From contig OZ025795.1 in assembly GCA_964019425.1 (NCBI GenBank), positions 1-64,000 on the forward strand: DNA of 64,000 nucleotides. Direction: 5' to 3'. The notes beneath the pieces are model-generated. The model did not search any database. It was not told where the DNA came from and saw only the letters and a program-made list of their open reading frames with translations. Of the stretch, positions 1 through 64,000 are shown piece by piece; position 1 is the stretch's first letter, and every line of letters starts with the position of its first letter. The translations under genes were made by a program, and so were the position numbers. Source of the stretch: Flectonema sp. DT1601. Taxonomy: Eukaryota.

Positions 1-3000
1 GGTTTGCGGGTTTGCGGGTTTGCGGGTTTGCGGGTTTGCGGGTTTGCGGGTTTGCGGGTTTGCGGGTTTGCGGGTTTGCGGGTTTGCGGGTTTGCGGGTT
101 TGCGGGTTTGCGGGTTTGCGGGTTTGCGGGTTTGCGGGTTTGCGGGTTTGCGGGTTTGCGGGTTTGCGGGTTTGCGGGTTTGCGGGTTTGCGGGTTTGCG
201 GGTTTGCGGGTTTGCGGGTTTGCGGGTTTGCGGGTTTGCGGGTTTGCGGGTTTGCGGGTTTGCGGGTTTGCGGGTTTGCGGGTTTGCGGGTTTGCGGGTT
301 TGCGGGTTTGCGGGTTTGCGGGTTTGCGGGTTTGCGGGTTTGCGGGTTTGCGGGTTTGCGGGTTTGCGGGTTTGCGGGTTTGCGGGTTTGCGGGTTTGCG
401 GGTTTGCGGGTTTGCGGGTTTGCGGGTTTGCGGGTTTGCGGGTTTGCGGGTTTGCGGGTTTGCGGGTTTGCGGGTTTGCGGGTTTGCGGGTTTGCGGGTT
501 TGCGGGTTTGCGGGTTTGCGGGTTTGCGGGTTTGCGGGTTTGCGGGTTTGCGGGTTTGCGGGTTTGCGGGTTTGCGGGTTTGCGGGTTTGCGGGTTTGCG
601 GGTTTGCGGGTTTGCGGGTTTGCGGGTTTGCGGGTTTGCGGGTTTGCGGGTTTGCGGGTTTGCGGGTTTGCGGGTTTGCGGGTTTGCGGGTTTGCGGGTT
701 TGCGGGTTTGCGGGTTTGCGGGTTTGCGGGTTTGCGGGTTTGCGGGTTTGCGGGTTTGCGGGTTTGCGGGTTTGCGGGTTTGCGGGTTTGCGGGTTTGCG
801 GGTTTGCGGGTTTGCGGGTTTGCGGGTTTGCGGGTTTGCGGGTTTGCGGGTTTGCGGGTTTGCGGGTTTGCGGGTTTGCGGGTTTGCGGGTTTGCGGGTT
901 TGCGGGTTTGCGGGTTTGCGGGTTTGCGGGTTTGCGGGTTTGCGGGTTTGCGGGTTTGCGGGTTTGCGGGTTTGCGGGTTTGCGGGTTTGCGGGTTTGCG
1001 GGTTTGCGGGTTTGCGGGTTTGCGGGTTTGCGGGTTTGCGGGTTTGCGGGTTTGCGGGTTTGCGGGTTTGCGGGTTTGCGGGTTTGCGGGTTTGCGGGTT
1101 TGCGGGTTTGCGGGTTTGCGGGTTTGCGGGTTTGCGGGTTTGCGGGTTTGCGGGTTTGCGGGTTTGCGGGTTTGCGGGTTTGCGGGTTTGCGGGTTTGCG
1201 GGTTTGCGGGTTTGCGGGTTTGCGGGTTTGCGGGTTTGCGGGTTTGCGGGTTTGCGGGTTTGCGGGTTTGCGGGTTTGCGGGTTTGCGGGTTTGCGGGTT
1301 TGCGGGTTTGCGGGTTTGCGGGTTTGCGGGTTTGCGGGTTTGCGGGTTTGCGGGTTTGCGGGTTTGCGGGTTTGCGGGTTTGCGGGTTTGCGGGTTTGCG
1401 GGTTTGCGGGTTTGCGGGTTTGCGGGTTTGCGGGTTTGCGGGTTTGCGGGTTTGCGGGTTTGCGGGTTTGCGGGTTTGCGGGTTTGCGGGTTTGCGGGTT
1501 TGCGGGTTTGCGGGTTTGCGGGTTTGCGGGTTTGCGGGTTTGCGGGTTTGCGGGTTTGCGGGTTTGCGGGTTTGCGGGTTTGCGGGTTTGCGGGTTTGCG
1601 GGTTTGCGGGTTTGCGGGTTTGCGGGTTTGCGGGTTTGCGGGTTTGCGGGTTTGCGGGTTTGCGGGTTTGCGGGTTTGCGGGTTTGCGGGTTTGCGGGTT
1701 TGCGGGTTTGCGGGTTTGCGGGTTTGCGGGTTTGCGGGTTTGCGGGTTTGCGGGTTTGCGGGTTTGCGGGTTTGCGGGTTTGCGGGTTTGCGGGTTTGCG
1801 GGTTTGCGGGTTTGCGGGTTTGCGGGTTTGCGGGTTTGCGGGTTTGCGGGTTTGCGGGTTTGCGGGTTTGCGGGTTTGCGGGTTTGCGGGTTTGCGGGTT
1901 TGCGGGTTTGCGGGTTTGCGGGTTTGCGGGTTTGCGGGTTTGCGGGTTTGCGGGTTTGCGGGTTTGCGGGTTTGCGGGTTTGCGGGTTTGCGGGTTTGCG
2001 GGTTTGCGGGTTTGCGGGTTTGCGGGTTTGCGGGTTTGCGGGTTTGCGGGTTTGCGGGTTTGCGGGTTTGCGGGTTTGCGGGTTTGCGGGTTTGCGGGTT
2101 TGCGGGTTTGCGGGTTTGCGGGTTTGCGGGTTTGCGGGTTTGCGGGTTTGCGGGTTTGCGGGTTTGCGGGTTTGCGGGTTTGCGGGTTTGCGGGTTTGCG
2201 GGTTTGCGGGTTTGCGGGTTTGCGGGTTTGCGGGTTTGCGGGTTTGCGGGTTTGCGGGTTTGCGGGTTTGCGGGTTTGCGGGTTTGCGGGTTTGCGGGTT
2301 TGCGGGTTTGCGGGTTTGCGGGTTTGCGGGTTTGCGGGTTTGCGGGTTTGCGGGTTTGCGGGTTTGCGGGTTTGCGGGTTTGCGGGTTTGCGGGTTTGCG
2401 GGTTTGCGGGTTTGCGGGTTTGCGGGTTTGCGGGTTTGCGGGTTTGCGGGTTTGCGGGTTTGCGGGTTTGCGGGTTTGCGGGTTTGCGGGTTTGCGGGTT
2501 TGCGGGTTTGCGGGTTTGCGGGTTTGCGGGTTTGCGGGTTTGCGGGTTTGCGGGTTTGCGGGTTTGCGGGTTTGCGGGTTTGCGGGTTTGCGGGTTTGCG
2601 GGTTTGCGGGTTTGCGGGTTTGCGGGTTTGCGGGTTTGCGGGTTTGCGGGTTTGCGGGTTTGCGGGTTTGCGGGTTTGCGGGTTTGCGGGTTTGCGGGTT
2701 TGCGGGTTTGCGGGTTTGCGGGTTTGCGGGTTTGCGGGTTTGCGGGTTTGCGGGTTTGCGGGTTTGCGGGTTTGCGGGTTTGCGGGTTTGCGGGTTTGCG
2801 GGTTTGCGGGTTTGCGGGTTTGCGGGTTTGCGGGTTTGCGGGTTTGCGGGTTTGCGGGTTTGCGGGTTTGCGGGTTTGCGGGTTTGCGGGTTTGCGGGTT
2901 TGCGGGTTTGCGGGTTTGCGGGTTTGCGGGTTTGCGGGTTTGCGGGTTTGCGGGTTTGCGGGTTTGCGGGTTTGCGGGTTTGCGGGTTTGCGGGTTTGCG

Positions 3001-3762
3001 GGTTTGCGGGTTTGCGGGTTTGCGGGTTTGCGGGTTTGCGGGTTTGCGGGTTTGCGGGTTTGCGGGTTTGCGGGTTTGCGGGTTTGCGGGTTTGCGGGTT
3101 TGCGGGTTTGCGGGTTTGCGGGTTTGCGGGTTTGCGGGTTTGCGGGTTTGCGGGTTTGCGGGTTTGCGGGTTTGCGGGTTTGCGGGTTTGCGGGTTTGCG
3201 GGTTTGCGGGTTTGCGGGTTTGCGGGTTTGCGGGTTTGCGGGTTTGCGGGTTTGCGGGTTTGCGGGTTTGCGGGTTTGCGGGTTTGCGGGTTTGCGGGTT
3301 TGCGGGTTTGCGGGTTTGCGGGTTTGCGGGTTTGCGGGTTTGCGGGTTTGCGGGTTTGCGGGTTTGCGGGTTTGCGGGTTTGCGGGTTTGCGGGTTTGCG
3401 GGTTTGCGGGTTTGCGGGTTTGCGGGTTTGCGGGTTTGCGGGTTTGCGGGTTTGCGGGTTTGCGGGTTTGCGGGTTTGCGGGTTTGCGGGTTTGCGGGTT
3501 TGCGGGTTTGCGGGTTTGCGGGTTTGCGGGTTTGCGGGTTTGCGGGTTTGCGGGTTTGCGGGTTTGCGGGTTTGCGGGTTTGCGGGTTTGCGGGTTTGCG
3601 GGTTTGCGGGTTTGCGGGTTTGCGGGTTTGCGGGTTTGCGGGTTTGCGGGTTTGCGGGTTTGCGGGTTTGCGGGTTTGCGGGTTTGCGGGTTTGCGGGTT
3701 TGCGGGTTTGCGGGTTTGCGGGTTTGCGGGTTTGCGGGTTTGCGGGTTTGCGGGTTTGCGGG
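1..3762 (+). repeat. Perfect tandem array of the 8-mer GGGTTTGC (~470 units visible; runs off the window start)
   Basis: Direct reading; no variant units seen. The long RVCGFAGL ORFs are artefacts of the stop-free 8-mer. Confidence 0.99.
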
Positions 3763-4021
3763 GAACCATAACTCCTGTACAGCCTGAATGAAAGGAAGGA
3801 AAGATAAGAGTAGAAGAAATGTAATAGTAAAACATGAAACTATGGATAAAACTAAGTAGCTCGTCTATCACTAGGAAGGATAGAGAAATTAAACTATAAG
3901 AGTTCACAAATTCTTTTCACGAAGTGAGGTAAGTAGACCGCAGGTGGTGGTCGCTATCGGCTGAGCGTGGCAGAAAGCCATGTGAGTGAGCAGTCCGAGT
4001 AGCGGCACCGGTTGGCCTGCC
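3761..4021 (-). repeat. Split direct repeat B2 (261 bp) of element 1
   Basis: Identical by eye to 4228-4488 (offset 467). Confidence 0.95.
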
Positions 4022-4040
4022 GAGGGGGTCGGTGGGTGGG

Positions 4041-4229
4041 TTTTCTTTTTGTTTAAGTGTTTAATGGGTCGAACCCGTCGGCTGAAAGAAAAGGAAAGGT
4101 AAACATGAGTTAAACAGCTCTAAATAAAATGAAATATATTCTGATAGGATGTATCGATGCGCCAAACGATGGCGAGAAAATGATGCTGACGGCTGTACTT
4201 CGAAGTTCCGGTTCCCCGCTGTAGTTAGG
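4041..4229 (-). repeat. Split direct repeat A2 (189 bp) of element 1
   Basis: Identical by eye to 8427-8615 (offset 4386). Confidence 0.95.
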
Positions 4230-4488
4230 GAACCATAACTCCTGTACAGCCTGAATGAAAGGAAGGAAAGATAAGAGTAGAAGAAATGTAATAGTAAAAC
4301 ATGAAACTATGGATAAAACTAAGTAGCTCGTCTATCACTAGGAAGGATAGAGAAATTAAACTATAAGAGTTCACAAATTCTTTTCACGAAGTGAGGTAAG
4401 TAGACCGCAGGTGGTGGTCGCTATCGGCTGAGCGTGGCAGAAAGCCATGTGAGTGAGCAGTCCGAGTAGCGGCACCGGTTGGCCTGCC
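4228..4488 (-). repeat. Split direct repeat B1 (261 bp) of element 1
   Basis: Copy of 3761-4021; begins immediately after the RT-RH stop codon (4489-4491). Confidence 0.95.
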
Positions 4489-7197
4489 TCACTCCACCCC
4501 GTCGCTTGTAATAAACCTCCGCAGCGCAAGTTCGACAGTATGCAGTGTTGATGCCGATGAGATTTTGTGTTCTGGGAGGCGTGATGGGATGTCAGCTGGA
4601 TTGTTAGCTGACGCGACCCATCCGATGTTAACATCGAGTTGGAGGTCCTTGAATATTATAGAAGAAAGAACGACATTCTTATTTAAGTCTGCTGACCTAG
4701 CACAGAGTTTCTTTCGAAGTGCACCAACAACAGAAGTGTTATCGATCCAGAGTGATAGGGTGCCGCCCTTATATCTTACGGGAAGCTGAGAAAGCGTCTT
4801 AGATAATGCAAGAGATTCGAGAACGTTGATGTGGAGGCGTGCTTCTGATGGCGCCCAGGAGCCGCCGAGGATAATAATTTCAGCTGTTGAGTCATCAATA
4901 ATGACGCCGCCCCATCCCGTCATAGAAGCGTCGATGAACGTTGTGACTGAATTTCTGCTATCATGCTTGAAAATCGTCTGTTGCTTGAGAGCCGCAGTGC
5001 ACCATGCAGAGAGTTGTGCGGTAACTGATGGCGGGATGTTAACATTCGCTTCTGGACGGCGGGTCCCCCTATTGAGACCGTTGACAAGTCTTCGAAGGAA
5101 CTTCACTGCATACCAGAACTGACCCATCGGAACGCCTGCAATTGCACTTGCGTGAACAAGTCTTCCTCCGAGTGACTCGAGCTGTGAAGCTGTGCAGTTG
5201 GAAAGATTCACACCACTTATCTTGCGTCGAATTTTCTCAGAAGCCCTTACAGTACGAAGCTCATGATTAAAGTCCGCCCCGAGGAACGTGTAGGTTGTCG
5301 CAGCAGTATGTGAGTCGGAAGCCTTCCATGTAATAGACATACCCGAAGCAGTCTCATCAAGCACTGTCGTCGCATCGAGAATATGCTTCCGCTCCCCTGT
5401 GTACCTTATATTGTCAATAAAGATGTCAATACCAACGGAGTGCACGGCAATGTCACTTCTAACGTAGTCGGGATGTCCTGCAGCGGATGCGGCGAGCGTA
5501 TGCATTAGTTCAGGGGCGCCAATATGTCCCATCGGTAGTCGTTGCATCTCGAACCATCTTCCAGAGCTATCTTGGAACCTGAAGAGATGTCTTGCATATG
5601 TTGGAATTTCAATCGCAAAGAATCCTGTTCTGAAGTCACGAGTTGTGGCGCACTCCTGCTTGACAGCACCAAGATAAGCTGAGATGTGCTTCAGTGGAAC
5701 GGCGGCTTGGTACCCAGTACCCTCGCCCCAGTTGTTCAGTCCCTTCGTCCAGAGTATGAATCGCTGGCGTAAGCCCTCAGCCTTCTCCTCAACAACAGTG
5801 AACGGCACATTTTGCATTACCCCCCCTGCTTCAGCATGGCGTGCGATAGAACGGCTAACCAGTTCGTCAGCATGGCTAGGCTGGAGAGTTGAGTGTTTCG
5901 AGTGTGTGCTGCTTCGCGAAGGTGGTGTTTGCCTTGGGAATACCATATCCCAGACACTATCAAACCGCACCCTTGCCGAGTCGTTCAGCCTCCCTCGAAG
6001 CCCGTCAACATTCATTAGTTTTATAGAAGAAACATGAAGCGGTGATGCCTTCTCTTCCGCTGTGACAGGTAGCCTCGTCCGCTGGCCCCTTCTCGAGATG
6101 CTATGCGGTGCATGTTTTACAAGAGCTGGGTGGCTTTCCAAGTCTGTAGAGCAACCGCCATGTCGGCTGGCGCACCCCCGTACCTCAGCGATGTTGATGA
6201 TATCCCTGTCTCCTTCTCCGCATGCTTCAGGGTCCGAGAGATAATGTGCTCCGGTAAGTCCGCTCCCTTTGCAAGGTTTTCGTAAAGCACTGTTGCTGCG
6301 CCGCGCTTTATCGAGTGTGCTGTAAACCCCTTCATGTTCGGATCCCTTCCCCACATCCGATCCAACATTTCTGTTGTTCTGTTTGTGAGTGCCCCGAATG
6401 GAATCTTGTCCTTTAAAAGCAGCCAGATCTCTCCCGTCATGCTCCCCCGTATCACAGTCCAACGTGACGGGACGAATGGATTTGCTGATCGAAGCTTCGG
6501 CGTGCTGAGCCAGTCGATGATCACTTCCTCCCTCTCCACTCGAATGAATTGCTCCGACGTGAGCGCCTGAACCTCGCCCCATCTTGAGGCTGTCTTCCAG
6601 CAGATCATTGTTGCCAGCCATAGTTCGTCCGATGATGACTCCGCCCAGGCCATGAGAGCCTCCCTTGTAATCGGCCGTGCTTGTTTTGTCGGAATAGCTG
6701 CGCCGTCTGCTCGTAGCGCGGTGGCAAGAGTTAGTAGCTGTCGATTGTCCATTCCCAGACACTTCATGATTGCTGATAGGGACTTTGCGTACTGAAGTAG
6801 CCCTTGTGGTTTCACCCTTGTGGCAAGGACGAATAAGACAGCGGTTTCCGCGTTTACTGGCAAGCTGTTCACTTCCGCCCACGATAAGAGTCTTGCCCAG
6901 AGGTTTCGTCTCTTCGCCGATGTACTCGCCGCCCACATCTTCCCGACTACGTCGGCCAGCTTCTTCGAAGCGTCTTCCGCGCTGACGCCGTCCTCTGTAT
7001 GTGCAGAGCGAGTTCGGTCTTTCTTCCCGAGATGGTTTAAAATTTCTCTCGTCAGAATAGGCAGCTCCGGTTGGGTCTCTTGGGTAGTAGGAAAAGTCAG
7101 TTGCAACCCGGACAATGGACTTTTCTGGTAATTCCGGCGCCATTTTAACTTTCGCGTGGCTGGTGCGCCCGTCCCCAACCACTTGCGTTCTTTTCAT
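4489..7197 (-). CDS. Reverse transcriptase-RNase H (DIRS/VIPER/TATE type); N-terminal part overlaps the YR ORF in another frame
   Basis: RT motifs DFRTGFFAI, RLPMGH, IFIDNIRY (YxDD position = FIDN), YTFLG; RNase H motifs FIDASMTGWGG, HINVLE, WIDNT, NPADIPSR. Confidence 0.93.
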   Translation of the reverse strand: MKRTQVVGDGRTSHAKVKMAPELPEKSIVRVATDFSYYPRDPTGAAYSDERNFKPSREERPNSLCTYRGRRQRGRRFEEAGRRSREDVGGEYIGEETKPLGKTLIVGGSEQLASKRGNRCLIRPCHKGETTRATSVRKVPISNHEVSGNGQSTATNSCHRATSRRRSYSDKTSTADYKGGSHGLGGVIIGRTMAGNNDLLEDSLKMGRGSGAHVGAIHSSGEGGSDHRLAQHAEASISKSIRPVTLDCDTGEHDGRDLAAFKGQDSIRGTHKQNNRNVGSDVGKGSEHEGVYSTLDKARRSNSALRKPCKGSGLTGAHYLSDPEACGEGDRDIINIAEVRGCASRHGGCSTDLESHPALVKHAPHSISRRGQRTRLPVTAEEKASPLHVSSIKLMNVDGLRGRLNDSARVRFDSVWDMVFPRQTPPSRSSTHSKHSTLQPSHADELVSRSIARHAEAGGVMQNVPFTVVEEKAEGLRQRFILWTKGLNNWGEGTGYQAAVPLKHISAYLGAVKQECATTRDFRTGFFAIEIPTYARHLFRFQDSSGRWFEMQRLPMGHIGAPELMHTLAASAAGHPDYVRSDIAVHSVGIDIFIDNIRYTGERKHILDATTVLDETASGMSITWKASDSHTAATTYTFLGADFNHELRTVRASEKIRRKISGVNLSNCTASQLESLGGRLVHASAIAGVPMGQFWYAVKFLRRLVNGLNRGTRRPEANVNIPPSVTAQLSAWCTAALKQQTIFKHDSRNSVTTFIDASMTGWGGVIIDDSTAEIIILGGSWAPSEARLHINVLESLALSKTLSQLPVRYKGGTLSLWIDNTSVVGALRKKLCARSADLNKNVVLSSIIFKDLQLDVNIGWVASANNPADIPSRLPEHKISSASTLHTVELALRRFITSDGVE
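6117..7178 (-). CDS. Tyrosine recombinase of element 1 (first ATG at 6938, MWAAS)
   Basis: Catalytic set: CWKTASRWGE (R), TPK (K), FTAHSIKRG (HxxR), LKH, SLRY (Y). Confidence 0.92.
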   Translation of the reverse strand: MGTGAPATRKLKWRRNYQKSPLSGLQLTFPTTQETQPELPILTREILNHLGKKDRTRSAHTEDGVSAEDASKKLADVVGKMWAASTSAKRRNLWARLLSWAEVNSLPVNAETAVLFVLATRVKPQGLLQYAKSLSAIMKCLGMDNRQLLTLATALRADGAAIPTKQARPITREALMAWAESSSDELWLATMICWKTASRWGEVQALTSEQFIRVEREEVIIDWLSTPKLRSANPFVPSRWTVIRGSMTGEIWLLLKDKIPFGALTNRTTEMLDRMWGRDPNMKGFTAHSIKRGAATVLYENLAKGADLPEHIISRTLKHAEKETGISSTSLRYGGAPADMAVALQTWKATQLL

Positions 7198-8426
7198 TGA
7201 TGGGACCTGCCGCCCTTTGAAGCTTCGTTTTTTGAACCTCTAGAGACTTCTTTCCGCGCAGCGTAGTTTGACTTCACCTTAGCTGTGCTAGACGCCCGCC
7301 ATGCTTTCGCATAGCGTGGGGCAACATTCTGTTCCCTCCAGAGTTCACCTTTAAAAGCTTCAGCCGCCTTCCATCCATCCCTTGCCTTACACCTTAATAC
7401 CTGCAAGCTGTCGGCAAGGGCAAGCACAGCGTCTTCAGCGTCCCGTTCCGGATGCAAGATGACTTCGATCGCACCGATCACCGCCTCCATCCCATCTTGC
7501 AGATCTCCTTTCTTGCTAGGAACCCATGTTCGCAACTCTCGAATTAATTCCGTCAGTTGGAAGTTACTGGCATCTGCGTACTCCATCCACCTATCAGGGT
7601 CTTCCGCAACGGAACGGACAGTATGCGAGACTGGATTGTGAATTCTTGCTTCTTCAGCGGAAGTCGGTTCTTCATACTGAGCCCTTGGCCCCGGCTGTTC
7701 AGGTGCGGTCGTACGAGGCGCCGGTTGCGCGCTCATTGGGTGGACGTATCTGTACGACGCCCGCATCAAGTTTGCAATTTGTTTATCTTGCTTAGAGATC
7801 ATTTCCTGCTGCTCCTCAATAAGCTTTGACTGCCTGTTCAGTCTATTCAGTACATCTGTTGCGAAAGCATCCGTTCGTGACTCGAGCGAATCTTGTCTAT
7901 CATTAGTACTTTTAACAGCTGTTGTGGCGGCGGCCGTGGCATTTGCTGCTTCGCTACTTACTGCACGGATCGCTCCTTCATGCTTCGCAAATTCTTGAGC
8001 GGTACTACGATACAGTCCTGTGAGATTCTCGTCTTGCTGGCTTTGTCTATTTGCAACTGTCGTTACAATCGCTTCAACTTTCCTAAACGGATCTTGAGGC
8101 ATCCCAGAAAGGCTTGCTAGTGTCCCGTTCTGTACAGCTTCGGCGATGCTATCAACAATTAAATTATTCCGACCTCGCAGCGCGTCAATTAATATTGCAA
8201 TCTTTCTTGGTGAAATACCTTGAATTACTTCTCTATCACACCCAAGGCACCTTGCAAGCACCATTATCATCATCATTTTGCCTGCTTCACTTGTCCAATC
8301 AGCCCATGGGATCCGACCCAATACATCTGGCATATTTATGTGTCTTCTCGGTAGCAGTTCCTCACCGGTATTTCCCCATAGCGTAACTAATGAGTTAGGA
8401 AATTCGAAGTCATAAGTATCACCCAT
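7194..8426 (-). CDS. Gag-like ORF1 of element 1 (410 aa, coiled coil, basic C-terminus)
   Basis: First ORF after repeat A1; N-terminus TYDFEFPNSLVTLW resembles element 2 SYEFSMPTSLLSLW. The gag role is inferred from position. Confidence 0.8.
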   Translation of the reverse strand: MGDTYDFEFPNSLVTLWGNTGEELLPRRHINMPDVLGRIPWADWTSEAGKMMMIMVLARCLGCDREVIQGISPRKIAILIDALRGRNNLIVDSIAEAVQNGTLASLSGMPQDPFRKVEAIVTTVANRQSQQDENLTGLYRSTAQEFAKHEGAIRAVSSEAANATAAATTAVKSTNDRQDSLESRTDAFATDVLNRLNRQSKLIEEQQEMISKQDKQIANLMRASYRYVHPMSAQPAPRTTAPEQPGPRAQYEEPTSAEEARIHNPVSHTVRSVAEDPDRWMEYADASNFQLTELIRELRTWVPSKKGDLQDGMEAVIGAIEVILHPERDAEDAVLALADSLQVLRCKARDGWKAAEAFKGELWREQNVAPRYAKAWRASSTAKVKSNYAARKEVSRGSKNEASKGGRSHQ

Positions 8427-8615
8427 TTTTCTTTTTGTTTAAGTGTTTAATGGGTCGAACCCGTCGGCTGAAAGAAAAGGAAAGGTAAACATGAGTTAAA
8501 CAGCTCTAAATAAAATGAAATATATTCTGATAGGATGTATCGATGCGCCAAACGATGGCGAGAAAATGATGCTGACGGCTGTACTTCGAAGTTCCGGTTC
8601 CCCGCTGTAGTTAGG
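8427..8615 (-). repeat. Split direct repeat A1 (5' terminus of element 1)
   Basis: Copy of 4041-4229; abuts the gag ATG (8426) and the satellite. Confidence 0.95.
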
Positions 8616-11125
8616 TTTGCGGGTTTGCGGGTTTGCGGGTTTGCGGGTTTGCGGGTTTGCGGGTTTGCGGGTTTGCGGGTTTGCGGGTTTGCGGGTTTGC
8701 GGGTTTGCGGGTTTGCGGGTTTGCGGGTTTGCGGGTTTGCGGGTTTGCGGGTTTGCGGGTTTGCGGGTTTGCGGGTTTGCGGGTTTGCGGGTTTGCGGGT
8801 TTGCGGGTTTGCGGGTTTGCGGGTTTGCGGGTTTGCGGGTTTGCGGGTTTGCGGGTTTGCGGGTTTGCGGGTTTGCGGGTTTGCGGGTTTGCGGGTTTGC
8901 GGGTTTGCGGGTTTGCGGGTTTGCGGGTTTGCGGGTTTGCGGGTTTGCGGGTTTGCGGGTTTGCGGGTTTGCGGGTTTGCGGGTTTGCGGGTTTGCGGGT
9001 TTGCGGGTTTGCGGGTTTGCGGGTTTGCGGGTTTGCGGGTTTGCGGGTTTGCGGGTTTGCGGGTTTGCGGGTTTGCGGGTTTGCGGGTTTGCGGGTTTGC
9101 GGGTTTGCGGGTTTGCGGGTTTGCGGGTTTGCGGGTTTGCGGGTTTGCGGGTTTGCGGGTTTGCGGGTTTGCGGGTTTGCGGGTTTGCGGGTTTGCGGGT
9201 TTGCGGGTTTGCGGGTTTGCGGGTTTGCGGGTTTGCGGGTTTGCGGGTTTGCGGGTTTGCGGGTTTGCGGGTTTGCGGGTTTGCGGGTTTGCGGGTTTGC
9301 GGGTTTGCGGGTTTGCGGGTTTGCGGGTTTGCGGGTTTGCGGGTTTGCGGGTTTGCGGGTTTGCGGGTTTGCGGGTTTGCGGGTTTGCGGGTTTGCGGGT
9401 TTGCGGGTTTGCGGGTTTGCGGGTTTGCGGGTTTGCGGGTTTGCGGGTTTGCGGGTTTGCGGGTTTGCGGGTTTGCGGGTTTGCGGGTTTGCGGGTTTGC
9501 GGGTTTGCGGGTTTGCGGGTTTGCGGGTTTGCGGGTTTGCGGGTTTGCGGGTTTGCGGGTTTGCGGGTTTGCGGGTTTGCGGGTTTGCGGGTTTGCGGGT
9601 TTGCGGGTTTGCGGGTTTGCGGGTTTGCGGGTTTGCGGGTTTGCGGGTTTGCGGGTTTGCGGGTTTGCGGGTTTGCGGGTTTGCGGGTTTGCGGGTTTGC
9701 GGGTTTGCGGGTTTGCGGGTTTGCGGGTTTGCGGGTTTGCGGGTTTGCGGGTTTGCGGGTTTGCGGGTTTGCGGGTTTGCGGGTTTGCGGGTTTGCGGGT
9801 TTGCGGGTTTGCGGGTTTGCGGGTTTGCGGGTTTGCGGGTTTGCGGGTTTGCGGGTTTGCGGGTTTGCGGGTTTGCGGGTTTGCGGGTTTGCGGGTTTGC
9901 GGGTTTGCGGGTTTGCGGGTTTGCGGGTTTGCGGGTTTGCGGGTTTGCGGGTTTGCGGGTTTGCGGGTTTGCGGGTTTGCGGGTTTGCGGGTTTGCGGGT
10001 TTGCGGGTTTGCGGGTTTGCGGGTTTGCGGGTTTGCGGGTTTGCGGGTTTGCGGGTTTGCGGGTTTGCGGGTTTGCGGGTTTGCGGGTTTGCGGGTTTGC
10101 GGGTTTGCGGGTTTGCGGGTTTGCGGGTTTGCGGGTTTGCGGGTTTGCGGGTTTGCGGGTTTGCGGGTTTGCGGGTTTGCGGGTTTGCGGGTTTGCGGGT
10201 TTGCGGGTTTGCGGGTTTGCGGGTTTGCGGGTTTGCGGGTTTGCGGGTTTGCGGGTTTGCGGGTTTGCGGGTTTGCGGGTTTGCGGGTTTGCGGGTTTGC
10301 GGGTTTGCGGGTTTGCGGGTTTGCGGGTTTGCGGGTTTGCGGGTTTGCGGGTTTGCGGGTTTGCGGGTTTGCGGGTTTGCGGGTTTGCGGGTTTGCGGGT
10401 TTGCGGGTTTGCGGGTTTGCGGGTTTGCGGGTTTGCGGGTTTGCGGGTTTGCGGGTTTGCGGGTTTGCGGGTTTGCGGGTTTGCGGGTTTGCGGGTTTGC
10501 GGGTTTGCGGGTTTGCGGGTTTGCGGGTTTGCGGGTTTGCGGGTTTGCGGGTTTGCGGGTTTGCGGGTTTGCGGGTTTGCGGGTTTGCGGGTTTGCGGGT
10601 TTGCGGGTTTGCGGGTTTGCGGGTTTGCGGGTTTGCGGGTTTGCGGGTTTGCGGGTTTGCGGGTTTGCGGGTTTGCGGGTTTGCGGGTTTGCGGGTTTGC
10701 GGGTTTGCGGGTTTGCGGGTTTGCGGGTTTGCGGGTTTGCGGGTTTGCGGGTTTGCGGGTTTGCGGGTTTGCGGGTTTGCGGGTTTGCGGGTTTGCGGGT
10801 TTGCGGGTTTGCGGGTTTGCGGGTTTGCGGGTTTGCGGGTTTGCGGGTTTGCGGGTTTGCGGGTTTGCGGGTTTGCGGGTGAGGGTTTGCGGGTTTGCGG
10901 GTTTGCGGGTTTGCGGGTTTGCGGGTTTGCGGGTTTGCGGGTTTGCGGGTTTGCGGGTTTGCGGGTTTGCGGGTTTGCGGGTTTGCGGGTTTGCGGGTTT
11001 GCGGGTTTGCGGGTTTGCGGGTTTGCGGGTTTGCGGGTTTGCGGGTTTGCGGGTTTGCGGGTTTGCGGGTTTGCGGGTTTGCGGGTTTGCGGGTTTGCGG
11101 GTTTGCGGGTTTGCGGGTTTGCGGG
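8614..11125 (+). repeat. GGGTTTGC array 2 (~2.5 kb) with one GGGTGA variant at 10877-10882
   Basis: Direct reading. Confidence 0.99.
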
Positions 11126-11537
11126 GAACCGCTCTGCATTTTCTATGCGATATCTGCTATAGAAATGTAAAAGTAATAATGAAATAGAAAACAGAGAGGG
11201 AGTAAGCAAGCAATTAATACTAAAGGAGAATGACGGAATCCAATTAAGGATAATTGAAATTGATCAGCTATATCGAATTCTGACATGCCGTCGTGTCTCA
11301 TCCATAAAGTATATCGCAGCTGTGATGGGAGATGATGGTTGTGAATTATAGTAATCGATAATTGAAGTATTGTCCACGTACGAAGTATATTCATTTGCGA
11401 CGGGGGTAGCAGGGCGCCACAGAGGCGAAATCGTCCGGACCAGGCTGTAAAATCTCTTTACAAGAAGTCGGCGCCAAGCGCTAAATCAAGGCTGTGATAT
11501 CGCTATGCCATTTGAGCTGTTCCCTGTAAAGGTGAGG
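11124..11537 (-). mobile_element. 414-bp non-coding insertion, probable solo B-spacer-A unit of a related YR retrotransposon family
   Basis: Same left junction as element 1 (GCGGGGAACC) and same right-end signature (GTTCCC-N11-GG|TTTGC). Shares an AGAAATGTAA.AGTAA block with repeat B and has a G-rich block at ~11398-11420. Confidence 0.75.
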
Positions 11538-11994
11538 TTTGCGGGTTTGCGGGTTTGCGGGTTTGCGGGTTTGCGGGTTTGCGGGTTTGCGGGTTTGCGG
11601 GTTTGCGGGTTTGCGGGTTTGCGGGGTTTGCGGGTTTGCGGGTTTGCGGGTTTGCGGGTTTGCGGGTTTGCGGGTTTGCGGGTTTGCGGGTTTGCGGGTT
11701 TGCGGGTTTGCGGGTTTGCGGGTTTGCGGGTTTGCGGGTTTGCGGGTTTGCGGGTTTGCGGGTTTGCGGGTTTGCGGGTTTGCGGGTTTGCGGGTTTGCG
11801 GGTTTGCGGGTTTGCGGGTTTGCGGGTTTGCGGGTTTGCGGGTTTGCGGGTTTGCGGGTTTGCGGGTTTGCGGGTTTGCGGGTTTGCGGGTTTGCGGGTT
11901 TGCGGGTTTGCGGGTTTGCGGGTTTTGCGGGTTTGCAGGTTTGCGGGTTGCGGGTTTGCGGGTTTGCGGGTTTGCGGGTTTGCGGGTTTGCGGG
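11536..11994 (+). repeat. GGGTTTGC array 3 (~57 units, several variant units)
   Basis: Variants at ~11623 (GGGG), ~11923 (TTTT), ~11937 (GCAGG) and ~11946 (GGGTTGC). Confidence 0.97.
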
Positions 11995-13823
11995 AACTTC
12001 AATGCAAACCAGTGTTTTCCCGGTGTCTCCCCGGCCACCGCCGAAGCGTGCATCAACCTTCCACCCATCGACTCAAGTTGCCCAGCCGTCACATTGTCCA
12101 TGTCCACACCCTGCAACTTCCGACATATCTTCGTCGATACCTTCACCTCCGACTCCCGATGGTCGAAGTCCACCCCCAAGAAAGTGTACTTCGTCTCCGC
12201 AGTAAAGCTGTCAGCTGGTTTCCAGGTTAAACAAAAGTCACCTGCAGCCGCATCGAGGTTCGCCGTAGCTGCAAGTACCATACCAGCCTCACCTGTATAC
12301 CGGATGTTGTCTATGAAGACATCAACCCGTACACCCCGCACACGCCACTCCGGCAGGACGTACGCAGGGTCGCCGGCAGCCGCCGCGGCCAGCGTGTGCA
12401 TGATCCCCGGCGCACACACATGGCCCATCGGCAACCGACAAAGTTCAAACCACGAACCCCCTTCCGTCTGAAAGCGAAAGAAAGAACGCGCTTCTTCCGG
12501 AATCTCGATCGCATAAAATCCCGTGCGAAAGTCCCGGGTACTCCCACATTCCTCCCGAACCTGGTCTAAGTACCGAGAGATGTGGTGCAGAGGTACTTGC
12601 GCAGTGTACCTCTCTTCCAACCAGTTCGCATCCTTGGTCCACAGGATAAACCTCTGGCGCAAGCCCTCGGGTTTCTCCTCTAACACCGTGAATGGAACAT
12701 TGTTCGCCTCACCCGGACCAGTTGCCTTCCGAGCAATGCCAAACGAAGCCAGTTCTCCAGCATGTTCCTCCGAAAATGCCGACCGTCCAGACGACCGGCC
12801 CGCCTTCCCCACCTCCGGCGAGAACGTCATCTTCCACACCTCGTCAAACCGTCTCCGTGGCTCAACATCCAACCTCCTCCGCAATCCTGCAACATCCATC
12901 ACGGGCACACCACTCACATGCAAGGGAGACGCCTTCTCCTCCCGAGTCGAAGGCAACCGCGTCCTCTTCCCCCGCCTCACCAGACTGTGCTGCGTTCCAA
13001 TCCTCACAGCAGCTTCGTCGCATGCCAAGTCCCCAATGCCCTGGCAGTACTCACCGGGTTCGACGCATACCGGAGGGTTGTGGACGACACCCCTTCCCCG
13101 CCTTCTGTGTGCTTGAGAAGACGTGATACCAGGGACGTTGACGTCAACCTTCCTTCCTCTAGCGCCTGCATCAGGACGCCGGCCGCCCCTCGCTTCACCG
13201 AGTGCGCCGTGAAGCCCTTCATGACCGGGTCTCCCCGCCACAGATCCACCAGCCTTTCCGATGTGACAGCCGTCAGTTGTTCGAACGGAGAGAGCTCCCC
13301 CACCAACCGAGCGATCACCCCCACCAGATCGCCCTGGATCACCACCCATCTTGAGGGAACATACGGGTCCGCCCGACGATGCTTCGGTGTCACCCCCCAA
13401 TCGATGATCACCTCGTCCATCTCGATCAAGATGAACTGTTGGGAAGTCAGCTTCTGTACCTCTCCCCACCTTGACGCCGTCTTCCAGCACACTAGAGCCG
13501 CCAACTTCACGTCTCGTGCTTGTTCGTTCGCCCACCGGACCAGCGTTTCCTTTCCGATCGGCTGAGCTTGCTTGACAGGAACCGCCGCCCCTTGTGCCCG
13601 GAGCGCGGCCGCCAAGCTGAGGAGCGGCTGCCGTTCCAACCCCAGGTGTCGGAACACACCGGACAGCGCTTTTGCGTAATTCAGCTGCCCCTGTGGTGTG
13701 ACGCTCGTTGCCAACACGAACAGTGCCGCCGCCTCGGCCGTAACCGGTATGTGCTGAGCCGCCGCCCAACCTTGCAGCCTGCCCCACAGGTTGCGCCGTT
13801 TCTGCGAAGTCTCGGCCGCCCAC
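11995..13823 (-). pseudogene. RT of element 2, truncated before RNase H by the satellite
   Basis: EEKASPLHV, NVPFTVLEEK, DFRTGFYAI, RLPMGH, VFIDNIRY, YTFLG; ends at WFALKF and then reads into the repeat. Confidence 0.9.
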
Positions 13824-14410
13824 ATTTGTGCGACCACACCGCCCAACCGTTCCAAGGCCTCGTCGAGGTTGACAGCCCCTTCCTGTGCCAGCGGCCGTTC
13901 CCCAGCCCCTGCCACGTGCTCCAGAACCACTTGCCCGAACACCGACGGCATCATCGCCCCCTTGTCGGCCAAATGTCCTTCCCTCATACTTTCCATGTAT
14001 GTTCTTCGTTGCTCCTGACGCACTTTTGGCTGCCCAGCATCTCCTGCTAAGCCCACCACGGTCTGCCTTCCGAATCCAGCCCCCCGAACCGGAACAACGA
14101 CCCTTCGCCTCCTTCCAACCAGATCGGGTCTCACCCCCACTTCCGGCAGTACGACCTCTCTGACCCCCTGGCCAGACATGTCCACTCCCCGAAGCGTGGC
14201 CTCCCCCACCTGGCTGGGCAAGCTTGTTTTGTCCTTCCTTCGAGCTTCCGTTCCCGGAACTGAAATCCCTCCGAACCTCCGGCCGTCCCGAGCCTCGTCC
14301 ACCCGAACCCGACCCGAGCCGCCCACATCGACCAACAACCCTCCAACCGGTTTGGGAAAGTCCACCACCCCAAGAGACACGACCCCTCCGACCTGTTCCC
14401 GGTCGGGCAT
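13004..14410 (-). CDS. Tyrosine recombinase of element 2 (conserved MWAAETS at 13825)
   Basis: CWKTASRWGEV, TPKH, FTAHSVKRG, LLKH, TLRY; collinear with the element 1 YR. Confidence 0.9.
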   Translation of the reverse strand: MPDREQVGGVVSLGVVDFPKPVGGLLVDVGGSGRVRVDEARDGRRFGGISVPGTEARRKDKTSLPSQVGEATLRGVDMSGQGVREVVLPEVGVRPDLVGRRRRVVVPVRGAGFGRQTVVGLAGDAGQPKVRQEQRRTYMESMREGHLADKGAMMPSVFGQVVLEHVAGAGERPLAQEGAVNLDEALERLGGVVAQMWAAETSQKRRNLWGRLQGWAAAQHIPVTAEAAALFVLATSVTPQGQLNYAKALSGVFRHLGLERQPLLSLAAALRAQGAAVPVKQAQPIGKETLVRWANEQARDVKLAALVCWKTASRWGEVQKLTSQQFILIEMDEVIIDWGVTPKHRRADPYVPSRWVVIQGDLVGVIARLVGELSPFEQLTAVTSERLVDLWRGDPVMKGFTAHSVKRGAAGVLMQALEEGRLTSTSLVSRLLKHTEGGEGVSSTTLRYASNPVSTARALGTWHATKLL

Positions 14411-14467
14411 GTCTATCTCTCGGACCGGAACCCCTCCAACTCGGTTGGGAACCGCCAGAGCTGACCG

Positions 14468-15969
14468 TCAGTAGCCCTGGCCCCGACCGTTTTTTGCCTT
14501 TGGCTTTGGCTTTGGCGCCGATGATGCAATACTCTGACCCCCAAAGCCAGAATGCGTCTTCTTCCCTACCACCTTGTCCGCAGCTTTCCTCGCTGCCGCC
14601 GTTTCCGGAGTCAGGGTCTCCTCCTTGAGCTTATTTTCGTAACTCCTTGCAGCAGCTTCGCTTGCCTCTTGGTACTGGTAGTACTCAAGCAACTTGAGGA
14701 TTTCCAACGAGGACTTCTCCGGTCCCGCCGTGACCACCGTAACTGCTAAAGCCGCTAGTCTCTTCGCGTTCTCCCACGTCCACTGCGCCCTTCCCGAGTA
14801 CCTCCTCGCGATCGCCCACTGCAGATTTTCGCGGCCCGTCGGGCCACCAGCAGCAAACCCAGCCCAGTTTTGCCGGTTACCAGCTGCCTCCGTCGAAGTC
14901 AGCTCGCTTCTCTCCCGATCTTCCTCTCCAGTGCCCCGGCAACCATCCATCTCCTCCGAGGCCAAACTCCCGGAGGTGACTCGCATCCCCCAGCGCCGCC
15001 GCGATCACCCGCTCCTGCTCCACCGCGATCACCACTCCCCTCTCTCAGAACCGCACAGGATCTTCATTCCGACCCGCCACTCCGGTCTCACGACTTCCTT
15101 CTGCCGTTTGCTATCCAAAATCCCCGAGATCTTCGAGACTGCCTCCGATAACAATGCATCCTTACCGCTATCAGAAGATGCCCCTACCGGCACTACCGAT
15201 GATTGTTGCTGTTGCTGTAGCTGCATCTGTTGCTGTAGCTGCATCTGTTGCTGTAGTTGCATCTGTTGCTGCTGCTGTTGTTGCTGTTGGTGCAGTTGCG
15301 CCTTCAAATCTGCTAACTCCTTCGCCTGCTGATGGCCCTGGGCTAACATCATCTCACGGAACCCCGCCGACCCCGACCGCTCCTGGCTTCGCTGTTGCTG
15401 TTGCTGGGCCTGTTGTTTTGATACCGTCTGCCGGAGTCTCGCAAGCTCTTCGATACTCTTCTCGGTGATGCCTTGTTGCTCCGCCAGCTGTGCGCGGAGT
15501 TGGGTGACTTGTTCGTCGCTTCTCTGCTGTTGCCCCTTTTGCATTCGGGACAATTCATCCTGCTGTCCCAGCAAGATGCTCTGGTGGTGTTGTTGTTCCT
15601 GCTTCTCCTGCTGCTCCAACCGTCCAACCTGCGATCGCACCACCGCCTCCACCGATCCCTGACGCTGAGCCACTTGCTGCAACGCCTGTCCCGTCTCCTT
15701 CACTCCGGCCAAACGCCGATCCGCTCCCAGCGCGTCTTCAAAAAACGAGCCAGCAGCTCGTCCGCAAACCACCTCTCACCACTCATGTCGTCCGCCTTTT
15801 CCGACGGCATCCACCAGAACCTCCCTTCTGCCTCCGACATACCTATCGCCTTTAGTGCGGCTTCCTTCCGCGCTCTCAAATCTACGTGGCCTTTTCTTGG
15901 GTGTGCCAACCCGGCGCCTTGCACCCACAACGACAGAAGACTCGTCGGCATCGAGAATTCATATGACAT
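14468..15969 (-). pseudogene. Gag-like ORF of element 2, split into three ORF pieces, with a polyQ tract
   Basis: Pieces 15700-15969 (MSYEFSMPTSLLSLW), 15029-15772 (Q-rich coiled coil) and 14468-14986 (basic C-terminus). Confidence 0.75.
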
Positions 15970-16407
15970 TATTTCAAACTTAAATGTACAAGTATGAAAA
16001 AACCCTGTGATAAAGCGTAAAGAATGACAAAATGGAAAAGTTAAACGATGAATAATTTTCTGAAATATTGAGGGACACGACGTTCCCAAGGATAACTTCT
16101 AATAATGCAAGCTTGTTTAGGCCATGCCTCCCACGCGAGCCCGGCGATACTAGCAGGCACCAAAAAATCATAATAATGATCCGGCATATTTTCTTAAAAC
16201 GCTTTGCGTTAAGACCCTTCCTAGCCTGAATAAATGAGTACAATAAAATAATGATAAGAGAAACAGTGAAATGATAATTCTGAAATAAAGACAAGAGAAC
16301 AGAAATAATACTTAAACAACGTTTAACGTAGATCAACGAAAAGTTAAATATTATAAGAGTATATTCGTACTTCACTTGCCTTTTGTGCAGTTCCCAGTCT
16401 GAGTGTT

Positions 16408-16440
16408 GGTTTGCGGGTTTGCGGGTTTGCGGGTTTGCGG
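16408..16440 (+). repeat. Short GGGTTTGC array 4 (~4 units) flanking the 5' end of element 2
   Basis: Direct reading. Confidence 0.95.
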
Positions 16441-16589
16441 CCTCTCCTGGTCGACGCGGTGCCAGCTGGAGTGCAACGTGGGTCGTCGCACGGAATCTTG
16501 CGCAAAAAACCATGCAAAATGGCAAAGACCGGATACAAAATTTGAATTAACAGAGGAAAAGAAAGGTTGCCCCAATAGATCGAAAAGCC

Positions 16590-18185
16590 TACCTGCAAAC
16601 CCGCAAACCTAATAATACAGGAAAGAAAAACAGAGGGCTTGGTTGTAAAATAAAGTTGTTCAGAAAGATAAAATGGGTAACTTAAAAATAAGCCTTACCC
16701 ACTAACCTAGCCATTGTTTTAATTTTTGCTGAGGCATGCTGAGGCAAAAGAAAAACAAGTTTAATTCAGAAAAACAAAAAATAAATAACTTTGAGCAAGC
16801 GAAGCCTGGACAGTGCGGATTGCGGGTAATTGTCCTTCCATACTTTGCACCTGTCTGATTCAAGGGTAACTGAATTCAAATTTCGTAGGACTCAGGGGTG
16901 GGCTTTGAAAACGTGAGTGTGAGAGAAAAGAGTGATCGAGCTGTATAAAGTCTTTTAAAAATAGAAAGCTAAAAATTGTGCTAGCATATTAGTACATTCA
17001 GAGAAATAAAAAGAAAAATAACTTTGCGTGAGCGAAGCGAGCCTGGACAGGTATCTCTAGTGCAGGTTTGCAGGTATAACAAGTATTCATAAAGTTACTC
17101 TCACCACAGTGGTGATTCTTTCCAAAACAAAGACGTTTACATGACCGTCCTAGTCGGACTCAGGCTGGCCCACCAATCGGTGACGGAGCAGTTGGGCGGC
17201 CGCCAGGTCTGCACACAACGGCCAGGGAGAACCTTATAGTGTGGCTTGCATTATCTGTTGTATGTTTGAAATCATTTTATAAATCATTCACAGTCAAACT
17301 TATGTCTGTAATGTGTGTGACAATTCTACCTGGGATGGGAATAGTATTAATAAGGTTATCGTTCATTTTTTGTTTGTTCATTATCACTTTCTTCCATTCA
17401 GCAGAGTGGAAATGTGGCTTGCCCCTTCTGTTTCACTGCCTCGCCTGCGATGTTTCAGGCCTTTGCCTTCAAAAAGTACGTTTCTATTTTTTCTTTTTCT
17501 TCTTTTTTATGTGGCAGTAGTAAATGAACTCTGAGTTCAGAAGGTGGAAGTTGTTTTGAATGTGGCAATAAAACAAAAAGTTGTAAGGTAGAAATGTGGA
17601 ATGCTGTTGGGATCTAGTCGTGGGAGGGAATCTTATTCGAGAAGGTGGAAGAGTTTTTTTTTTTTTTTTTCCTTTTTTTCAGCAACAAAAGGAAGAGAGC
17701 TCATGCACTTTTTTTTTCTTTACCTGTTGTTGTTGTCATCACAGGTGAAGAGGGTGCTTTGAAAACGTGAGTGTGAGAGAAAAAGAGTGATCGAGCTGCA
17801 TAAATAATTTCTTTTGAAAGTGAAGAAAGCTAAAGAATATATAAAAAATGTCTCTGTTGTTTTGTTCATTTTTCCAACTTTGGAATCATACACTTTCCTG
17901 TCTGATTCCTTTGATTCTTTCTCTGCAGTGCTAAGCTTGGTGGAAAATTACCTGAATGAATTCTAGGATTTTTTGGGTTCCAAGGAAAAAACTTTTTTTT
18001 TGAACCCGCTGACGGCTGTTTTTTGTTTAGGGACCCAAAAGAGGAAAGGCCAAAAAGCCTAATACAGGGAATAAAAACTGAGGTAACGAAGTTGTAAAAT
18101 AAAGTTGTTCACAAAGAAAAAAATGGTTAACTTGAAATAATCCACATATCCACTATAATAACCGAGCCATTGTTGTCATTTTAGC
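16590..18185. repeat. Mosaic of short dispersed imperfect direct repeats and degenerate satellite units
   Basis: ~16608-16720 resembles ~18058-18185; ~16902-16948 resembles ~17756-17803; ~16783-16813 resembles ~17015-17050. Confidence 0.7.
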
Positions 18186-18394
18186 ATACTTAAGCAAAAC
18201 AAAAAAAAACCATTCAGATTAACCTTATATTTCGTTGAATTTCGCAGACAAAATGTCGCATGGGGAAAATAAATCATGACCATAAGAAATGATCGGTTTT
18301 CAATCACAGCAATTCGCCTTGTCTTTGATGTCGCTGCCTAAAGGCTCTTGTGTAAAAAGTACCGCAAAAGATGACTGTTTAGTGGATTCGGACA

Positions 18395-20343
18395 CTATAA
18401 AACCCTGCAGATTCTGCGGACCACGTTTGTTGGAGGTCTTTGGAATTTGAATTGTGTTGGAACCCAGCTCATAGCACGATGTCTGAGCAAGGATGAGCTT
18501 GGTGAATGTGTGGGCTTCCTCGGCCAGAAAGCAGTGAACGGTCCGAAGTAATCATTGAAATTCGAACGATGCACAACTCCAACGAGTTTCCCTTTTAATA
18601 AAGACTCCCAGCTACTGGGAAACTCAGCCTGGGTGGAGAATATCAGAACATCGTTATCCCCCACTGCTTTATGTATCTCCGACATAGCAAAATCCAGAAA
18701 CCTTTCGTCCGACTTAGGAAAAACGGTCTTCAAATACAACTTCTGCTGATAGACTTCAGTGAAGATTTCACCCTGCAAGTTGGTCAGAGGGATAAAGCTG
18801 TCGCCTGCAGATGCACCTTTTGCATTGATCACAATGGACTTTCCATCTTTGATGTCAACTTCCTTGCTCTCGACTTTGATATTCCAACTACCGGCCTGGG
18901 ACTCCTTTTTGATTTCCTCAGCCTTCGATTCGCTCTTCGTTGAGACTTTGCATTTACTTTGTAGAACACGCGTGACTGGAACATTATTGAACGTCGGTGG
19001 GTTGGAGTCGTCAACCCAAAGCATCCCTTTGTGGAAGTCCTTGAGGCCTATAGTCTCGCCACCATCCTCATGTACCCTCGACAGAAACATTCGGAACCAT
19101 GCCCCGAACTCCTCCCACTGTACTTCACTAACTGCTGTCGCCCCTTGCCAACCTTGCAGAATGTGCCCGTTTTTCTGCTTTTTGTCAGTTTCTGGTTCTC
19201 AATTCTGAGAAGCCCATGCTGAGTGAAGGTACTCACATGAAGCTGCTTGCCCTCCCCAACTGGAATGTTAGCATCGTCTCGTCCTGGGACGAGCGTATCT
19301 CTCAGGAAGCAGGCCTTCAATAAGGCGGTCACATGATCAGACTCGAATCCCCCGAATCCCGATTTATTCGATGTCAGCTGTTCAGCAACTTCACTGTAGA
19401 GTTGGATATCAGTCATAGATTGCTCCGTATTGTTCGCAATGATATTCATCAAAACCTCCACGGCCCTGCCATGTCCCCCCATGACGCTGAGCTGCTCCTG
19501 GGTGATTCGGATTTGTTTCCCGTTTTCCAATGGGACAGTAATTAGCTTTGGCAGAGGAATCCATGCTTTCTCGGTGCTGGATTGCTTTAGAGCTTCGATA
19601 GCCGTAATACTTGCAGTGCAGGAACACAGCGGGAAGATGAAATGCCTCCGACGTTGGCACAAAATGTAATCGCCGCTCACAACGTTGCGAAGAAATATGC
19701 GGAGAGGGTCGTCTTCAGGTAGTTTCATGGGTTTCCCAGCCAAGTTATCATCAATCATCAGTAACACAGCTGATGGCTTGTCGTTGTCTTTTGCCAGGTA
19801 ATCCAGTACATCACCAAGGGTCAGCCCTTGATTTCCATTAGCGATCTCGAATTGACTATAATCGACAGTCTGATCAGAAAGGTGGTAAAGGATCCGCAGC
19901 GGGACTTGCTCACGAGTATTCAATTTCTTGTCCACCGGTGTGCCATTCTCAAAGGTTACTTGGAACACCAACACTTGGCTGAATGTCTTGGAATCTTCCG
20001 CCAGTTTCTTCAGCATCTTCGGCGCTTCCTGAAGTGCCCGGCTCTTGCCCTCGCCAATGCCACAAACAAGAAGGGGTACAGGACTGCTATTCTTATCTAA
20101 TACCTTCTTGCTGTTAAACTCATTTAGGTTGTTAACGAATGTCTTACAAAGCTCTTTTTTGAATCCCCCATTCTCTTGATAGTCCCATTCCGATCCAGAT
20201 GAAGAAACAAGAACACAAGGGTTCGATAATTTCTTCTGCATGTCTTCTTCACTAACTTTGTTCAAAATATCCGCAACGATTTCACGGTGTTGTTTCTGTG
20301 TGTAGATTGGTTTTTTATTGAACGAAGGGCTGTCGGTGGCCAA
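18395..20343 (-). pseudogene. Crinkler-like P-loop NTPase + PD-(D/E)xK-type nuclease gene; frameshifted (~19100-19200) with no ATG start
   Basis: Walker A-like CGIGEGKS, VTFENGT, Walker B-like LLMIDD and GGHGRAVE; downstream frame NAKGASAGDSF...EVYQQK...YFGPF. Confidence 0.65.
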
Positions 20344-20616
20344 TACAAAAAAAAGGTCGGACCCGATCAGGCAGGTTTACCCCCCGAAACAAATTAGACA
20401 TGAATCATTATAACTGGATTCTGTCCACACAAAATCGAATGCTTTAAATAAATTACCAGAGAAAGAAATGCTGTCAAATTGACCCGGGGACCACACGCAC
20501 TACAGGTTGAGCATCCCATGCCCTGGCTTAGGTTTTTTCGACCACGGAAAATTACTGAAGTTATGAAGTTTTTCTTTTTGTTTATTTTGTTATTAAAATT
20601 ATTGTTACCATTATTG

Positions 20617-21140
20617 TTACATTGGGATAAGGGAGATTTTATTGATCCAGTCTTCAATATCTTGGATTTTCCGTGTATTTGGGATATCAAGCGACCGTAA
20701 GCGGCGGCATCGTGCCAGGTGAGAGTGTAAAGCACATCTGTGAGGACGTGACGTAAGTTCAACAAGATTTCCATGACGGGTGGGTCCACCGCCAATTACT
20801 TTCCATTCAGCATCTCTACGATGCAAAAAGCCCATCTCCTTTCGATCAAATCGTTTATGACAAGTGTCTTCAGCTGAGTCACGTGTCCCACACAGTATCA
20901 GAAAGTTGGAAAAGGTGTCATCAACCCACCGCACATTAGCTTCGTCACAAAAGTCTGGATTTCTGAAGATATGTGCAACTGTACCGCCATTTCTGCCACA
21001 CACCATACATTTTTTACCAAGGGTTAAACTCACAGCTAACTTCAGGTCTGATGGCTTTCCCCCTGATGAACTGAGCTTTTTTGTTGATCCGTATCGTGTA
21101 AACTCTGGATCGAAGAAGTTCTCAAATGGTGCGGCTGCCG
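20617..21140 (-). CDS. HNH-type endonuclease domain (fragment or exon)
   Basis: CMVC...VAHI...NFLILC...CHKRFD; the frame stays open upstream to an ACTAACAG possible splice acceptor at ~21145. Confidence 0.65.
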
Positions 21141-21884
21141 CCTGTTAGTGTTTAAATGAGTTGCTTTTCAGGTTGTTGTGGGTTACAGGGCCCCCGTGAA
21201 ACTTTGACAATGTAAAAACAGTAACAACTTTAGGTATTAAAAACAAATTAGTATCAAGTACTTGACTGGAAAATATTTTTAGTTGTTAATCAAAGAAAAT
21301 TACGTTTAGAAAAAAGAAAACATAAAAAGAGAAAACTATATTTTTTGTCTTATTGACCAGAAGACGTTGTCGAATCTGGTAATTCGGGGACCACGTACTA
21401 ACATATGCCCTGTAGTAAACAGGTTGAGCGTCCTATGCCCTGTAGTCCGTAGACGTTTCGATTCACTTCTTGTTGAAGCTGGAGCTGGGTCTTGGTATAC
21501 CACATCTGAGGTTGCTTCATTTGCATCCACCTTAGGAATAGTTCTCCTTAGTCTTCGTTGTTTAGGCTTATGGAGTTTTAGTGGTGGAAGTGTAGTTGAA
21601 TTACCTCTAGTTGGACTCTGACTATCTCTGAGTGATTTCATAATCTCATCAGTTTGTCGTATATTCCAACCTTTGATTGCAGTTGGTGGTGGCAGTACAG
21701 GTTCCAGAGTAGGAGTCGGAATCCTGTAATCTGTATTCATGGTGTTGATGGCAACTGACTTGGCTCTGGAGGGTGCACCTTGAATTTTAAGATACTCTTC
21801 GGATTTTCAACTGTTTTCGTCACCTATTTTTCTGGTGTACAAGGCGTTAGGTGTTTGATCCTCGGTGACTCCATGGGTTGCGGT

Positions 21885-22286
21885 TCATCTGTCTTTTGCA
21901 TCTTCGTTATTTGAAAATGCGAAACCATTCCCTGGAGTGTTGAGTTCGTTTCGGGTTAGGGTCTCATCATTGGACATGTACTGATTCAGGATAGTACTAA
22001 TTTCCTCAAGTATTTCCTTGTGCGGTAAATTAGTGTACATGTCACTAAAGTCAAAGGACTTAACATTTCTATAGCTGAGACAAGTGTAGTTAGCTTTAAT
22101 ATACTTAGCTACCTCATCAACATTGTCAACTATGAAATATTTCTGTATTCCGGTTTTCCTTTCTTCCTCTTTTTCTATCGTTTTACTTCTAAACGAACGC
22201 GTTTTTTTTAAGATGCCTGACAGTTCTTTTGACATCTTGGTGGTTGTAGTGAGAGGTTTGCCTCTAAACAAACAGTCATAATGCAA
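21885..22286 (-). pseudogene. Penelope-like reverse transcriptase fragment
   Basis: Motif KSFDFSDMYTNLPH; flanks are interrupted by stops. Confidence 0.6.
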
Positions 22287-22523
22287 TGAGATGAAATCAT
22301 CAACTGCTGATTCTACTCCTTTGAGGATCTCATCGCTGTTATCATGTAGGCGATAACGGCCACCTTTGAGAAGTAGGTTTTTGAATCTCTTTGTTGTCAG
22401 CAGCTTTGAAGCGTGAATTAGAACGTGAGAGTCTGTTCGTTTATTCTTGTCAACAAAGTTTTAGCAAGGGCATTCGTTAGCCAATTTCAAATCTGTTTTT
22501 GGAAGAAACCTACTCTCCGTCGC

Positions 22524-22566
22524 ATGATCACAAAGGATGTCTCTGAGAGACATCCTTTGTGATCAT
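22524..22566. repeat. Perfect 43-bp palindrome (21-bp arms, 1-nt centre)
   Basis: ATGATCACAAAGGATGTCTCT-G-AGAGACATCCTTTGTGATCAT. Confidence 0.95.
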
Positions 22567-24969
22567 AATCTAAAGGTTGTGTCGGTGTAATGAAGTAATG
22601 CTTCTTAGCCATCACCAGTGATCAGTACAACAAAACGTGGTGTAAAAAATGATAAAACATATGTAGAATATGTAAAACTGGATGACCTGTATTAAATCCC
22701 CTGCTTACTTGTATCGGCTTTAAAGCACTTCACCTTAGGTGCCTTTGCACCTAAGGTGTAATCCTACCCCTTTTCCCCGTTTGCTCTTTTTTCAAAAAAA
22801 GTCAAAAAACCGGTTTTACCCCCGTCCGTTATTATGCGTTCAAAGAAAAAATAAAACATACCTCAGGTGCCTTCTTCAACACCTCATACAGGTTGTTTCT
22901 TTGCAGCTCCAGTTTCTCTAAATTACCGAACTTCAGTTTTGCGAGCTTCTCATTATGTGACAAGCGGGCGGTTTTTTCCATTACTCGAATTTTAAGAGAG
23001 TCGACATCATCAATAGCCAATCCTTTAGCTATTTGCTCGAGTTGTTCTGTGTTCGCAGCAATCTTCGCTGCATTCTGCGTTAATTCCTCTGTAGCATTCC
23101 ATGGAGGCAGAATGGTTGGGTCGGACATTATTTGTGGATTAGTTTTCCTGAAAATGAGAACAGAGTATGATGTTTATTATACCAAACTGTGGCTAAGGAA
23201 CTAACAATCAAAGCCAGAGGCAAAACCTTTTCCCCCACTTTTTTATCAGTTGTGTGTAAGTTCAGCATTTGATTTCGTCATTGTTTCGCGTGGCTTGTGG
23301 GGAAATCGGCGTGAGAGCGTGGATCGCTTCGATCTTCTTAATTTCGCTCTCTTTTGAGCTTATCGCCTCGCAAAAGGAAGGGTTGTTGGTGTTGTTCCTG
23401 TGAAGTAAAAAGAACTGAAGAACAACAAACGTGTGAGGCAAATGTGTTTGCGGTAGAGAGAACGTATTCTTTTGGTACAAGGTTGGCACACACAACGATG
23501 ACCAAAACAAGCAGTTCTGACAGTTCGTTCCTCTCATTCAGTTCCTTTGATGCAACGAACTTCTTCTTCGTTAAAGAGGTTGCTGTTTCCAATAGTTGTT
23601 CTAATTAGAGAGAACAGATAATATAACACAAAAGATAACAAACAGAAGTAATACTAGATTAAGAGTCGAGTAGTATAACAAAGTCCGAGCCTCAGGGAAT
23701 GTGACTGTCACGATAACGAACAGCATGCTAACCGATGCCGACATAGCCTGCAGTTCACACAACCTACGTACTGATAACCATAATTCTGTAAAGGAAAGAA
23801 AGTATAAGTTAGCAAAGTTCACAAAACGACCAATCAATCAAGGATTAATAATTAACCGGTTTCTTTTTCGAGATTTGTCAATAATCCATTTGTCCTCTAC
23901 AGCCAATGTTGTGGGTCGAAAGGTGAAACTGTGGATGAGATAATTTAATACATGCCTACAGCAATACTCAAACGTAGTAGAAGGAGATGTGCCTGTAAGA
24001 GCATAACTCAAAGTAGAAAGAATCGCAATACCTGAAATATAGGAGGTAATAAATAATTAGCGGATCGATATTAGTATTGGTGGAAAATAGATGAATCATA
24101 ACTACGTCAGATTCTTCGGATTCCTCGAAGGCTTCCGAGTTGGTGTCTTCAGTAGCGACTGATCCTGTGTAGAGTCCTGACTGTCTAGACTACAATCCGA
24201 ATCATTGTCACTCTCAGATTCGGGTCCTTACTCTTCGCACCGTTCTTGTTTTTTAGCTGCGATGCGTTGCGATAACATACAACAGTTATGATAGCTTTTT
24301 TGCTGGGGCTATCTGTGGGAAATGAAATAACAACAAGCATAGGTATGTTCATTCAATATTAGACTCTCACACATCGTTTGAATCAATCGAAGTGTAGTCT
24401 TTCTCTTTCTCCTCCAGTTACGTTGCTTGTTTCTGAATGGTCCTGTGCATGGCGGTCCACATTTTCGTGGAACTGCAGGGTCAAAGGTGGGTTCAACATC
24501 ATCAGTCATGTACATGCTACCATTAGATCCAATCTGAACCCACTGGACAAAGCTACACATGCTTTCTATTCCAGCACTTGTGATGAAGATACCCTGATTG
24601 TTAAGACCCGTTTTTATTTGAGCAAGCTTCTGATTCCAACATTTGAATATGCAAACTGATCGCAGGTGCCTCCTGCTTCACTACAGCGAGATGCTTCGAC
24701 AGTCACCTGGAGGGATGGTAGGGTGTTGCTGTTCACTCGGGTTGCGATAGAGCTGCTGTGACTGCTTCCACAGCCCTGAAAGTTAATTGACATTGAATCC
24801 CAATCCCACGCCAAACTTTAAATATCTACAAAGCGAATACTATAGAATGCACCTTGCAGGGAAAGTGGTTACGAAGAACCGAAATACCCCGTCATATGCT
24901 GCTTCCTAGAAGCAGCTTGGCAACCTCCACTGGTAGACCCTAAGCGAGTCCCACATGGTAGTTACCGAA

Positions 24970-25309
24970 GTTAGAATATGAGTTTATTATAAAAAAGTGC
25001 ACTAAAATAAAATATAAAAAAGAAAAGTTTTGAAAACACATTGTTCTGCTGTTCCATAATACACTGTGGAATACGTAGTTTCAGGCCTTAATCTTATACT
25101 ACTTGTCCCTCTTAGGCCTTCATCAGTAAGTTCTAGGGACTTCATTCCAGTTAAATAACAAATCGGATCCATCAATTAGTCTATTTCAAAAGAACTGATT
25201 AAATATAGTTAGTTAGAATACGAGTTTATCATAAAAAAGTGCACTAAATTAAAATATAAAAAAAAGAAAAATTATAAATCGCATTGTTCTGCTGTTCCAT
25301 AATACACTG
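24970..25309. repeat. Imperfect ~95-bp direct repeat pair (~24970-25065, ~25211-25309)
   Basis: Shared AGTTAGAATA..AAAAAAGTGCACTAAA..CATTGTTCTGCTGTTCCATAATACACTG. Confidence 0.85.
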
Positions 25310-25948
25310 AGTTGGACTATTACAAAGTAATTCTAACACAACTCTATCAGCAGAGATGTTACCAAGTTTATTATTAACATCGTGGAGTACGTTGGACTCA
25401 AAAGCAGATCTGTTGAAGGTGTGAACATATGTGAAGTAATTTAGTTTAGTTTAATTTCGTCAGATTGCTCGGTTTGTTTAAACAAAAAAGTTCGTCAGAC
25501 ATATAATAAAAATCTGACTGTGAAGATGGTTGTTCAGGCTTCCATGGAAAGGAGATGGAAGTTTCTTTTGAAGTGAAATAAAAATAGGTTAACAGTTTTT
25601 TTCATTTCGAGGCCATGTTAGTGTAGCATACCCACTTTTTGTTTAAGCACAAGGCTATGTTAAAGCCTTATCAACGGTGGAGACTCGACTCAGTCAACCC
25701 AGCTGTGTTGTATCATAAAAACATAAAGATAATATACAAAACCCTCTCATGTCACCATCACCGTAAAGCCCTCTCAACGATCCCTCCCTCCATGCAAGTG
25801 GTACCATTTCCCACTTAACTTACTCCTCCCACTTCCTCCACCACATCACTTGTGACATGTCCTTTCTACAAAAGAAAGAAAGATTGTAAACAAACGAACA
25901 GAACAAACAACAAATTAATAACCTAAAGTCAGCAGCAAAACCTTTCCC

Positions 25949-26951
25949 CTAGCAACCTGGTCCTCTAAAGCTAAAACCAGGTAATGGCGGCTCACCACGA
26001 ACAGTGACGCAGGCTTCAATGTATGCCCGTCGCTCATCCTCGGTTGGTGCGCTGCGTTCCCTAAAAAGTGTTTCGATGGCGGCTCTGTCGGGAATTTTTG
26101 CGTAGAAATAGATAAGGGCGCACGTTGCCAGTGATGATCTGCCAGATAGTTTCCAAGCCAGCTCTGCAGTGAGTCTATTGGAACTTGATTTTGTGCACAT
26201 CGTACAATTCTTAATTACTGCGGCTGCTATTTGTGAGTCCGGTGTTCTAGTACTACGTAGAATCGTCATCCCTAAGGTTATCGACAAGTCGCTGTAACCT
26301 GGAATTCCCATCAAGGAAGCTAATACTTCGGAAGCTTCCACTACTGTTTCCTTATTGTCGAGTTCAATGTTATTCACATAGCACTCAGCTGCTAAGACAA
26401 TATCATCATCAGTAGAAGTTTCATAAGGTCGTATATTTTTCGAATCGGTTGATCTTCTGACATGAACAGCCCACGAATTAGGAATGTAACAACTGTCCCT
26501 ACGATTTCCAGAAGGCGCTGCGCATGTTTGAAATGCTTTAGAGAAAGGACAGCAGGTGTAACTAGAGAGTCAGTTATCTCGTCTCAGGCAGCCAAGGTTT
26601 TCACAGCCAAAGATGAATACATTAACCTCGAACACAATATTAATACATTTTGTCGCACGTCATCATTTATACAGTGATCCCATGAGCTGATATCCTTCAG
26701 TATTTGAAGCACATTTGAAGTATCACCGGAACGAGCAAAAATTCTGCAAACAGGGTTTGCTGGATCCATTGCAGTAGGCCACTTGTTGCCACAGGGTTTC
26801 TTTCGTGTGTGACAGTGAACAACGATTTTTCTCCAGTGCCTTCATCAGTAAAACGTTCCTTTTGAGCATGACTGTACATTGTCGCTGTACAAATTAATCT
26901 GTAATTATGAAGGTCATTAAGATATCTCAGTGGAAAATGATGACTCTTCAA
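25949..26951 (-). pseudogene. Fragmented helical-repeat-like coding sequence (pseudogene or unresolved exons)
   Basis: Consecutive same-strand protein-like ORFs at 25949-26377, 26584-26769 and 26697-26951. Confidence 0.35.
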
Positions 26952-27154
26952 GTTCCTTACGTTTCTGTTTCAAAAATCCAACACGTTTGAGGCAGTTGTG
27001 TGCAAACCAAAATTGTTATTATTTTTCGTAACATGGCAACTGTAGAAAATGAAATCAATGCTTTCGTCAACAATATTGATCTGTAACTGAAAAGTTCCAG
27101 ATCCACTGTTGTTGGAATGAACATCTTTTTACAAAGTGCTTCCCCAGGTTCTCG

Positions 27155-28327
27155 TCAGACTGTTGCACTTTTCCTGGCTAAGAATTTCCCAACTACCGAA
27201 TCTCGAATAGCATGCTGTTGGATCTGACGAATCGAATCTTCCGCCTCCTTGTCTTTCTCCAGCCGTTGTCGTATTTTCCGCTCGCCTTGTTCCCGTTCCC
27301 GAGACTCTCGCATTGCTGTTTCTACATGAGACAGTTCCATTGTCTCCATAGTTTCCTGTGCCTCTGTGACATCTCTCGTAACAGCGTGCATTGCATTCTT
27401 GCTGTTGCCGCAAGCACGCAGAAATAGAGAATGGTGAATAAGTGGGAACTGATACTGCTGATAGAAATGTCGTTCCTTTTCTGACATTACTACCATCGGG
27501 TCTCTTGGTATAGCCGAGCCGATTCCAATGCTCAAATAAGTCATTTCACCAAAGTTGTCCCCCATCTGGGAAACGGACTCGCCCTTAGGATGTGCAACGT
27601 GTCTCATTTTACCGTGAGCAGCAAGTCCACGCTGTTCAACAGGGTCAACTCTGTCTGTGTATCTTGTTATACCAACAGGTCGGGATTGAGTGGCGGTTAA
27701 GATTACAGTATTGTGAGAGTGGAAGTTATTTTGCTGCATGAATTCCAATAGCGACGACATAGCTTTTCTCTGTTGAGTCACCGTCGGAATCCATAAAGTG
27801 CATTCCGGGTGCTGATCGATAATTTGTCTTTTGATATATTCAGCTCGCATGTCTTCGTAATGACGATTTAAGAATAATTTTTCATTAGAAGGTCGATACC
27901 ATTTCTCAGCGGAAATCTTGCAACTGAATGTTTGCCGCTGTCTGTTCTCCTTGAAGGAAACGTTGCACTGTCTTGCTAATTCTTTCAACGTGTGTCCTCC
28001 TATGTTAAGGCGGGACCACTCAGGAACCCCTCCTAAAGACACTGCAACAACTAACAGTTTATGATTCTTCCTCAAATGTGCACCCTTTCTCGTAGCCAGA
28101 GTTTTGATTTCTTGCTTGATGCCATCAACTACTCCAGTCTTGCCAATCCCTCCGAAATCAATATCATTTTTGATACCACTAACACCCCACTCATGAACCT
28201 CTGCACCCAGTGTTTTATCATTTATTTTTATATTGTCTCCCAATCGCTTATACACATCTCCCGCGTAGGGAACTTTCTTACGCACTAACTTATTAATCCG
28301 ATTAAACTCATCATCCGTAAGGACCAT
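27155..28327 (-). CDS. Hypothetical protein (390 aa, C-terminal coiled coil)
   Basis: Long ATG-initiated ORF on the coding strand; no family recognised. Confidence 0.75.
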   Translation of the reverse strand: MVLTDDEFNRINKLVRKKVPYAGDVYKRLGDNIKINDKTLGAEVHEWGVSGIKNDIDFGGIGKTGVVDGIKQEIKTLATRKGAHLRKNHKLLVVAVSLGGVPEWSRLNIGGHTLKELARQCNVSFKENRQRQTFSCKISAEKWYRPSNEKLFLNRHYEDMRAEYIKRQIIDQHPECTLWIPTVTQQRKAMSSLLEFMQQNNFHSHNTVILTATQSRPVGITRYTDRVDPVEQRGLAAHGKMRHVAHPKGESVSQMGDNFGEMTYLSIGIGSAIPRDPMVVMSEKERHFYQQYQFPLIHHSLFLRACGNSKNAMHAVTRDVTEAQETMETMELSHVETAMRESREREQGERKIRQRLEKDKEAEDSIRQIQQHAIRDSVVGKFLARKSATV

Positions 28328-28601
28328 TTGGTAGCTTACTGACCGTTAATATGATTCTCTCTGTTGATTAGTTTTAGTATTTAAGAAACACAAGTTCTTG
28401 CTTAGCATCCAATCATTTAATTATCCATTCCTTTACTGAGAATATGATTAGTTCAATAAATCGTAATGTTTTGTTAAAGAAAAAAAAAAAGTGCAGTCTG
28501 TCAGAAAATTGCAGAAACAATTAACCTGCAGCTGGTATAAATGGTACATAAAATTGATTCTTGCAATGGTTCAAGTGATTGGCACTCAGTTTGCAATAGT
28601 T

Positions 28602-31362
28602 TCAGATTATCCGAAGAGCAAGCTGCACGGCTATTGGAGGCTGCATCGTCATATGTGAAGTTTGAGTAACGAACTGCTTTTGAATTACTGTTAATTGCTC
28701 AGTTCGGAGTGCTTGCAAAGCAACTCGACGCTGCTGTTCATTTGCGACCAGTGCTGGTATTAAAAAGTTTCTGACAGATCGGGTAGCAGGGAGGCCTCCG
28801 ATATTCCACATAACCAACACTAGAGAAGACAGGAGACAGTTGCCGATCACGTCGCGCTCCTGCTCCTCTAACGAGAACATCGCACTACGACGTTGGTATT
28901 CCCTTTGAAGTAGATCTCCCTGACATAAGTCACACCTAACCCGGTGGCAAGTTGTAGAAAACGAAGCAGAAGTAGCCACCATGCTTTCACCAAAATTGTC
29001 CGCGGTAAAATAGTTGGGCTTCTTAATTGATATCCGATTACGGTTGCGGCTACTCTTTGAGTAGTTAGGTTTCTGTAGACTGGAAGTGTTTACTAGTTTT
29101 CTAGAATCCAACAATGGGGAATTATCAGTTGTGTTTAATAGCTTTAGTTGTTTTGAGTTTGATTTTAAAAACTCTGATTGTATAAGGGCTGGGCTGTGAC
29201 TGCACCAGTGTCGCTGTTCCGCCAACACTGCGGCAGCACGCTGCCGCGCAAGCTTTGCGCTGAGAACGTGTTCTGTTGCCGGTTCTTCAATGGGAGCATT
29301 TTTATACAAACTTTTGAGAAAATCGCTCTCGTCGTCTAATAACACTTTCCTTGTAGATTGTAAATCGGGGTAGCTTCCGGCAGATTGCAACCGCACACTG
29401 AATCGCTTTCCGCGAATAGTTTTCGGGATCGCAACTGGAAGTGGGTTGCGAGATGAAGGCATCCAAGGTCTCTTTCGCATAAGAGAATACCTGTTTATCG
29501 TTTTTGAAGTAACGTGATACCAAATACCATTTTCAGTCATCATACTGCTGCAAACATCTTCCAACTTCATCAGTGACAATTGTTGGTGTAGCAACGAATT
29601 TCCCTGAGTTCCTCCAACACTCTGACGAACTCGTGCACTGCGAGTAGGCCGATATGCTGGGTCCACTGCCCAGTAATTCTGAACATCAACCCATTCTTGC
29701 TCATCTCTAACTTGCCTGATTGCGTTAATAAGTATAGGATATTCTCCTCCTCGCATTGCCGCATGAAGAGCTGATGCAATGTGCTTAGCGTGAACAGTTC
29801 TACCTAAAGATTCATTCGGATAGTTGAGATGCTGAGAGAGGAGCAGTTCACCAGGTTCTGTTACAGTGCAGGCAATTCCGAGGACAGCCGCAATGCCGCA
29901 ATGAAGAATGTGAAGGAACCGATAACCTGCGGTAACAACATTACAAGCAGCCACAATGGCACTCAACGTTGCAGATTGTCGAAGTGGGGATCGTCTTTGG
30001 AGGGCGACCCTCGCACGGTCTTCTGATTGAATGCACGCTAATGATCTTGTTATGACTCGCTCTACGAATAAGGAAACTGCTCGCTGGTGTTTGCTTTGCT
30101 TCTGAGCCCTGTTGGCTTCTCGTAGGCGCAATTCACAGTCAGGAATTCGCAGCCTCCTCTTTTTCGTCGCAATTTTCAGCCACTGCGACCCCACCAAAAC
30201 TAAACAACCTGCCACGACAGCAATCCTCATTTCACATTTCCGGTACTCGCGAAGAGTAGCCGAGTTGGCGAGGTTTAAATTTCTTCGCGTTGTCTCCGAA
30301 TCTTGTACTGCGAGACTTTCTTCGAAGAGATCAGCAGCCTTACCGTAGTCACCGAGCAGGTACAAAACAGATCCTGTGGTTCGGGTTGTGAATTAGTCCC
30401 TAATAAAGAAAGAACAGATTTTCATCATTTTCACTTATCAGATTTGAAGAAAGCAACATACCCAGATTATTAAGAGCATCAATTCGAACATCTTGTGCGA
30501 CACTGCTACTCTTGAGTAATTGTGAGAGAAGTTGTTCAGCATTCGCCAGGAGTCCCAACTTGTAGTAGCAAATCGAAAGATTATTTGTTGTAATGTCTGA
30601 TCTCGCAGGATCTTTCTCTGGGTTAATAATTGTGAGAATGTATTTATACGTTTCCGCTGCTTCTTTAAACTGACTACTCTCTCGCAGAGAGTCTGCGAGC
30701 ACCTGAAACGCTCTGGCCATTTTTGGCGACGTATTTGCAAACGTGCTGATGTCAGCCCATCTGCGAAAGAATGGGATTTTTTCGACCACTGCAGTTTGCG
30801 AGAGACTGTTTACTTGACAATAGAGTGTTTCAAATAACCAATAACAACTTGAAAGGGAAGAGTATATTCCGCAGTTTAGAGACTTCTTAAGGCGGAGTTC
30901 GAGTGGAGCGAGCTCCAAGAGTTTCTTTGAAACTATAATTTTATTATAAATATGGTCTTGTGAAGCGCTTGAACCCAAGACTGCTGTAGTAGCTACACCA
31001 TCGGGTAAAAGACAAATGTGACCACTTGTGCTGTCGTAAGTTCCCTCGTCAGATTCACTTATAGAAGGACACAATGCCAATGCCACTACGTAGTCTGTAT
31101 TCCCTGCCAACTGTGCTGTCGCACATCTTGGAATCTTATACGGAAGTGGTACTCTATTCTCACAAAATAATCTTATCCTGTCAGCCTCCGCTTCGCCAAC
31201 AACAAAATAGCATGTACCTTCCTCAGTGATTGTCCCACCAACCCCAATTGATCTCATCTCTGCTAAACGACATTGGATGCTCTCTGAGATGACAATGCTA
31301 ATCAATTCAGGTGCGTATTCCTCATCAGAACACAACCTGACGTATTCTTCCAACCATCCCAT
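28602..31362 (-). CDS. TPR-containing protein, two exons (intron 30374-30461)
   Basis: GTATG donor, ACTAAT branch point and CAG acceptor; splicing restores DALNNLG-SVLYLLGDYGKAADLFEESL. Confidence 0.8.
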
Positions 31363-33149
31363 TTCAGTCTCCGCCCTGTTACTAAAACAAGGTAAGTGTG
31401 CGTACAGGTTTATCTTTCGGACTCTGGTATCGTCGGTAGTTCTACTTTTGCATTTTATAAATATTAAATTATTGTTCCTAATGAAGAAATATTTTAATGC
31501 TACGCCTTAACCACAGAGCTGTCTTGGTCTATTAGATTCCAGGGAATCGGGTCGGCTGGTTATTAAAAATAGCGTATGCTTGCATCACCCGATATGATCA
31601 CCATGTACGTGATTAAGAAAACACAAAACATGGCAATTATTAAAAAATAAAACGGGTGGGAAGAAGACAGAAATTGCAAAAACAATAATAAGAGTCAATA
31701 AAGAACCGTTTTCGAGGGCGCAACAGACACCAAGAAAGCCCTCATCGAGTACTTTTGCAAATTGCAAGCAAACGAAAGAATAATAACGAAACTGTAAGTG
31801 AATAGAGATACATGTCGGTAATGGCTCGCTGTTTTTTTGGTGCAGGGCGAATGCGCGTGCTAAGGCGCTTATTGCCTACGACAGTGAAATTTGGTAGCAA
31901 CAAATAGATGAAAAAAAAAAGATGAAAACAAAAACAATAAAAGTTCGTAAACAGGGGACAGAACGTCGGATAAAGCTCCACAAATGAATTATTTTTGACG
32001 ACTAAATTAAAAAATGTTAGCCAACGTGACTGAAAAGCTTTTATCTGCTTGCATAAGAGAACGAAATACTTCAAAAACTCGTTTTAGTTACGTTCGTCCT
32101 TCTTAGAAACCGTAATAGCACGCACTGAACCCTGTCGTCGTTAGCGCAGTCAGTTCCTAAAAGATCTCTTTCAGTGCTGAGGATAGCAGCACGTGACTAC
32201 CGTGAAGACGTCAAAGATATTCGTGAATGTGGGATGGACACGAAGTAAAAAAAAAGGAGTTCGAAAAATACGGCAATTGACAAACAAGAGGTAACCTCAC
32301 TTCGTGGGATAGAGTCGGTTGCACGTAAGGGTAGAAAGGGAGGGAATATTGGGCACTACTATCGGTGCGCCATCTTGTTGTTAAGTTAGAAATTAGGAAA
32401 CGGACTTCGGATTAAGTTCCGATTCTGAAACCAGATCGGGAAAAAAAGAAAGGAAGGATCAAAAAATACTTAGCAAGTCAGGACCATGTGCGTCAAGTTT
32501 CAAACAACTCGACTCTGACCCTTCATGGATTGCATGTCTTGCAGTGTTAAGTGATACGACAAAAGATAAATGAAGATTGCTAATGTGTTGCGATGTTCCC
32601 GAAGGTTATCCCAGCAGAGTAGAACAAGGTGGGGATTTCCTTTCGAACAGCACCGCTTCTAAACTGACTGTCAACTTATCTATTATATTAAGGGTTAGGG
32701 CATTCCGAAACATATTTTGGCGTTACCGTGAAGTAGGATTCTATTTTAAATAAACGATCCTATATTTAGTCACCAATCAATACGACACAAAGATTTAATT
32801 CTATTTAGGGCAGTTCCTTGAGGATTGGGTTGGGACGCCTCAAGTCACACGGATATGATGTTTTTACTCCAAGGGTTATGATTTTACATCAAACAATAAA
32901 ACCAGTGGCATGTAGTTAAACTACGAGGGAAATCACAACGTGCCAATGACAATGGTGTGGGGGGTGAATCTTATTTTCATCTCCAGTTGGCCACCAGACC
33001 TTCCACTTAAATGGAGGCTGCGGTACCAAGTTACTCATTGTAACTGCAGATATTTATTTATCATTAAATTGACATTTAGCAAAAATTAAAATTACAATTA
33101 CCCGGAAATGAGATCCACCAACAGCCGACTACCACATGTACTGACACTA

Positions 33150-34133
33150 TTATCTTATCCTGGGGTGATTGCTGGACCTCAGAGAGAACACAAATTTTGG
33201 AGGTGTTGTTGGCAAAAGCATGTCTTGCAAATTCTCAATTCTGGTGGTTGAGAAAAGCTCCTTACGGTACTTTGCAGCACTCTGCTCTGCTATTTCCGCC
33301 CTGCGAATGGCTAGAGTCAGCTGTCTGTTTTCAGATGCGGTAGTTTCGAACGAGCATTCTGATGAAGAAGCAGAAGGAGTGAACGGAGCGTAAAGTTCTA
33401 AATTACCTTCGCAGCTCTTCTCTTCCTTGTAAAGAGTCTTCGATTTTTGAGCCGCTTTTAGACTTTCAACTTCCTTAACAAGGGCTGCATTGGCCTCCTT
33501 TAAATCCTTCATTTCCGCAGTTGAATTAGTACGTTCCTTATCCATACGATTCAGACGTAACCTGAGGGATGCGATTTCTTCCTGTGCTGTTTGTTGGCAT
33601 TCTAACTGCTCCTGCTGAACAAGATGCCACGAAGCATCCCTCAGGGTTGTTATCTCTGAGTCGTTTTCACTCTGAGATTTTATTAATCTTTCTTCCAGGT
33701 CTTGACAGCGGAATAAGTTAAGTAAAATACCGATATATTCATCTTGGATTGCGAAACGGCCTTTTCGCTCGCATCCTAATAGCAGTCTTTCTGTGAACTT
33801 AACTAACGAGTTGAGACCTTGATTCTGTGTATTTAATGTTGTTTGTGTAGTAATTGTTGTATCTTCAAGTTTTAACTTCTCATCTTCTACGGCCGTTAGT
33901 TTAACCTTCATAGTTGTTATCTCGTTCATCATTTCAACCATCGTCGGCATTTCAGTAACGCTGCCGCGACGAATCGATCTGGAAGCAACCCTCTCACTAT
34001 ACTCATCCAGGAAACTCATTCTCCTTATTCCACCCAACCCATTAGCTGTTGGGGAAGTATTTTGTGGCGAGTCCTCTGAATCACTCGATCTAACTTGAGT
34101 CATTGATGCTAAGAAATCAGGGCAGAGTTCCAT
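33150..34133 (-). CDS. Hypothetical coiled-coil protein (327 aa)
   Basis: Long ORF rich in E/K/L heptads. Confidence 0.75.
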   Translation of the reverse strand: MELCPDFLASMTQVRSSDSEDSPQNTSPTANGLGGIRRMSFLDEYSERVASRSIRRGSVTEMPTMVEMMNEITTMKVKLTAVEDEKLKLEDTTITTQTTLNTQNQGLNSLVKFTERLLLGCERKGRFAIQDEYIGILLNLFRCQDLEERLIKSQSENDSEITTLRDASWHLVQQEQLECQQTAQEEIASLRLRLNRMDKERTNSTAEMKDLKEANAALVKEVESLKAAQKSKTLYKEEKSCEGNLELYAPFTPSASSSECSFETTASENRQLTLAIRRAEIAEQSAAKYRKELFSTTRIENLQDMLLPTTPPKFVFSLRSSNHPRIR

Positions 34134-36085
34134 ATTGTTTTGTAAAAGAATACTTTAAAGAAAGTTTGTGAAATAAGTTTCAATATTAGAGAACAAGACG
34201 TTCACACCATCAAATAGTTCGATTCCAACGTGGGGAGGGAGCAGGGACGTAGAAACTGCAGGCGGTGAAGGGGTACAAAAATTATCGACAGAGCGTGTGA
34301 AGGCGAGGAAGTAAGATTATTCCGAACGACACTCAACCTTCGAATAGTGAAATAGCAAAAACAGGGACGATCGGGATGATCTGATATAAACCAACTAACT
34401 GAAGAATTTTATATTTGAAGCACCGACTCGAAAGAAAGACGAAAACCTTCAGAATGGCAGAAATGATAAAAATTCATCACATGGCGCATTCCTTTAATTC
34501 ATTAGATACGCTAAATGTAACAAAGCGGGCACGTCCTTAGACTGTTCGTGTAGGCGCACCTGTACTCATAGACGGACAGCCATGTTACATTCTGTTGAAG
34601 CTATTGACGATATTAGCGGTGTATGGAATTGAAAATAAAAAGCACACGTTGTGTCACTGACTGAATCTCTCGCACAGTTTTCAATAATACTTCATTCATC
34701 TTGATATTAAAATCGATGTCAAGTCGAGCTCGCAATACTGCTGGCTCTGAATTTCTTGAAACAATTTACAAACAGAACCTTAATATCGCATAAGAGGAAC
34801 AAATGGAATCCAATTCCTCAGACACGCTGGTTCAACGTAGAAATAAATTCAATTCAACAGTCGATTGGCTTTCATAGCCTTTCTCCAACAACTTTACACT
34901 TAGGGAACAAATAGTACTTTGCGTAAATCACAGTGCAGGTGGGCCTCAGCTTTTTTAGAGCGACAGACTGCCCTGCTAATTGTTTGCGTCGTAAACTATT
35001 TTAGTATTTAAACAGAGCAAGTGAAGGGTAGTGGCATCTTGAGTAAGGGTTATCTTTTTCTTTCATTATTTAAATTCTTTCTTGATTTCTTTCATTTTAA
35101 AGGATACACTTGTTGACCATCAAACACTAGTCAACAGACCTGTAAATAGTTTTAGTAAGCTGCTGTGTCATACTTCTGATTGAACACGAGAACTGAGGGG
35201 ATCACAACATATCCTCTACTTCATATGTGGTCGTAGTTTAGGTTATGTTAGTGGGGGTTATCACAAATAAATAAATAATCAAATCAATCAATAACTTAAT
35301 GACATCAAACAAAATAATAGGTTTTCGTTGAAGGCTAAAATTAATAAAAATTAACTAGCCCTCTTCAGCGAAGAAAGTAAGAGGGACACTGCGGTGTCAG
35401 GCCTGTCCTACTCATCGCATTGTCCTTCTTAACGTAAAGGGACCACATCAACATCGTCTCTTTATATAATACATCAGGTCAGTCAAGTTAGTTGGATGTT
35501 AAATCGGCCAAGACCGAGTATCCGAAAACTGCTAAAATGATTTTAAAATGTAGAAGTTCACGTTCCCCTCATAGACGGGCATCGCGTACTTTAGTAATTG
35601 TTGAGAAGTTCCATCAAAGCAGAACTGACGAGAATCAGTTCTCTCTGAGTTACTTTAACGCAACAAAAGATGATATCTTGAATCTTGAAGGTGAAGTTAT
35701 TACAATCACCTGTTGAATAACGCTCCCGCAAATTCAAAAAGAAACGGAATCTGCACAAGAGACGCTTCTAACAAACTCTCACACCACGACAAATGATGTG
35801 GAATGAATAGGATAGGAAACCATTGCTTCCCATTTAAATATAAATATAATATGCCGCGATATTGAAACGAAAACATAGGGAGGGGGGGGAAAGGCCTTCA
35901 GCTGATAGCTAAATCTCTGAAGACGACACGTCCGATGATAAGTAACGAAAGTCAGAAAAACTATTTTCTGTTACTAATTATTAAATCGCTATTTAATGTG
36001 CGATGTGAGTTGACCTGGTTGGTTGTTGTTAAAGTATAGACAGCTGCTTTGTTTATACTTGTATTCTTTATTATTCTTATTCTTG

Positions 36086-36117
<32 letters not shown>

Positions 36118-36750
36118 TCTTTTTCACGTTCTTAAAAATATTTAAAAACTGTCTTTACGTAATTCCTTTCCTACAACTGGACTCTCGCAACTACAATTTA
36201 TTATCTACAACTTTGATACACAGTAGTCTGCACAAATCAGAGAAAAGGACATGTTCACAATATAGAAAATTTGTTTCCCCTTTGATTATGAGGATAATTT
36301 CAAAAAAGAATGTTCAAAAAATGTGACAAAAAGGTCAAGAAAAATGGAGAACGGGAAAAAAAAAAAAAAAAAAAATTACGAAACGGATGATACTCAAAAG
36401 ATAAAAAACCTGACTTACTTTAACCGATCGATTGGTGTCAAGAGTATTTAATCGACAATGCTACTTCTTAAAACTCACTCGTAGTGGCTTCCTGTAATGA
36501 TGAAGTAGCAGAGAGGCCGTTGATATTAATAATCCTGTTGTTATCATATCTTTGAAACAAACGAGAAGAAGGGAAATAAAACTATTTTAATATTCCTACC
36601 ACTAACCGAAAACTTGAATGACACAAACGAATATGTACAATCTTCTAACAAAGAAACATGTTGTCTCTAGGTTGGTTAGTTTTGGTTTATTGAAATATTC
36701 GATTTGCTCGCAGAAATATCAAAATGCTTTCCTTCGCCCTCCCCTAGTGA

Positions 36751-38212
36751 CTACGCACGGCTAATCTTTCGAGCTCTCGGGCTGAGACTATTCATTGGTG
36801 ACCCAAGACTTCCACGAGGGGATAGATTTGCTTTTCCCGTAAAAGCCAACACAGGAATTCCACTAGCGAAGATGTGCCTCTCTCTTTCCTGACTCCTCGA
36901 CTGACTTCTCGAAACAGAAGCATACGCCGCCATCTCTGATTCCTTCTCAACTATCCGCATCTCTGCATCTGCCAACCTCTTGTGCGCTGCTACGAGTTTC
37001 TTCTTTTCGGCCTCAACTACACCTGACCCAACGCTGAGGTTTGCCTTCTCTTCGGTCAGCCTTCTGATTTCTGCTTCCTTTTGAATTAACTCCGTTTCAA
37101 GTCGAGAAATATCACTGTTTGAGAGCATGGCGTCGGCAACCTGTTTTATTGGTATTTGTCTTCTTCTGTAACTTATGAGTCAAATTAATAAACGTTTCTA
37201 GGAGGGACAATTTACTAATATAAAAAAGTCATACGAGTTTTCCAATTTCACTGTCTCGGTTTACTATTTCTTCCTTCAAATCTTGGAGTTTTTCTTGCGT
37301 TTCGAAGTCGAGGTCAATAGCCCTGTGGATAGGTGAAGTTGAAGGAGATTCCGGATTATCAAATTCTGCAGCGGCATCTTCCATCGCTTTGACAGTTTCT
37401 TGGAGGTTCTCACTTCTTTTTGTTTCTTCAAAGAGAAGACGATTTAATTCCTCAATCTTTAGAGCATCAGACATATCAACAGTTTGCATCATCGCCTCTT
37501 CTGGTTCAACAGCGTACATTAGTAACGCGAGTTGGAGGTGCATATCAGAACCCAGCTTCTCGATAGATTCTCTCATTTGAGCCTCCTGACGCATGCACTC
37601 GGTCAGTCCTCTTCGCATTATGTCGTTGATTTCAAATTCTCTGTTCTTCAGCTTCTGTTCGACGTCATCCGCGCGATGTTTCATTTTGGCCTCATTCTTT
37701 CGAGCGACCAAAACCTCTTCCTTCAGTGACGAAACCTGAGAGAACAGTTCGACAACAGACGGCATAGGAGCCTTTGTCTTTCCTTTCTTTGAAGTCTTGT
37801 CAGTCAGGTCCTTCAGAAAGTCGGATGAAACGTATTCCTGTTCAAACCTCTTGACTGCCGACATACCTCTAACACGACCTTTGCGCTTTGGAGCTCCGCC
37901 CTCACCACCACCACCCCCAGGAACCTGTAGTGTTACTTTAGATGAGGTACCTTCCCCTCCCGGGATCTGCAGAGTGACTGCAGGAGGTGACTTGATACTG
38001 TCAGGGAAAGACAGTGTCACCGATGGTGGAGATTTCAGTGCAGCAGGCAACGTTAGGGAAAAACCAGGCGGAGACTTCCTACCTTTAGGCGGCTTTTCAG
38101 GGGGCGACTTCGACTTGTGCGATGGTGATTTCAATGCTGGAGACTTTCTCGGGCTCTCACATGATGGAGACTTTCTCGGGCTCTCACCCTCGTCTGTTCT
38201 CAATGCAGGCAT
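36751..38212 (-). CDS. Coiled-coil protein with KSPP-rich N-terminus, two exons (intron 37141-37234)
   Basis: A phase-0 GTATG...CAG intron joins EIGKL to VADAMLSN in frame. Confidence 0.8.
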
Positions 38213-39124
38213 TTGGTTTTTGTTTGTGGAACTGAAAGAAACTACCGTACAAAATACCGCAAGTATCACTTATTGTTGGAGGTAATCTACTCAAGCCCAT
38301 GTTTTTGCTGACTTGAATTACGGAGGGAAAACCATGTTACCCATGCGCATTTCTGAGAAAACATAACGAAAGCTTCGTAACATGCTGAATATCAAAAGGA
38401 AAAAAACGAAGAGAATAACAAAACAGAGTCCCTGAGGCTAGAGTTCATAATATTTGCTGTTCGTCTAATTTCAGTACTGTTCCCAAACACAAGAACACTA
38501 AAAGTAGAAGACAAACTGCTTCATTCATTTTTTGCACCTTTGGAGTCAGAAGGTGATCGCGGCTAGAAACAAATCAAGAAACGAAAAGATAAATACGAAA
38601 AAGAATAATTATTTTAACATTCGGAATCAGCAGCAACGTGACGTGCAGTAGCAGAATGCTTACTCATCATTCTACTGACCACAACTATCAGTGAAGTGAC
38701 AATTTAACATCGAGTTAAACATAACTCTGGTTATGACACAGAATTCAGGCCATCGTGAAAGGTAATTTGTATTTCTTTTAAATTGAGGATAGGAATGAAC
38801 AGTAAGATAAGAACTATAAACAAAACAGAACAACATCAACTTCTATGCAGCTGACAGGTGTAACCCGAAAACTGTTAATAGTTTCGTTGTATATCACACA
38901 GCACTACTATAGCAATACTGTTTATTATATTGTACTCGTCTTCGGATTAAAAAAGAATCCTTCTCTTTGAAGTCCTCATCACGAATAAGATTCAAGTACT
39001 GCAAAAATTCTCTATTTTCACGAGGATTTTTCCCGCGAGAATAATTCCTTGCTACGAGGTTTTCGTTTGCCGAGAAGCAATCCAATTAGGACACGACTCG
39101 TCCTTTAATATCTCTAATTCATAA

Positions 39125-42100
39125 TCAGGTCTGGTTATCTCCATTCAAGGCACGCTCCCAAAGTTTCGAAGCCTCAGCTTGGAGTCCAGAAAGAAAGTGA
39201 TCCTCTTCATTGTAAGTATCACCTTTATATATTAACTCGTCTACTAATGACCTGTCTGGCATCTTTGGATCATTCAACAGAAGCTGCTGATGGAGTTTTG
39301 TTTGAATTAGAATTCGTAAAATAGGAGCAGCCTTGAAGGCATCCTGTGCATGAGAGAGGTCCGTATTAGCGTCGTCAAGGAGGAGGTGAGATTGAGAAAT
39401 CTTCTGCTGAGCTTCTTCAATCTTTTGTTTGAATTCATCAGCTCGTAATTTAATCTTTTGAGCTGATTCAATTTCTGATTTTATTGCGGAAGCCAATTTG
39501 AAGTTTCGCTGACTGGCAGCTTCCTTCTTTTGAGATTCCAGTTCTGATAAGTCGTCGTCCAGCAGCTTTGAGTTGTCCTCATAAAAATACTGAAGCTCTT
39601 GTTGCTGTCGTTCGTACTGATGCTTCGCTGATTCCAACTTGCTGTTAGCAATCTGTAATTTCTTATTTCTGTTGTGAACATCTCTGTCTAAGTCTATTAT
39701 TCGAATTTCAGGTATCTTATTCTTATAAATTGACTTCAGTCGGCATCGATCTGCAAAGCTGCTGCGGCAGGCCTCAATTTCATTCCTCACATTTTGTTGG
39801 AACTCATCGAGTGTCGTGACCTTCGCTTTCATCTCCTCCATTTTGACGACGTTGCTTTCCCGAATTCGGACTTTTTCGGAAAGCTTGTTGTTTTCCCTCA
39901 ACATTTCGAGTTCCAGATCATCTATTTTTTGGATAGTTGTGAGCATCGTTATCTTCGTTTTCTTTTCAGATTCTCGTTTCTTTGAAGCCAGAAGAAGGAT
40001 TTCTCCTTCTATATTTCGCCGCTCTCCATCCTTTAGAATTAATCTATCCCTCACGTCTCTTATTCTGCTTTCAAAACTTCTCTCTTCTGCTGCTAAGTCG
40101 TCTAATTCAGAAGATGTTACTCGTAACTTGTCTTCCATCTGTTCTACTCGTTGTTGCATAACTTCTTGGAGTCCTCGTTGAGTTCCTCGATGTTCTTCAA
40201 TATCGGTTTCTATTTCGGAGATGTTCTTTTTGATGATCTCTTTCTTAGCTTCAATAGCCTTTCGACGGTTATCAAAGTGTTCTGGAGAATATTTAGCAAT
40301 CGATATCTTCGATACGCTCTGCAGTTCTCGAGTTCGGTTCCACTTTTCGAGGCTCCTTAGAAATTCATTTTCGTGAGTAGCCACCTTCTTCAGCCATTCT
40401 CTCACTCCCTCAAGAGCTTCAGATATCTCGTCTTGTTTTGTTGTGCCAACAGCCTGCTTGGTAGCAACTGTCGTTTCTATCAGTTGCTGTGTACTCGCCA
40501 TTCTCTGTTGTAATTCCAACTGCAGTCTTTCCCCTGCTGGGTGAAATCTCGCTTTTATTGAACTGCCCTCAGTCACCAAGTCAACACTTGACGCAACTGG
40601 TTTCACACTCGTGAATGAAAATGCAGAACCGCTCTCTGCGGGTGGGACACTAACCGAGGAAGGTGTTGTTGAGGTGAACGAAAATGCACCTTCATTCGTT
40701 TCACTTATCTCTGTAGTTGTTTGATGACTTGTGGAAGTAAAGGAAAATGCATTCTCCTTGGGTCTCTGTTTGCATTCGGTCGTTGCTAATTGTGCGGCGG
40801 ATGATATTTCAGCATCTTTTGTCGGAGTTTCCTCCACCAGAGCGAATGACATTTTTGATGACATCCTTGTTGAGTTTCGCGATCTCTTCTTCGCTCTCAA
40901 CTTCCCTTCCAATGGAGTTGAACAAAGTGACGGATCGAGTGAAGTACTTCCGGGAGTGGAGATAGGCGTCGAAGTATTCGAAAGAGAAATTGAAGGGAAA
41001 TTAATAACTCCGACACTGGGGCGAGGGCGAGCAGCCCTGAAGGAACTGTCGAGAGAAAGGCTGCAGGTTGCTGATGTCGGCGTACCAATAGTGGTGTTTG
41101 TTTCGGACTGCTCAATTTCTTTTTTTGTAGTTCGAATACCTCCTGCTGTTATTGTTGACTTTCGTGTTCTGCGTCTTCCTGTAAATGGCTGACGACCTTG
41201 TGCGTTAGCAGGCTCTGACACGGGTGTGCGAGGCTCACTTTCATCTACTTGCTTGGTCGCTACCGCCACGGGATCTCTTTTCGGACTAGCCGGCCCAGGA
41301 AGAACAATTGAAAGACCAGCTCCAGATTGTTTGGATTCCTCCACGTCTCTGTTTTCCGCAGTCTTCATGGTCATCGTTAGACCAGCCATGAGACTGCTCG
41401 ACATTTGGGAGTTTGAGGACGCTACAGAAGTTGGGTTTGAAACTTCTGCAGTTGTATCAGTTTGGGGAATAGTGGATGATGATATTTGTTTAGTCTCTTT
41501 ACAAGATGATGAGAGTAATTCATTTTGTGGCTCAGTTTCTATTTCTGTTTCAGGAAGGTCCAAACGAATTGAAATACCCGTCGTAAAATTAGACGTCCTT
41601 CGGGATTCTGATATCGGTTCACAGTTTTCAGTTCTCAACAACATCTTTCCCCACGGGAGAGGGAAGTCAACCATTGTGCAGACGGAACCATCTTTGCTGA
41701 ACTGCTTCCCAATAACTTCTCCCTTCTTCCCATTGAGTTCGGCATCCATTTGAAGACCTCTGGCAACAACAAAGGATCCGATTTCAATATTATTTACTGT
41801 CGGAATCATAGTAGCTGTTCGCACAAAGACGTTTTGCTCTTTGAAACTCATCGGCTCTAAATGTTGTCGGGGAGGGTCAAACTTTACTATAATTCTGTGA
41901 CACTGGTCACCCATCATCACTCCAACACAGAGACCACAAGATCCGTTTAAATATCTCTCACATGTTAAATTGTTTACTTCAACCTTAGCACCCACCTCAA
42001 CTGGTTCCTTCACACCTTTGTTTGTCTGCTTAGCCATTGGACAGCGGTGTGCTCCGACAGTGATATTCTCCCTGCACAACGGGCACATGAAGGAAGACAT
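39125..42100 (-). CDS. Large protein: N-terminal Cys/His knuckle, two SH3-like repeats, S/T-rich linker, long coiled coil
   Basis: ~990-aa ORF; CPLC..HRC; repeated V..L....LNG..G.V.G pattern. Confidence 0.8.
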   Translation of the reverse strand: MSSFMCPLCRENITVGAHRCPMAKQTNKGVKEPVEVGAKVEVNNLTCERYLNGSCGLCVGVMMGDQCHRIIVKFDPPRQHLEPMSFKEQNVFVRTATMIPTVNNIEIGSFVVARGLQMDAELNGKKGEVIGKQFSKDGSVCTMVDFPLPWGKMLLRTENCEPISESRRTSNFTTGISIRLDLPETEIETEPQNELLSSSCKETKQISSSTIPQTDTTAEVSNPTSVASSNSQMSSSLMAGLTMTMKTAENRDVEESKQSGAGLSIVLPGPASPKRDPVAVATKQVDESEPRTPVSEPANAQGRQPFTGRRRTRKSTITAGGIRTTKKEIEQSETNTTIGTPTSATCSLSLDSSFRAARPRPSVGVINFPSISLSNTSTPISTPGSTSLDPSLCSTPLEGKLRAKKRSRNSTRMSSKMSFALVEETPTKDAEISSAAQLATTECKQRPKENAFSFTSTSHQTTTEISETNEGAFSFTSTTPSSVSVPPAESGSAFSFTSVKPVASSVDLVTEGSSIKARFHPAGERLQLELQQRMASTQQLIETTVATKQAVGTTKQDEISEALEGVREWLKKVATHENEFLRSLEKWNRTRELQSVSKISIAKYSPEHFDNRRKAIEAKKEIIKKNISEIETDIEEHRGTQRGLQEVMQQRVEQMEDKLRVTSSELDDLAAEERSFESRIRDVRDRLILKDGERRNIEGEILLLASKKRESEKKTKITMLTTIQKIDDLELEMLRENNKLSEKVRIRESNVVKMEEMKAKVTTLDEFQQNVRNEIEACRSSFADRCRLKSIYKNKIPEIRIIDLDRDVHNRNKKLQIANSKLESAKHQYERQQQELQYFYEDNSKLLDDDLSELESQKKEAASQRNFKLASAIKSEIESAQKIKLRADEFKQKIEEAQQKISQSHLLLDDANTDLSHAQDAFKAAPILRILIQTKLHQQLLLNDPKMPDRSLVDELIYKGDTYNEEDHFLSGLQAEASKLWERALNGDNQT

Positions 42101-43501
42101 CGTTCTGTGTGCCAAGTCATACTGAGAAGAGAATTTTTACAAAATAAAACGCAACGCAAAAACTTGACCGACTTATTATTTTGATGAGATCTAATTATTA
42201 TCACTTTGAGAGCATCGATTAGACACATCAAAAAAAAAAAAAGTAAATCTCATTTTATAATTCAACAAGGAATAAGGTTTTAAGGTTTTCAAAGAAGCGT
42301 GGCCTTTCCCTTAATGTTTTCAAAGGATTTGCAAAAATATTACAAAGATCACAAAGATATTTGTGCTTCACGCCATGCACTTCGGGTCTCTCGGATCTGC
42401 TTAATTTCTTTAAGCAAAGAGGAGAAACACTAAACACAATCTACTCCTTAATAATGGAATATCGATATCATTGAGAGAGCAGTTCGGTGTTAAAAAAAAG
42501 AACGAGACTTTTTTTTATCATTGTTCATCCCTTATTGAAAAGGGAATAGGTGGTAAAAGAGAAGACAAAAATAAAAGATGAATGAAAATATTACAATACC
42601 GGAATGAAAGTGCAAAGTAACATTCATACAAATCTAACAGAAATCAGATAACTCAGACTCACAATGTTAACACATCGCGTGCTTGAACACCTGTCTCCTT
42701 AATTCATAAATACCACCGCGTGATATCCATTACATGAAAGTTTAGTTAAAGAATCGAGTCACCGACGACGTTTGCAGAAAGTTTCACTGCACAAAGAGAG
42801 ACTGTAGAGTCACAACAGGTTGGTATCGTAACTATCCTGCATGCATGACAAGAATAAGATCCAGCAACTTGACAAATGATGTCAAACTGAATGCTACCAT
42901 TCATATCAGGAAGTCGATATCCAGAATGCGAGGTGCGCTTGTTAAAGTCTCCAATCTTACGAGAAAGTTAGAAAGCTTACTTTTCAAGATCGAGTCACTA
43001 ACAAAGAGGGGGGTAGATGACCGCTTGTTGTCGTCAACATCCCAGACCAAATCTTCTACAGAGAGATGATTGGAAACTTATCATTCGAGGGACCCCTTTG
43101 AAGTGGAATTTCCGTCTTGAAAGCTTTAAATACTCTCGACAACGAGGACAGGAAAACTGAAGGATTTCAAATTCAATCCGTACCTTGAGATCTGAGATCT
43201 GCTACTTCTTCACCAATAATAACTTCACAATTAAATGAAACGCACAAGACACTTTCACATTACCTGAAGTGAGTATCACAAAATAAAAAGAAGAAGGGAT
43301 CCACCTTCTTTGAAACGTTAGTAATTGGAGAGAGTCAGAAATAAAAAAGCGGAAGTACTTTTATTAAAATGATGGAAGGATTGAAGGGAGATGTGGTGGG
43401 GCAGTTTGCAGTGACATGAATGTCACAAGAGTCAGGTCTCATCTTAATCAGATGCGAATATCATAATTAAAGAATGAGAATATTGTAACTCCCTTCGTTT
43501 C

Positions 43502-45121
43502 TTATTCTTCGGCATCAATCGGCTCAAGCACCCCGTTGATCTTCATTCCTTCACATAAACCAGGAAGGATTTCGCTACCAAATTTATTAAGAGGAACAAT
43601 GTACGCTAGATTCAGGTCTGGTCCAGTGCTTCCGTGGAACTCGAGTCTCTTCGTCATGTTCGTAATTAAGTTTGCGTATTGCGGGTCCTTTGACAAGTCG
43701 TGTGATTCAGAGATGTCGTCGACTACGTTAAACAGGCAATGAGGAATGCAAGACTTCGTTCCACTGCCTTCTCCGCTTGGTGCACGGCACTGGTTGCCCT
43801 GCTTCTGACCACCAGACTCCCCGAAAGGTGTCGCAGTTGCCGACAACTCTGGCCACTTGAGAATACGCGTGTCACCGACGTTACCTTTGCTCGTGATGAT
43901 CAGCTTGAAGTCACCCATTCGGATTGATGTCACATTCTCACTGAAGTATTGGTTGGCAACCTGGTGCACTACTTCGCTTCTCGGAGAAGCCTCGTTTGCG
44001 AAAATCGCAGGCAGAAGGTTGTGTCCATCAGGAAGGCGAGGTCCAGTGTTTGCAGGAATGCTACCCCCAGCAACACCCTCAACGAATACTTTGTACCAAT
44101 CAGAAGAGTGTGCCAACCCATCCCAGTTGGTACCACGACGTGACTCAGGTACGAGTCCACCAGAAATGAAAGATTCCACACGAACCCCTCCTTCCCAGAA
44201 ACTGTGCTTTCCACCTCTCAATGGAAAGTTGGTGGTGTGGGCCAGTGGACCTCCGTTATCAGAAACAACAACAATCAAAGTATTGTCCCACATGTCATTT
44301 GAGTGCAAAGCTGCCGTGATGTTAGCAAAGGACCAGTCGAGTTCAGTCATCACAGCAGACTGCGCCTTGTAAGTATCATTCACAACATACGGATACATAT
44401 CAACAGTGCTGCAGTGAGCCTGAATACCGAGATTTAAACCGACACCGCGTGCCAAATGCACATTTTGCGGAGCGTAGTAAAGGTACAAGGACTCGTCTTG
44501 TGTTACGGACTTGATGATTTTCACGGCCTCTGCAGTAAACACATTCGTCGAGTAAGTCCCGTTCACAGACGTGTCGGCACCTTTGATTGCAGTCAGCGTG
44601 CTGTTTGAGAAATCAAATGCCCTGAAGTCAGGACTCAGATCCTTGCACGAAGTACTCAGAGGAGCCCAGTGATAAAACAAGTCAGCATTGGCTGCCAGGT
44701 AGTAACCAAGAAACGTATCAAATCCTCTTTCTGTTGGGCTGCATTCCTTCTTTGCAAATCCGACATCCCACTTGCCGATTGCGTGGGTGCGGTATCCGTT
44801 GTCTTTCATGAGCTGAGGGATGAGTGTGAAGTTCCTCGTGCAGTGATCTTCGTCCCGAGTCATGTCGTAGAAACCAGCTCCCCAAGGATACCTTCCCGTC
44901 ATCAAACTCGCACGTGAAGGAGAGCAGATCTTAAAGGTATAGTAAGAAGTCAACCTCACTCCTTCCTTAATGAGTTGATTCATTTTCGGTGTCTTTACTG
45001 CATAGTCGTTGTGGACACCAATGTCATTGTATCCCAAGTCATCGACAACAATCTGCACAATGTGAGGCTTCTTCGCTGAAACAACAAACGCTCCAAGCAG
45101 GAGGGTCAAAAGGGTTCTCAT
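43502..45121 (-). CDS. Formylglycine-dependent (S1) sulfatase, arylsulfatase B-like, copy 1
   Basis: Signal peptide MRTLLTLLLGAFVVSA; VDDLG, CSPSR..MTGR, GKW, SDNGG. Confidence 0.93.
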   Translation of the reverse strand: MRTLLTLLLGAFVVSAKKPHIVQIVVDDLGYNDIGVHNDYAVKTPKMNQLIKEGVRLTSYYTFKICSPSRASLMTGRYPWGAGFYDMTRDEDHCTRNFTLIPQLMKDNGYRTHAIGKWDVGFAKKECSPTERGFDTFLGYYLAANADLFYHWAPLSTSCKDLSPDFRAFDFSNSTLTAIKGADTSVNGTYSTNVFTAEAVKIIKSVTQDESLYLYYAPQNVHLARGVGLNLGIQAHCSTVDMYPYVVNDTYKAQSAVMTELDWSFANITAALHSNDMWDNTLIVVVSDNGGPLAHTTNFPLRGGKHSFWEGGVRVESFISGGLVPESRRGTNWDGLAHSSDWYKVFVEGVAGGSIPANTGPRLPDGHNLLPAIFANEASPRSEVVHQVANQYFSENVTSIRMGDFKLIITSKGNVGDTRILKWPELSATATPFGESGGQKQGNQCRAPSGEGSGTKSCIPHCLFNVVDDISESHDLSKDPQYANLITNMTKRLEFHGSTGPDLNLAYIVPLNKFGSEILPGLCEGMKINGVLEPIDAEE

Positions 45122-46506
45122 GTTATTTTTGTTCTGAAGGTGGAAGAGTTGAGGTTGTTTCGTGTTCCTTATTACAAAGTTCGCGAACATTAATATCTAA
45201 CTGGTTCGAAGAGGAACCAGTCTCACTAAGCAAATTCCCTGAAGTATATTGAATAAGTGAGATAGTCAGTTAGGTAAAGTAATTAGATTTATTTATTTAT
45301 TTATTAAAAGATATAAAATAATTCGATCTCGTTGAGAGCAGTTCGGTGTTAAAAAAAAGGAACGAGACTTTTTTTTATTATTGTTCATCCCTTATTGAAA
45401 AGGGAAAAGGAAAAAGAGAAGACAAAAAAGAATCGGCAAATTTCACTTTTTTATTTACTCACCCACACTTTTATTTGTTTGTGCGCAACCGGTAGAAAAT
45501 CCTAATGAAGGAATAGGTAGTTACGCTGCCACAATTATCTTTCTACCGAACAATGGGATTGTAGGTACAAAAATAAAAGATGAATGAAAATATTACAATA
45601 CCGGAATGAAAGTGCAAAGTAACATTCATACAAATCTAACAGAAATCAGATAACTCAGACTCACAATGTTAACACATCGTGTGCTTGAACACCTGTCTCC
45701 TTAATTCATAAATACCACTGCATTGTGATATCCATTACATGAAAGTTTAGTTAAAGAATCGAGTCACCGACGACGTTTGCAGAAAGTTTCACTGCACAAA
45801 GAGAGACTGTAGAGTCACAACAGGTTGGTATCGTAACTATCCTGCATGCATGACAAGAATAAGATCCAGCAACTTGACAAATGATGTCAAACTGAATGCT
45901 ACCATTCATATCAGGAAGTCGATATCCAGAATGCGAGGTGCGCTTGTTAAAGTCTCCAATCTTACGAGAAAGTTAGAAAGCTTACTTTTCAAGATCGAGT
46001 CACTAACAAAGAGGGGGGTAGATGACCGCTTGTTGTCGTCAACATCCCAGACCAAATCTTCTACAGAGAGATGATTGGAAACTTATCATTCGAGGGACCC
46101 CTTTGAAGTGGAATTTCCGTCTTGAAAGCTTTAAATACTCTCGACAACGAGGACAGGAAAACTGAAGGATTTCAAATTCAATCCGTACCTTGAGATCTGA
46201 GATCTGCTACTTCTTCACCAATAATAACTTCACAATTAAATGAAACGCACAAGACACTTTCACATTACCTGAAGTGAGTATCACAAAATAAAAAGAAGAA
46301 GGGATCCACCTTCTTTGAAACGTTAGTAATTGGAGAGAGTCAGAAATAAAAAAGCGGAAGTACTTTTATTAAAATGATGGAAGGATTGAAGGGAGATGTG
46401 GTGGGGCAGTTTGCAGTGACATGAATGTCACAAGAGTCAGGTCTCATCTTAATCAGATGCGAATATCATAATTAAAGAATGAGAATATTGTAACTCCCTT
46501 CGTTTC

Positions 46507-48126
46507 TTATTCTTCGGCATCAATCGGCTCAAGCACCCCGTTGATCTTCATTCCTTCACATAAACCAGGAAGGATTTCGCTACCAAATTTATTAAGAGGA
46601 ACAATGTACGCTAGATTCAGGTCTGGTCCAGTGCTTCCGTGGAACTCGAGTCTCTTCGTCATGTTCGTAATTAAGTTTGCGTATTGCGGGTCCTTTGACA
46701 AGTCGTGTGATTCAGAGATGTCGTCGACTACGTTAAACAGGCAATGAGGAATGCAAGACTTCGTTCCACTGCCTCCTCCGTGTGGCGCACGGCACTGGTT
46801 GCCCTGTTTCTGACCACCAGACTCCCCGAAAGGTGTCGCAGTTGCCGACAACTCTGGCCACTTGAGAATACGCGTGTCACCCACGTTACCGTTGCTCGTA
46901 ATGATCAGCTTGAAGTCACCCATTCGGATTGATGTCACATTCTCACTGAAGTATTGGTTGGCAACCTGGTGCACTACTTCGCTTCTCGGAGAAGCCTCGT
47001 TTGCGAAAATCGCAGGCAGAAGGTTGTGTCCATCAGGAAGGCGAGGTCCAGTGTTTGCAGGAATGCTACCCCCAGCAACACCCTCAACGAATACTTTGTA
47101 CCAATCAGAAGAGTGTGCCAACCCATCCCAGTTGGTACCACGACGTGACTCAGGTACGAGTCCACCAGAAATGAAAGATTCCACACGAACCCCTCCTTCC
47201 CAGAAAGTGTGCTTTCCACCTCTCAATGGAAAGTTGGTAGTGTGGGACAGTGGACCTCCGTTATCAGAAACAACAACAATCAAAGTATTGTCCCACATGT
47301 CATTTGAGTGCAAAGCTGCCGTGATGTTAGCAAAGGACCAGTCGAGTTCAGTCATCACAGCAGACTGCGCCTTGTAAGTATCATTCACAACATACGGATA
47401 CATATCAACAGTGCTGCAGTGAGCCTGAATACCGAGTCCCATACCGACACCGCATGCCAAGTGCACATTTTGCGGAGCGTAGTAAAGGTACAAGGACTCG
47501 TCTTGTGTTACGGACTTGATGATTTTCACGGCCTCTGCAGTAAACACATTCGTCGAGTAAGTCCCGTTCACAGACGTGTCGGCACCTTTGATTGCAGTCA
47601 GCGTGCTGTTTGAGAAATCAAATGCCCTGAAGTCAGGACTCAGATCCTTGCACGAAGTACTCAGAGGAGCCCAGTGATAAAACAAGTCAGCATTGCAGGC
47701 CTGGTAGTAACCAAGAAACGTATCAAATCCTCCTTCTGTTGGGCTGCATTCCTTCTTTGCAAATCCGACATCCCACTTGCCGATTGCGTGGGTGCGGTAT
47801 CCGTTGTCTTTCATGAGCTGAGGGATGAGTGTGAAGTTTTTCGTGCAGTGATCCGTGTCCCGAGTCATGTCGTAGAAACCAGCTCCCCAAGGATACCTTC
47901 CCGTCATCAAACTCGCACGTGAAGGAGAGCAGATCTTAAAGGTATAGTAAGAAGTCAACCTCACTCCTTCCTTAATGAGTTGATTCATTTTCGGTGTCTT
48001 TACTGCATAGTCGTTGTGGACACCAATGTCATTGTATCCCAAGTCATCGACAACAATCTGCACAATGTGAGGCTTCTTCGCTGAAACAACAAACGCTCCA
48101 AGCAAGAGGGTCAAAAGGGTTCTCAT
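46507..48126 (-). CDS. S1 sulfatase, copy 2
   Basis: Same motifs as copy 1. Confidence 0.93.
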   Translation of the reverse strand: MRTLLTLLLGAFVVSAKKPHIVQIVVDDLGYNDIGVHNDYAVKTPKMNQLIKEGVRLTSYYTFKICSPSRASLMTGRYPWGAGFYDMTRDTDHCTKNFTLIPQLMKDNGYRTHAIGKWDVGFAKKECSPTEGGFDTFLGYYQACNADLFYHWAPLSTSCKDLSPDFRAFDFSNSTLTAIKGADTSVNGTYSTNVFTAEAVKIIKSVTQDESLYLYYAPQNVHLACGVGMGLGIQAHCSTVDMYPYVVNDTYKAQSAVMTELDWSFANITAALHSNDMWDNTLIVVVSDNGGPLSHTTNFPLRGGKHTFWEGGVRVESFISGGLVPESRRGTNWDGLAHSSDWYKVFVEGVAGGSIPANTGPRLPDGHNLLPAIFANEASPRSEVVHQVANQYFSENVTSIRMGDFKLIITSNGNVGDTRILKWPELSATATPFGESGGQKQGNQCRAPHGGGSGTKSCIPHCLFNVVDDISESHDLSKDPQYANLITNMTKRLEFHGSTGPDLNLAYIVPLNKFGSEILPGLCEGMKINGVLEPIDAEE

Positions 48127-49005
48127 GTTATTTTTGTTCTGAAGGTGGAAGAGTTGAGGTTGTTTCGTGTTCCTTATTAAAAAGTTCGCGAACATTAATA
48201 TCTAACTAGTTCGAAGACGAACCCCAGGAGGGCGAAGTCGTTGCGATGTAACCATCCATGAGTCTCACTAAGCAAAAGTATCAAAAAAGAAATTCCCTGA
48301 AGTGTATTGAATAAGTGAGATGGTCAGTTAGGTACAGTAATTAGATATAAAATGCTTTCAGGAAATCAAAAAGAATATTTAAAAACGTTGGCAGAGTGGA
48401 CTGTTTACTACGAGAAGTCAGCTGAGGAAATCAGTGACTAATGTGTAGTATTATTCGATTCTTTATCCACTCCAATACGCACTATAGGCATTGGCTACGA
48501 AGACACTATTGACGCCCATTAAACGAGATGGCGAGGATCTCTGTTTATCTTTTTATTTTTTGATTGCAATTGTAACCAACTTCCGGAAATACAAGAACCA
48601 GAATGCAGTGATAAGAGTTTTTTCGAAACAAAACACTTTACTATCAAAGTCGGATGAACAAAGGGAAAGATCAAAGTAAAAGTAATAACGTTACAATACC
48701 AACCAGATAATAGAATTGAGTAACAATTCCACGATGAGGGAGGCAAGACTCATCACAATAAAATCTGCAGCTGCCTAACTCACAGACCACGCACTCGGAT
48801 TACTGAGCCATTCACCAAATCAGCTTTGTCCTCCCACGGCAGCACTTGTCCAGCAGAAAGTATAGAAACTGATTGGCTGCAGAACTTTTGATATTTATTG
48901 TAACACATTGTCACTGAAGAGAGCATTTATTGTCAGCAATACAATGCTGAAATACTGACGACTCTCGGCGAGGTGGTCCTCACCAAGCATCCGCAGGAAA
49001 GATTT

Positions 49006-49042
<37 letters not shown>

Positions 49043-49137
49043 GAAACGATGGGAATCATTTTGAAAAAACTAATTTTATAAATCTCAAAAACGTAATTCA
49101 GAACTCACTCTCGATGAGCAAGTTAGTAAACCGATAT

Positions 49138-50748
49138 TTATAATTCTTTCAAATCTACCGGCTCAAGCACCCCGTTGGTCTTCATTCCTTCACACATTGC
49201 TGGAAGGAGCTCGTTTCCAGTAGCGACGTACGCTATATTAGGATTTGGTCCAGTGCTTCCGTGGAACTCGAGTCTCTTCGTCATGTTCGTAATTAAGTTT
49301 GCGTATTGCGAGTCCTTTGACAAGTCGTGTGATTCAGAGATGTCGTCGACTACGTTAAACAGGCAATGAGGAATGCAAGACTTCGTTCCACTGCCTCCTC
49401 CGTGTGGCGCACGGCACTGGTTGCCCTGTTTCTGACCACCAGACTCCCCGAAAGGTGTCGCAGTTTCTGACAACTCTGGCCACTTGAGAATACGCGTGTC
49501 ACCGACGTTACCGTTGCTCGTAATGATCAGCTTGAAGTCACCCATTCGGATTGACGTTACATGTTCAGTGAAGTATTGGTTGGCAACCTGGTGCACTACT
49601 TCGCTTCTCGGAGAAGCCTCGTTTGCGAAAATCGCAGGCAGAAGGTTGTGTCCATCAGGAAGGCGAGGTCCAGTGTTTGCAGGAATGCTACCCCCAGCAA
49701 CACCCTCAACGAATACTTTGTACCAATCAGAAGAGTGTGCCAACCCATCCCAGTTGGTACCACGACGTGACTCAGGTACGAGTCCACCAGAAATGAAAGA
49801 TTCCACACGAACCCCTCCTTCCCAGAAAGTGTGCTTTCCACCTCTCATTGGATAGTTGGTAGTGTGGGACAGTGGACCTCCGTTATCAGAAACAACAACA
49901 ACTAACGTGTTGTCCCACATGTCATTTGAATGTAAGGCTGCTGTGATGTTGGAGATTGCCCAGTCGAGTTCGGTCATCACAGCAGACTGCGCCTTGTAAG
50001 TATCATTCACAACATACGGATACATATCAACAGTGCTGCAGTGAGCCTGAATACCGAGTCCCATTCCAAAACCGCATGCCAAATGCACATTTTGCGGAGC
50101 GTAGTAAAGGTACAAGGACTCGTCTTGTGTAACGGACTTGATGATTTTCACGGCCTCCTCAGTAAACACATTCGTCGAGTAAGTCCCGTTCACAGACGTG
50201 TCGGCACCTTTGATTGCAGTCATCGTGTTGTTTGAGAAATCAAATGCCTTGTAGTCGGAACTCAGATTTTTACATGAGCTAGTCAAGTAGGTCCAGTGGT
50301 AAAACAAGTCAGCATTGCAAGCTAAGTAGTAACCAAGAAACGAATCAAATCCTCTTTCTGTTGGGGTGCATTCTTGCTTGGCAAATCCGACATCCCACTT
50401 GCCGATTGCGTGGGTGCGGTATCCGTTGTCTTTCATGAGCTGAGGGATGAGTGTGAAGTTCTTTGTGCAGTGATCTTCGTCCCGAGTCATGTCGTAGAAA
50501 CCAGCTCCCCAAGGATACCTTCCCGTCATCATACTCGCACGTGTGGGAGAGCAGATCTTAAATGCATAATAAGAAGTCAACCTCACTCCTTCCTTAATGA
50601 GTTGATTCATTTTCGGTGTCTTTACTGCATAGTCGTTGTGGACACCAATATCATTGTATCCCAAGTCATCGACAACAATCTGCACAATGTGAGGCTTCTT
50701 CGCTGAAACAACAAACGCTCCAAGCAGGAGGGTCAAAAGGGTTCTCAT
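49138..50748 (-). CDS. S1 sulfatase, copy 3 (more diverged)
   Basis: CSPTR motif; different C-terminus and flanks. Confidence 0.93.
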   Translation of the reverse strand: MRTLLTLLLGAFVVSAKKPHIVQIVVDDLGYNDIGVHNDYAVKTPKMNQLIKEGVRLTSYYAFKICSPTRASMMTGRYPWGAGFYDMTRDEDHCTKNFTLIPQLMKDNGYRTHAIGKWDVGFAKQECTPTERGFDSFLGYYLACNADLFYHWTYLTSSCKNLSSDYKAFDFSNNTMTAIKGADTSVNGTYSTNVFTEEAVKIIKSVTQDESLYLYYAPQNVHLACGFGMGLGIQAHCSTVDMYPYVVNDTYKAQSAVMTELDWAISNITAALHSNDMWDNTLVVVVSDNGGPLSHTTNYPMRGGKHTFWEGGVRVESFISGGLVPESRRGTNWDGLAHSSDWYKVFVEGVAGGSIPANTGPRLPDGHNLLPAIFANEASPRSEVVHQVANQYFTEHVTSIRMGDFKLIITSNGNVGDTRILKWPELSETATPFGESGGQKQGNQCRAPHGGGSGTKSCIPHCLFNVVDDISESHDLSKDSQYANLITNMTKRLEFHGSTGPNPNIAYVATGNELLPAMCEGMKTNGVLEPVDLKEL

Positions 50749-52062
50749 TTTTGCGAATAGTGTGGCTGCAATGAAAATAATGATAACAATCGAATAACTG
50801 ACCCAATTGCTGTTCTTACAAAAAGTAAAGGCTGAAATACTTCCCTGAAGGAAATGAAATAAAAAAACTTCTGAAGCAGTTGATTTACGAAGAACTTATT
50901 GCAGAATATCATAAAAAGTGTCGCAATTGATTACTCTCACTTAAGAGGTCGTCGGGTTGCTGGACAAAACACAAAACAATGCCTCGGGAAAGGGAAAGAA
51001 GAAGCAAAGTCCTGACGAAACACAAAGTAGACCGAAGGACAGTGAACAGCAATAGTTGTAAATTTATTGCGACTAATGAGGGGCCAATAGATTGCAATGA
51101 GAAATCGAAAAAGAAATATACACCACACAATAATACTTCACCTCGAAACAGCAGGTTACTAATTCTTGAATAAATAGACCCGTCAGCAGTATTGAAAGCC
51201 AGCCAACATTTGAAAGAAAAGCCTTCGAACAAAAGAGTCTGACGGGACTTATTAAATTCAAAAATAAATTCCGATAATTAACTGCTGTTGAATAAATAAG
51301 AATCTCTCAAACGTGTGGTGTCGGTTCAATAATGTCAGAAGTCGTAAGTCAGCAGGGCTGCAAGACTCTGAAGCAACAAATAACAATTTAGCATTTGATC
51401 ACAACTGGGAAATGCTTCCCAAAGCCTCAATGCTATTAAGAAACGAACAGCAAATGGAAAAATATTTCTATCCTCACAAAAGCCTAAAACTGTTTTATTG
51501 ACTAACCTCTCAGTTGTTGTCTGTTAATTCAATCACAGGAGGTGTTTTTTATCATAAAACAGGCCAGAAACAAATAGTAAGCAACTAAACAGAAAAAAAC
51601 GACAAACGAAAACAGAAAAAAACGAAAAGGAAAAGCAAAAGATATAACTGTAAAAAGTTTATATTGCACTGACAGAGGCAAAAGTATCCAACCACTTGTG
51701 ATTGCGATCGAGCTTTTCTTTCTCACTCGCAATTGAAGGAGAAAGAAGCTCACAGAAAGCATGGAGGTATCACAAGTGGGTTCGAACGATAGTGTTAGGC
51801 CAGAATGTTATCTAACAGCGTCTAATTATTCTACAATAAGACTTTTAAGTATAACACATCTTTGTAGATACTCACAACAAGCTGTGGTACAAAGTCCAGG
51901 ACAGAAGTACGATTAAGTATATCACAGTGTGAACAAACCGATAAATACGTTGCCAACTTCTATCTCGTCGGTGTTGATGAATTCTTGGATGAGCTGGCTT
52001 TTTGCAATCGCCTGTTTGTTAATTATTATTTAATAAAATATTGAAGACAATAATAACACTTT

Positions 52063-53211
52063 TCATAAACTGCACAAATTGTGACAGGAAACCATAACAT
52101 ACCCGAGTAGGATATCAGGAAGTAATCGTTTACCACGAACTACTTCGTAATCAGACATGCCGCGATACACTTGGTGAACCATTTGCTCTACTCCTCGAAG
52201 TTTTAAATAAAACCCTTTGTCGTGAAGCGCTACCTTCTCGCAATCAGTGCGATTTCTTTTTACTGGCCATATTGGAGATATAGTCCACGGCATTCCTGTT
52301 GCTGAAGGAGGTTCTTCTTCTTGTAAGATAGTTTGTAGATGGATTGTCCCGCCAACTATCCAAATCTCAGCCCAGTAAGGACCGGGAGCTATGCGAATGA
52401 TCCACCGTTCTCGACGGGTTCCGGAAAGAGAATGAGCGCCAATCCACTTTCGAGCTCCATCAGCGAAGACAACTTCTAAATCATCGCTGTCGATATCTTC
52501 GACTCTCCCTTCCTTCTCGTAATACTTTGCTACACTTGATGATCCTCCACTAATGTCAGATCCTTCTGGTCCAGTCTTTGATGAACCTCCGACACTTGGT
52601 GTTACACGAACTGTAGCACCCAACTCCTTTCCGTCTTCATTCCATCGAACTCCAACTGTTACACTTCTGAGACATTGTTCTGTGAATCGAATTGGAATCT
52701 TTCCATGTTTCTCAACATAAGATCGAAGGAAGAATAAAACATAATGAACACCATGCTGTCCAAGATGAGAGTACCAAGTCTTACAAACAGTTGTGAGTGA
52801 CATAACATTTGAAAGAGAAATGTAATCAAAGATCAGAGGGAAGGCGAATGTCGGAATTACAGTACGCGGTTCGGTACCTGCAGCTTCAGGAAGTGGTATC
52901 GTTGAAGCCAATGTAGAGATGCTGATGGCAGTAGCTGGAAGATGTGATCTGAAGTCCGCCTGAAATGCTCCAAAACAGGCTGTTTCTAACGCCATCATAC
53001 CTCCTCTAATATCTCGTTCTTCATTAGCAACCATTGCTGTGGCATGCAAACTATCAGACTTTGCGATTACATAGGACAGCTCACTAGCCTTCTCATAAAA
53101 ATATAAATCAGTTGATGAGTCAGAATCTTCATCGCACTCTAACTCTTTATCAGTTTGGTGGATTGAAACCTCCTCAATTCGGGTATCAGGTCTCGTGTGT
53201 GATGATCCCAT
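52063..53211 (-). CDS. Protein with an F-box-like motif and possible N-myristoylation (MGSS)
   Basis: IPTFAFPLIFDYISLSNVMSLTTVCKTW resembles an F-box. Confidence 0.65.
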   Translation of the reverse strand: MGSSHTRPDTRIEEVSIHQTDKELECDEDSDSSTDLYFYEKASELSYVIAKSDSLHATAMVANEERDIRGGMMALETACFGAFQADFRSHLPATAISISTLASTIPLPEAAGTEPRTVIPTFAFPLIFDYISLSNVMSLTTVCKTWYSHLGQHGVHYVLFFLRSYVEKHGKIPIRFTEQCLRSVTVGVRWNEDGKELGATVRVTPSVGGSSKTGPEGSDISGGSSSVAKYYEKEGRVEDIDSDDLEVVFADGARKWIGAHSLSGTRRERWIIRIAPGPYWAEIWIVGGTIHLQTILQEEEPPSATGMPWTISPIWPVKRNRTDCEKVALHDKGFYLKLRGVEQMVHQVYRGMSDYEVVRGKRLLPDILLGYVMVSCHNLCSL

Positions 53212-53441
53212 TTCTGTTGTTCCTTCGTAATGAAAATAGTTATTATTAATACTCTCTCCAAGAATTCACTGAACGCAGCTCGCACTGTAATTTCATATTG
53301 CTGTACTGAAATAAGTAAAAAACTTCCAACAGTAACTAAAAGTTAACAACAGTTGTAAAGAAAAGATGAATCTGAGTAGTGTTTTAATATTTGTTTTATT
53401 GACAACCAGACAGCCCCAAGGACTGAGGACTCGTTTGTGTA

Positions 53442-53741
53442 CTATCCGTGTTGAGTGAAACACTGACAATAGCCTTCTGTCTCACTATTCGGTGTCACTA
53501 CTGCAGCACCGATGAGTCCAGTGAGCATACCACCTCCAGCAGCAAGTGGCACCAGTGGTGATGGTAGTCCACTTGCTAAAACTGCTGCCCCTCCCAGAAA
53601 CCCTCCTCCAACAGCACCGGCTCCAACAGCTACAGCCTTTCTAAAATCTGCACAAGGTGATTCCCGACTGCATCTTCGGTACTCACAATCTAAAACCCCC
53701 GGAACATTTCTATTGTAGCAGATTTTACTCGCCGAAGGCAT
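53442..53741 (-). CDS. Small Cys-containing protein with a glycine-zipper-like hydrophobic hairpin (99 aa)
   Basis: ATG-initiated ORF; AVGAGAVGGGFLGGAAV...GGGMLTGLIGAAV. Confidence 0.6.
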   Translation of the reverse strand: MPSASKICYNRNVPGVLDCEYRRCSRESPCADFRKAVAVGAGAVGGGFLGGAAVLASGLPSPLVPLAAGGGMLTGLIGAAVVTPNSETEGYCQCFTQHG

Positions 53742-54857
53742 GCTGTGTGTGTAACATTTGTACTTTTCAACTGCTGTGAATTACTTAAAGTTGACGGCAG
53801 ACAAGAGAACAGAAAACACACAACTCACAAGGCGAGGAACCATTTCTACAGAGAGATGAGAACTAATAAAGTGTTAAATGTATTTCGATCGAAGGAACCA
53901 GAACCCTCCCAAGAGTCGTTATTACTTTCACTCATTTGGTAGGATGTGAAGCTGTGAACAAGACTTCTCATCAAAGTCTAACAAATAATATTACTCACTA
54001 CTCAGAACACCAACTAAGGAAAACTGAAAAATTTCTGTGACAAGCATTCTCCTCCTTTTTTCCACTCTGAGCCCTTTTTCTTTTCACAGGAAGGCTTTCT
54101 CTACGACGTTTAGCATGCCACTAGTTCCAGTGAATAACTCGACCAAGAGCATATGTTTAGAGGAACTCACAGTGTGTGTCTCAAGATCAAGATTGCGTAA
54201 TTTGATATTATTACTTTGGAATGTTAAAAAGGAAAAAGAAAAGCTATTCTCCCATTTTATTTTAAATGAAATAAATCCATTCGACGGAGTGAACACTTTG
54301 ATATCATACGCGTGAGTTACTAATTTAAAATCACCTTTTTAAGGAAGCTAAGAAACAAAGACAATTGATATTGAGATGCTGAGAGAGACTTCAGTCCTTC
54401 TCGGAGTGACTCCGCACGCACATCGAGATATTTGCCTTTCGGAAAACATTCTTTTTGTGGTGTTTTTTTTTTCAATCATGTCAAATGTGATTGTTACAAC
54501 AACAATCTCACAATAATTTCCACCCAGTTTGTGATACAAAGTTTGAAAAAGAGAAAAATAATTTTTTTTTTTTTTTTTTTTTTGGAAAACGGAAAAGAAC
54601 GGAAAACGAAGATGATCAATTTTCTAACGCACGCAGACCTATTATCTGGAACAACGCTCGCTTAGTAAAAAGAGGAACCAGCCTACTGAAGCAGTGATAA
54701 TATTATCAAACTAACGTTCGATCCAAACCTGCATATTAACTGAGGACTGCCATGTAAAGAGGGAACATAAAATAGCAAAGCGGATGAAGTCCAATAATGA
54801 GGCTACCATACAATAGATTTTCTTGAGTAGTTACTTAACAAAATGATCATATGATTC

Positions 54858-55928
54858 TCATAGGGAATACAGGAAGGTAGCGGAGGTAACTAAAATTCCT
54901 CCGAAAACGAATACAAATGTCGGTTGGAATCCAAACAACCACCAGGAAACGATGGCCACCAAGATGATGGAAAACGCCTTGGCAAAACCTTTGAGGACGT
55001 TATCAGCGAATTTAACGCACATGGCGACGATGATTCCTCCTGCAGCCTGGAGTACAACAATGGCCCAGGTGAATACATCAAATCCTTGAAAGAAATAAAG
55101 TTCCTGTCCAACTACAGTCACTGTTTGATATGTTGACATGTAGTAACCAGCAATCCCAAACAGAAATGAGAACCAAGAGAGGAAGATGTTCCGCATCCAA
55201 AGATCCACTTCATCAGATCTTTCATCTTTCTTTAGTAGTTTTTCAAAGTAAACACCTCCAAAGGAAGCAGCCATAGCACCAACGAAGGTACAGATTAATC
55301 CAAAAGTAACATTCTGTTCCTTATTACTATTATCACTTGACTTCGATCCATTCCATGAACATAAAATAATCCCAAGAGCTAAAGTGATTAGTGCGATCCA
55401 TTTCGTGACAGAGAATTTGCTACCGAGAAGTACTATCGACCACCCAGCAGTCAATAATACCTTAGACTGCGTACACAATTGAAATAGCGTCACTTCCATG
55501 TTAGCGAGTGCGTAGTAAATCAACCCCGATGCTAAAGTATAAAAGCAGGCAGGGACGAAACACTGAAGACACGATTTGCGATGATTTGTTACTTCCGATG
55601 TGATGGCAGCAATAGCTCCACGACTATCAGTAAGTTGTACCAAAATTAAGGAAATTATTATTTTCATGATTTCGGTGCATATCACCACCGAGGCCGGGAT
55701 GAAAGGGTCACCTGTCTTCATCCCAGCAGCGTACCTGGTTATTAATACAAGCGATGCATTCTGAAATACTAATGCAAGCAGACTTAGATACCCTGCAAGT
55801 TTAATATTCAGCCCGCCACTTGGTTTTGGTGCATCCTCTCCTGGTCCTTTCTCGACGTGATAATTATTATTTTCATTGAGATTCTCAGACCCGTTTTCTA
55901 AATCAATAGTCTTGTGTGATCCATCCAT
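54858..55928 (-). CDS. Nucleotide-sugar transporter (SLC35A UDP-Gal/CMP-Sia family)
   Basis: QNASLVLITRY, EIMK, VPACFY, Q.KVLLTA, GVYFEKLLK, KFADNVLKGFA; multiple TM segments. Confidence 0.92.
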   Translation of the reverse strand: MDGSHKTIDLENGSENLNENNNYHVEKGPGEDAPKPSGGLNIKLAGYLSLLALVFQNASLVLITRYAAGMKTGDPFIPASVVICTEIMKIIISLILVQLTDSRGAIAAITSEVTNHRKSCLQCFVPACFYTLASGLIYYALANMEVTLFQLCTQSKVLLTAGWSIVLLGSKFSVTKWIALITLALGIILCSWNGSKSSDNSNKEQNVTFGLICTFVGAMAASFGGVYFEKLLKKDERSDEVDLWMRNIFLSWFSFLFGIAGYYMSTYQTVTVVGQELYFFQGFDVFTWAIVVLQAAGGIIVAMCVKFADNVLKGFAKAFSIILVAIVSWWLFGFQPTFVFVFGGILVTSATFLYSL

Positions 55929-57078
55929 CGTTGTTATGATACTGAAGAGTTGAGAAAGTTATTATTTGAGTTTACTTGTTAGTTAGTTAGTGTGGGGTCT
56001 ATTGCAGCTCTTCGATGCCCAATAAAAACTTCCGACACCAACTTTGCCAATAGAAATGATGATACTCAAAAGAAGTCAAACGCGTGTTCGCTTCGTGGAA
56101 GCTGCGTCACGTACTCAATTTGCGCGTGGATAACACAGCGGCAGTACCCCCTAAGTTTATTTTTATAAAATGAATTTAATGAAATAAGAGATAATGAAAA
56201 CTCTGAAATGCCCCCTTTTTCCCTAAATTATTAAATAAATTGTTCTACAACTCCTTATGACTTCATATTGTCGTCTTATTGCTTTGGGAAGATTAATTAT
56301 TTTTAAGATTTTCTCAACTAGCTTCATAAATGGAAGATCTGTACCACCGTTTACTCCCGTTGAGGAAGAAACAAAACAACTGCCAGCAAAGATAGATATG
56401 GTGTGTTTATTTTTATTTTTCTTTTTTTTTTTTTACCTCTTTTTTTATTTTATTTGTTACTCTAGATCCATTACCCCAATCACATTTCATAAAATACAGG
56501 TGGACCTCCTTATCTGACAAAATCACAACAGCAAAACCCTGCTATGCGAACCCATTCGTCAAAAGCAGGATAGAAATTCGTGTCGTATCCTTCTTGCTAG
56601 TCCGATACAGCTCTACAGCTGAGACAACAACAGTACTTGCCGGTACTATACGTACACTAAAACATACGGGTAAGGTTCCAAATAGGAACCTGCATCATAA
56701 ACGCTACACTCCAAAATTCATTCGAAAAAGAGGAAAAGTATATTAAATATAAAACGAAAAGACAGAGGGGGGGGACTCGACACCAGAATTACTTGTGAAG
56801 CAAGCTGAAGTAAGTTTTCGCCGACGACAGGTTACTTCGTGAGAAGACCAACAATTGGTGTCGAGATGTCCTATTTTAGTGTTGTCGAATATGGGGATTC
56901 GAGGGGAGGGAACAAAATATTTTTTAGAAATGGTTTTAAAGATTGTTTTCATCAGTTAGATCCACGCTCATCATCCATGGCGGAAACATCAGTCGAGTTG
57001 ATTCTGTCATCTCCCTTTGGTCCTCTGTTTTATTTTATTAAGATTAATTTATCAGATGAAGGTAACAATGAATGTGAA

Positions 57079-57216
57079 CTACACATACCCGTGACCCTTG
57101 TGGGTTCCCTGGGGTACCATTGATCTGTCAACTCCATGTCCTTTAGCAGTCTCCTTGTATTCAGGGACGTGCTTGTTGGTCTCCTTGTGCTCCTGGACTT
57201 CGTCACGGGATGGCAT
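57079..57216 (-). CDS. Possible 45-aa microprotein (MPSRDEVQEHKETNKHVPEYKETAKGHG...)
   Basis: ATG after an A-run as in neighbouring genes; GC-richer than its flanks; internal E.KET and KGHG repeats. Confidence 0.45.
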   Translation of the reverse strand: MPSRDEVQEHKETNKHVPEYKETAKGHGVDRSMVPQGTHKGHGYV

Positions 57217-58490
57217 TTTTTTTTTTGTGGAGTTTTTAAAAGTTTGGAACAAAATGCTGTCGAAAATAATTAAGTGTGTTCTCAACCATCCGAATTACTC
57301 TTAAATACCTTCCTCATCGAACCCTTTGGGATGTTGTTGTTGTTTACCTTTCTTCACAAATCACACAAAGCTCTCATACCTCTGTAAAGACAAGATGATT
57401 TATTATTTAAGCGGTAACTAACAACAGCTTCTTGCGAGCATTGGGTGGCATTTGGTTAAAGAAATTTATCTCTTTTTACCCGCCTTTGGTGTTGGTTTCC
57501 TTTACTTCTGTTCAAAAAAAAAACTTTTTCTTTTTTTTTTTTTTTTTCTACCTTCGAGATTCAGAACGGCATACCCTCCGCAGTCACCTGCTGACGGAAT
57601 AAGTCGTTTGATTCGAGTGCAGTGTTTGAAAAAATACATCGTAGGCAACACATCTTAAATAGTAGTTTAGTATGTGAGTGCCTCGTGTTTATTTACACTT
57701 CAAACAATAAGGAAAGGCTTATTCGCTGGAACGAATTGATGAAGCAACAAGAACGACACTGTCCCTTCCTATCCACAATTTAATAACAATAAAACCAGTC
57801 GAAAGGAATTACAGTTTTGACAAAAACATCAATCGCACGCTAACACATAAGCTGATATTTCCATAACTGGTTTTCTGTCACGACGAAGGTTTTGAACCAA
57901 CGCCTTAACGGGATGATCTCAAAAAACACAAATGATGGAAACGAAACATTTTTTTCTTTTTTATTGTTTTTTTTCTCTTCACCAAATACGACATCTAAAG
58001 TAGATTACTTACCACCTGCTACAATACGATAACCACAGCACTGGGGGACACAAATACAAGAAATGATAAAATGTAAAAATAACCAAATAAAGCTTTTCAG
58101 GGGGCCAAGCTGATGAGGGAGTCGCGATAGAAAACAATAATGCAACTATTGTATTAAATTTGTTATAATTTAGTCACTCATCCTTTCTTTTTTTTTTCCT
58201 TCTTTTTTCCCTTTTTTTTTCTTTTTTTTTTTTCGACAAAACAAAACTTTTTGGAAATCTGCCATCCAACCATGCAGTAAACGAATGAACTGATGGAAAT
58301 GTTGCAACAGTTCGTTTGCGCAGTTCGTTAACATAAAAATATGAAATCAATTTTCTTCCGAGTTCGGAGAGAGGTGGTAGTCCTACTCTACACGAATGAA
58401 ATAAATTGTATGAAATTAATCAAATCATCTTTTTGTTAGTCCGATAAAATATTTATAGTGAAATCCAATCCTTTAAATACCATTCACTTC

Positions 58491-59690
58491 TCAGTTTAGT
58501 TTGTTGAGGAAGTCGATCATTCCATTGAAACGGGCAAACACCTTCTTCGCGCCAGCCTGTGTTATTTTTATTATTCTAAATCAGAACTTTATGAAAATAA
58601 ATAGAAATTAGAAAAACTAACAAACCTCAACAGCGAAGGCTGGAAGTGATCCGGAAACATCGAGAGCGATGACTTCAGTAATGTGACAAGTAGTTGGTGA
58701 AGTTGGAACAACAACGTATCCCTGAGCGTTCATCTGAGCTCTTGTAAACGAAGAAGATTCTGGTGCTTTAGGATGAGTAGTTGAGACAGTTCCAATAACG
58801 AGAGGGTTCTCGAGGGTTTTGTCAAACTTCTTACGGCCTGCAACATCCATTTCTGGAAATTCTCCCTCGACTTTGAATTCCTTGCAGTCTTCTGGTGTTA
58901 GAAGTCTTCTGACGATGTGAGTCACAACTTCCCTTCTTGTGATACCCCAGACAGGTGAGTGAAAGTTGACGTAAAGAATTCTTCCACCATCAGAACCATA
59001 ATCCTCAAGTACGTTGTAAGCGTCGAGCATCTTATCGAACTGACGCTGAGCCTTTGGAGCAGCTTCGATGAGTTCTCTCGTGAATTGTGTGAGTGAACAG
59101 TTCACAGGACCAGAGAACTTTGTGATTTTGTGACCACCATTCCAGTCAACGTCTTGGTATTCCCATTTGATACCTTTCTCTTCTTTAATGAGAACCCAAT
59201 TAGGAGAGCTGCGGAGTTCAAGAACCTTCTTTACCTGTGCTGGTAGTTGTCCATCATCCACTGCAGGTGGAGGTATTTCTCTCGGTTCTATAATAGAGAC
59301 AGTTGGAGTCTTTGTCGCTGAACTACCTGCGTCGACTATTGGAAGAACTGATTTACGTTGCATTCTACGAATTACTAATGCGATCCCATGTGAAAGTAAC
59401 ATCAGAATAGCAACCTTCAGACCATTCCTTGCGACAAATCCAATCACACCATCCTTCACTCCTTGTGGGATTAGCTGAAGAACATTCAACACAGTTAGTA
59501 CTGCTACGAAAATCCTCATTTTCTGTTGGTCTTCTTCCATTCTTGCTAGCGTGTCATTAGTTCCTTCCACAAGTTGAGTGCACTTTTGTACGGCGCCTAA
59601 GATCGGCCCGTTAGTACGTCTTCGGGAGGTGACGCTCACGATATCAGTCTCTCCACCGCAGCTCTGCCAATCGCAGTCGTCGTCAGACAT
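58491..59690 (-). CDS. START-domain lipid-binding protein with N-terminal TM segments, two exons (intron 58557-58625)
   Basis: WVLIKEEKGI, SPVWGITRRE, HPKAP...RA, D.SGSLP; splicing adds the terminal helix AGAKKVFARFNGMIDFLNKLN. Confidence 0.85.
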
Positions 59691-59742
59691 GTTGTTCGTA
59701 AAAGTAATCTGATTCATGATAACATAATAATAGTAATACAGA

Positions 59743-60125
59743 GATCAGTAGATCATTAGACCAGTAGATCATTAGACCAGTAGATCATTAGACCAGTAGA
59801 TCATTAGACCAGTAGATCATTAGACCAGTAGATCATTAGACCAGTAGATCATTAGACCAGTAGATCATTAGACCAGTAGATCATTAGACCAGTAGATCAT
59901 TAGACCAGTAGATCATTAGACCAGTAGATCATTAGACCAGTAGATCATTAGACCAGTAGATCATTAGACCAGTAGATCAGTAGATCATTAGACCAGTAGA
60001 TCATTAGACCAGTAGATCATTAGACCAGTAGATCATTAGACCAGTAGATCAGTAGATCATTAGACCAGTAGATCATTAGACCAGTAGATCATTAGACCAG
60101 TAGATCATTAGACCAGTAGATCATT
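59743..60125. repeat. 16-bp minisatellite (CAGTAGATCATTAGAC)n, ~23 units
   Basis: Direct reading, with occasional 8-bp half-unit slips. Confidence 0.97.
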
Positions 60126-60808
60126 CCCTAAACAACATAAAAACTTTTCCAGTCAATTCAAAATTGTCTTCATTTTTGTAATCTGTTTTGTGAGAATATC
60201 CATCCACTACTAATAATATTAATCTGCTCACTAAATATCGCACAGCAGTCAAGGCTGATCAACGGGAAAGACAAACCAAAGTAGTTAATTAAGAACTTTT
60301 ATCATATTAACTACCTGATTGTAATGTAAAAAGTGATTGGTAACAAATACCCGTAACATTACAGAGAGAAATTATCATTCAACCACCGGCTGTTATTAGA
60401 CCCCAAGTGGGTGTAACGGTTGAGTATTTCGTTATCGTTTTCCTCACTTTCTTTTAGAATTTTATAAAAAATAGATGAACAGAAGAGTTGCTTAAAACTA
60501 CTTCTTTATCTTTGCGAATTACGGATACGCTACCATAACGAAAAAGAAAACCAGAACAGAACAAGCTAAAGAGATTGAAGATTACGGAAAATCACAACGT
60601 GGAGCAGCACAAGTCAATTCATTGCTGTCACGTTGCTTGTTTTAGCTTCATTATAATAATAGAGAGTGTAAACAGTGTGTGTAGGGCACTAATTGTTTAC
60701 TTGTCATCTACACAGAATCCTCTAATTGCTGGAAATACAATCAATGAGGGTAAGAAAGGGAACATCACGACCAATATTCTATCTTTCATAAAGAAGATAG
60801 AATACAGG

Positions 60809-63244
60809 TCACGATGATCCCTTAACTACAACCTTTGTCGGAGTAGGTTGCGGTGCGATACTTTCCCAGGCTCGTTTTGGCCTTCGCCTGGGTTTTACAG
60901 GTGCTGGGTCATCATCAGTAAGAAGACGAACAGAACACGCGAGTATCACAGAAAACAAGAATGCTGCAAAGAATAGAATAGCAGTAATTGAGAAAACAGC
61001 AGTCATAGTATTGTAATGCAAAGTAAACCAATCCTCTAGTTTAACAGAACACGGCTCTGTGTTTGTATTACTTCTCTCACATGAAGAAGGGCACTGAAAT
61101 ACATTCGGAGTGTTAAAGCATCCCTTAGACCATCCAGAACATCCTAAGTTTCTCTGAACAGCGCAGATTAATTCTGAGTTGGTAGATACTTGATCTTCCC
61201 AATAATCTTTTAGTGATGCTCGTACGTCATTACGCTTTCCCCAAAGATCTTTTACATACATATTGATCATTAGTGTGCCAAAACAATATACTCCTTCTTC
61301 AATAAATAACAACAGTGCGCTAACAGAGAATAATATTCTACTTTTACAACAGACGGCACTCAGTAGAACCAGACGTAGGATCTTGTACCCTCCACACACT
61401 CCCATCATTATTATAAAGAAGGTTTCACTTACAGACTCATCGTTATATTGGAATATATAAATTAAATAAATAATTGCTGAAGCACTTGCCATTAAGTACA
61501 CAACAGACAAACACAAAACATATCGATGCATGTATTTCTGAGAACGGGTAAACTCTTCGATGTCAAACCCTTCTTCATTAGCTAACCGTGATCGTATTAG
61601 ACACCAACCACCACATACGAGGACACCAACGCCGGTTATAATCGCAAGTGTTATCCCACTCAGTTCTGCAAGAGCTTCTTTAAAAGCTTTACCGAGACCT
61701 AATGGTGGTTCATAAGGATGGAATTGAGCTGTTATAGTACAATTAACTCCTTCTTTACAAACAGAACAGTGTTTTGAACCAGTAAATAATCCATCACAAG
61801 AACGATGAGTACATTCATATTTTGATGCATCACTAGTGAGGATCACATTAAATGTTTCGATTCCAATAAGATTAGAAGGTTTTTGAAGTACCCAGGGAGT
61901 GAGATCTGATATGGTTGCAGTTATTATGAATTCCTGATCTTCTTGAATCGGACCGTCAATAAAGGAATTGGCATTAAAAACAAAATTAGATTGCGTAACG
62001 TCTTCTACGATAGTGTTGTTTACTTTCCAAGTAATGGAACAATCAACACGTCGTCCCCAGCGGGGGTTGACATGCAGGGCTGCTGTCGGATGTGATTTAT
62101 TAACAATTGTTGTTTCTGCTGACAGAGGACATCTGGGTGTTCCAATCTTCATAGCTGGTTTCATATCGTAAATACTTTTTACAATCGCTTCTTTACAAAC
62201 TGGGCAGAATGACTCTCCTACAGTTGAGAACATAATACATTCTTCATTTGTGGGCTTATAATAATTTGAGTACCCACAAACAGGAGAAGGTTTCTGCAAC
62301 ACCTCACCAGCATCAATCCAGCCTGCCCACGGAATGCTTCCTGAACCACTCCAACAGTTTGCCAGAGGAATGTGATCGCTTTCAAATAGTTGAAAATCAT
62401 ACTCATCGCTGAGGTCAGCAATACTGTGGCCAAGTTCATGTGCAAGTACAGCACCTAAGTATTCACCGTTATACACTACAGCAGTGTTAGTACCTCCAGT
62501 ACCTCCATAAGTAATATCATTTACAATAACAATTCGTGAGTCTACTGCTGGTACTGTCGCTGCCAGTGCTGCCACAAGACGAGAGCTGCAAGAGAGAGCG
62601 CGGATAGTAGTCTTTCCGTAGCTGCAATCAAGATTCGTATCAACTGATATGCCGTTACTTGGATGTGATGCTCCACGTTCAGCAGAAGGTTGAAAGACTG
62701 CGTAGATATTCCAAAGTCCGAAGTACTTGTCGTACGGTTCTATTCCAACTACTCCATCAATTGCTCTGCTGACATCCCGAAAGAAGTTCTCGTGTTCACC
62801 TGAAAGGTATCCCGAAGATAGAAATACAACATTAGGTTGTTGTTGAACTAACCCAGCAAGTTGCATAGTTCTATGAATAATATTACTGTTGGATAATGTT
62901 GTTGGTTGACTTCGGATTGGTATGCTGCTGTCTGAGATTGTTAAAGAATGCGCATCACTACTCACAATTAAATAAATCTCACGCTCATGAGCAAATCCCT
63001 CACAATGTGATGAAGGAGTTGGAATCTTAGTAATTAATTGATAGTTCTCATTACTTGTTGTGATGTTGATTCGAATTGTTCTGCCTTCGCTCCAATTGAC
63101 GCTTTCAGTTAGCGCGGAGTTTGTACTTTTAATTACATCACATTCCCAACCGTCCTCCGAATACGACAACGCTACTAAGTTGTGTTCTCTTCCTTCACAG
63201 AAAGATAGGACGGAGGATATCAATGCGAGCCATACTTTTATCAT
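60809..63244 (-). CDS. Peptidase M64-like zinc metalloprotease fused to a C-terminal tetraspanin-like multi-TM domain
   Basis: Signal peptide; EPYDKY...NIYAV, YGGTG, AHELGHSIADLSDEY, CIM...FCPVC; then TM helices and QRNLGCSGW with a Cys-rich loop and a final TM. Confidence 0.8.
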   Translation of the reverse strand: MIKVWLALISSVLSFCEGREHNLVALSYSEDGWECDVIKSTNSALTESVNWSEGRTIRINITTSNENYQLITKIPTPSSHCEGFAHEREIYLIVSSDAHSLTISDSSIPIRSQPTTLSNSNIIHRTMQLAGLVQQQPNVVFLSSGYLSGEHENFFRDVSRAIDGVVGIEPYDKYFGLWNIYAVFQPSAERGASHPSNGISVDTNLDCSYGKTTIRALSCSSRLVAALAATVPAVDSRIVIVNDITYGGTGGTNTAVVYNGEYLGAVLAHELGHSIADLSDEYDFQLFESDHIPLANCWSGSGSIPWAGWIDAGEVLQKPSPVCGYSNYYKPTNEECIMFSTVGESFCPVCKEAIVKSIYDMKPAMKIGTPRCPLSAETTIVNKSHPTAALHVNPRWGRRVDCSITWKVNNTIVEDVTQSNFVFNANSFIDGPIQEDQEFIITATISDLTPWVLQKPSNLIGIETFNVILTSDASKYECTHRSCDGLFTGSKHCSVCKEGVNCTITAQFHPYEPPLGLGKAFKEALAELSGITLAIITGVGVLVCGGWCLIRSRLANEEGFDIEEFTRSQKYMHRYVLCLSVVYLMASASAIIYLIYIFQYNDESVSETFFIIMMGVCGGYKILRLVLLSAVCCKSRILFSVSALLLFIEEGVYCFGTLMINMYVKDLWGKRNDVRASLKDYWEDQVSTNSELICAVQRNLGCSGWSKGCFNTPNVFQCPSSCERSNTNTEPCSVKLEDWFTLHYNTMTAVFSITAILFFAAFLFSVILACSVRLLTDDDPAPVKPRRRPKRAWESIAPQPTPTKVVVKGSS

Positions 63245-64000
63245 TACTGTGAGGGGTTTTAATAATAGTAATTTAATAAATGTTTGACGCTATCCTTATG
63301 CGTAGATCACATCGTGTACGTAATAATATCAGCACCCAACTTCTGTTGAGTATCAATCACAAGCTACTCGCTGAGAGCCTTCGTATTCTAAGGTCACAAG
63401 TTGCTTTAAATCAAAAAAACAGAAATCACTTTTTTGAGAAAAAAGAGATAAATATCTCTCAAAACTAATTGTAAGACGTTGAAGGAAGACTCGTAACGAA
63501 AATAAATATAAAAACGACACATTAAAAGGATATAAAAAATACGAAGAAAGTATTCTTTGTAAACATCTCCCTTTTTTATAAAACCTCTTTATTTGCTTCT
63601 ACTAACTCGCAGACATATACCAGAAAAAGAAAAAAATGAAATATCAACCACAACACTCAAGGTAAGGCTACTATATTTAGAGTTATAGGTTGAGAATAAT
63701 AATTAAGAAAAAAAAAACACAAAAAACCCAAATTCAACTTATTCATACCAAAGTAATTAATTGTTGTCGTTTGAGACAACCATTTTAAATGCATTTAAGC
63801 AATAAAGAATTCAATTCTCTGGTAGAGTAACGAACCGCAACTTATAAAAGAAGTGAAAGTACTGAACTGATTGTGCTGCATCCATACTTCGTTATAATTA
63901 AAAAAAAAAAAAAAAAAAAAAAACATCGGTAGGCCAGAGAACATAGAAATTAAAATCAATAAACAGCTAGTCATCGAGGAATGCGAATATTTCGAAGTTG

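What the first reader, a model, noticed from the sequence alone, without database searches (positions are those of the whole stretch)
1..16440. Satellite-targeted guild of tyrosine-recombinase retrotransposons colonising a (GGGTTTGC)n array
Seen: three sequence-distinct insertions (intact element 1, a 414-bp solo unit, decayed element 2) all interrupt the same 8-mer array. All are in the same orientation and sit in the GGG run. Known: DIRS-order elements integrate circular cDNA with a YR, and kinetoplastid TATE elements insert specifically into the telomeric hexamer. Inference: this is a TATE/VIPER-like clade targeting a different repeat, which has diversified into several families sharing one niche. 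It could provide a compact, sequence-specific eukaryotic integrase.
Basis: partly seen in the sequence, partly recalled or inferred. Interest (0 to 1): 0.9.

Follow-up and report, generated by a model that had tools for sequence, protein, structure and literature searches.

The report
Repeat-targeting VIPER retrotransposons in a protist
Three different jumping-gene insertions sit at the same base position within an 8-letter DNA repeat in what is likely a marine diplonemid protist, and their small Cre-like recombinase likely reads that repeat as its landing site, which would give a defined enzyme-and-target pair for a retrotransposon group whose target choice a 2020 study called untested.

Summary
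A (GGGTTTGC)n array holds three co-oriented insertions: an intact tyrosine-recombinase (YR) retrotransposon (E1) with 100%-identical split direct repeats, a 414-bp SIRE-like solo unit (U), and a truncated copy of a second family (E2). E1's internal circle junction and flanks show a conservative crossover in a 2-bp GG core. All 5 intact ends use one register and pass over an available 3-bp GGG match. Gene calls on two other contigs show 3 more ends in that register. E1 proteins occur on at least 4-6 contigs. By-eye motifs match VIPER, not TATE. The YR model folds like Cre. An inverted-arm hairpin marks the circle junction in E1 and in 4 of 6 distant relatives. The array is dispersed and its polarity is wrong for a canonical telomere. 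9 of 10 array peptides show no YR end. Genome-wide flanks could not be tabulated (no assembly held). Repeat-targeting YRs are known (TATE, nimaviruses). Verdict: new variant of a known kind; interest 0.6.

The parts
1..3762 (+). (GGGTTTGC)n array, block 1, perfect; runs off the window start; ends in the GG core (3761-3762)
3763..8613 (-). E1: intact VIPER-type YR retrotransposon, A1-ORF1-YR-RT/RH-B1-A2-spacer-B2
3761..4021 (-). B2 split direct repeat, 261 bp, identical to B1
4022..4040 (-). C-rich A2-B2 spacer, 19 nt; similar spacers in relatives L003, L008, L009, L017
4041..4229 (-). A2 split direct repeat, 189 bp, identical to A1
4210..4234 (.). Internal circle junction (B1/A2): inverted arms GGTTCCC and GGGAACC around an 11-nt spacer; GG core at 4228-4229
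4228..4488 (-). B1 split direct repeat; overlaps A2 by the 2-bp core; preceded on the sense strand by a G-rich tract
4489..7197 (-). RT/RNase H ORF, 902 aa (P0089), long 5' overlap with the YR ORF; motifs RDFRTGF, LPMG, FIDN, FIDAS, NPAD
6117..7193 (-). Tyrosine recombinase ORF, 358 aa stop to stop (273 from the first Met); invariant R204, K233, H293, K296, H324, Y338; Cre-like model
7194..8426 (-). ORF1, gag-like by position only, 410 aa, no CCHC box
8427..8615 (-). A1 split direct repeat, including the GG core at 8614-8615
8614..11125 (+). Array block 2, 312 perfect units, one GGGTGA variant at 10877-10882
11126..11535 (-). U: non-coding SIRE-like solo unit of a third family (A about 121 bp, C-rich spacer 11397-11414, B about 271 bp); its two ends form 10/11 complementary arms at an 11-nt spacing
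11536..11994 (+). Array block 3, degenerate
11995..16407 (-). E2: second family; intact 5' end, ORF1 with an internal deletion, open YR ORF (13004-14467), RT broken after FALKF and joined to the array; RNase H and 3' repeats absent
16408..16440 (+). Array block 4 (3 perfect units), border with unique DNA

Best explanation
Three co-oriented insertions, likely from sister families of VIPER-type retrotransposons, interrupt the (GGGTTTGC)n repeat at the same base, and their tyrosine recombinase likely recognises the repeat and inserts a circular cDNA by one conservative crossover in a shared GG. Shown: split-direct-repeat anatomy; junction arithmetic (target TTTGCG[GG]TTTGC x donor AGTTA[GG]GAACC gives exactly the two observed flanks, with no target duplication beyond the core); one register at 8 of 8 readable intact ends; inverted arms at the circle junction; a Cre-like fold of the YR model. 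Inferred: read-through transcription from the co-oriented gene cluster; repeat-guided reverse transcription to a circle (the published Ngaro/PAT model); YR binding to the inverted arms, possibly as a folded single strand; active recognition of the repeat flanks setting the register; U arising by A1 x A2 recombination; E2 losing its 3' half by deletion into the array at a cryptic GG-AAC.
For: Junctions. Register: donor and target both offer GGG, so a homology-only crossover would give 3+3 Gs, yet E1 and U show 4+2 and E2's intact end shows 2. Other contigs: P0146 (515,557 bp) and P0265 (327,691 bp) carry E2's 5' end joined to the array in the same frame as the window, followed by different downstream sequence. 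P0146's far end reads GLRGTA, the 4-G junction plus the arm predicted from E2's 5' end. Recent activity: SDRs 100% identical; E1 ORF1 on 6 contigs with 0-5 differences in 410 aa; E1 RT on 4 contigs. No remnants in 47.6 kb of neighbouring unique DNA. E1 and E2 YRs are sisters (SH-aLRT 93) in a clade with D. papillatum YRs (99) in a quick tree of 75 rows. YR model pLDDT 78.8; best matches are Cre and its variants, Z about 16, rmsd about 4.3 A over about 260 residues. Junction arms of 7-9 bp occur in E1, L003, L006, L017 and L028, each matched by at most 6 of 600 control positions.
Against: Only 3 insertions were seen as DNA. The other 3 ends are read from translated peptides of unknown assembly origin, and the three E2-family 5' junctions could descend from one insertion. 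Flanks of the other E1 copies are unknown. 9 of the 10 array peptides show no YR end (one loose-pattern hit, P0118, was rejected by eye). 5' flanks of relatives L004, L006 and L008 are non-repetitive. 2 of 7 junctions (L008, L009) fail the strict arm test. The repeat itself has no obvious match to the donor arms. Pfam support for YR and RT is below the curated cut-offs. The HxxR position reads HSIK-R. The tree is a quick one without named VIPER or TATE rows.
Confidence: 0.72

Rival explanations
1. Safe-haven accumulation: the YR needs only a GG core (perhaps with a few local bases) and inserts genome-wide. Copies survive in the gene-free array, and orientation and position follow from the core.
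For: GG lies on one strand only in the array, so orientation is forced. Enrichment is only p about 0.03 per GG site. The neighbouring DNA is gene-dense. Some relatives have non-repetitive 5' flanks.
Against: One register at all 8 readable intact ends across three families, avoiding the longer GGG match. E2-family ends abut the repeat on two more contigs, and a fourth copy (P0273) runs into it.
Confidence: 0.17
2. Few original insertions: one or two ancestral insertions into a short repeat seed were spread by segmental duplication and array expansion, so the shared register is inherited rather than repeatedly chosen.
For: The three E2-family 5' junctions are near-identical and could share one origin. 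Arrays vary from 3 to more than 469 units.
Against: E1, U and E2 have unrelated terminal sequences and spacers and YRs only 52-56% identical, so at least three separate insertions are needed. E1's identical repeats point to a recent insertion.
Confidence: 0.06
3. The array is this organism's chromosome-end repeat with reversed polarity (C/A-rich strand running 3' to the end), added de novo onto broken retroelements. The elements are then telomere dwellers like TATE.
For: The array runs off position 1. Perfection and element integrity rise towards position 1. All long genes point that way. Three broken ORFs (E2 RT, P0273, P0114) pass into the repeat on the same strand.
Against: The G-rich strand points inward, against telomerase polarity (own knowledge). 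Most array peptides are short and bracketed by unique sequence. It is not known that the window starts at a contig end. ORF-based detection can only see 3' breaks.
Confidence: 0.05

Closest known systems
VIPER (kinetoplastid YR retrotransposon; Crithidia fasciculata CfaC1_21 copy, T. cruzi Dm28c copies) and its solo derivative SIRE (PMC6681497)
   Same: A1-gag-YR-RT/RH-B1-A2-B2 layout with similar repeat sizes (T. cruzi A 173, B 219 bp). YR motifs W-x-TASRWGEV and HSIKRGA and RT motifs PFTVVEEK, LPMG, IDNIR agree by eye with the C. fasciculata copy. C-rich A2-B2 spacer and pre-B1 G-tract. U matches SIRE's A2-B2 make-up.
   Different: Host is likely a diplonemid. Insertion at a fixed register in a tandem repeat is not reported for VIPER in the text I read (the word 'target' is absent from PMC6681497). 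GG core. No CCHC box in ORF1.
TATE of Leishmania braziliensis (PMC2696322, PMC6681497)
   Same: VIPER-like YR element with split direct repeats, clustered in a short G-rich repeat at one position (GGG^TTA); here the equivalent position is GGG^TTT.
   Different: TATE's YR reads WGFAARACD / PSIRKGA by eye, unlike E1. Its core is a TT duplication rather than GG. Its target is the telomeric hexamer. Its elements are longer.
Telomere- and 28S-specific tyrosine recombinases of endogenous nimaviruses (PMC10871703, abstract only)
   Same: Eukaryote-resident YRs associated with insertion into a short tandem repeat; niche partitioning by integrase type.
   Different: Large DNA viruses of crustaceans, not retrotransposons. 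No sequence comparison was made here.
DIRS1-like elements (PMC3266345, PMC7192593)
   Same: Circle-junction model, crossover at a short shared core, no target duplication.
   Different: DIRS1 has inverted terminal repeats plus an ICR and a 3-bp core. Here there are split direct repeats and a 2-bp core.

Membership tests
Order DIRS (YR retrotransposons) | Encodes a tyrosine recombinase instead of an integrase or endonuclease | tested here: met
   R-K-H-H-Y residues invariant in 20 sequences; Cre-like fold; ESM neighbours are phage integrases; Pfam alone weak, E=0.019
Order DIRS (YR retrotransposons) | gag-like ORF plus RT/RNase H, often overlapping the YR | tested here: met
   gag assigned by position only
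Order DIRS (YR retrotransposons) | No target-site duplication; short core shared by both ends and the circle junction | tested here: met
   GG core at both flanks and at the B1/A2 overlap
VIPER-like superfamily | Split direct repeats A1 ... B1 A2 B2 | tested here: met
   layout as in PMC6681497
VIPER-like superfamily | Monophyly with VIPER and TATE in an RT tree | not testable with these tools
   No named VIPER or TATE protein was returned by the searches, so no tree with them could be built; only by-eye motif comparison with supplement DNA
VIPER (versus TATE) | VIPER-type YR and RT sequence | tested here: inconclusive
   Clear by-eye agreement with the C. fasciculata VIPER copy and not with L. 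braziliensis TATE or the B. saltans VIPER copy; no scored alignment
TATE | Insertion in the telomeric hexamer with a TT duplication | tested here: not met
   Target is GGGTTTGC, core is GG; no tandem TTAGGG in 16441-64000 or among the window's tandem repeats
SIRE-like solo unit (U) | Non-coding A2-spacer-B2 segment of a parent element | tested here: inconclusive
   Family-type termini and C-rich spacer present; parent element not found
DIRS1-like | Inverted terminal repeats and internal complementary region | tested here: not met
   Self-comparison shows only direct repeats in E1
Canonical telomerase telomere (array) | G-rich strand running 5' to 3' towards a chromosome end | tested here: inconclusive
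   G-rich strand runs inward from position 1; the window's position in its 393,303-bp contig is unknown

The most novel reading that the evidence does not exclude
VIPER-lineage recombinases integrate like integron integrases. The single-stranded cDNA folds its circle junction into a hairpin whose stem is conserved in shape but not in sequence across the clade. A roughly 280-residue Cre-like YR then makes one strand exchange with only 2 bp of homology while reading the GGGTTTGC repeat on the target. That would be a compact eukaryotic integrase with a naturally re-programmed repeat target (8-mer here, a TTAGGG-containing 30-mer beside L009), and the array would be a shared niche that also hosts an unrelated non-LTR element.
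Probability: 0.3. Interest if true: 0.82.

Novelty: new variant of a known kind. Interest (0 to 1): 0.6.

Why it matters
PMC7192593 (2020) states that the specificity of the DIRS YR had not been tested experimentally. This locus gives an intact, apparently young enzyme, a base-resolved donor site, a base-resolved target and two product junctions, and three families act as natural controls. That makes the assay direct. It also extends repeat targeting from TATE to the VIPER side of the group and to likely diplonemids, and points to a junction hairpin as a shared cis element. The concept of a repeat-targeting eukaryotic YR is not new, which caps the score.

Tried and rejected
No own genome was held, so the genome-wide flank table could not be made. 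Sequencing runs: two low-depth holders, no RNA holder listed. Laying them on E1 covered internal parts at 2x depth and no junction. DNA of intact E2-family copies at E2's break was not obtained, so the length of microhomology there is inferred. A junction pattern scan of JGI metagenomes gave 0 hits. IMG/VR gave 0 relatives among 60 candidate stretches. GTDB gave 2 of 513 candidates, probably eukaryotic contigs in MAGs. Exact look-ups found 2 of 10 window peptides, none of them array-spanning. No tRNA or Rfam hit in the window. PDB sequence searches gave no hit for RT and only weak P2 integrase hits for the YR profile. Motif searches in the Ribeiro supplements found nothing, since the readable files are DNA and long lines are cut. 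The careful tree did not finish, so the quick tree is quoted. The junction hairpin is only modestly stable (z -1.7 and -2.6). Earlier scan findings: none. Rejected: orientation as evidence of targeting; membership in TATE; the repeat as element cargo (it is absent from E1's internal circle junction). Not-in-print claims rest on searches of an open-access library. Peacock 2007, Lorenzi 2006, Goodwin and Poulter 2004 and Repbase entries were not seen, nor the .fas supplements of PMC6681497; they may already describe the junction arms or VIPER targets.
Full report
Host and setting. No genome is held for the window. All long non-repeat ORFs lie on the - strand. The named homologues of the element proteins are all Diplonema papillatum and ESM neighbours of the RT are mostly Euglenozoa, so a diplonemid host is inferred; host genes were not tested. 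Window proteins map to a 393,303-bp ENA contig.

Observation. The array forms four blocks. E1 (3763-8613, - strand) has ORF1, YR and an overlapping RT/RNase H and split direct repeats A1...B1-A2-B2, both pairs 100% identical. U (410 unique bp, 414 with both cores) is non-coding, has family-type ends and a C-rich spacer dividing it into A- and B-sized parts, like SIRE. E2 has an intact 5' end and an open YR ORF, a deletion in ORF1, and breaks inside RT where intact family members P0024, P0095 and P0096 continue.

Crossover. E1's internal B1/A2 joint reads AGTTA-GG-GAACC, its left flank TTTGCG-GG-GAACC and its right flank AGTTA-GG-TTTGC. This is an exact conservative exchange in a GG core. The array has 1690 GG and no CC on the + strand, so orientation and 'in the GGG run' follow from the core and are not separate evidence. 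The register is informative: both partners offer GGG, so best homology would give three Gs on each side, but E1 and U show four and two, and E2's intact end shows two.

Other loci. I searched protein collections with the translated repeat. Of the 150 best hits, 10 held an exact run of 36 aa or more; the other 140 were unrelated low-complexity proteins and were dropped. P0146 and its cluster mate P0265, on contigs of 515,557 and 327,691 bp, carry E2's 5' terminus fused to the array in the window's frame with different downstream sequence. P0146 ends in GLRGTA, the four-G junction plus the arm predicted from E2's 5' end. That makes 8 of 8 readable intact ends in one register, from 4 to 6 insertion events. 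Against: 9 of those 10 peptides show no YR end, so most short arrays are empty or hold other things; 8 of the 10 are bracketed by non-repeat sequence, so the repeat is dispersed. P0273 is another E2-family copy whose ORF1 runs into the repeat. P0114 looks like a restriction-endonuclease-type non-LTR ORF (motifs RHD, RPGD, DVT, EAAK; family label from my own knowledge) that also runs into it. E1 ORF1 occurs on six contigs and its RT on four, nearly identical, but their flanks are unknown.

Enzyme. R204, K233, H293, K296, H324 and Y338 are invariant in 20 sequences. The model (pLDDT 78.8) matches Cre and its variants best (Foldseek E 8e-7; Z 16.0, rmsd 4.3, 263 aligned). Pfam hits are below cut-off. 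In a quick tree of 75 rows (5 of 80 dropped for short alignments) E1 and E2 are sisters (93) within a clade holding the D. papillatum YRs (99).

Junction arms. E1's circle junction has 7-bp inverted arms around 11 nt; U's ends give 10 of 11 at the same spacing, with a chance rate of 17 in 20,000 for scores of 10/12 or more. Among 58 related loci, six had a usable B/A joint: L003, L006, L017 and L028 have 8-9-bp arms in unrelated sequence, and L008 and L009 do not pass the strict test. By eye, the C. fasciculata VIPER and L. braziliensis TATE junctions in the supplements also show such arms. The crossover lies at or near the inner edge of one arm, and the arms are 11-23 nt apart, longer than the 6-8-nt overlap of classical YR sites (own knowledge). 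A folded single-stranded donor, as in integrons, is therefore possible; DIRS-1 cDNA is single-stranded (PMC7192593, passages). The hairpin is only modestly stable, and a duplex binding site remains as likely.

Specificity in relatives. 5' flanks of L004, L006 and L008 are non-repetitive; L003's is only 14 bp; L009 follows a 30-bp tandem repeat that contains TTAGGG. Repeat targeting is thus not clade-wide.

Known systems. VIPER-like elements with this layout, and SIRE as A2-B2, are in PMC6681497 (main text parts 1-5 of 9, passages, and parts of three supplement files). By eye E1's YR and RT motifs agree with the C. fasciculata VIPER copy and not with TATE. TATE inserts at GGG^TTA with a TT duplication (PMC2696322, passages). 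Nimavirus YRs go with telomere-repeat or 28S insertion (PMC10871703, abstract). DIRS1 uses a 3-bp core (PMC3266345, passages). The D. papillatum paper notes TATE-like ORFs without analysis (PMC10161547, passages and supplement search). PMC12278014 and PMC11633173 (passages), PMC13598402 (part 1 of 4, passages) and PMC12171722 (term search, no hits) gave nothing on diplonemid telomeres or this repeat. Ten searches listed no paper on this repeat or these elements; older subscription papers were not searchable.

Verdict. The feature is real. Repeat recognition by the YR is the best reading (0.72), ahead of safe-haven accumulation (0.17). It works like TATE, looks VIPER-type in sequence, and is a new variant of a known kind. 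Interest 0.6.

Noticed in passing
window 10877-10882: Single GGGTGA variant in an otherwise perfect block; it resembles U's end (GGTGA-GG) but is followed by three Gs, so it is not an exact excision footprint.
   Followed up: partly
window 11984-12010: E2's break sits next to an inverted copy of the repeat unit (GCAAACC) inside the RT gene, giving a 7-8-bp stem; E1 has GG-AAC at the homologous site.
   Followed up: partly
P0114, P0164, P0126: The same 8-mer arrays adjoin a probable non-LTR retrotransposon ORF (P0114), a related flank on another contig (P0164, by eye) and an ORF with an OTU-like motif in the opposite orientation (P0126; label recalled).
   Followed up: partly
L009:1-95: A distant relative (YR 32-34% identical) begins directly after a 30-bp tandem repeat containing TTAGGG, with GATT shared between flank and circle junction.
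   Followed up: partly
window 4022-4040 and 4489-4513; L003, L008, L009, L017: C-rich A2-B2 spacer and, in most, a G-rich tract before B1 (CAAGCGAC-GGG-like in E1, L003, L017), partly complementary; candidate priming or template-jump signals.
   Followed up: partly
window 18395-21144 (-): Three adjacent ORFs, one with a P-loop-like motif and one with a weak HNH_2 hit (E=0.059); the layout recalls Crinkler-type genes (recalled, not tested); appears to be in pieces.
   Followed up: no
window 21336-22460 (-): ORF fragments with an RT-like FDFSDMYTNLPH motif; possibly a decayed Penelope-like element (recalled); no Pfam support.
   Followed up: partly
window 42565-50895 (-): Three tandem sulfatase-like genes, 92-97% identical in DNA.
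   Followed up: no
window 59742-60125: 16-bp tandem repeat, 25 copies, at the 5' side of a START-like ORF (domain label recalled).
   Followed up: no
window 16590-17070: Scattered single or degenerate 8-mer units in both orientations in the unique DNA beside the array, with short local duplications.
   Followed up: no
L001, L002: VIPER-type YR genes in two bacterial MAG contigs, probably eukaryotic contamination, as PMC6681497 reported for similar cases.
   Followed up: no
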